In this document: one piece after another, positions 1 to 24,000 of the stretch
How positions within the stretch are numbered: the stretch's first letter is position 1
Layout: every line of letters begins with the position of its first letter
Assembly: GCA_045655005.1 (NCBI GenBank)
Contig: JAZOOJ010000001.1
Span: forward strand, 81,288 to 105,287
Direction of reading: 5' to 3'
Length of the DNA: 24,000 bases
Origin: Clostridia bacterium
Lineage (GTDB): Bacteria; Bacillota; Clostridia; Christensenellales; UBA1242
Notes under the pieces: generated by a model
The model's database searches: none
What the model was told of the DNA's origin: nothing
The model's input: the letters and a program-made list of their open reading frames with translations, nothing else
Translations under genes and position numbers: made by a program

Positions 1-43
1 GTCACGCTAGAGGTCGACGGTTCGAGCCCGTTTGGAGTCGCCA
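1..43 (+). tRNA. tRNA-Asp (anticodon GTC), 3' portion; the 5' part lies outside the window
   Basis: GTCAC (end of the anticodon loop, GTC at 1-3), GCTAG stem, AGGTC variable loop. T-arm is GACGG-TTCGAGC-CCGTT, acceptor 3' strand TGGAGTC, discriminator G, encoded CCA. The layout resembles Bacillus tRNA-Asp as I recall it. Confidence 0.75.
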
Positions 44-88
44 TTATTTTTAAAGATAAAGTTTTCCAAAAGTTTTGACAAGAATTTT

Positions 89-164
89 GCCTTGGTAGCT
101 CAGTCGGTAGAGCAGGGGACTGAAAATCCCCGTGTCGGTGGTTCGATTCCGCCCTAAGGCACCA
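89..164 (+). tRNA. tRNA-Phe (anticodon GAA)
   Basis: Acceptor GCCTTGG pairs with CCTAAGGC. D-arm is AGCTCAGTCGGTAGAGC, anticodon arm GGGGA-CTGAAAA-TCCCC, T-arm GGTTCGATTCC, encoded CCA. Confidence 0.95.
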
Positions 165-173
165 AAAATTCAT

Positions 174-248
<75 letters not shown>

Positions 249-255
249 TTTTTTT

Positions 256-340
256 GGGAGAGTTCCAGAGCGGCCAAATGGAACGGACTGTAAATCCGTC
301 GACTATGTCTTCGATGGTTCAAATCCATCCTCTCCCACCA
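256..340 (+). tRNA. tRNA-Tyr (anticodon GTA), class II with a long variable arm
   Basis: Acceptor GGGAGAG/CTCTCCC, anticodon arm CGGA-CTGTAAA-TCCG, long variable arm, T-arm GGTTCAAATCC, encoded CCA. Confidence 0.95.
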
Positions 341-343
341 AGT

Positions 344-377
344 AGGGTTGTGCATAAAGCACAATCCTATTTTTTTG
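344..377 (+). terminator. Rho-independent terminator ending the tRNA cluster
   Basis: 10-bp stem AGGGTTGTGC/GCACAATCCT (one G-U pair), ATAAA loop, followed by a T8 run. Confidence 0.8.
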
Positions 378-454
378 TTAATAAATTTTGTTTTTCATTT
401 TTTATTCAAGGCACAAGTAGGGGTATCAATCATAAATTGTACAAAATTTCACTA

Positions 455-483
455 TTGACATAAATTTAATTCAATGTTAAAAT
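455..483 (+). promoter_or_regulatory. Sigma-A type promoter for the paralog operon
   Basis: TTGACA (455-460), 17-nt spacer, TGt-TAAAAT extended -10 (475-483). SD AAGGTGG lies upstream of the ATG at 514. Confidence 0.6.
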
Positions 484-513
484 TATTTTACTAATTAATA
501 AGGTGGTAAATTT

Positions 514-1815
514 ATGGACGAGAACACAATGGTTAATATTGCTACTAGAATTGTTCAAGAGTATAAACAATATGGTTATACGCAAAGCGTAAAAAATAAA
601 ATATTGATGTTTAGAAGTGATAAGAATTTTGCAGAGTTAGTGGCAAAATTGGCATATCGAGATTTTGATTTGTTTAAAAAGATTATTAGAGAAAAAGAGA
701 TAAAATTTAATTATTCGCAAGTTACTTCATTTTTTAATCCTATTGAATTTCGTCTTGAATGGGCTCTTAGGAATGGCGTTAAAGGAATGGGTTTTGATGA
801 GAAAAGAGTTTTAAGCGATATAAGTTTTAGACAAAACATTGCTTGGGCTTTTCAGCAATATACTACAAGTTATCACGCAGTAAGATTTTCGGCAATTTAT
901 CCTAATCAAAAAAATCCGCACGAGGGCAAGATTCAGAAAATTCAAAGATTTCCAGGAAGCGAGCAATTAACTGCAAGGGAAATTTTAGAAAAAGAATTAA
1001 AAGAACATCCAAATGTAGTTGAAGATATAATCGATGAGCAAACCTTTGATGATGAGCTTATTATCTCGCCAGAGCTTGTTGATATAATATTGGCAAACAA
1101 TCCAAGCGAATCGTTGTTGCATACTCTTTTATACAGGACTTATCAGAGGGGCAAAAGTCGTGGTGATCTCCTTGAAAAATACGCCGAGATTGCAGAGTCT
1201 CCAGATAGTGTAATGAATTTTTTAGACTCTGAAAAAAGAAGGTGTAGTGTGGCTTCACCTTCAGATTATGACTCGCCAGCAGACAGCATTTACCTTACTT
1301 ATTTCAATTTGTTCCGTACGCATATTAAAGCGGTAGATAGAGCAATGGAAATTGCTTTTGGTAGAGATGACTATTTTGCCGGTGCAGAAGACTTTGAAAT
1401 TCACACCGAACTTCAAAAAAGGGTATATCATTATACTGATGTAAATGCATATGTTTGCGGAGATGCTCTAAAAGCACTTGCAAAAACCGCCTTTAAAACA
1501 TTAAGAGAAAGAAGTCTTGTAAAAGAAAAGGCAGAGTTGCGTAAGTTTTTGCTATATGGAAACAGAAATGTTGTTGATATTATGACAAAAGCCTTTATTG
1601 ATATTGCGTCCACCGGGCATATTGATGAATTGCTTGGAGTTCTTTCATATAATAAAGAAGATGTAGTACAACTTTTTATGTCTTGTTATGAAGATGAGTC
1701 GCAAGTAGAAAGTATATTGCAAAATTTTGGAAGATATGAAGAAAAGTTAAATGAAAAGCTGTTGGGAATAAAGGAATATCTACAAGAAGCATCTCAAGCG
1801 GACGAGCAAGATTAA
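514..1815 (+). CDS. Hypothetical protein, tandem paralog A (433 aa, predicted mostly helical)
   Basis: Long ORF with a good SD. It aligns by eye with the next ORF at GYTQSV(K/R)NKILMFRS, (E/A)WALRNG, DEK+(V/I)L and NNPS. I recognise no known domain. Confidence 0.8.
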   Translation: MDENTMVNIATRIVQEYKQYGYTQSVKNKILMFRSDKNFAELVAKLAYRDFDLFKKIIREKEIKFNYSQVTSFFNPIEFRLEWALRNGVKGMGFDEKRVLSDISFRQNIAWAFQQYTTSYHAVRFSAIYPNQKNPHEGKIQKIQRFPGSEQLTAREILEKELKEHPNVVEDIIDEQTFDDELIISPELVDIILANNPSESLLHTLLYRTYQRGKSRGDLLEKYAEIAESPDSVMNFLDSEKRRCSVASPSDYDSPADSIYLTYFNLFRTHIKAVDRAMEIAFGRDDYFAGAEDFEIHTELQKRVYHYTDVNAYVCGDALKALAKTAFKTLRERSLVKEKAELRKFLLYGNRNVVDIMTKAFIDIASTGHIDELLGVLSYNKEDVVQLFMSCYEDESQVESILQNFGRYEEKLNEKLLGIKEYLQEASQADEQD

Positions 1816-1862
1816 TCTAAAATAACTGTCTGGGTTATTCAAGGAGTGAGTCAAAAGGGATT

Positions 1863-3107
1863 ATGGATATACTACGAGAAAGTAAAATAGCAGAGAATAT
1901 AAGAAACGAATACAGGAAATTCGGATATACTCAAAGTGTAAGAAATAAAATATTGATGTTTAGGTCAAGTGAGAGATTTGGGAACATTTTATCGATGCTT
2001 GACGACGATTTACTGAAAAAGGTGTTTCAAGAAAAAGCAATAAAAATAAATTATGATATTGCTTGTCGTTTCGATGAAAGACAAAAGCTTGCGTGGGCAC
2101 TTAGGAATGGAAAGAAGAATTTGGGTAAAGACGAAAAGAAGATATTGGCCGAACACGCACACAAAGAAAATGTTCGTTGGGCAGTTTGGCAATATATGAG
2201 GGACTTTGGCGAGGTTAATCAAGATATAATGTCTCCTGATGGAAGCGGTTGGGGGATGAATATTGAAGTCCAAAAGTCACCTTATGGCGAAGATTTAACC
2301 GCAGAAGAAGTAATCATTAAGGAAATGCAACAGGGTGGCTGTTATCTTGAACAATACATTGATGCAGCGACGTATTTTTCAAAGAAGGTAATCTCAAACA
2401 AACTTGTAGATTTAGTTCTTCAAAATAATCCAAGCAATGCAGTAGTTGGCACGCTTCTCAGTTGTTGCTATCAAGAGTATGAAAAACGAGTGGAACTCGC
2501 AATGGCTTATGCAAAAACAGCAAAGTCAGCAAGACAAATTATAGGATTTTTAAATGTAGAAAGGAATACTTATTTTAATCTAAAAAGTGTAAACAATACG
2601 TTCGCTCATACAATTTATGAACAAGGGAATGATGTTTATAATGAGTTGTATCAAATAGCTCAAAATAGGAATGACTTTTTTGATGGAGCGAGTGAAGAAG
2701 ATATTTATAAGGGCGTTAAGCAGTTTATCAATAGTTGGAAAAATGTGTCATTAATATCTTTTCCTACCTTAGAAAAATTCACGAGCGTTGCTGTTTCAAA
2801 ATTGCGTGATAACGTATATACTAAACAAATTTTACGATACACATTGTCAGATGAAATGCTTACTAATATGATTTTGAACGCAATAGGAAACAACTTGAAA
2901 GGTGATGAAATACAATCGCTTATAAACAAAACTTCTTATGATGCAAAAGAAATAGAAGATGTTTTTACTCAACTTCATTGGGACAATAGTTGGATACAAG
3001 AAAAACTGAAAGAATATGAACTTGCAGAAAGAGTGATAGACTCTAAACTTTTCGATGTTAAGGTTAGGCAAAAAATTGCCCAGAAACACTATGGGTCTGA
3101 ATCTTAA
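1863..3107 (+). CDS. Hypothetical protein, tandem paralog B (414 aa)
   Basis: SD AAGGGA precedes the ATG. It lies 47 nt after paralog A with no terminator between them, and shares motifs with paralog A along the length. Confidence 0.8.
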   Translation: MDILRESKIAENIRNEYRKFGYTQSVRNKILMFRSSERFGNILSMLDDDLLKKVFQEKAIKINYDIACRFDERQKLAWALRNGKKNLGKDEKKILAEHAHKENVRWAVWQYMRDFGEVNQDIMSPDGSGWGMNIEVQKSPYGEDLTAEEVIIKEMQQGGCYLEQYIDAATYFSKKVISNKLVDLVLQNNPSNAVVGTLLSCCYQEYEKRVELAMAYAKTAKSARQIIGFLNVERNTYFNLKSVNNTFAHTIYEQGNDVYNELYQIAQNRNDFFDGASEEDIYKGVKQFINSWKNVSLISFPTLEKFTSVAVSKLRDNVYTKQILRYTLSDEMLTNMILNAIGNNLKGDEIQSLINKTSYDAKEIEDVFTQLHWDNSWIQEKLKEYELAERVIDSKLFDVKVRQKIAQKHYGSES

Positions 3108-3200
3108 CTTTAATAACAGTCAAAAAAATGAGCAGTTTGCATTGTTCTAAAATAATTTTCACAAAATTTTCAATTATTTTAATTATTGAATAAATAGTAC

Positions 3201-3229
3201 TTGCGATTTATAAAAAATAATGCTAAAAT
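3201..3229 (+). promoter_or_regulatory. Sigma-A type promoter for the PC4-like gene
   Basis: TTGCGA, 17-nt spacer, TGc-TAAAAT extended -10. SD GGAGGA precedes the ATG at 3263. Confidence 0.55.
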
Positions 3230-3262
3230 ATATGTATATACTATCAAGCGGAGGAAAAACCT

Positions 3263-3490
3263 ATGGCAGAAATTAAGTATGAAGTTACCGAAAAATTAGG
3301 TGCACTTTCAGAACCTGTAAATGGCTATGCAAAAGAATTGAATATGATTAGTTGGAATGATCACGCTCCAGTTTTCGATTTAAGACCTTGGAACGTTGCT
3401 CATGACAGAATGAGTAAAGGTATCACTTTCAACAAAGCAGAAGCAAAAGCATTAAGGGATATTCTAAACAGTTTAAATCTTGATGACTAG
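3263..3490 (+). CDS. PC4/YdbC-like small ssDNA-binding protein (75 aa)
   Basis: MAEIKYEV..LGALSE...AKELNMISWN....FDLRPW.....MSKGITF closely follows the bacterial YdbC (PC4-like) pattern as I remember it. Strong SD. Confidence 0.65.
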   Translation: MAEIKYEVTEKLGALSEPVNGYAKELNMISWNDHAPVFDLRPWNVAHDRMSKGITFNKAEAKALRDILNSLNLDD

Positions 3491-3511
3491 GTAAATATAT
3501 AATTGACAATG

Positions 3512-3560
3512 AAAAAGAACGATTAGGCAATTTTGATTGCTTATTCGTTCTTTTTGTTTT
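3512..3560. terminator. Bidirectional terminator between convergent genes
   Basis: Long hairpin AAAGAACGA..GCAA-ttttga-TTGC..TCGTTCTTT (3514-3553), flanked by an A-run upstream and a T-run downstream. Confidence 0.8.
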
Positions 3561-3571
3561 AATGTAAATTA

Positions 3572-4819
3572 TTATGCGACGTCGTCACGGTTAAATAAAG
3601 ACATCTGAGGTTCATCTTCATCTTCCAACTGAAAGTCTTTGCTTTTAAATATGTCTTTGCTTGCTGCACGTTGTCTGAGCATTTCTTCTTCACGAATCAG
3701 TTGTTCAAGCATTTGTTTTGAGGCGTCATCTAAAATTCCGGCTTTAGCGAACTCTTGCATTTCCTTTAATGCTGAATATCTGGCGTCTGCTTCTTCAATA
3801 CTTGATAGGTAAGAGGCAAAACTTGAATGTCCTTTTTTTGCCATTTCCAGTGCAGCATTCATTCTGAATGCAAGCTTTTTATCTCTTTCGTTTGTTGGTT
3901 CTCTGTTCATATTTGCGATTTGAATTTTGTGTTTCGCCTCATGAAGTCCAGTTTGCATCATTCGCATTGGAAGATATGGGTCTTTTGTAATCTTGCATTT
4001 TTCAAATTCGTTTAAAAATTGTTCATTTAAATATAATGTGTCAACACCGTCTGCGTAACAACCAAATGTTGTTTTGTCGCCTTGTTGAGCAAATTTTCTA
4101 AATTCCACCTTAGGGGCTTGAACATTGTTCATAGAACAATACCCATCAACAAGCCCTTCAACAATATTTAGCAAATCTTCTTTTTCAAGCGAATAGAAGA
4201 CGTCAGGGTTAAAGCATTGTGCAAGGCTTTTATAGGTGATAGGGTCCATTTTTGGAACTTCGGTGATTTGTTCGGCGTCGCCACCGCTAAACATATTGCT
4301 ATCTTGCATAAATCCACGCAATTTCCAAATTGTCTTCATTCGTATATTCATTGCTTCGTCTTCACGATAGTCAACTATATCACCATTTTCATCTACGTGA
4401 CCCAAAACGCTTGATATATATTTTGTAAGAATCTCGGCTTCTTGACGTATTTGCTCGAATTGTTGTATTTGATTTTGTTTTAAATTTTGTTTCCTTAAAA
4501 GTTGAAAGTATACAAAAGTCAAATATTGATTAACATAATCGGCAAGTTTTTTGGCAAACTTTTTATCTCTTAGCATAAGTTGGGTAGCATAATCTAAGAT
4601 GTTTTCATCATCTTCGCTGATCATTATGCCAAACATTTCATAGTATGCTTCTTGAATAAATTTAAAGAAATGCGAAAATAGGACGGTCTTTTCTCCATCG
4701 CCCATTTTAGAAAGTAAATTTTTATCTACTTTTATTAATGAGGTAAGATATTTTGCGTAGTCGTCAAATTTATCAACGTCAAATTGTTCTTGCCCTGTTA
4801 GAACAAATTTCTCACGCAT
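3572..4819 (-). CDS. Hypothetical protein with an HExxH motif (415 aa); possible zinc metallopeptidase-like
   Basis: ORF with SD GAAGGGGGG 8 nt upstream of the ATG. Contains PMRMMQTGLHEAKHKIQ (HEAKH) and an acidic C-terminus. No family recognised. Confidence 0.7.
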   Translation of the reverse strand: MREKFVLTGQEQFDVDKFDDYAKYLTSLIKVDKNLLSKMGDGEKTVLFSHFFKFIQEAYYEMFGIMISEDDENILDYATQLMLRDKKFAKKLADYVNQYLTFVYFQLLRKQNLKQNQIQQFEQIRQEAEILTKYISSVLGHVDENGDIVDYREDEAMNIRMKTIWKLRGFMQDSNMFSGGDAEQITEVPKMDPITYKSLAQCFNPDVFYSLEKEDLLNIVEGLVDGYCSMNNVQAPKVEFRKFAQQGDKTTFGCYADGVDTLYLNEQFLNEFEKCKITKDPYLPMRMMQTGLHEAKHKIQIANMNREPTNERDKKLAFRMNAALEMAKKGHSSFASYLSSIEEADARYSALKEMQEFAKAGILDDASKQMLEQLIREEEMLRQRAASKDIFKSKDFQLEDEDEPQMSLFNRDDVA

Positions 4820-4851
4820 AAGCGTTGCCCCCCTTCACTAATTGTGTCTAT

Positions 4852-4880
4852 ATTATACACTACAATATATAAAATTTCAA
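4852..4880 (-). promoter_or_regulatory. Sigma-A type promoter for the 415-aa gene
   Basis: On the minus strand: TTGAAA, 17-nt spacer, TATAAT. Confidence 0.55.
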
Positions 4881-4931
4881 TAGTCTTTTCAAAATTTCTT
4901 ATCTGAAAACGACACAAAAAGTGAAAAAATA

Positions 4932-4966
4932 ATCAAAGCAAGCCTATATTTTAGACTTGCTTTGAT
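4932..4966. terminator. Terminator downstream of the PadR-fusion gene
   Basis: Perfect 11-bp stem ATCAAAGCAAG/CTTGCTTTGAT with A/T runs on both sides. Confidence 0.8.
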
Positions 4967-4975
4967 AGTTTTTTA

Positions 4976-7411
4976 TTAAACGTGGAAACGTTTTGAATTA
5001 AAGAGTAGGGTATATACCAAAGTATGAATTGGAAGATAAAGTGTACAAATTGCTGGCAAATACCATAATAAATGGTTGTAATCAATTTGAGTAAAACTGT
5101 ACAGTCCAAATGGAATATTGACTGCGTAAATAATGACTAAGCATTGAACGGCAAACAGCACAGAGAATATAATTGCAACTTTTGCAGAATACCTAGGTTT
5201 AACTTTCTTGGTTTGATTTAATAAAAAGATTACTGTAAAAACAATTGGAATTAATATCATCGCTCCTAAACAACTAAACAAGAAGAATGATGCAGGAAGG
5301 GCTGAAGGCACATACCTTAAGTCAGTGTAGCCAATTGGTCCAGCGATTAAATACCCAATTACAAGAAGTAGTGATGTTAGTGCAAAAGAGAACCAACTTG
5401 TAAACATTTTAATTTTATTTGGTAAAATATAATTTTTTGTTTCGGCTGTTTCTTTTGGTCTTCTTTCGTAAACTCTAACCTCAATACCTGCATTGTTGAA
5501 ATTTGTCCTTAGGTCATCAATTTTTGTTATCGTTTGTTGGTTGATGTTGTTTGCCTTTGTTGAAGGTGAAAATCTTATTGAGCCATAAGAGGATAGTGTA
5601 TTTAATAATTGACGACTGTCGTTATCTGTGTATTGAGGTACAAAGCTTCGTTTGTTGTCTACAAAAAGGTTCGTTGTAGCATCTGGGTCGTTGTAAATTG
5701 GGTCGTAATTTTGTATTTCAGGTTCAGCATAAACAAAATTGCTTTGCGTTAAGCTTTCGTCTGAATTATTATCAATAATTGAAACTTCATTTCGTGGGTC
5801 TTCGGAAGGTGATAAATATTCATCACGTAAAGCAAGCTCTCTTGCGTTGCTAAATTCTTCATCTCGGTCATAATCATAGGAGTATGAGCTTGTTAATTCA
5901 TCTTCATTTCGTAAAGTGAAATTTTGTGCTTTATAATTTTCAATTTCGTCCTCGGCATCTTCGTTGTTTTCGTCGTCGTCATCATTATTATTGAAGTTAT
6001 TGTAATTACCATAATTAAATCGAACGAAAGGAAGAGGTTCGCCTTGTCCGGAATTATCTTCTTCGGCTCCAAAAATTAATTCAGAAGACTCATCGTCTTG
6101 ATCTTCACTATAACCAAAATTCAGTTTTGTTGAATTAAAATCATTTTCGGGTTCATCTTGCTCCAAATTTGACGGGTCTTCATAGTCTTCGTTTTGTTCT
6201 TCACTTATTAAATCTGACGTCAAATCGCTGTAATTTCTTGAAATTTCAAATTCGTCATCGTTTTCTTCGGCAACGCTGTAAAATGGGGCGTCGTCCAATT
6301 CTTCTTCTAAATCTTCGGAGCTATCAAATTCTAAATCATCGTCAGAATCGTCAGAATTGATGATATTGTCAAATAGTGATGTGTCCAATGTCTGTTCTTT
6401 GGGTTGTTCTTGCGAGAATGTTTCTTCATAGAAGCCTGAGCCACCGACTTCATCTTTTACATTGTCAAAATATGTATTGTTATTTAACTTGTAATCTTTA
6501 AAATTAAATTTGGTAGAATATTTGACATCATTATTCTTGATGACGATATCATCTAATTCATTTTGCGACTCGGTTTGCTCAGATTGGATATCATTTACTG
6601 GCGTTGCTTCATCTTTTACGTTATTAGAAAATATGTTTCTTAATTCTTCACTTTCTTGATTATCAGAAAGTGGGGAGGTTAATATTTGTTCTGGTATTGG
6701 ATTGTCATCATATTGCAAAGCCTTTTCAATCGAGTTAAAAATGTCGAATTGATTTTCGTCAGTATTATAATATTCTTCAACTAGTTTTAAATCTTGCTCA
6801 TCGGTGCCAAAGTCGAGACCTTCATTTTCTTCAATCCCATAAAATTCAGCGAACGGATTAACGACCTTCGTAGATTGAATACCTTGTTCAGAGTTCTCTA
6901 TTTGCGTACTTATAATATTTGTCTGTTCTATTCGTAAATCGTATTGATTTTGTTCTGATGAAGCAGAAGTGCATTGCTCTTGATCAAGTTCTTTTTCTTC
7001 ATCAGTTTTTTTGCGGAATGTTATATTTTCAGTGCCGGTCAAAGGAATAAAGTTTGTTGTTACTTCTGGCAAAACATCGTCGGCATTTTCAGCAATAAGA
7101 TTGTCAATTATTGACCTTGAAGACAGCCACTCACGCATATTATTATCGTACTCTTGACGACCCAAATCGGTCAATTTATAATAATGCCTTTTACCGCCAA
7201 TATCGCTGTTCACCCAGTATGCAGATATAAATCCTTGACCTTCAAGCCGTTTTAAACAACTGTATAATGTAGGTTGCTTTAACTCATAGGTGCCATTGCT
7301 TCTGGTTTCAATTTCTTTTATAATCTCATACCCGTATTTATCTCCGCTTGCAAGCGTTTTTAAAATTATTGTATCCACATGCCCACGGATTAAATCTGAA
7401 TCAATTGCCAT
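4976..7411 (-). CDS. PadR-family winged-helix regulator fused to a long acidic low-complexity linker and a C-terminal multi-pass membrane domain
   Basis: The N-terminus RGHVDTIILKTLASGDKYGYEIIKEI...LKQPTLYSCLKRLEGQGFISAYW...GGKRHYYKLTDLG is a textbook PadR motif. About 550 aa rich in D/E/N/S follow, then roughly 5 hydrophobic helices at the C-terminus. I prefer the ATG at 7411 (AAAGGAG upstream) over the track's TTG at 7447. Confidence 0.8.
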   Translation of the reverse strand: MAIDSDLIRGHVDTIILKTLASGDKYGYEIIKEIETRSNGTYELKQPTLYSCLKRLEGQGFISAYWVNSDIGGKRHYYKLTDLGRQEYDNNMREWLSSRSIIDNLIAENADDVLPEVTTNFIPLTGTENITFRKKTDEEKELDQEQCTSASSEQNQYDLRIEQTNIISTQIENSEQGIQSTKVVNPFAEFYGIEENEGLDFGTDEQDLKLVEEYYNTDENQFDIFNSIEKALQYDDNPIPEQILTSPLSDNQESEELRNIFSNNVKDEATPVNDIQSEQTESQNELDDIVIKNNDVKYSTKFNFKDYKLNNNTYFDNVKDEVGGSGFYEETFSQEQPKEQTLDTSLFDNIINSDDSDDDLEFDSSEDLEEELDDAPFYSVAEENDDEFEISRNYSDLTSDLISEEQNEDYEDPSNLEQDEPENDFNSTKLNFGYSEDQDDESSELIFGAEEDNSGQGEPLPFVRFNYGNYNNFNNNDDDDENNEDAEDEIENYKAQNFTLRNEDELTSSYSYDYDRDEEFSNARELALRDEYLSPSEDPRNEVSIIDNNSDESLTQSNFVYAEPEIQNYDPIYNDPDATTNLFVDNKRSFVPQYTDNDSRQLLNTLSSYGSIRFSPSTKANNINQQTITKIDDLRTNFNNAGIEVRVYERRPKETAETKNYILPNKIKMFTSWFSFALTSLLLVIGYLIAGPIGYTDLRYVPSALPASFFLFSCLGAMILIPIVFTVIFLLNQTKKVKPRYSAKVAIIFSVLFAVQCLVIIYAVNIPFGLYSFTQIDYNHLLWYLPAICTLYLPIHTLVYTLLFNSKRFHV

Positions 7412-7537
7412 AAAGATTTTTGCTCCTTTGATTGAAAATAATGACAATAAGCCTATTATTAATCAATATAATTATATCTTTTTTATTTAAACGATGTCAA
7501 TTAAATAAATCTATCTTGTAAATCTTTTTAATTTTTA

Positions 7538-7567
7538 TTGTACAATATTAAAATTGTTTGTTATAAT
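7538..7567 (+). promoter_or_regulatory. Sigma-A type promoter placed for a leaderless transcript
   Basis: TTGTAC (7538-7543), 18-nt spacer, TATAAT (7562-7567). The ATG at 7574 lies 6 nt after the -10 and there is no SD. Confidence 0.45.
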
Positions 7568-7573
7568 AGCCTT

Positions 7574-8251
7574 ATGATAGAACCAAAGAAGATAATAAGA
7601 CAAAAACGAAAAACTTTGTCCATTACGATAACACCGACTGGAGATGTTATTGTTAAAGCTCCAATAGGCTTGCCAGAAGGTGAAATTTTTAAATTTATTA
7701 ACGAAAAAGAGTCCTGGATTTTGTCTAAATTAAGCAAGGCAAACACCAAAGCTGAAATAAACGATGATTTGATAAAATACAAGGCCTTTTTGCTGTTTGG
7801 GAATAAATATGAGGCCGTGACAGATATTACCGCAAAATCGGCTAATTTTGTAGCAAATAAATGTGTGCTCCCGGTACTTCCTGATAAATCTCAACAATTA
7901 CATAAAGTAATTTTAACATATAAAAAATTGGCGTCAAAGTGGCTTAAAGAAAGAACTCTTGAAATAGCCAGAGTTATAAATGCAAATTTTGATGAGTTTA
8001 AAATTTCAGATACAAAGGGCAGGTGGGGGTGTTGTACGTCTAATTGTTGCATAAATTTAAATTGGCGTGTTGTGTGTTTAGAACCTGCACTAATTGATTA
8101 TGTAATTGTGCATGAATTATGCCATTTAAGAGAAATGAATCATAGTCCTAAATTTTGGGCAAATGTAGAAAAGATATTGCCAGACTACAAACGACGCAGA
8201 AAATCAGTGAAAGAAATGGGCTTTTTATTCCAGATTTATAAAGACGCTTAG
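7574..8251 (+). CDS. YgjP/DUF45-like (M48/SprT-like) zinc metallohydrolase
   Basis: WGCC...INLNWRV...P..LIDYVIVHELCHLREMNHSPKFW...LPDYK matches the DUF45 signature. The start is moved to the ATG at 7574; the track's TTG at 7538 overlaps the promoter. Confidence 0.8.
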   Translation: MIEPKKIIRQKRKTLSITITPTGDVIVKAPIGLPEGEIFKFINEKESWILSKLSKANTKAEINDDLIKYKAFLLFGNKYEAVTDITAKSANFVANKCVLPVLPDKSQQLHKVILTYKKLASKWLKERTLEIARVINANFDEFKISDTKGRWGCCTSNCCINLNWRVVCLEPALIDYVIVHELCHLREMNHSPKFWANVEKILPDYKRRRKSVKEMGFLFQIYKDA

Positions 8252-8352
8252 TTAGTTGATTAGTTAGTATTTAGTAATAATTGATTAAAATTGTGTACCC
8301 CCTTGAAATTTTTAAAGAAATATAATATAATTAGTGTCCTGAGGAGATTTAT

Positions 8353-8853
8353 ATGAATAAAGAAATTAAGAAAAATAGAGAATTAGTACAAGGATTAGAT
8401 TCTAAAATGATTAATTGTATCAAGGTGTCTACTTATGGGCCTAATTCAACTGCAATATATGCATATCTTGTTGATGGAAGAATTTTACAGATATCAAGAC
8501 CAATATATAATTTTATGTTGAAACAAGATATAACAAGACGTTTTGTGGCAAAAAATTTCCCTGAAATGACTAGAAGAGCTTTAAAAACTATGGGTGGAGG
8601 CATCGCTTTAGTAAATTTACACAATGTAAAAGAGTTTGATGTTATGTCTTGTGGTGATAGAGTATCTGCCTGGGTTCGTGCTGTATTTAAAACTCAAGGG
8701 ACAGAAGATGGGACCACAAGCCAAATTGCAAGACTTTACACAGTGCCTGCTTATATGCAAAGCAACGAGTTGGAAAGATTGTATGATTTATTAGCTGCTC
8801 AACCTAATAAGTTTGAAGAAAATAGTGATAGCGATAATGATGAAAGATTATAA
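8353..8853 (+). CDS. Hypothetical protein (166 aa)
   Basis: ORF with SD GAGGAG 7 nt upstream and an acidic C-terminal tail. No family recognised. Confidence 0.7.
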   Translation: MNKEIKKNRELVQGLDSKMINCIKVSTYGPNSTAIYAYLVDGRILQISRPIYNFMLKQDITRRFVAKNFPEMTRRALKTMGGGIALVNLHNVKEFDVMSCGDRVSAWVRAVFKTQGTEDGTTSQIARLYTVPAYMQSNELERLYDLLAAQPNKFEENSDSDNDERL

Positions 8854-8874
8854 TTGAAGAAAGTTAAATAAAAA

Positions 8875-8904
8875 GCACATACTTACTTAGTATGTGCTTT
8901 GTTT
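8875..8904. terminator. Bidirectional terminator between convergent genes
   Basis: 9-bp stem GCACATACT/AGTATGTGC, loop TACTT, A-run upstream and T-rich tract downstream. Confidence 0.8.
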
Positions 8905-10289
8905 TATTCTTCATCGTTTGAAATAGTTGGCAGGTCTTCGATAATTTCAAGTTTTAATTGAGTTATTTTTTTGCTTTCTATTGCAAGGATTGTAAATACA
9001 AGAGTAATTGCTTTTGTAACAAAATTCCCGTGTTCGTCAATTTGTTCGTCATTGGTGTTAACTTTTACTACGTCGTTTATATCGCAAAGTTCTTCGGACT
9101 TTTCAAAGATAAGACCTCCAACCGTTGTATAATTTGTTTCAGGAATATGCTCAATTTCAAGTTCTTCAAACAATTCAGTTAATTCGGTATCGGCGTCTAT
9201 AATATAAGTACCATCTTCAAGACGTTGAATATTATCGTGGTCTTGTTCTTCATCGTGTTCGTCATAAATTTCACCAACCATACATTCAATACAGTCTTCA
9301 AGGGTTACAAGTCCGCTCGTTCCACCTTGTTCGTCAATTACTATTGCTAAGTGCTTTTTCGCTTTTTGTAATTCACGTATTACATCATCAAGCTTCATTT
9401 CCTCAGATATAAAATGAGGGGTTGTCATTAATTTTTTAACACTTACTGGTTTAGTTGATGTAAGTAGGGCAGTAAAGAAATCCTTCTGATTAAGCACGCC
9501 AACTACATTATCTCTTGTACCGCTGTAAACAGGAAGTCTTGAATATTGGTATTCAACGAATAATTTTTTCACCGCTTCGATATCGTCATTTTCATCGATA
9601 AATATTACATCTTTTCTGTGCGTCATAACATCATAAGCAGATTGTTCGCCCAAACTTATTGCACCTTGTAGAATTTCTTTATTGTCGTGGTCAATGACAC
9701 CTTCTTCTTCCATAGTGTCAATAATGCTTTCAAGTTCAGTTTCTGTAACTGTTGGAACGACATCGGTTTCTCTTCTTTTTGTAATTTTATGTTGCAACCA
9801 GTAGAATGGGTAATAGATAGCGGAATATTTTAGCAGAAAATATACTCCGCCTGAGAATTTCAACGCATATTTTTCAGGGTTTGCTTTTGCCTTTGCCTTT
9901 GGTAAAATTTCACCAAAAATCAATATGATAATAGTTAACACTACGGTATTAAGTAGGTTGGAAATTGTTGGATTTAAAATAAATTTACCAAATAAATAGC
10001 CTGCAATTGTGGTACAAGCAATATTTACAAGGTTATTAAATGTAAGAATACAAGAAAGTGTTCTTTCAAAATTTTCGGTTATATAGATTGCTTTTCTTGA
10101 TCCTTTACGTTTCTCTTCGGCCAATGTTTTAAGCCTTAGCGAGTTACTTGAACTATAAGCGGTTTCACTGGCTGAGCAGAACGCCGAACAGAAAATCAGA
10201 ACAATTATGCTGAATAATAGGAAAATATCTCCTGACGAAATCTTTCCTAAAAAGTTTTGTGTTAAAATAATTGTACTCGGGACAACCAT
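8904..10289 (-). CDS. CNNM/HlyC/CorC-family transporter (DUF21 + CBS pair + CorC_HlyC)
   Basis: N-terminal TM helices, CBS-pair region, HLAIVIDEQGGTSGLVTLEDCIECMVGEIYDEHD, and a C-terminal TVGGLIFEK-type transporter-associated domain. SD AGGAG. Confidence 0.9.
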   Translation of the reverse strand: MVVPSTIILTQNFLGKISSGDIFLLFSIIVLIFCSAFCSASETAYSSSNSLRLKTLAEEKRKGSRKAIYITENFERTLSCILTFNNLVNIACTTIAGYLFGKFILNPTISNLLNTVVLTIIILIFGEILPKAKAKANPEKYALKFSGGVYFLLKYSAIYYPFYWLQHKITKRRETDVVPTVTETELESIIDTMEEEGVIDHDNKEILQGAISLGEQSAYDVMTHRKDVIFIDENDDIEAVKKLFVEYQYSRLPVYSGTRDNVVGVLNQKDFFTALLTSTKPVSVKKLMTTPHFISEEMKLDDVIRELQKAKKHLAIVIDEQGGTSGLVTLEDCIECMVGEIYDEHDEEQDHDNIQRLEDGTYIIDADTELTELFEELEIEHIPETNYTTVGGLIFEKSEELCDINDVVKVNTNDEQIDEHGNFVTKAITLVFTILAIESKKITQLKLEIIEDLPTISNDEE

Positions 10290-10365
10290 TTTTTATCTCC
10301 TAAATTTGCCTATCTCAATTTGGCTTGACTAAAGCAAGTCAGGTAGGTAAATTTTATTGCCATAT

Positions 10366-10394
10366 ATTATACACCAATTTTCAAAAATTGTCAA
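10366..10394 (-). promoter_or_regulatory. Consensus sigma-A promoter for the CNNM gene
   Basis: On the minus strand: TTGACA, 17-nt spacer, TATAAT. The leader of about 70 nt contains a 7-bp hairpin (10325-10344). Confidence 0.6.
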
Positions 10395-10423
10395 GTTTAC
10401 CATATATTATATGTATTGTTGAC

Positions 10424-11038
10424 CTAAAATTTACGAAGTAATCCAGTTACGACTCCTAAAATTGTGCAATTTTCAACAATGATTGGTTCCATAAAATCAT
10501 TTTCAGGTTGAAGTCTTATATGCCCGTCTTCTTTATAAAATCGTTTAACTGTTGCGCTGTCATCGATTAAAGCAACAACAATTTCACCATTTCTTGCAGT
10601 ATTTTGCTTTTTGACGATTATTTTATCGCCATTAAAAATGCCTGCATTTATCATACTTTCACCTGATACCGTTGTCGCAAATAATTCATCTGAATTAAAT
10701 AATGATTTAGGCAAGCACAAATTTTCTTCCAAATTCTCTGTCGCAAGAATTGGAGTTCCTGCAGCAACCGTTCCAAGCAGTGGGGCGTAGGTTATTTCTG
10801 ATGGATTTATTACAGATTTTTTTATGCCAACAACTTCAATCGCACGATTTTTTGTGCTTGAACGCCTAATATGACCTTGTTGTTCAAGTTTATCAAGATA
10901 ATAGTGGGCAGTGGCAGAAGAACTTACATTTAGTTCTTTGCAAATTTCACGCACAGTAGGTGGATAACCAAACTGATTTACAAAATTGGTTATAAATTGC
11001 AATGTTTTATTCAATTTATCTTGCGTAGTCTTTGCCAT
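10424..11038 (-). CDS. lexA: LexA repressor (S24 peptidase)
   Basis: N-terminal LexA DNA-binding domain (FGYPPTVREI...SSSATAHYYLDKLEQQGHIRR), Ala-Gly cleavage site (VAAGTP), catalytic Ser in SGESM and Lys in VKRF. The ATG at 11038 has SD GAGGGA; the track's upstream start is unlikely. Confidence 0.95.
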   Translation of the reverse strand: MAKTTQDKLNKTLQFITNFVNQFGYPPTVREICKELNVSSSATAHYYLDKLEQQGHIRRSSTKNRAIEVVGIKKSVINPSEITYAPLLGTVAAGTPILATENLEENLCLPKSLFNSDELFATTVSGESMINAGIFNGDKIIVKKQNTARNGEIVVALIDDSATVKRFYKEDGHIRLQPENDFMEPIIVENCTILGVVTGLLRKF

Positions 11039-11094
11039 AAAATCCCTCAAAAAATGTGTAGTCAAATAACTCTTGGAATTATTATACTACACAA

Positions 11095-11122
11095 ATTATA
11101 GAAATGCAAAACATTTGTTCAA
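11095..11122 (-). promoter_or_regulatory. lexA promoter with overlapping SOS (Cheo-type) box
   Basis: Minus strand: TTGAAC-16 nt-TATAAT. A GAAC-AAAT-GTTT box (plus-strand 11109-11120, AAACATTTGTTC) overlaps the -35 and spacer. It has one core mismatch to GAAC-N4-GTTC. Confidence 0.65.
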
Positions 11123-11152
11123 AAAATTTAAACAAAATTTTACCTATTATTG

Positions 11153-11181
11153 TTGAACAAAAATTCATCTTGTGTTATAAT
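11153..11181 (+). promoter_or_regulatory. Promoter of the His/Cys-rich gene with overlapping SOS-like box
   Basis: TTGAAC (11153-11158), 17-nt spacer, TGt-TATAAT (11173-11181). GAAC-AAAA-ATTC (11155-11166) overlaps the -35 and has one core mismatch to the Cheo box. Confidence 0.6.
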
Positions 11182-11212
11182 GCTGGGTAATAAATTTAGG
11201 AGTGTATTAAAA

Positions 11213-11533
11213 ATGGAAGAACAACATCATCACCACGATTGCGATTGTCACAACCATACACAACATAGCGATTGCAACTGCGGTTCTCATTCACATCAAA
11301 ACGATAAAAAGGATATTCAAAAGAAAAAATATAAAGATTTTGAGTTTGACGACGAAACCGATTTTACCTGTGATTTAGACCCAACAAAAATATGTGATAA
11401 TTGCGGAAAGTGCCTGGATGCTTTTAATACAGATAAAGAGGGCTATGTGCAAATTCAAATCGATAAAATCGAAAAAGGTGATAGCACCCTTCAAGACCTT
11501 TACAAAATGTATGGGCTTGATGATAATCAATAA
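11213..11533 (+). CDS. Small His/Cys-rich protein (106 aa), unknown function, probably metal-binding
   Basis: ATG at 11213 with SD AGGAG. The N-terminus is MEEQHHHHDCDCHNHTQHSDCNCGSHSH, with a second Cys cluster CDNCGKC. No TM segment. The track's TTG at 11150 lies inside the promoter. Confidence 0.75.
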   Translation: MEEQHHHHDCDCHNHTQHSDCNCGSHSHQNDKKDIQKKKYKDFEFDDETDFTCDLDPTKICDNCGKCLDAFNTDKEGYVQIQIDKIEKGDSTLQDLYKMYGLDDNQ

Positions 11534-12568
11534 TTAATCTCTAAGTTTTACTTTGTTTGCAACGTTTTTACGTAAGTCTTCTGAAATGGCAGCATAGTGT
11601 TTTTTAGTGGTGTTTACATCTTTATGCCCCAAAACGTCTGCAACGATGTAAATATCTTGAGTTTCACGATAAAGTTCAGTACCATACGTACTCCTCAATT
11701 TATGAGGAGTAATTTTTTTTAGTGGGGTGGTTGCACTTGCATATTTTTTCACAAGTAATTGAACAGTCCTAACATTAATACGTCTGTTTTGAAGTGATAA
11801 AAAAACCGCAGGCTCATTTCTTGCTTGCTTATTTTCACTACGTCTTACTAGGTATGAAAGCAGAGCATCACGAACTTCATCTCCAAAATATACAATTTCT
11901 TGATTTCCGCCTTTTCGGGTAATCTTTATGCCGTTCACATCAAAATCCAGATCATCAAGATTAAGACCCACACACTCTGAAACACGAATTCCTGTACCAA
12001 GCATTAGCGTAATAATTGCGACATCTCTTTCTTTTGTGTATTGATGAAAGGCTTTCTCTCGGTCGGTAAGCGAAGACCCTGCCTCTGTAATGGTAATAAG
12101 TTTTGCGACTTCGTCTGATTCAAGTTTAATAATTGGCTTTTCATGTAGTTTGGGCATTTTTACTTTTTGAGTTACATTCTCATTAATCATTTCTTTGTTA
12201 TAAAAATAAGTGAAAAATGACTTAATTGTAGACAATTTCCTAGATTTACCTTGCTCTCCATTAGAATATTCTTTATTATCATATGAATAATGCGACAAAT
12301 AACTAAGAAAATTCTCTATTGTCTGAGCCGAAATCACATTCAAATCTGCTGGTTCAAGTTGACGAAGATCTTTATCAAACAATTCTGTTTCTGTCATTAG
12401 ATATTCAAAAAACACCCTGAGGTCATAGGCATAATTCAGCCTGGTGAGTGGGGAAGTAGATTGCTCAACACCTACAAAAAAGATTTCTGCAAATATGGGC
12501 AATTCTTTTAAAATTTCACGAGTTTTTAATATGCAGTTGTCTGCACGAGTTTCAAAATAATTTTTCAT
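11534..12568 (-). CDS. Tyrosine recombinase, XerS-like single Xer-type recombinase (about 344-349 aa)
   Basis: Catalytic signature: GTGIRVSE (Arg), TPHKLRSTY (H-x-x-R), LGHKDVNTTKKHY (His/Tyr). The size, the N-terminal domain and the ITRKGGNQEIV segment resemble streptococcal XerS as I recall it. Its stop abuts the stop of the convergent upstream gene (TAA|TTA). The start is ambiguous: ATG 12568 (leaderless geometry) or GTG 12583. Confidence 0.8.
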   Translation of the reverse strand: MKNYFETRADNCILKTREILKELPIFAEIFFVGVEQSTSPLTRLNYAYDLRVFFEYLMTETELFDKDLRQLEPADLNVISAQTIENFLSYLSHYSYDNKEYSNGEQGKSRKLSTIKSFFTYFYNKEMINENVTQKVKMPKLHEKPIIKLESDEVAKLITITEAGSSLTDREKAFHQYTKERDVAIITLMLGTGIRVSECVGLNLDDLDFDVNGIKITRKGGNQEIVYFGDEVRDALLSYLVRRSENKQARNEPAVFLSLQNRRINVRTVQLLVKKYASATTPLKKITPHKLRSTYGTELYRETQDIYIVADVLGHKDVNTTKKHYAAISEDLRKNVANKVKLRD

Positions 12569-12574
12569 AAATTT

Positions 12575-12603
12575 ATTATACACAACTCCTAAGTTATTTA
12601 CAA
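12575..12603 (-). promoter_or_regulatory. Promoter of the recombinase gene
   Basis: Minus strand: TTGTAA, 17-nt spacer, TATAAT, then 6 nt to the ATG at 12568. Confidence 0.45.
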
Positions 12604-12613
12604 ACGATTTTTA

Positions 12614-12628
12614 ATCTTTTCGCAAAAT
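12614..12628. promoter_or_regulatory. Candidate recombinase-binding (dif-like) site just upstream of the recombinase promoter
   Basis: ATCTTTTCGCAAAAT equals the reverse complement of the 34-bp att repeat (ATCTTTT-AAGACTT-CGCAAAAT) with the central 7 nt absent. It shares the exact 10-mer ATTTTGCGAA with both att repeats. Confidence 0.3.
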
Positions 12629-12906
12629 ACTTTTTTGGTTTTATATCAAACTAAATAATTTAAGCACAAACATAAATAAATTATTATAACACAGAGAGAA
12701 TTTCAATATTTATACAAAAACTATTCTGTGCCTGTTATGTAATGATATTGTGTGAGAGAGAGATATATAGCAAAAGATATGTATAAAACACGCATTGATT
12801 TTGTTTAATGTATTTTTAAAGCGTTCTGTCACAGAATACAACAAAAACAATGATCAAATTATTAAAGAAATTCTGAGATAAATACATTGATAATGGATAA
12901 CTAAAC

Positions 12907-12959
12907 TTTGTACGATTTCTGACGGAATGAATAAAAATTTTCTGAGCAAATCGTACAAA
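12907..12959. repeat. Perfect 12-bp inverted repeat with a 29-nt loop in non-coding DNA
   Basis: TTTGTACGATTT (12907-12918) and AAATCGTACAAA (12948-12959). Each arm is adjacent to a CTGA. Confidence 0.7.
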
Positions 12960-13140
12960 AATTTGTGTGGAAATATTATAATAAATACACAACATATTTT
13001 ATAGAGTTTACTCATGTAAAACTAATACGATTTATTATAAATTGGTGAATCAAAATTATATAAACAATAGTAAAATTAACGACAGACTTGGAAGATGTCA
13101 AAATTTTAAGATTTTCTAGCAAATAATCATAAATTAAATA

Positions 13141-13162
13141 AAATGCCAAAAAAATGCCAAAA
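13141..13162 (+). repeat. Tandem 11-mer x2 (AAATGCCAAAA)
   Basis: Two perfect adjacent copies 30 nt to the left of the left att repeat. Confidence 0.7.
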
Positions 13163-13191
13163 TTTGAGTAATTTTCGCCTTATAATTTCGT

Positions 13192-13225
13192 AAAATCTGC
13201 ATTTTGCGAAGTCTTAAAAGATGTC
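13192..13225 (+). repeat. Left 34-bp direct repeat (candidate attL)
   Basis: AAAATCTGCATTTTGCGAAGTCTTAAAAGATGTC; 33/34 identical to 20217-20250. Confidence 0.85.
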
Positions 13226-13253
13226 TTTATTATAAAAAAGTTCTTTCCTATTG

Positions 13254-14102
13254 TCAAGCAAATTCTTCATTATTTTTAAAAAAATTTATTTGACGCATAA
13301 TTCTTTCGAATATCTCTCTTGAAATCCCTACCCTACTGGCTGAATTTTGCACAAATGGTTGAAGACTTTTCTGTTTATCTTTTCCGAGTTGTTTAAAATA
13401 AAACATAGGATCATCTGACATTGAAAGTAATTTCAAAAGGACTAAATCAGTTTTTGAAAGTTTAACCATATCAAACATATCTAAGTCTTTAAAAAAAACA
13501 ACTTCTGGAAATTGTGTCATAAATATATCATAATCAATCTTATTTGACGTTATTTCAAGACGAGTCAATGAATAGTCAAGTTTACTTTCAATAGTTTTAT
13601 TGTACAGTTTACAACGACCAAATTCAGAATCAGATCCGAGATATTCAGTAACATTTTCGCCAGAAGAGTCAAATGAATGACGCTTATGAACTCTTCTATC
13701 TTTCTTTAAATAAACCAAAGAACGCTTACAAGGAATATCAATCGAAATATCATAATTAACCATCTCGCAATCTTGCCAGCGTCTGCGAAGAAAAAATAAG
13801 ACCGAACTTAATTCACGAGAATAACCAACTTTATTAGGGTTGAACTGAACAAAACAACTAAAGAAATCTTTTTTTGAAAGTCCATTAAAACAAAGACCAA
13901 CTGAAAAAGAATTTTCTTTTATATATATCGTAAATAATTCACGATAATTAAATGGTTTAACCGAAAAAGAATGCTTATGCTCAAATCTTCTTAAATAGTC
14001 CATTATTTCAAAACAAGATTCTTGTGTAATTTTGAATTTATAACGAACCATATCAAGACTATAAATCAATTTATTTTCAGACGTTGGAAAATAATAAGAT
14101 AA
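13254..14102 (-). CDS. Rolling-circle replication initiator, Rep_trans-like (gene II equivalent)
   Basis: Motifs reminiscent of PF02486: LDMVRYKF near the N-terminus, VQFNPNKV, YLGSDSEFGRCKLYNK and LTRLEI. I prefer the ATG at 14102 (SD AGGTG 4 nt upstream). The track's ATG at 14222 overlaps a TATAAT and has no SD. Confidence 0.6.
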   Translation of the reverse strand, partial: LSYYFPTSENKLIYSLDMVRYKFKITQESCFEIMDYLRRFEHKHSFSVKPFNYRELFTIYIKENSFSVGLCFNGLSKKDFFSCFVQFNPNKVGYSRELSSVLFFLRRRWQDCEMVNYDISIDIPCKRSLVYLKKDRRVHKRHSFDSSGENVTEYLGSDSEFGRCKLYNKTIESKLDYSLTRLEITSNKIDYDIFMTQFPEVVFFKDLDMFDMVKLSKTDLVLLKLLSMSDDPMFYFKQLGKDKQKSLQPFVQNSASRVGISREIFERIMRQINFFKNNEEFA

Positions 14103-14498
14103 CATATCACACCTATCCACCCTACTATTTTTTACTAAAAATGCGGAAAACCGCACGACTTGGCACCTTGTTAGACGTAGGTGCGAAAAACGTTTTTTAT
14201 TTTTTATTTTGTACGTAGACATTATAGTGTTTACGTAGTCAAGATAAAGAACCTTGACGAAAGGCTAATCAAGTGCGTAATGCACTATGGATGAAACTTT
14301 AAATGTAGAAACTCGCATTGCTACCTTGAGAAAAACTAAAACCTTGACATTTTAACCTAACATTAGGGCATCGCCCTAATAACCCAATAACGCAAGGCTC
14401 AGAATTGCAAGCAGTAGAAAAGACCTTTAAAATTACTTGATTTTGATATTGTAATTGTGATAGAATTGTAAAAAAAACAAAAAGGGAAAAATAAAAAA
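14103..14498. other. Structured intergenic region: candidate replication origin, packaging signal and divergent promoters
   Basis: Hairpins TGCGG-AAAA-CCGCA (14142-14155), GCACCT/AGGTGC (14163-14184), AGTGC-GTAAT-GCACT (14272-14286) and ATTAGGGC-ATC-GCCCTAAT (14362-14380). Palindrome AAAACGTTTT. ACGTAG x3 (14175, 14213, 14233). AACCTTGAC x2 (14250, 14340). Confidence 0.5.
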
Positions 14499-15182
14499 GT
14501 GGGAAGAAGAAAACAAAAAAAACAAGATACAGCTTCAGCAATAGGAATACTATTTGTTATAGCTATTTGTATTGCGTTGATAAAAATAATAGCACCAATA
14601 CTCATTGCAACAGCAGTAATTGTAATAATTATTAAAATTGTAAAAAAAATCAAAGCAAAAAAAACATATACAAACAAAGAAAAAATATATTACGAAGATC
14701 TAAATGAAGACGAACCTATTGACAATCTACAATTTAAAACTAATAATGAGACATATATTGATAAAGAAAAATACCAATTAAGCAAAAAAAAATACACCAA
14801 GAAAGAAGAATATCAAACAAATTGTGAAAAATATTATTACAAAATAATAAAAGAAGAATTTGAAACTAAATATGATATATTCCCACAAGTTCCATTATCA
14901 TCTGTCATAAAAAAGAATAAAGACTTTGAAAAACAATATCAAAACGAACTATTCAGAATAATAGATTTTGGAATTTTTGAGAAAGAAACACAAAAACCCT
15001 TATTGCTAATAGAAATTAACGACAAAACACATAAACAGCAAAATAGGATTAAAAGGGACAATAAAATAAAAGAAATCTGTAATAATGCAAACATAAAATT
15101 AATTACATTTTGGACAGATGAAAATAAAAATAAAGAGTATATTATCAATAAAATAAAAAACACATTAGATTACATTTTATAA
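14499..15182 (+). CDS. Membrane-anchored DUF2726 (restriction-endonuclease-fold) protein; accessory gene on the opposite strand
   Basis: GTG start with AAGGGA upstream. N-terminal hydrophobic helices, then YDIFPQVPLSSVI...FRIIDFGIFEKETQKPLLLIEINDKTHKQQNRIKRDNKIKEICNNANIKLITF, which fits the DUF2726 pattern. Confidence 0.6.
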   Translation: MGRRKQKKQDTASAIGILFVIAICIALIKIIAPILIATAVIVIIIKIVKKIKAKKTYTNKEKIYYEDLNEDEPIDNLQFKTNNETYIDKEKYQLSKKKYTKKEEYQTNCEKYYYKIIKEEFETKYDIFPQVPLSSVIKKNKDFEKQYQNELFRIIDFGIFEKETQKPLLLIEINDKTHKQQNRIKRDNKIKEICNNANIKLITFWTDENKNKEYIINKIKNTLDYIL

Positions 15183-15192
15183 TATTTTAGGG

Positions 15193-15218
15193 GGGAGCGA
15201 CATAAAGTCGCTCCCTTT
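15193..15218. terminator. Bidirectional terminator between the DUF2726 gene and the convergent phage operon
   Basis: 9-bp GC-rich stem GGGAGCGAC/GTCGCTCCC, loop ATAAA, followed by TTT. Confidence 0.8.
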
Positions 15219-15232
15219 AACCCTCAAAAAAA

Positions 15233-15652
15233 TTAAAAAAATATAAACTTGGCGACCCAAATAACATAAATAATTACTTGTAAAAGGCCTCTTGCACAAA
15301 ACTCAATAACAGAATAAAACCCAGTTGCCATGTTAAAAAAATCACGAATAAAATTAAAAGCACCCCAGTCGGAAACTATCTCAAGAGAATCAAACCACGT
15401 CATAGACATTGAAACACTGGGAGCATCAGCAACGGATGAAAGCAGACCACCAAAAGTTATAAAACCATTACCAAGTAAAGTCTTAAATAAAGAAACAACA
15501 AGAACAAGACCAAGAACAAGAGAGAGAACATTAAAACCCTGCCTAACATCATTAGATGACACATTAGAGTCTATTTTTTCTTTTGGTTTTTTTTGAGTAA
15601 CAGTAACATTAGAACCACCACGTGAAATCACAGTAATTTCTTTTTTTGACAT
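15233..15652 (-). CDS. Phage membrane protein (139 aa), pVI-position candidate
   Basis: ATG at 15652 preceded by GAGGTGG. Several hydrophobic helices. Last gene of the minus-strand operon. Confidence 0.6.
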   Translation of the reverse strand: MSKKEITVISRGGSNVTVTQKKPKEKIDSNVSSNDVRQGFNVLSLVLGLVLVVSLFKTLLGNGFITFGGLLSSVADAPSVSMSMTWFDSLEIVSDWGAFNFIRDFFNMATGFYSVIEFCARGLLQVIIYVIWVAKFIFF

Positions 15653-15663
15653 AAACCACCTCA

Positions 15664-16626
15664 CTAAATTAAAAGCCTAACAACTGAAACTATAAAAGCC
15701 AAAGTTAATAACCCAGTAAAGAACCCAGCAAGATTAACACCAAGCAACTCAAAATTAAACAAACCCATAAATGCTTGCACCGGAGCATCTATAACAGCAG
15801 AAATCAAACTAAAGAAAGTATAGCTATTGGAAGCGTTTGCACCTGCTTGATAACCATTGTTATAGCCTATAACTTCGCCAGCTCTAGACCCTGCAGAATA
15901 ACCATTATCATAACCGACATTTTCACCAATTGAATAACCGGAATCATATCCTTCCTTAAAAACATCATCATCTAAAAATGTGCCGACTAAATAATAATAT
16001 CGGTCAGTATATTCAAAATACGAAGCAATATGAGCATTTTCACCGGTAATATCGCAAGGTATGCGAATAGAAAAGACTTTATCATTTTCATCATAGTAGT
16101 CAATGTAAGTATATATACGCATAGTGTGAGTATTTAACATAGATTCAGTGCTATAAATACGAACTTTTTTTACAAAACAGTTAAAACCATAATCACAACC
16201 GAGTGCATATGAAAAATAGTAATGATTAGCATTATTAACAGTCTGATGAAAAGAAGTATATGTAAGAGGCTCACCCTCATTACTAAAATTAACTTGTTGT
16301 GTAGTATTTACTGAATCATAACCGATACCAGGATAAAAATATTTAAATTCAATATCCGACTCAATATAGCCATTGTAATTATTCAAATCAACTTCAAAAT
16401 TAAAAAAGCCTAATGCATAACCGACACCTTCTTGGATTGAACTAGAAACTGTAACAATTGAACTACCATTAAAAGAATAACCAGTAGAGACTTCATCAGC
16501 ACTAGCAATCATTGTTTTAGGTTGAAATTTGGGTAAAAAAGGGCTTATACAAAGCATCAAAGCACTTGCACAAGCAATAAATATACTAGATATTCTTTTA
16601 ATTATTTTTCGTTTGTTTTCGACCAT
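15664..16626 (-). CDS. Secreted, C-terminally anchored protein with Gly/Tyr-rich repeats; pIII-like adsorption protein candidate
   Basis: N-terminal signal-like segment (IFIACASALMLCISPF), repeats GYDSGYSIG / VGYDNGYSAG / IGYNNGYQAG, and a C-terminal TM (FFTGLLTLAFIVSVV). The start is ATG 16626 or GTG 16632. Confidence 0.55.
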   Translation of the reverse strand: MVENKRKIIKRISSIFIACASALMLCISPFLPKFQPKTMIASADEVSTGYSFNGSSIVTVSSSIQEGVGYALGFFNFEVDLNNYNGYIESDIEFKYFYPGIGYDSVNTTQQVNFSNEGEPLTYTSFHQTVNNANHYYFSYALGCDYGFNCFVKKVRIYSTESMLNTHTMRIYTYIDYYDENDKVFSIRIPCDITGENAHIASYFEYTDRYYYLVGTFLDDDVFKEGYDSGYSIGENVGYDNGYSAGSRAGEVIGYNNGYQAGANASNSYTFFSLISAVIDAPVQAFMGLFNFELLGVNLAGFFTGLLTLAFIVSVVRLLI

Positions 16627-16753
16627 AAACACCCCGCTCCGCCAGTTGTTTTTTAATCAACCTTTGTTTTAAAAAATATTGAATAACACCAAGTGCTATA
16701 TTTTCCAAAAGGCAACCAATAAAGGCACCAATTATAATTAAAATTAGATTCAT
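16598..16753 (-). CDS. Small single-TM protein (51 aa), not in the supplied ORF track
   Basis: MNLILIIIGAFIGCLLENIALGVIQYFLKQRLIKKQLAERGVYGRKQTKNN. Its ATG overlaps the upstream stop (TAATG) and its 3' end overlaps the pIII-like start. Confidence 0.5.
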   Translation of the reverse strand: MNLILIIIGAFIGCLLENIALGVIQYFLKQRLIKKQLAERGVYGRKQTKNN

Positions 16754-17133
16754 TATTTAGACACCATCCTTTTTAAGATTTCTATTTCGTTATCGATTAT
16801 ATCAAAACATTTATCTCTATCAAACGCACCACCAACAATATCATCTGAAATATTATATACTATTGGATATTCTTTGCTTTGTATTAAAAACAACTCTTTC
16901 AATTTCTTTAACAGTACTACTGCGAACAAGATTTTGTCTTTGTTTCTATAAATTTGTAGGTATTTATTACATTCTGTTAAATCTTTGATTTGTTCATCTT
17001 TCTCTGCAAGTTTTACTTCTAAGTCGGCAAATTCTTTTCCTAAGCACTCTACAAAATGAATTGTAACCGAAACACCTTGATTATCAACTACTTCATAATT
17101 ACCATTTTTAAGATTTTCTATTGCTTTATTCAT
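16753..17133 (-). CDS. Phage hypothetical protein (126 aa), coiled-coil-like
   Basis: ATG 10 nt after GGGAG, tightly packed in the operon. No family recognised. Confidence 0.65.
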   Translation of the reverse strand: MNKAIENLKNGNYEVVDNQGVSVTIHFVECLGKEFADLEVKLAEKDEQIKDLTECNKYLQIYRNKDKILFAVVLLKKLKELFLIQSKEYPIVYNISDDIVGGAFDRDKCFDIIDNEIEILKRMVSK

Positions 17134-17135
17134 TT

Positions 17136-17462
17136 TTACTCATCTCCCTGCATCTTCTTTAAACAGTTATCACAAACGACTTTACGTTTGTATTCATAAA
17201 ACCAATCCGTCCAACAACAGAAACCACATAACTCACATTTACATTGACCGTTTCCAGACAACTTAGTAGGTCGATAATCAGTTAACTCAGCCTCTAAATC
17301 TTTAATTTTTTTTATGTGTTTTTGATGCCACATCTTATACCAATCTAAAGCATCTAATAAATCATCAACTGCAGATTGATCAAAGATGTAAGATTTATCA
17401 AAATCAGTAGCACCTATAGGAATACATTCATTTTGAACATAATCATCATAATTACGTTTCAT
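17136..17462 (-). CDS. Phage hypothetical protein with a Cys cluster (zinc-ribbon-like), about 108 aa
   Basis: CKCELCGFCC...CDNC. I prefer the ATG at 17462, which has the same GGGAGATGAGTAAAA-ATG junction as the next gene, over the track's 17471. Confidence 0.6.
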   Translation of the reverse strand: MKRNYDDYVQNECIPIGATDFDKSYIFDQSAVDDLLDALDWYKMWHQKHIKKIKDLEAELTDYRPTKLSGNGQCKCELCGFCCWTDWFYEYKRKVVCDNCLKKMQGDE

Positions 17463-17463
17463 T

Positions 17464-17817
17464 TTACTCATCTCCCTGTGTGAATTTATTCATCCATTTT
17501 TTTGCAAGTTTTGGTATAAAAAGAAGAAAATCTACAAAAATATGGGCTATAAATACATTAATGTAATAAGTGAAAAATACTAGCAAATCTGTATTTTTAA
17601 ATAATGGCAAAATACCATCAACACCGAATATCTGACTTAAACTTGTATACGCAATAGAATTCTCAGCAATATTAAGTCCAATAGAGTCAAAAATTGTACC
17701 AAATTCAAAAGCAGTACCACCTTTAAATAAAAGTATCAAAAAGGCAAATATAGGTATAAAATACACTATATTCCAAAATATGGTCTCAGCCATATGATTA
17801 ATCGTTCTTTTTCTCAT
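17464..17817 (-). CDS. Phage integral membrane protein (117 aa)
   Basis: SD GGGGTGGTG, three hydrophobic helices. Its start overlaps the end of the ATPase gene by 20 nt. Confidence 0.65.
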   Translation of the reverse strand: MRKRTINHMAETIFWNIVYFIPIFAFLILLFKGGTAFEFGTIFDSIGLNIAENSIAYTSLSQIFGVDGILPLFKNTDLLVFFTYYINVFIAHIFVDFLLFIPKLAKKWMNKFTQGDE

Positions 17818-18622
17818 CTACACCACCCCGCAACCTAGATTTTCTAAAACTGACTATGTTATTTGCTTTCAAAGTTTTAGCAGTAATAACATTCTTTTCT
17901 TCTTCAAGTCCGTCAGTCAAACTTGAATAACAGTAACAATCAAAATACTTCCAAGTCTTTTTTGGTATAATTACTCGTCTTAACTTTTGCTCCACATCCT
18001 CATCTTGAACGTTTATGGTCGACTTATCGTCTGAATATCTACATTCTTGAACATGAGCCAAAAGGAAAAATGGAATCCATTTTGTCAAATGATGTACATA
18101 AATATACTCTGACAAGCAACGCTTAATTGAATAATGAGTATCTGAAATACATTGAGTATCATATATAATTACACCACCCTTAGTTGAATGACCTATCAAT
18201 TTATTAAATAGTAACAATTGCTCGTTTAACTCCATATCTTTAATCAATTGACTATCAGCAACCAAAGACGCTTCACAAATATAAATTACCGAACCATAAA
18301 CAAAACGTGTTTTTCGTGTCAATAAATCCGTAGTTATTGGTACATAAGGAACCGATAACGGAATATTCGAGTATAACAAAGGCAATTCAAGTAAAGGTTT
18401 TTTAAACAACTTGCGGAAAAAGTTATTAATCTTAACACGCCTTGTACGTCTTTTAAACTCAGACATAGCAATCGCAACACTCAATGTAGATTTACCGCAT
18501 TTCACACCACCGCTAACGAGAGCCATAGCTCCAATTTTTGGAACTTTAAATTTTGATTGTATTTTTTTGATAATAAATAGCACAACGGCTATTATAATTA
18601 AAATTAAAATTGAATTATCCAT
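17798..18622 (-). CDS. Zot/pI-like P-loop morphogenesis ATPase with an N-terminal TM helix
   Basis: N-terminal TM (aa 5-18), Walker A GGVKCGKST (aa 38-46), Walker-B-like VIYICEAS, and GHSTKGGVIIYDTQ, which resembles the Zot-family RH.G.D.i.iTQ segment. Confidence 0.55.
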   Translation of the reverse strand: MDNSILILIIIAVVLFIIKKIQSKFKVPKIGAMALVSGGVKCGKSTLSVAIAMSEFKRRTRRVKINNFFRKLFKKPLLELPLLYSNIPLSVPYVPITTDLLTRKTRFVYGSVIYICEASLVADSQLIKDMELNEQLLLFNKLIGHSTKGGVIIYDTQCISDTHYSIKRCLSEYIYVHHLTKWIPFFLLAHVQECRYSDDKSTINVQDEDVEQKLRRVIIPKKTWKYFDCYCYSSLTDGLEEEKNVITAKTLKANNIVSFRKSRLRGGVDEKKND

Positions 18623-18629
18623 TAATTTT

Positions 18630-18664
18630 AAAGAATAAAAGGCTAGATTTTTATGTCTAGCCTT
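18630..18664 (-). terminator. Rho-independent terminator immediately after the coat-like gene
   Basis: Perfect 9-bp stem AAGGCTAGA/TCTAGCCTT (18639-18664), followed on the minus strand by TTATTCTTT. Confidence 0.8.
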
Positions 18665-18676
18665 ATAAACTTGATA

Positions 18677-18928
18677 CTATCTATTTCTTGCACCAAGACT
18701 TGTGAAGAAATTAAGTACCCAGCGACATAGGCCCAAACCTAACGAAATCGCTGCAAAAGCAATTATGCAAGTACCTAGAACAGATAGTCCGGCAGTGCCA
18801 CCCTCAGCAGTTGTGAAGAAGATGCTTTGAGCCAAGGTTGAAAGCCCTTCACCAACACCAGTAGCAATTCCAGAAATACCAGAAACTAAGATTTCAATAA
18901 TTGCAGTAACTAACGCAGTACCAGTCAT
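18677..18928 (-). CDS. Small hydrophobic protein (83 aa); major coat protein candidate
   Basis: Strongest SD in the element (GGAGGTG). Hydrophobic N-terminal segment, central TTAEGGTAG, a TM helix, then a basic C-terminus (RWVLNFFTSLGARNR). A terminator follows. Confidence 0.5.
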   Translation of the reverse strand: MTGTALVTAIIEILVSGISGIATGVGEGLSTLAQSIFFTTAEGGTAGLSVLGTCIIAFAAISLGLGLCRWVLNFFTSLGARNR

Positions 18929-18990
18929 TCTTTTACACCTCCATAAATTATTTTTTTATATAAGAGGTGCGAAACTGATTTATCTTCCTA

Positions 18991-19021
18991 GTGTGAGTAG
19001 GTCAATAGACCAGTCTCACAC
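18991..19021. other. Imperfect hairpin in the gap upstream of the coat-like gene
   Basis: GTGTGAG-ta-GGTC-aata-GACC-agt-CTCACAC. Confidence 0.5.
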
Positions 19022-19043
19022 ACTTTTATAACCACACTAAAAA

Positions 19044-19181
19044 TTAATCAGATTTACTATCAGAATTTTCTGTATTTTCTTTTAATTGTTTACGTTTTCT
19101 AACATCTTTAACTATTCCAAAAATCTGATAACCGACAAAAGCAAGTAAACCAACAACTAATAAGACACTAATTATTTTCAT
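19044..19181 (-). CDS. Small single-TM protein (45 aa), not in the supplied ORF track; minor coat (pVII/pIX-like) candidate
   Basis: MKIISVLLVVGLLAFVGYQIFGIVKDVRKRKQLKENTENSDSKSD. SD GAGAGGTG. Its start lies inside the end of the preceding small ORF. Confidence 0.55.
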   Translation of the reverse strand: MKIISVLLVVGLLAFVGYQIFGIVKDVRKRKQLKENTENSDSKSD

Positions 19182-19335
19182 CTTGTACACCTCTCTTAGA
19201 TTTTAATGAAGCATATTGAACTCTTAAATCATTGTATTTTTTTTCTACTTGATCAAGTTTCTTTTCGCTTTGTCCTAATAAAACAAGAGTAGAAATATAA
19301 CCGACTAAAACAATTAAATCAAATATAATAGTCAT
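19168..19335 (-). CDS. Small single-TM protein (55 aa), not in the supplied ORF track; minor coat candidate
   Basis: MTIIFDLIVLVGYISTLVLLGQSEKKLDQVEKKYNDLRVQYASLKSKRGVQDENN. GGGGG SD. The ATG lies 2 nt after the upstream stop (TAGTAATG). Confidence 0.5.
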   Translation of the reverse strand: MTIIFDLIVLVGYISTLVLLGQSEKKLDQVEKKYNDLRVQYASLKSKRGVQDENN

Positions 19336-19337
19336 TA

Positions 19338-19538
19338 CTATTTACCCCCATTAAGTTTTTTAAATTCAATCAAACCGGCATCGGCAAGAGTTTTAATTGT
19401 ACCTTTGTCAGCCTTAAAAACAGGTTTTAATTGAATCGTTTGAGAACCGATTCTCCACATCGGTGCGATATACTTAACTTTTTCGTTTGTTTCCTTGATA
19501 ACGCACTCTTTTTCTTCCAGATAAATTTTGTTTTCCAT
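19338..19538 (-). CDS. Small soluble protein (66 aa); gene V-position ssDNA-binding protein candidate
   Basis: SD GAAGGAG. The assignment rests on size and position (after the replication module, before the coat genes), not on a recognised motif. Confidence 0.35.
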   Translation of the reverse strand: MENKIYLEEKECVIKETNEKVKYIAPMWRIGSQTIQLKPVFKADKGTIKTLADAGLIEFKKLNGGK

Positions 19539-19582
19539 AAAAATACTCCTTCGGTCATATAGACCATTTTTAAAATTTTGTT

Positions 19583-19630
19583 GTTGGCATACAGTGGGAA
19601 GAACAAATTAAAAACTGACCATATGCCAAC
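19583..19630. other. Long imperfect hairpin in an intergenic gap
   Basis: GTTGGCATA-CAGT ... ACTG-acc-a-TATGCCAAC (9 + 4 bp). A smaller hairpin GGTC-ATATA-GACC lies at 19553-19565. Confidence 0.5.
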
Positions 19631-19668
19631 GATTTATAATATCTACCCCACCTCACAGGTAGTTATTA

Positions 19669-20127
19669 TCACCTGTAACGACTTGAAAATCGACTTTGAT
19701 AATACAAGTCTTTGTGAAATTGAGCCTGCAACTCTTTAAAATTTAAATCAGAATTACTTGATTTACGAATTTTAATTTTCCCAAAATATTCAGAAAAACC
19801 CAACAAATTCCAAGTGAAACGATTTAAGTTAAATTCAATACCAAGTTTTTTATAAACATCTAGCATTTCAATGCATCTAGTTAAATCTTCAACATAATGC
19901 ATAACTTCAACGGCTTTCTTAAAAGACTTAAATTCAGTCTTATAATCTGAAACACTTGAAACTTGATAACAATTTTCAGAAGTTCGTTTTATAATGAAGA
20001 AAATTGAACAAAGCTTTGACGTTAAAGCGTAATCAGTATGAGAAATTATTTTTATCTTAAAATTCTCACGAATATAACGATTATTCAAAAACTCTTCATT
20101 TAAAAAATAATAATGATTTTTAGACAT
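19669..20127 (-). CDS. Phage hypothetical protein (152 aa), first gene of the minus-strand operon
   Basis: SD GGGGGA 7 nt upstream of the ATG. No family recognised. Confidence 0.65.
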   Translation of the reverse strand: MSKNHYYFLNEEFLNNRYIRENFKIKIISHTDYALTSKLCSIFFIIKRTSENCYQVSSVSDYKTEFKSFKKAVEVMHYVEDLTRCIEMLDVYKKLGIEFNLNRFTWNLLGFSEYFGKIKIRKSSNSDLNFKELQAQFHKDLYYQSRFSSRYR

Positions 20128-20139
20128 CTTCTTTCCCCC

Positions 20140-20182
20140 AAAAATAAAAAAGTCCTAAAAGATAAAATTAATCTTTTAAGAC
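20140..20182 (-). terminator. Terminator-like or operator hairpin built from the att 12-mer
   Basis: Minus strand: GTCTTAAAAGAT-TAATTTT-ATCTTTTAGGAC (12-bp stem with one G-U pair), followed by TTTTTTATTTTT. It lies between a TATAAT (20184-20189) and the SD of the 152-aa gene. Confidence 0.6.
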
Positions 20183-20216
20183 CATTATACTCCACTCGTT
20201 TTGTGGCTCACTTAAC

Positions 20217-20250
20217 AAAATCTGCATTTTGCGAAGTCTTTAAAGATGTC
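20217..20250 (+). repeat. Right 34-bp direct repeat (candidate attR)
   Basis: AAAATCTGCATTTTGCGAAGTCTTTAAAGATGTC. The single difference from the left copy is at 20241 (T, versus A at 13216). Confidence 0.85.
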
Positions 20251-20466
20251 CAATTTGTTTTATTTTTGAAATTTTTGTTATTCTCTATTCTTACTATATT
20301 TGGGTTGGTTGATTTTTTCTTGCTTACATTGTTTCACTTCTTCCCTGCCCTGTTATGACAGACTAAATTATTAATGATAAATTTATTAAGTATGGCAAAT
20401 TTGTTTGATTATTTGAAAGTTATTTGGTAAACTAAGTTTATTGATATATTTGAGGTGTAAATTGTA

Positions 20467-20865
20467 ATGAATTATAAAGATAGATTAAAAGCACATCTTA
20501 GAATTAAAAACACAGTAATATATTTATGTGGTGCAGCAGTTATTGCCTGTGTAATATTGCTGTTGGTGTTTCTAAAACAAGAAAAGACCGGGAATCTTAT
20601 TTATTTGGTTGTGGTTGCGGGAGCTTCACTAGTTATTATCAAGCCTTTGTCAAAGGCTGCAAAGAAAGATCGTGAACAATTGAAATGCTATGAAGATAAA
20701 GAAAAGGCCGAGCGTAAAGCACGTGCCCGTGGTCAAAATCCAACTAATAAATTTGGAGCAATAGGAACAAATCGTACAAATGCACTTCTTGGCATAACAA
20801 CCACAAATGAACAAGAAGAAAAGAAAAACGAAGACCCTATCGGTAGATTCAAATATAAAAAATAG
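20467..20865 (+). CDS. Small membrane protein (132 aa), two TM helices and a basic tail
   Basis: SD GAGGTG, two hydrophobic helices, K/R/E-rich C-terminal half. Confidence 0.65.
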   Translation: MNYKDRLKAHLRIKNTVIYLCGAAVIACVILLLVFLKQEKTGNLIYLVVVAGASLVIIKPLSKAAKKDREQLKCYEDKEKAERKARARGQNPTNKFGAIGTNRTNALLGITTTNEQEEKKNEDPIGRFKYKK

Positions 20866-20884
20866 ATGCAAATTAGGTAAAAGA

Positions 20885-20920
20885 AAAAGACAATACATTG
20901 AATTAATGTGTTGTCTTTTT
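20885..20920. terminator. Bidirectional terminator
   Basis: Stem GACAATACA/TGTGTTGTC (one G-U pair), flanked by an A-run and a T-run. Confidence 0.75.
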
Positions 20921-20947
20921 GATTTGATATATTTGTAATATTAAATC

Positions 20948-21823
20948 TTAAATTAAAAGTCTTATTGCTTTTTCATAAAGATGTTTTACTGCATAATAGT
21001 TATTTTTGTCAGACAAAAGAGCGTCTGCGTTAAGTGATGTGTCTATACTTTGTATATAGAATTGCCCATTTTTTGTATAAATATCAACTGTTCCTGTCAT
21101 AACGCCAAGAGTTCTAGAAGAATTAATTGCAATACTGGATAAAACTTTGGCTATTTCATTGTCTGTAACGATTTTAACTTTTGAGTCGGGGGCTTTAATT
21201 TGCCAGTTTGTATTAAGAACGGCCCCTTTTGGTAAAACCTTGTTTACGTCAATAGCACTATCAAATGCTTGGATATTTGCTATGCTAAGCAATTCCCAAA
21301 TCGCACTTACTCCATCGCCGACAATTTGTGGTTTTATATATTCTGCAATCAATTCTACTGCACCGTTAACTAAAAAAACACTGTAAAAGTTCTGATATTT
21401 TTCGTACTTGTTAACAAGGATTTTATCATAAGGAATTATACTGTTCGCAAATTTGATTAGTTCGGTTGAATTTGAAATTTTACGAACAAATTTATCACGC
21501 CTAAAATTACTTTTTATGACAATCTCTCCACAACTATTGAGCATAGGATTTAAATCATCTAAAATTCTATTTGGACTTGAACAAAACACCTCATAGTTTT
21601 CATCACACAAAAAATTTGCCTGTTTTAAAAGTTTACATTTAAGGCTTCTATCATCGCAAATTCTTGCAGATGTATCACTGTTTAATGGAAAAAAATGGTC
21701 GTATATAGCAACACTTTGTCCCACTTTATTTATAAGTTGTATTAGTTTGCCATTGTCATAGGTCAAATATTTCCAGCCGTAATCTGTGGCAATTGATTTA
21801 AGACAATCATTTATGTTTTTCAT
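20948..21823 (-). CDS. ATP-grasp-fold-like protein (cyanophycin-synthetase/RimK-like layout) with degenerate nucleotide-binding motifs
   Basis: The layout FPLNS....ICDDRSLKCKLLKQANF ... IVIKSNF ... ILVNKYEKYQNFYSVFLVNG ... PQIVGDGVSAIWELL ... VDIY parallels ATP-grasp ligases. The Gly-rich loop and the terminal E-x-N are not conserved. SD AAGGTG. Confidence 0.4.
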   Translation of the reverse strand: MKNINDCLKSIATDYGWKYLTYDNGKLIQLINKVGQSVAIYDHFFPLNSDTSARICDDRSLKCKLLKQANFLCDENYEVFCSSPNRILDDLNPMLNSCGEIVIKSNFRRDKFVRKISNSTELIKFANSIIPYDKILVNKYEKYQNFYSVFLVNGAVELIAEYIKPQIVGDGVSAIWELLSIANIQAFDSAIDVNKVLPKGAVLNTNWQIKAPDSKVKIVTDNEIAKVLSSIAINSSRTLGVMTGTVDIYTKNGQFYIQSIDTSLNADALLSDKNNYYAVKHLYEKAIRLLI

Positions 21824-21919
21824 TATTCACCTTCTTGATATAATATTTTATCATTAATTAGCAAATAAAAGCAACTAGATTGGTTATAGTTGTCTTTTTT
21901 TATTAGTATAAAAATAAAA

Positions 21920-21957
21920 CCACCAAGGGAAAATCAATTTCCTTTTGGTGGTTTTTT
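21920..21957. terminator. Bidirectional terminator
   Basis: CCACCAAGGGAAA-atcaa-TTTCCTTTTGGTGG, followed by T6 and preceded by an A-rich tract. Confidence 0.8.
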
Positions 21958-21982
21958 ATACACTTAAAATTTGTACAACAAA

Positions 21983-22840
21983 CTACATATGGCCGTGTAT
22001 TCTTATTAAGGTTGTGTTCTCAACTCCCGGTGCAATTGCAGGTACAAGAATTGCTCTACCCGTTGCGTTTGGAAGTGTTAAGAAATTAGCATTATCAATT
22101 GTATATTCACTAGCATTAAATTGATAATGTTCTCCATTGCTGTCCATATGAATTTCGGTTGCTGTAAATGAAGTTGGTAACGAATCTGTTACAATAACTT
22201 CTGTTGCATCGATTGTTCCTGTGTTCGTAAGTGTAATGAAATAATCAAGTTCTTCGCCACAACAAACATTATCATTGCTTGCATATTTAGAAATTAATAC
22301 CTCAGCAAATTCGCTTCTTGGTATAGTTAAGTCATCACTTCCTGTAATGCAATTGCTGTTTCTTGAACAATCACAACCGCAAGGATAAGCTCTCACTGTA
22401 ACTTCATTTGTAAGCTCGGCAACATCTTCGCCGATATCTTCATTTACAACAACGTTATACAAAACATAAAGATTTTCATCTTGTTCAAGTCTGTCTGTTA
22501 TTCTAAATTGAAGTGGTGATGTTTCGGTTGGAGTAATCTCAGTTAATACTCCATTCATAAATAGTCTTGCACTTCCCTCAATATAAGTAGTATAACCTTC
22601 ATTTCCAAGGTTGTCGCTTATTTCGAAGGTCCCAAGACAGCCACAACCATTATTTGTTACTTGAACGAAATAAGTAATTGTCTGCCCCGCTCTAAAACTA
22701 TCACTTGAAGATGTTTTATCAACTAGAATACTGTACTCATCTCTAATTGAATGAGTTACAACATTAGAGTTGTTGGTTCTAGTTAATGGTGAACCCTCAT
22801 ACGAAAATGAAACCGATGCTTGATTGGTTATAGTTTTCAA
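21983..22840 (-). CDS. DUF11 (conserved repeat domain) protein with Cys clusters, two repeats
   Basis: Two copies of the pattern K......G..(I/L).Y.(V/I).(V/L)TN.G......(I/V).D.L. Cys clusters GCGC, CGCDC and CC. No obvious signal peptide. TTG start 9 nt after AGGAGG. Confidence 0.65.
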   Translation of the reverse strand: MKTITNQASVSFSYEGSPLTRTNNSNVVTHSIRDEYSILVDKTSSSDSFRAGQTITYFVQVTNNGCGCLGTFEISDNLGNEGYTTYIEGSARLFMNGVLTEITPTETSPLQFRITDRLEQDENLYVLYNVVVNEDIGEDVAELTNEVTVRAYPCGCDCSRNSNCITGSDDLTIPRSEFAEVLISKYASNDNVCCGEELDYFITLTNTGTIDATEVIVTDSLPTSFTATEIHMDSNGEHYQFNASEYTIDNANFLTLPNATGRAILVPAIAPGVENTTLIRIHGHM

Positions 22841-23025
22841 AAAAATTTACCTCCTCTGTAAATTATATAGATGGCTTCATATCCATCACTACATTATATG
22901 AAACTACAAATATGGTGGTGAAACATAAGAACTATTTAGTAAAAATTTAAATTATAAAATCATTTTATGTTTTCTTTAAATGCTATCAATCATTATACTA
23001 TTGATGAAAATATTCTTTTAAATTT

Positions 23026-24000
23026 TTAAAATTCACAAGATTTTGGTGTTCTTGGGAAAGGAATAACATCTTTGATAGATTTCATTCCGGTTAAGAACAT
23101 TATTAGCCTATCAAAGCCCATACCAAATCCACTATGCATTACACTTCCGTACTCTCTAAGTTTTATATACCACCAGTAATCTTCTTCTTTAAGTCCTAGT
23201 TCTTTAATTCTAGATTTTAATATTTCCAAATCACACTCTCTTTCGCCTGCACCACAAAGTTCACCAATTCCAGAGACCAAAAGGTCGGTCGCACGACAAG
23301 TTTTGCCGTCTTGCCCAATTTTCATATAAAATGCTTTGAAATCTTTTGGGTAATCGTATACAAATACAGGCACGTAAAATACTTTGTCAACCAAATACTT
23401 TTCTTGTTCGGTATGCAAGTCTTCTCCCCATTCTACTCTATGCTCAAATTCTTTTTGATGTGGTTTTAAAAGTGCTATTGCTTCCGTGTATGAAATTTTC
23501 ACAAAAGGTTCTTTTAATGTCTTTCTTAATCTTTCAATTAAACCCGCATCAACATATTTTTCACAATAAACAAGTTCAGCGCTACATTTTTCTAAGATAT
23601 ATTTGATAATAAATTTAACCATTTTTTCCATTAACTCCATATCATCGTCCAGATCGAAAAATGCCATTTCAGGTTCTACGTGCCAAAACTCTGTTAGGTG
23701 TCTTGGCGTTCTGCTGTCTTCGGCTCTAAAAGTTGGTCCAAATGTATAAACCTTGCCAAGCCCCATAGCAAGAGCCTCTCCTTGCATTTGTGCCGATGGC
23801 GATAAAAATACTTTTCGACCCAACAATTCATCTTCTGGGCTTAGTTGTTTTTCTGAATAAATATCTTGCGAAGATACTTTGTATAATTCACAACCCCCCT
23901 CACAATCGCTGGTTGTCAAAATTGGAGCGTGAATATGCGTAAATCCTTCTTGTTCAAAAAATTTATGTATTGCCAATGTTGCTTCACTTCTTATCTTATA
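23026..24000 (-). CDS. asnS: Asparagine--tRNA ligase, C-terminal catalytic part (the N-terminus lies beyond the window)
   Basis: Class IIb motifs FRAEDSRTPRHLTEFWHVEPEMAF, GELCGAGERE, GFGMGFDRLIMFLTG and IKDVIPFPRTP. The reading frame stays open to position 24000, and the track's 'M' is an internal TTG. Confidence 0.9.
   Translation of the reverse strand, partial: YKIRSEATLAIHKFFEQEGFTHIHAPILTTSDCEGGCELYKVSSQDIYSEKQLSPEDELLGRKVFLSPSAQMQGEALAMGLGKVYTFGPTFRAEDSRTPRHLTEFWHVEPEMAFFDLDDDMELMEKMVKFIIKYILEKCSAELVYCEKYVDAGLIERLRKTLKEPFVKISYTEAIALLKPHQKEFEHRVEWGEDLHTEQEKYLVDKVFYVPVFVYDYPKDFKAFYMKIGQDGKTCRATDLLVSGIGELCGAGERECDLEILKSRIKELGLKEEDYWWYIKLREYGSVMHSGFGMGFDRLIMFLTGMKSIKDVIPFPRTPKSCEF

Follow-up and report, generated by a model that had tools for sequence, protein, structure and literature searches.

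A 24,000-nucleotide stretch of DNA from a Clostridia bacterium (hereafter the window) carries a small phage-like element beside a gene for an XerS-like tyrosine recombinase, which raises the question of whether the element used this host enzyme to enter the chromosome. Hijacking of Xer recombinases by filamentous phages is textbook knowledge; it has been worked out in Proteobacteria with XerC and XerD, and once with the single recombinase XerL, for an element that is not a phage. An earlier note on the window had described an element devoid of an integrase, an XerS-like gene 0.6 kb away, three related sites and about 560 bp of gene-free, AT-rich DNA, and these observations have stood up. When all ORFs of 50 aa or longer between the flanking repeats were compared with Pfam, NCBIfam and/or PHROGs, none proved to contain the domain of a recombinase, integrase or transposase; the neighbouring gene encodes a full-length tyrosine recombinase with XerS as its best model (below the equivalog cut-off); an arm common to 12614-12628 and both att copies occurs only three times in the 24 kb; and the spacer between xer and the xer-proximal dif-like site (12629-13184; 556 bp, ~25% GC) contains no credible ORF.

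The 7.0-kb element is very probably a filamentous, inovirus-type prophage without a recombinase, integrated in a dif-like site of its host near the terminus. Its body (13226-20216, ~7.0 kb, assigned to the minus strand, on which almost all genes lie) begins next to the xer side with Rep (13254-14222, minus strand; 34% identity to the replication protein of Dulem virus 72), followed by a DUF2726 cargo gene recognised by Pfam (14499-15182, plus strand), two membrane or minor-coat-like ORFs (15233-15664 and 15664-16632), small ORFs (16598-17817), a Zot/pI-like ATPase (17798-18622), an 83-aa hydrophobic coat-like ORF directly upstream of the Zot-like gene (18677-18928) and further small ORFs (19168-20127). 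The ATPase was assigned by tblastn and by comparison of AF2 models: the protein is 38-60% identical to sequences that depositors annotated as 'Zonula occludens toxin' in 12 complete, circular Inoviridae records of 4.7-8.5 kb, with a weak 25% match in a thirteenth, and its AF2 model (pLDDT 67) resembles BFVD models of Inoviridae Zot at E 1e-7 to 5e-4. The Pfam Zot model matched neither this protein nor those of its relatives, and Pfam, PHROGs and PADLOC assigned no family to nearly all phage proteins. Scans of IMG/VR with Zot, as a single protein and as alignment A1, yielded no confirmed relative; a metagenome scan with alignment A1 did recover relatives. The inovirus relatives are circular and 5-7 kb long, as indicated by terminal overlaps in L176, L135 and L094 and by the deposition of GenBank relatives as circular, and the annotated complete relatives in GenBank list no integrase. 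Read from its genes, the element thus combines a pI/Zot-type ATPase, a homologue of rolling-circle Rep, a small hydrophobic ORF and small circular relatives, as expected of Inoviridae.

The prophage is bounded by a direct repeat found by direct-repeat search (13192-13225 and 20217-20250, both on the plus strand; 34 nt, 33/34 or 97% identical, spacing 7025). Its longest exact stretch is 24 nt; in 100 shuffles this value averaged 14.2 and never exceeded 17. Each copy sits within a 28-bp site composed of 11-nt inverted arms and a 6-nt centre; copy 1 includes the centre and one complete arm, with 4 nt of the opposite arm on one side and 13 nt outside the site on the other. The xer-proximal junction holds an intact dif-like site, termed site B (13185-13212, plus strand; ATTTCGTAAAA TCTGCA TTTTGCGAAGT), which in xer orientation reads ACTTCGCAAAA TGCAGA TTTTACGAAAT and shows 0 mismatches to TTCGYAAAA-N6-TTTTRCGAA. 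The xer-distal junction holds a hybrid, termed site A (20210-20237, plus strand; ACTTAACAAAA TCTGCA TTTTGCGAAGT), which deviates from the same consensus at 2 positions, both in the phage-side arm, where the invariant CG is missing. Exact 21-mers and 24-mers of att were absent from the scans of IMG/VR and of the metagenome collection.

Alignment with phage-free close relatives, as the earlier note had suggested, defined attB as one intact site. In L174 (Xer 92% identical) and L175 (90%), the same genes flank the locus on both sides, no phage is present, and a single 28-bp site, TATTCGCAAAA TGCAGA TTTT(A/G)CGAAAT, falls exactly at the position of the prophage junctions; in L174 it reads TATTCGCAAAA TGCAGA TTTTACGAAAT and its flanks are homologous to the window. 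The host genes beyond the prophage (20467-21823; a 132-aa membrane ORF on the plus strand and a 291-aa ORF on the minus strand) share 66-67% amino acid identity with the genes that lie directly before the single dif site and xer in these two loci. The phage counterpart was found in L177, a free phage contig ~90% identical in DNA to the prophage: its attP, ACTTCGCAAAA TGCAGA TATTGCGTTTA, links the Rep end to the opposite phage end, and its flanks match the phage-side flanks of the prophage junctions in L171. In free phage contigs, attP thus has the same arm and centre as att and a degenerate second arm. Similar sites are present in L176, L135 and L094, which are circular assemblies, and in L090 and L084; many other related free contigs carry a single good arm only, or no recognisable site at the thresholds used. 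GenBank genomes named 'bajarodino' or Inovirus contain no full 11-6-11 site at up to 4 mismatches, and a search with one arm located a consensus arm and a degenerate arm in their Rep-proximal intergenic region. In five of these genomes a consensus arm lies within the rep gene. The centres of phage and host sites correspond: phage L135 and host L059 share TTACAC, the TATTCGTAAAA TGCAGC of phage L090 agrees with the host L036 site, and L094 and L152 carry GACAGC, the commonest host centre. A perfect consensus promoter, TTGACA-17-TATAAT (13229-13257, minus strand; 12/12 match), at the phage end of the window prophage is kept upstream of attP in L176 and L177; transcription from it would cross att, heading for xer when the phage is integrated and for the phage operon when its genome is circular.

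The arrangement is not confined to the window. Independent insertions with the order hybrid site, inovirus, intact site beside xer were found in L171, L128/L131/L134, L093, L096, L179/L180, L182 and L183, and a minimum of six further host lineages carry related inoviruses in this site beside xer. A good arm, the common centre and a degenerate arm, as in site A, recur in L171, L128, L134, L093, L179, L182 and L183. In L179 and L096 the insertion is mirrored, the element lying between the intact dif and xer. The identity of the two junction sites ends 2 nt into the centre in L093, and in L134 they differ at centre position 1; both observations would put the crossover where the conserved arm meets the centre. 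Upstream of xer in L017, one full and one partial site enclose the decayed remains of an inovirus, among them a DUF2726 homologue.

The recombinase gene itself (11534-12568, minus strand; 344 aa) probably starts at ATG 12568 rather than at GTG 12583, to which the mechanical ORF extends, since a database protein of 344 aa is 100% identical and a TATAAT box lies 6 nt upstream. Exact-protein look-ups of the window Xer (349 aa, 344 aa, P0001) and of the 291-aa flank gene returned no record. The ORF (11534-12583, minus strand) is full-length; the catalytic residues R..K..HxxR..H..Y are visible in its translation, and Pfam recognises a Phage_integrase and a SAM-like N domain. Among NCBIfam models, XerS ranks first (189.7 bits over model positions 8-357 of 360) but falls short of its equivalog threshold of 267 (NF003462); next come XerC (172 bits; cut-off 335), XerA (166) and XerD (153.5; cut-off 330). 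Neither the scores nor the arms, which are near-identical inverted repeats instead of two different arms, correspond to XerC/XerD with a canonical dif. Relatives were found in more than 580 species of a one-genome-per-species set of Clostridia, and the best 80 (53-75% identity) formed the basis of the locus comparison; PGAP names such relatives merely 'tyrosine-type recombinase/integrase'. The gene is linked to lexA (10424-11065, minus strand; TIGR00498, 197.8 bits, above cut-off) in 48 of the 80 loci. Between the two lies a small Cys/His-rich ORF (11150-11533, plus strand) without a Pfam match, whose C-terminal half is conserved: tblastn matches occur in 10/80 loci, and in L171, L174 and L175 residues 74-126 are 83-92% identical. 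Rfam detected three tRNAs at 89-337 as its only matches in the 24-kb window. The possibility that xer is a phage gene was discarded, as the gene is not enclosed by the repeats, keeps its synteny with lexA in 48/80 species and also occurs at empty sites.

The full 34-mer was absent from the 80 xer loci at up to 7 mismatches, and the conserved site surfaced only in an arm-based 11-6-11 search, by which a site of the same type was located 39 bp to 4.7 kb from xer, always upstream, in ~45 of the 80 species. The CG and the A/T tracts of its arms are invariant, and the palindrome reaches ~14 nt per arm. The earlier note had proposed looking for a GC-skew switch at the site, and such a switch was found: in 35/39 loci, and likewise in the window, skew changes from positive on the left of the site to negative on its right. 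Cumulative skew peaks no more than 1.5 kb away from the site in 15/30 loci (4.3 expected); its peak in the window, at ~9010, is 4 kb off the dif-like site. Taken together with the linkage to xer, this suggests that the site functions as dif. With good confidence, the target of the phage can be described as a 28-bp element (~34 bp with outer positions) of near-palindromic 11-14-nt arms and a 6-nt centre in the terminus region. One might argue instead that site and recombinase constitute a separate module, for example a domesticated integrase with its att, while XerC and XerD act at a canonical dif elsewhere, in which case the phage would use the recombinase without being a true IMEX. Scores below the equivalog cut-offs of XerS, XerC and XerD, the unspecific PGAP label of the relatives and the 2011 prediction by Kono et al. 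of XerCD-type dif sites in 97% of the Firmicutes they examined (PMC3025954) are in line with this idea. However, it is rendered improbable by the position of the site at the skew sign change in 35/39 species and, far above chance, at the cumulative-skew maximum, by the retention of the gene in more than 580 species with lexA synteny, and by the gene-site linkage, a hallmark of the single-Xer systems XerS and XerH (PMC9765430, PMC5357621).

The third of the related sites lies at the promoter of xer. The 15-mer ATCTTTTCGCAAAAT at 12614-12628 shares the arm TTTTGCGAA with both att copies; three occurrences of this arm are not significant within the window (0.75 expected; 7/100 shuffles reach 3). 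The core of the 15-mer is a solitary Xer arm (12617-12627, minus strand; TTTTGCGAAAA on that strand) with an exact arm 9-mer, and next to it lies the predicted xer promoter TTGTAA-17-TATAAT (12575-12603, minus strand; 10/12 in a consensus scan). In L174 the layout of TATAAT, 6 nt and ATG is the same, and since the ATG follows the -10 box by 6 nt, the xer mRNA is probably leaderless. The earlier note had read the 15-mer as the reverse complement of the att repeat with 7 nt removed. Arithmetically this is correct, for copy 1 only, but it is judged coincidental: the shared unit is the arm of 9-11 nt, and origin by deletion from att was rejected, since all that relatives retain at this place is the arm with its AAAAG flank. 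The accompanying proposal, that 12614-12628 is a Xer/dif site or decayed att and that the 556-bp spacer is what remains of stacked insertions, draws some support from the hypervariability of the spacer among relatives with Xer 89-92% identical, from the mirrored insertions between intact dif and xer in L179 and L096, and from the decayed remnant upstream of xer in L017. It is nevertheless unlikely and was abandoned for the half-site, as phage-free loci have the same design: L002 carries the solitary arm at the same position (92.6% identity over 27 nt) and an AT-rich, gene-free spacer of 830 bp, and L174 likewise has a solitary arm and a spacer of 500 bp. Solitary arms at -120 to -10 of xer occur in 33/76 loci (5.8 expected, p ~1e-17), and most of them abut a TTGACA box and have an orientation that a decayed hybrid site would not leave. 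Moreover, the sequence adjoining the half-site shows no trace of the local centre TGCAGA, and the spacer has no similarity to any phage locus collected here or to the spacers of L174, L171 and L002, nor does it contain an Rfam family or a terminator-like site. The solitary arm is thus probably a separate, conserved feature of the xer promoter, likely an autoregulatory Xer operator; autoregulation of XerS through a promoter-proximal site has been proposed (PMC1914069, PMC2965235). Because the spacer is hypervariable between close relatives, past insertion and decay may still have occurred within it.

The course of integration that these sites suggest is as follows. The replicative form of the phage would carry attP as a mimic of dif, with one consensus Xer arm, the host centre TGCAGA (in xer orientation) and a second arm devoid of CG. 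The host Xer, presumably a single XerS-like enzyme, would synapse attP with dif and exchange strands at the border between conserved arm and centre, and the junction would be completed by a second exchange or by replication. The product would comprise an intact dif at 13185-13212, still usable for dimer resolution, and a crippled hybrid site at 20210-20237 that should disfavour loss of the prophage driven by Xer and FtsK; the order of strand exchange and the stabilising effect of the degenerate arm are deduced from sequence comparison. Co-location and co-variation of gene and site point to Xer as the catalyst. An element without a recombinase of its own, inserted in a dif-like site and equipped with an attP that mimics dif, corresponds to an IMEX, and the set of attB, attP, attL and attR, the skew switch and the recurrence in other hosts therefore make IMEX-type integration well supported in silico. 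The Xer-exploiting integration put forward in the earlier note is accordingly strongly supported by the dif-like core of att, the recovery of all att sites, the skew and the recurrence, with the correction that the presumed target of Xer is the att repeat itself, within 13185-13212, and not the 15-mer. The adjacency of the phage Rep gene to att might suggest that another enzyme acts on the 34-nt repeat, either the rolling-circle Rep itself or a helper integrase in trans, and that the likeness to a Xer site is incidental. This is highly unlikely, given that the att core has the tyrosine-recombinase design of inverted arms and a 6-nt centre, that its arms equal those of the xer-linked site in dozens of species, that the attP centre co-varies with the host centre across lineages, and that at least seven host lineages carry insertions in exactly this xer-linked site. 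The 13 nt of phage-host identity past the arm are peculiar to the window prophage and are not explained by a simple Xer crossover. Entry by RecA-dependent homologous recombination through the 34-nt identity, which, with these host-like 13 nt of the phage copy included, is longer than is usual for the core of a Xer site, is the least probable of the alternatives, as the integrations in L171 (only 19 nt), L093 and L182 share 18-20 nt, too short for efficient RecA recombination, the identity always stops within the site at the degenerate arm, and the attP of the closest phage, L177, lacks the 13-nt extension.

The IMEX reading looks like the first case of a Xer-hijacking phage family for gut Clostridia, and one that exposes a previously unannotated dif/Xer system there. 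Extended to the whole group, it leads to a broader proposal, towards which the evidence leans: more than 500 gut Clostridia species (Christensenellales, Borkfalkia and relatives), mostly uncultured, may resolve chromosome dimers by an unrecognised single-recombinase system in which an XerS-like enzyme acts on a palindromic-armed dif of 28-34 bp near its own gene, with a promoter arm that is probably autoregulatory, and an unclassified clade of gut inoviruses may exploit this system as IMEXs that insert either way and whose attP centres co-vary with those of their hosts. If true, IMEX biology would reach Gram-positive gut anaerobes and an XerS-like single recombinase, and hundreds of uncultured Clostridia species would gain an identified dif site and Xer. 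This would help to locate termini in MAGs, to remove markers by Xer-cise-type approaches and to predict the hosts of gut inoviruses from the attP centre. The sequences of attB, attP, attL and attR are supplied for direct testing.

Several features of this system are familiar from other single-recombinase systems. In XerH/difH of Helicobacter and Campylobacter, too, one recombinase is encoded close to the site on which it acts, and A/T-tract arms flank a 6-nt centre; these hosts belong to another phylum, however, and at E <= 1e-5 the window recombinase did not match the sequence of any XerH structure significantly, its top PDB matches being XerA and XerD. In Legionella, the att site of the mobile element LME-1 likewise revealed a single-recombinase dif, acted on by XerL, with long inverted-repeat arms, and integration leaves one wild-type dif beside a modified one, a configuration believed to stabilise the insertion (PMC9765430); the product is the same here. 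XerL, however, is encoded more than 400 kb from dif (PMC9765430), whereas the distance here is 0.04-4.7 kb, and LME-1 does not belong to the inoviruses. Experiments have demonstrated the Legionella system; the present one is known from sequence. XerS of Streptococcus and Lactococcus (PMC1914069, PMC2965235) is the best-scoring family, aligns over its full length (356 aa compared with 344) and acts on a site upstream of the linked gene; the linkage of gene and site at the terminus is shared (~45/80 loci; skew 35/39), and the arm motifs, TTTCCGAAAA in difSL and TTCGCAAAA here, are similar. Nonetheless, difSL has 31 bp with an 11-bp centre and lies immediately upstream of its gene, whereas the clostridial site has a 6-nt centre and symmetric arms of 11-14 nt and is frequently separated from xer by hundreds to thousands of bp that include serS or other genes. 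Le Bourgeois et al. speculated that dif-xerS linkage guards against IMEX insertion (PMC1914069, PMC2965235). Despite this, insertions are common at the xer-linked site described here, and the present reading, if true, contradicts the proposed protection.

The IMEX phages of Proteobacteria (CTXphi, VGJphi and TLCphi of Vibrio, XacF1 and Cf1c of Xanthomonas), which use XerC/XerD at dif, are likewise inoviruses without an integrase, and their integration at the terminus dif leaves one intact and one modified site. The attP of TLCphi has one well-conserved arm, the centre and a divergent second arm, as seen here, and the end of identity at the conserved-arm border in some relatives recalls the single-exchange modes of CTXphi and VGJphi (PMC5357621, PMC4246890). 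In contrast to these systems, the host is a Gram-positive member of Clostridia and one XerS-like protein is presumed in place of the XerC/XerD pair, the phage proteins have no Pfam or PHROG family, and no XafT-like activator was identified. The arms also differ in being near-palindromic, so that the phage can insert in either orientation relative to xer (the window compared with L179 and L096). Among the inoviruses of Gram-positive bacteria, Propionibacterium B5, Clostridium CAK1 and those of Enterocloster (PMC10061712) are similar in forming small prophages with flanking direct repeats. The study on Enterocloster reported the direct repeats and mentions neither Xer nor a recombinase or integrase (PMC10061712), whereas in the Clostridia described here the att site is identified as a dif-like site of the host.

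A direct repeat of 34 nt (13192-13225 and 20217-20250, 33/34 identical) flanks the element, and its longest exact run of 24 nt lies far above the values obtained with shuffled sequence (mean 14, maximum 17), so that the att repeat proposed in the earlier note is real. Each copy forms part of a 28-bp site composed of two 11-nt inverted arms around a 6-nt centre (11-6-11 site). The xer-proximal site, ATTTCGTAAAA TCTGCA TTTTGCGAAGT (starting at 13185), is intact with two good arms, and the xer-distal site, ACTTAACAAAA TCTGCA TTTTGCGAAGT (starting at 20210), is a hybrid whose phage-side arm is degenerate and devoid of the CG. The ~7.0 kb between the repeat copies contain short ORFs, mostly on the minus strand; Pfam, NCBIfam, and PHROGs scans reveal no domain of a recombinase, integrase, or transposase in any of them, which bears out the claim that the element encodes no recombinase of its own. 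A 274-aa P-loop protein (17798-18622) is classed as Zot-like by its 38-60% identity to proteins bearing the annotation 'Zonula occludens toxin' from 12 Inoviridae records, all of them complete circular genomes of 4.7-8.5 kb (Inovirus sp. MT135295 and 'bajarodino viruses'); a 13th Inoviridae record matches weakly (25%). The Pfam Zot model gives no match to this protein, and its AlphaFold model (pLDDT 67) matches Inoviridae Zot models in BFVD with E values of 1e-7 to 5e-4. An 83-aa hydrophobic ORF lies directly ahead of the Zot-like gene, and a 322-aa ORF adjoining the att site resembles the replication protein of Dulem virus 72. Given these Zot-like, Rep-like, and small hydrophobic ORFs, the element is an inovirus-type prophage. 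A nuclease-like DUF2726 gene (Pfam; 14499-15182) on the opposite, plus strand finds no match in PADLOC; with homologues in the related prophages L171, L182, L126, and L091 and in a decayed remnant at locus L017, it is probably cargo of this phage group.

The complete tyrosine recombinase ORF to the left of the prophage (11534-12583, minus strand) has XerS as its best NCBIfam model (189.7 bits, model positions 8-357 of 360), closely followed by XerC (172), XerA (166), and XerD (153). The XerS equivalog cut-off of 267 is not reached, and those of XerC and XerD are missed as well. All catalytic residues (R, K, HxxR, H, Y) are legible in the translation, and a database protein of 344 aa is 100% identical to it. 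ATG 12568 is most likely the start codon. Since the TATAAT of the promoter (TTGTAA-17-TATAAT) ends 6 nt before this ATG, a layout also found in relative L174, the region 12568-12603 suggests a leaderless xer mRNA; an AGGAG upstream of the gene falls within the promoter spacer and not at ribosome-binding distance. A search for relatives matched >580 recombinases, all from Clostridia and restricted to one genome per species, from which the best 80 loci (53-75% identical) were fetched. In 48 of these 80 loci lexA is linked to xer, which shows that xer belongs to the host and is not carried by the phage. A small His/Cys-rich ORF without family match lies between lexA and xer (11150-11533, plus strand), and its C-terminal 50 residues are kept (58-92%) beside xer or lexA in many relatives. 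Between dif and xer, many relatives carry a seryl-tRNA synthetase gene (L004, L005, L006, L008, L009, L011, L022, L023, and others); L012, L014, L015, L017, and L179 have a truncated SerRS-N-like paralogue there, and L032, L035, L182, and L183 a gene for a CD_NTase_C-like protein of ~300 aa. At its left end the window also contains three tRNA genes (89-337, plus strand; Rfam RF00005), which are unrelated to the att site.

The empty site is found in relatives L174 (GCA_017938565.1, Xer 92% identical) and L175 (Xer 90%). Both carry, ~570 bp upstream of xer and without a phage, one intact site, TATTCGCAAAA TGCAGA TTTT(A/G)CGAAAT. The host DNA bordering this site on either side shares homology with the sequence just outside the two junctions in the window. 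The neighboring genes agree too: 20948-21823 and 20467-20865 have their homologues on one side, and xer lies with the small Cys/His-rich ORF on the other. In L175 lexA follows on the xer side; the L174 contig ends before this position. A closely related prophage (Zot 96% identical) occupies the same place in L171 (Xer 89%), where the distal site is hybrid and the proximal site intact. The free form is represented by phage contigs L176, which is circular with a 30-nt terminal overlap, and L177, both ~90% identical to the window prophage at the DNA level and joining the Rep end to the opposite phage end across attP. In L177 attP reads ACTTCGCAAAA TGCAGA TATTGCGTTTA, that is, the arm and centre of the window with a degenerate second arm, and its flanks are the phage-side flanks of the L171 junctions. 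By these comparisons, the in-silico set of attB, attP, attL, and attR expected for site-specific integration at dif is complete. One irregularity concerns the proximal junction, where the 13 nt that follow the arm on its phage side (13213-13225 versus 20238-20250) copy the host distal flank. In xer orientation this stretch reads GACATCTTTTAAG, the distal flank reading gacatctttaaag in the window and gacactttcaaag at the empty site of L174. The extension is absent from the L171 prophage and from the L177 attP; it may stem from gene conversion involving both sites or from captured host flanking sequence. A perfect consensus promoter at the phage end (TTGACA-17-TATAAT, 13257-13229, minus strand) is kept in L176 and L177, where it lies upstream of attP. 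In the circular form it would be read across attP into the phage operon and in the lysogen across dif toward xer; integration would thus part it from the phage operon and aim it at the host gene.

Further independent cases came from a metagenome scan with a Zot alignment and from genomic context look-ups. In L128, L131, and L134, an inovirus lies between ATTTCGTAAAA GCTGTA TTTTGCAGATG and ATTTCGTAAAA GCTGTA TTTTACGAAAT, followed by 185 bp, xer, and lexA. Insertion occurs in both orientations relative to xer, with the polarity of the window in L093, L182, and L183 and a mirrored one in L179/L180 and L096, where the hybrid site is beside xer and the intact one lies at the far end. The attP-like sites of free circular phages agree in arm and centre with those of individual hosts: the centre TTACAC is common to phage L135 and host L059, TATTCGTAAAA TGCAGC of phage L090 matches the site of host L036, and the centre GACAGC of phage L094 is the commonest host centre. 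Identity between the two junction sites of L093 stops 2 nt into the centre, and those of L134 already differ at the first position of the centre, which places the crossover where the conserved arm meets the centre. Two further observations concern related inoviruses. Five circular bajarodino virus genomes (L085-L089) keep TATGCGCAAAA GTCTTC, a consensus Xer arm with a centre resembling host xxCTTC centres, within the replication-initiator coding sequence; the motif could represent an attP located inside rep, or it could be kept by coding constraint alone. L105, an 11.3-kb contig without host flank, contains two complete inovirus copies in tandem (1731-10699, period 5725 bp). These could be tandemly integrated prophages, a multimer formed in replication, or an artefact of assembly.

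An arm-based search recovered the same architecture in ~45 of the best 80 xer loci, always on the upstream side of xer at 39 bp to 4.7 kb, with the consensus T(A/T)T(T/G)CG(C/T)AAAA-N6-TTTT(G/A)CG(A/C)A(T/A)(A/T). The CG and the A/T tracts of the arms are invariant, and the palindrome runs ~3 nt past each 11-mer. A change of GC skew from positive to negative is a signature of the replication terminus. Of 39 loci whose flanks are long enough, 35 have positive skew on the left of the site and negative skew on its right. Among 30 full-length loci, 15 have their cumulative-skew maximum no farther than 1.5 kb from the site (4.3 expected), four of them no farther than 22 nt. The sign change is seen in the window as well, but the cumulative maximum there (~9010) is 4 kb away. 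Taken with the linkage of recombinase gene and site typical of XerS and XerH (PMC5357621, PMC9765430), the skew data indicate that the 11-6-11 site is probably the dif of the chromosome in these bacteria.

The 15-mer at 12614-12628 and the AT-rich, ORF-free spacer of 556 bp are present as first described; the reading of the former as a stacked or decayed att site fails. It contains one exact Xer arm (12617-12627), whose occurrence within the window alone is not significant. Among 76 related loci, 33 (5.8 expected) have such a solitary arm, outside any 11-6-11 site, between -120 and -10 relative to xer. Its positions cluster at -30 to -50, and in many cases a TTGACA box adjoins it or TATAAT follows closely. 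In the phage-free relatives L002 and L174 the arm occupies the same place, in a sequence context near-identical to that of the window. The arm is therefore a conserved feature of xer promoters and most plausibly an operator through which Xer would regulate its own gene, a possibility considered before for difSL-xerS (PMC1914069). The spacer between solitary arm and dif (12629-13184) likewise exists in phage-free relatives (L174, 3536-4036; L002, 9120-9950); it shows no detectable similarity among relatives with Xer 71-92% identical, those at 89-92% included, and the opposite side of dif aligns at ~67%. Insertion turnover on the spacer side is possible. At locus L017 (5418-7815), small membrane ORFs and the DUF2726 homologue are enclosed by two Xer sites upstream of xer, one a full dif (5418) and the other partial with a 7-nt spacer (7788). 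The enclosed stretch resembles a decayed inovirus caught between them.

In the proposed mechanism, the host Xer would bind the good arm(s) of attP and dif and exchange strands next to the conserved arm, yielding one intact dif and one hybrid site, in which the invariant CG is missing from the phage arm. The intact site would keep dimer resolution functional, and the crippled hybrid should limit Xer/FtsK-driven excision, as proposed for the modified sites of GGI and LME-1 (PMC5357621, PMC9765430). The earlier proposal of an integrase-less prophage at a Xer site beside xer thus gains support from the attB/attP/attL/attR set and from its recurrence, and the element would functionally be an IMEX, all evidence being comparative. 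Full-text literature searches found no report of an IMEX of XerS-like systems or of Clostridia; a paper on an Enterocloster inovirus describes flanking direct repeats only (PMC10061712). Known IMEXs differ from this element in host phylum, here represented by Clostridia, and in recombinase, the presumed one here being XerS-like yet below the XerS, XerC, and XerD equivalog thresholds. Whereas difSL spans 31 bp, the site described here has symmetric arms of 11-14 nt around a 6-nt centre. A likeness to CTXphi and VGJphi is suggested at least for L093, where a single strand exchange would be completed by replication.

Follow-up and report, generated by a model that had tools for sequence, protein, structure and literature searches.

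The block at positions 13192-20250 of the 24,000-nt window (the whole stretch of DNA analysed here) is probably a complete inovirus-type prophage of an uncultured gut Clostridia bacterium, one that exploits the host Xer machinery (IMEX) at a dif-like site. The repeats that flank it appear to be copies of a dif-like site of the host, located next to a Xer gene, and the phage therefore most likely relies on the host recombinase for integration. This identity of the repeats changes the integration mechanism and is more interesting than the inovirus identity itself. Relatives are known as circular contigs of ~6 kb and as virome inoviruses labelled as such in GenBank, and the element is therefore not new as an inovirus. 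The computational evidence covers the repeats, the genes and their homologies, the dif-like site with its linkage to xer and to the GC-skew switch, recurrent insertion at that site and the un-integrated junction of relatives.

Limits of the element

Two 34-bp direct repeats, identical at 33 of 34 positions (A at 13216, T at 20241), enclose 6,991 bp of DNA (13226-20216; Table 1). When re-derived, their coordinates and identity agreed with the preliminary description of this DNA, as did the two gaps: the rep stop (13254) lies 28 nt from the left repeat, and 89 nt separate the right repeat from the start of the 152-aa ORF (20127). With up to three mismatches allowed, these are the only two copies of the 34-mer in the window, and 100 shuffles gave none. 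The attL core lies 602 nt upstream of xer and departs from the lineage core TTCGCAAAA-N6-TTTTGCGAA at one position. No CTX-style pair of inverted sites was found at this element. Identity between attP and the host site runs 13 nt past the arm, more than simple Xer mimicry needs, and to that extent counts against it.

The motif GTCTTAAAAGAT occurs in the arms of the hairpin beside attR and again in the outer part of both repeats, and folding of the reconstructed attP region as ssDNA gave z=-3.3. This hairpin may act in packaging, origin function or termination. The sigma-70-type promoter near attL points out of the prophage, through attL, toward xer. Its function may lie in the circular form, in which transcription from it would pass attP and enter the 152-aa gene; the circular relative L084 has an identical promoter ahead of attP, where L100 and L101 have an extended -10 element.

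Table 1. Features of the prophage and of the adjoining recombinase gene
Feature	Coordinates	Strand	Remarks
Host Xer-family tyrosine recombinase, 349 aa	11534..12583	-	Outside element; presumed integrase in trans; Pfam Phage_integrase 3e-32
attL core, putative reconstituted full dif-like site	13185..13212		ATTTCGTAAAA-TCTGCA-TTTTGCGAAGT; direct sequence reading
Left 34-bp direct repeat	13192..13225		Repeat comparison and mismatch search
Sigma-70-type promoter	13229..13257	-	TTGACA-17-TATAAT, 12/12 match
Rolling-circle initiator rep, RepD/Rep_trans-like	13254..14222	-	322-aa ORF; likely product 283-285 aa
DUF2726 accessory protein, membrane-anchored	14499..15182	+	Nuclease-like fold family; PF10881 at 1.4e-15
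143-aa membrane protein, pVI position	15233..15664	-	Two hydrophobic segments; follows pIII-like gene as in relatives
322-aa pIII-like protein	15664..16632	-	Signal-like N-terminus, GY-rich repeats, C-terminal anchor
Three small ORFs	16598..17471	-	51 aa (one TM), 126 aa, 111 aa (8 Cys)
117-aa membrane protein, conserved beside ATPase	17464..17817	-	TM segments; tblastn matches at same position in L001-L003
Morphogenesis ATPase, 274 aa, remote pI/Zot relative	17798..18622	-	Walker A GGVKCGKS, residues 38-45; N-terminal TM helix
Terminator-like hairpin	18639..18664	-	Directly 3' of coat gene
83-aa major-coat-like protein	18677..18928	-	Two hydrophobic segments; basic C-terminus (..GARNR)
Two overlapping single-TM ORFs, 55 aa and 48/45 aa	19044..19335	-	Minor-virion-protein position
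66-aa soluble protein, gene-V position	19338..19538	-	Gene V role suggested by position alone
152-aa protein	19669..20127	-	First gene downstream of attP in circular order
Hairpin, 13-bp stem	20151..20183	-	Between attR and 152-aa gene
attR core, dif-like	20210..20237		ACTTAACAAAA-TCTGCA-TTTTGCGAAGT; xer-proximal arm degenerate, phage-derived
Right 34-bp direct repeat	20217..20250		Repeat comparison and mismatch search

Gene content and inovirus affinities

Gene order, the match of the ATPase profile to pI, the Rep profile and the circular relatives all support the earlier recognition of an integrated inovirus-like element. The ORF inventory given at that stage was right within the choice of start codons; one opposite-strand gene had been left out, which encodes a 227-aa membrane-anchored DUF2726 protein (14499-15182). 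All 14 ORFs are intact, and starts and stops overlap. The element carries no capsid or integrase genes and no resistance, mobilisation or partition genes, and a recombinase gene is absent both from it and from its free relatives.

The Pfam families first suggested as tests, PF02486 for the initiator and PF05707 for the ATPase, both miss the window proteins, but kinship with inovirus pI and RCR Rep is backed by profiles and a structural model. The rep protein matches no PHROG or NCBIfam model either, and PF02486 is matched weakly by 13 of 32 homologues. Against the staphylococcal RepD-type initiator structures 4CWE and 4CWC, the family profile scores E=1e-13 and aligns EFNPNK, DxAxD and the catalytic Tyr of YNK (Y207) over ~210 residues. 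Database homologues are called at 283-285 aa, among them a 285-aa call that is 100% identical.

For the ATPase, which likewise lacks a PHROG or NCBIfam match, a diverse profile of its family was compared with a canonical alignment of pI sequences, M13 gene I among them, and gave an hhalign probability of 88.6% (E=2.6e-6). Among solved structures its model, of only moderate confidence (pLDDT 67), matches the N-terminal domain of Zot (2R2A) best; several BFVD entries that bear the Zot label match too. Its TM helix is N-terminal, unlike that of M13 pI. Homologues number more than 1,000; one, 99% identical, lies on a closed 6.06-kb circular contig, and identity to 13 GenBank virome genomes annotated as inoviruses is 38-60% in 12 and weaker (25%) in the 13th. 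Given these relatives, the expectation that the element would be novel in sequence has to be given up.

In virome genomes recorded as Inoviridae, circular and 4.7-8.5 kb in size, homologues of the coat, ATPase, 117-aa and pIII-like C-terminal genes follow one another in the order seen here. In three of these virome genomes, the ORF directly upstream of the ATPase is 43-56% identical to the coat-like protein, whose gene does have its own terminator-like hairpin (18664-18639), as had been proposed. The pIII-like protein has hydrophobic segments at residues 10-36 and 296-322, and over its C-terminal ~110 aa it shares 34-48% identity with the product of the gene that occupies this position in virome inovirus genomes. 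Beyond the phage clade, the 143-aa protein has no sequence match. The assignment of the 66-aa protein to the gene V position holds as to position; its AF2 model, a fairly confident beta-hairpin plus helix (pLDDT 82), resembles no solved structure (no PDB match at E<=1e-3).

Conservation varies along the element. The 55-aa and 48/45-aa ORFs are kept in L084, L100 and L102. The 126-aa and 111-aa genes appear to form a variable accessory block; nucleotide homology with L084 breaks between 16754 and 17460. The DUF2726 gene, which has no PADLOC match, is missing from L084 and present in the same slot of the L094 prophage. Family profile searches found no match for the 152-aa protein; its homologue follows rep-attP in L100/L101, and an unrelated 82-aa gene takes its place in L084/L085.

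These relatives also reveal the un-integrated junction. L084, with ~90% nucleotide identity to the element, has ends that overlap by 30 nt, which points to a closed 6,059-nt circle. In L100 and L101, from two samples, rep, attP and the 152-aa and 66-aa genes through to the coat gene are contiguous, with the same core as in the window (TTCGCAAAATGCAGATTTT); this arrangement equals the two ends of the window prophage joined. In the un-integrated relatives, a single dif mimic directly follows rep.

The host recombinase gene and the adjoining dif-like site

The 34-mer had been read as an attachment site. It is one, but not an ordinary one, as it appears to contain the dif-like (chromosome-dimer-resolution-like) site of the host lineage beside the Xer recombinase gene. 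The repeat core, TTCGYAAAA-TCTGCA-TTTTGCGAA, is palindromic and lies upstream of a conserved XerS-like recombinase gene. A search for TKCGYAAAA-N6-TTTTRCGMA with at most 2 mismatches gave 61 occurrences in the 5-kb stretch upstream of xer, spread over 58 of the 73 species loci from related Clostridia, and 0 in the remaining 962 kb of these loci. At the site, GC skew switches from + to - in 49 of 51 loci (p=6e-10; the control split was not flat), which is the polarity of a terminus. In many loci, 1-4.7 kb of variable DNA separates the site from xer.

The best NCBIfam model for the recombinase is XerS (5.8e-56; 189.7 bits, below the cut-off of 267), and its closest solved structures are XerA 4A8E and XerD 1A0P. 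In the best 80 related loci (80 species genomes) it is 53-75% identical, a lexA homologue is also found in 48, and phage genes are absent save for one DUF2726 homologue (L020). The lexA gene adjoins xer in the window, L094 and L102, and comes after it in the prophage loci L094 and L102/L103. No published description of this Clostridia dif/xer module was found in the literature.

Insertion at the site is recurrent. Four further prophages of the same clade, in other hosts (L094, L095/96, L099 and L102/103), all lie upstream of the same xer gene, and in each the junction pair shares at least the first four bases of a host-specific central region. The flanking sites of L094, L095/96 and L102/103 comprise one intact and one degenerate copy; L099 has at its second junction a shorter repeat of 14 nt. 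Neither an empty site nor an attP was found for the exact phage-host pair, and the 24-mer core had 0 matches in metagenome and viral collections. The closest species (L005) shares the xer-side flank only. In the three virome genomes examined, no such dif-like site was detected.

Proposed life cycle

The free form would be a circle of ~7.0 kb replicated by the RepD/Rep_trans-like nickase and exported across the membrane by the pI/Zot-related ATPase, with the 83-aa coat and the pIII/pVI-like end proteins. The phage encodes no recombinase of its own. Its attP, directly downstream of rep, would be a mimic of the host dif-like site in which the xer-distal arm is perfect and continues for another 13 nt, the 6-nt centre (TCTGCA, + strand) is unchanged and the xer-proximal arm is degenerate. 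The XerS-like recombinase, encoded ~600 nt from dif, would recombine attP with dif, leaving a full dif at the xer-proximal junction (attL) and a crippled site at the distal one (attR). The latter should slow excision while dimer resolution keeps working. Integration would also part the consensus promoter from the operon running from the 152-aa gene to the coat gene, and aim it at xer. We infer the order of strand exchange and virion production from these arrangements.

Alternative explanations

A decayed or domesticated former inovirus, no longer excising or making particles, is unlikely. The degenerate arm in attR, the parting of promoter from structural operon and the lack of an exact attP or attB of this pair in public collections would suit such a remnant, but its intact, overlapping ORFs, an ATPase with 99% identity to its counterpart on a closed circular contig and repeats that differ at one base would not; a degenerate outer site is, moreover, normal in IMEXs that are stable yet active, among them TLCphi and GGI (PMC5357621). 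Less likely again is that the 349-aa recombinase belongs to an integrase module whose own att site is a hot spot for mobile elements, unrelated to dimer resolution. It does fall below the NCBIfam cut-offs for XerS, XerC and XerD, and the variable DNA between site and xer would fit a hot spot; its presence in all of the best 80 species loci, 48 with lexA, the skew switch at the site and XerA and XerD as closest solved relatives argue for a Xer role. Even if the hot-spot account were true, the phage would still use a host recombinase in trans.

It is very improbable that the element is a non-viral one with a membrane ATPase, such as an integrated rolling-circle plasmid. Although Rep_trans/RepD initiators typify pT181-type plasmids and ICE relaxases (JGI names one homologue NicK) and the Pfam Zot model misses the ATPase, the ATPase profile matches pI, the module of coat, ATPase and membrane protein recurs in virome-derived circular genomes, and the layout, with its numerous very small TM ORFs, a pIII-like protein and a terminator behind the coat gene, includes no resistance, mobilisation or partition genes. 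Barely credible is an origin of the repeats by homologous or illegitimate recombination at a chance similarity, without a site-specific recombinase: five independent prophages in different hosts use the same palindromic site, their differing repeats each fit the local host site, and divergence points lie at the edge of the central region or in the proximal arm. The one feature in its favour is that 34 bp of identity exceeds a minimal Xer site.

Comparison with known systems

Inoviruses have been catalogued across bacterial and archaeal phyla (PMC6813254), and some from gut Clostridia are known to be secreted (PMC10061712). Like the Enterocloster/Hungatella prophages (PMC10061712) and the inoviruses of Roux et al. 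2019 (PMC6813254), which are 6.5-8.5 kb prophages of gut Clostridia with direct repeats, our element combines a pI homologue with small ORFs (10-16 in theirs, where secretion was shown). The host here is another, uncultured lineage, and the comparison with the Enterocloster phages is one of published descriptions. Neither paper mentions an integrase, recombinase, Xer or dif site. 'Inovirus sp.' MT135295 (pig), bajarodino viruses 32, 47 and 51 and others (rodent faeces) share the ATPase, gene order and circular form (4.7-8.5 kb), but have another replication initiator and opposite-strand 'repressor' genes. The initiator here resembles pT181-family RepC/RepD (Rep_trans, PF02486) in its EFNPNK, DxAxD and R/K-hYNK-Tyr motifs, aligned over ~210 residues, although the window protein alone does not reach the Pfam model.

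The recombination system recalls XerS/difSL (Streptococcus, Lactococcus) and XerH/difH (Helicobacter, Campylobacter), with one recombinase of ~350 aa and dif beside xer (PMC1914069), and XerL/dif of Legionella, where the attachment site of the IMEX LME-1 reveals dif for a ~350-aa single recombinase (PMC9765430). Precedents for integration exist in LME-1 with XerL (PMC9765430) and in difSL-carrying plasmids, which integrate at chromosomal difSL without need of RecA (PMC1914069). We found no literature report of an inovirus exploiting XerS/difSL, XerH/difH or XerL/dif. The lineage here differs in being Christensenellales-like Clostridia, its recombinase scores under the XerS equivalog cut-off, and its site has symmetric arms of 9-11 bp around a 6-bp spacer, whereas difSL is an asymmetric 31-bp site.

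Further parallels are integrase-less elements with a dif-mimic attP that end up between two dif-like sites: the Vibrio phages VGJphi, TLCphi and CTXphi, all IMEX phages (PMC5357621), XacF1 of Xanthomonas and the gonococcal GGI (PMC5357621, PMC5666396). TLCphi and GGI also conserve one arm and the centre, with the other arm degenerate, and so have one good and one crippled dif (PMC5357621, PMC5666396). These Gram-negative IMEXs rely on the two-recombinase XerCD system and a 28-bp dif far from the xer genes, whereas here a single xer gene stands beside a near-perfect palindrome in a Gram-positive-type host.

Gene content of the element

Our analysis recovers the two direct repeats of the preliminary description (34 bp, 33/34 identical, 6,991 bp between them), which give a unit size of 7,025 bp. 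At up to three mismatches, the repeat occurs only twice in the window and not at all in 100 shuffles. The inventory of open reading frames (ORFs) also stands, within the choice of start codons, and all genes of the element but one lie on the minus strand. G+C content dips slightly, to 0.25-0.34, within and just outside the block, against 0.30-0.36 elsewhere in the window. Neither Pfam nor PHROGs scans find capsid, terminase or tail genes in the element.

The identification as an integrated inovirus-like element is supported by profile, fold and gene-order comparisons. The family check proposed with it fails at face value: the window's proteins match neither PF02486 nor PF05707, because direct scans of the element's proteins (Pfam, PHROGs, NCBIfam and PADLOC) recognize DUF2726 alone, in the opposite-strand gene. 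An Rfam scan of the window returns three tRNAs and nothing else; they form a cluster at its left end that is unrelated to the element.

Features of the window and of related loci, with their positions
Feature	Sequence	Position (strand)	Motif or product
tRNA cluster	window	89-340	Phe-GAA, Thr-TGT, Tyr-GTA
lexA	window	10424-11065 (-)	
LexA boxes	window	11109-11166	AAACATTTGTTC, GAACAAAAATTC
His/Cys-rich protein gene	window	11150-11533 (+)	HHHHDCDCHNHTQHSDCNCGSHSH...
xer	window	11534-12583 (-)	349 aa
Left outer flank	window	12584-13184	
Lone half-site	window	12619-12627	TTCGCAAAA
attL, dif-like core	window	13185-13212	ATTTCGTAAAA-TCTGCA-TTTTGCGAAGT
Left repeat	window	13192-13225	
12-mer, copy 1	window	13211-13222	GTCTTAAAAGAT
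End of similarity to L084	window	13226	
Predicted promoter	window	13257-13229	TTGACA-17-TATAAT
GC-rich hairpin and T-run	window	14141-14156 (-)	GTGCGGTTTTCCGCAT
DUF2726 gene	window	14499-15182 (+)	
Hairpin, 13-bp stem	window	20151-20183	
12-mer, copies 2 and 3	window	20152-20163, 20171-20182	
Right repeat	window	20217-20250	
12-mer, copy 4	window	20236-20247	
Right outer flank	window	20251-20947	
DUF2726 gene	L094	13335-14108	
DUF2726 copy	L020	6995-7402	
CD-NTase_C gene	L094	16249-17121	
CD-NTase_C gene	L099	14666-15610	
Cas9-Cas1-Cas2 locus	L095	517-7445	

Morphogenesis, coat and replication proteins

The 274-aa ATPase matches 13 small circular GenBank genomes (4.7-8.5 kb) from pig and rodent faecal viromes, which are filed under Inoviridae and in which the gene is annotated Zot; identity is 38-60% for 12 of the 13 and 25% for the last. 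Clustered at 90%, its family numbers more than 1,000 members, and at 50% it still comprises 422 representatives; their length is about 260-320 aa throughout, and none carries a Pfam annotation. Searched with PF05707, 24 family members give no match at E<=1, and 10 more distant members give none at E<=0.05. The ATPase profile matches nothing among PDB sequences, and searches of viral contigs with the single ATPase and Rep proteins found nothing. A profile of 54 family sequences aligns by hhalign to a canonical pI profile (M13 gene I, VFJ, a Ralstonia phage and three virome pI proteins) at a probability of 88.6% and E=2.6e-6, over a span from Walker B to the sensor region; a shallow alignment gives 27%, and the diverse profile raises it. 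Among solved structures, the AlphaFold model of the ATPase (pLDDT 67) is closest to the Zot N-terminal domain (2R2A) and then to RecA/RAD51-type ATPases; several Zot-labelled viral entries match it as well. The architecture differs from that of M13 pI. The sole transmembrane (TM) helix is N-terminal (residues 2-24), ahead of Walker A at 38-45; with no TM after Walker A, the Zot/pI-type layout of cytoplasmic ATPase, internal TM and periplasmic C-terminal domain is absent. Judged by profile and model, this is a putative pI/Zot-like morphogenesis ATPase of remote homology, undetected by Pfam.

The 83-aa coat-like protein has hydrophobic segments and a basic C-terminus, its gene is followed by a terminator-like hairpin, and it is homologous to the ORF ahead of the ATPase in virome genomes. 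Lying next to the morphogenesis genes, it is the putative small hydrophobic major coat protein of the element. Three of the virome genomes encode homologues, in the same order, of the 83-aa protein, ATPase, 117-aa membrane protein and final (C-terminal) third of the 322-aa protein; the replication gene of those genomes is unrelated to the window's rep. The fairly confident model of the 66-aa protein (pLDDT 82) has no PDB match at E<=1e-3 and, because it matches no solved fold, the gene-V role of this protein is positional only. The virion would putatively be of the inovirus type, that is, filamentous with circular ssDNA and extruded without lysis.

A profile built from 32 rep homologues hits two staphylococcal RepD-type initiator structures, 4CWE and 4CWC, with E=1e-13; its EFNPNK, DxAxD and YNK motifs line up with theirs, and residues Y207, D158 and D162 are invariant. 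The window's rep has no match to PF02486 at E<=0.1, and 13 of the 32 homologues match that model weakly (best 9.4e-4). The protein is a predicted rolling-circle replication initiator, as is characteristic of inoviruses. A GC-rich hairpin with a T-run lies within the 5' extension of the 322-aa rep ORF, upstream of the Met giving a 283-aa protein. Its location favours the shorter form of rep, and it may be an origin or terminator element.

The host xer gene and a dif-like site

To the left of the element, xer encodes an Xer-family tyrosine recombinase. XerA and XerD are the solved structures closest to it, and among NCBIfam models XerS fits it best, with a score (189.7 bits) below the cut-off of 267. 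The best 80 of 582 matching GTDB species-genome stretches carry xer relatives at 53-75% identity. All come from gut Clostridia that are uncultured, and many bear the label Christensenellales, Borkfalkia, Onthoplasma or Caccovivens. A lexA homologue is found in 48 of these 80 loci and phage genes in none, bar one DUF2726 homologue (host locus L020).

The repeat holds a core resembling dif (the chromosome-dimer-resolution site), and a palindrome, TATTCGCAAAA-N6-TTTTGCGAATA, lies upstream of xer in related loci. Allowing up to two mismatches, the pattern TKCGYAAAA-N6-TTTTRCGMA turns up 61 times in the 5 kb upstream of xer (58 of 73 loci; median distance to xer 1,087 nt, range 55-4,679 nt) and not once in the other 962 kb of these loci. 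Mean GC skew across the site drops from +0.084 to -0.059 (51 loci), a change whose sign is more informative than its size, since one control split elsewhere was not flat. Skew is higher on the left than on the right in 49 of these 51 loci (p=6e-10), matching the polarity of replication termini, and the window follows the same trend. A Cheo box was considered as the identity of the palindrome and rejected. The features that define dif (about 28 bp, palindromic, intergenic, unique, adjoining xer and at the skew switch; PMC9765430) are combined in the Clostridia site, which points to a candidate dif/Xer module in gut Clostridia. On this computational evidence, the target of the element is the putative chromosomal dif at the terminus, as for an integrative mobile element exploiting Xer (IMEX).

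Several observations concern the surroundings of the site. The right flank has no synteny with the closest species. The DNA bordering the repeats on the outside is rich in AT (G+C about 0.25-0.29); on the left it has almost no coding sequence, and on the right its only ORF is a Lys-rich membrane one of 132 aa. Bar 27 nt beside xer, both flanks are unmatched in the closest species (L005), and they could be relics of earlier insertions. The lone perfect half-site, 36 nt upstream of the xer start and with no recognizable partner arm, may be due to chance, may be left over from an earlier junction, or may bind the recombinase close to the promoter of xer. Between xer and lexA, a small His/Cys-rich protein without a family match keeps its C-terminal half at that position in 12 related loci. 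Two near-consensus LexA boxes lie just upstream of lexA, as autoregulation would predict; inside the element there is no LexA/SOS box, and matches in the window are no commoner than chance.

Recurrence at the same site and circular relatives

Long contigs from other hosts yield four more prophages of this clade (L094, L095/96, L099 and L102/103/104), and in each case the prophage is upstream of the same xer gene; lexA follows that gene in L094 and L102/L103. Within each prophage, the bounding dif-like sites agree in no fewer than the first four bases of the central region, which is specific to the host. The element, the other prophages and the free genomes contain no recombinase gene in the ORF listing or family scans. 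From their sequences, these phages are putative IMEXs, in that they have no recombinase of their own and their attP appears to mimic dif, so that two dif-like sites bound the prophage.

Central regions and site condition in five prophages of the clade
Prophage	Central region	xer-nearest site	Distal site
Window	TGCAGA	intact	degenerate arm
L094	GACA..	intact	10-nt spacer
L095	GACAGC	reversed arrangement	
L099	GACAA.	intact	10-nt spacer
L102	CACAGG	intact	degenerate arm

Relatives of the phage also occur in un-integrated form. Logan contig L084 is ~90% nucleotide-identical to most of the element, and its 30-nt terminal overlap is the signature of a closed circle of 6,059 nt. It is without the DUF2726 gene, the 111/126-aa pair and the 152-aa gene, which marks these as accessory cassettes, and its similarity to the window breaks off exactly where the left repeat gives way to the interior of the element. 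L100 and L101, contigs from separate samples that are 74-78% identical to the element, run contiguously from rep through an intergenic site, the 152-aa gene and the 66-aa gene on to the coat gene. The two ends of the window prophage are thus joined in them, in the topology expected of an un-integrated form. In the free forms, rep is followed directly by a single dif mimic, of which one arm is good and the other degenerate. The predicted genome is small and circular, within the inovirus range of about 5-15 kb.

The DUF2726 gene of the window has a membrane-anchored product and lies between the pVI-like gene and rep; the prophage in L094 has one in the same slot. In L020, a 53%-identical copy between dif and xer, with no other phage genes, may be an IMEX remnant. 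PADLOC has no match for the protein, which may act as a nuclease or exclusion factor carried by the phage. About half of the species (among L007-L083, e.g. L020, L042, L065 and L074) have 1-4.7 kb of variable DNA between the site and xer, and L074 has two dif-like sites ~1 kb apart. A CD-NTase_C gene lies in the interval in L094 and L099, and a Cas9-Cas1-Cas2 locus abuts the site in L095. The interval has the appearance of a hot spot where other elements insert or defence genes collect.

A model of integration

The simplest account would be Xer-mediated integration of the double-stranded replicative form, in the IMEX-like manner of VGJphi and TLCphi. The phage attP, GACATCTTTTAAGACTTCGCAAAA-TGCAGA-TTTTGTTAAGT, would recombine with a host dif, GACATCTTTAAAGACTTCGCAAAA-TGCAGA-TTTTACGAAAT; the predicted attP contains GACATCTTTTAAGACTTCGCAAAATGCAGATTTTGTTAAGTGAG and the predicted attB ATAATTTCGTAAAATCTGCATTTTGCGAAGTCTTTAAAGATGTCCAATTT. 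The products would be a full dif on the xer-proximal side and a crippled site on the distal side. In GGI and TLCphi, such a pair stabilizes the integrated state and keeps dimer resolution (PMC5357621). Without RecA, a plasmid that carries difSL can integrate at the chromosomal difSL (PMC1914069), so a one-recombinase system is able to integrate circles in this way. Integration and excision are predicted to depend on the host Xer. The sole mismatch between the two repeats falls outside the arms, which fits recombination of similar non-identical sites and not a target-site duplication. Identity to the host site runs 13 nt past the arm. Metagenome and viral collections contain 0 matches to a 24-mer of the repeat, so neither an exact empty site nor an exact attP was detected in them. 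A CTXphi-style pair of inverted dif-like sites is absent.

Just before attP in circular order lies a perfect promoter match; L084 has the same hexamers at that place, and L100/L101 have an extended -10. In the prophage, this predicted promoter would face xer, severed from the operon that runs from the 152-aa gene to the coat gene. Beside attR, the arms of a hairpin repeat a 12-mer, GTCTTAAAAGAT, that is present also in the outer part of the repeats; at up to one mismatch, the window has only four copies, two in the repeats and two in the hairpin arms. Modelled as single-stranded DNA, the reconstructed attP region folds well (z=-3.3). The 12-mer may be recognized by a phage or host factor, or may contribute to the folding of the attP region in its single-stranded state.

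Significance and comparison with known systems

Inoviruses were catalogued across many bacterial and archaeal phyla in 2019 (PMC6813254), and secretion of Enterocloster inoviruses was demonstrated in 2023 (PMC10061712); both papers leave Xer and dif unmentioned. The IMEXs reviewed so far are from Vibrio, Neisseria and Enterobacter, plus Xanthomonas (XacF1), and a single-recombinase IMEX is known from Legionella (PMC9765430). The literature searched, which leaves out most subscription journals, holds no report of an IMEX or dif-integrating inovirus in Firmicutes/Clostridia. In sequence, the element is a new member of a clade that is well populated though poorly studied.

These results can be joined in one reading, namely a single-recombinase, dimer-resolving Xer module, for which we found no description, in Christensenellales-like gut Clostridia, used by IMEX inoviruses and coupled to a lysogeny switch. 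We consider this joint reading possible rather than probable. The module would consist of the near-perfect palindrome at the terminus by xer, with lexA nearby in many species. The phages would be a large gut inovirus clade (the 422 ATPase clusters at 50% identity) of IMEXs tracking host central regions. Integration would act as a repressor-free lysogeny switch, because the promoter is cut from its operon and aimed at xer.

Inoviruses of Gram-positive gut anaerobes have barely been studied, and their integration mode has not been addressed before. If they hijack Xer/dif, the IMEX strategy would extend from proteobacteria to Clostridia and to a one-recombinase system. The prophage ends indicate a candidate dif/Xer pair in a large uncultured gut lineage, just as LME-1 revealed XerL in Legionella. 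In addition, the conserved site would provide a simple search rule for these prophages and other IMEXs in gut metagenomes, and possibly a site-specific integration tool for hard-to-manipulate Clostridia.

As in the XerS/difSL system, the dif-like site here stands beside one xer gene (58/73 loci), putatively the only Xer gene of its host; the recombinase differs in scoring under the XerS equivalog. A dif-like att site beside an XerS-like gene, recurring across hosts, is a putative variant of the IMEX strategy.
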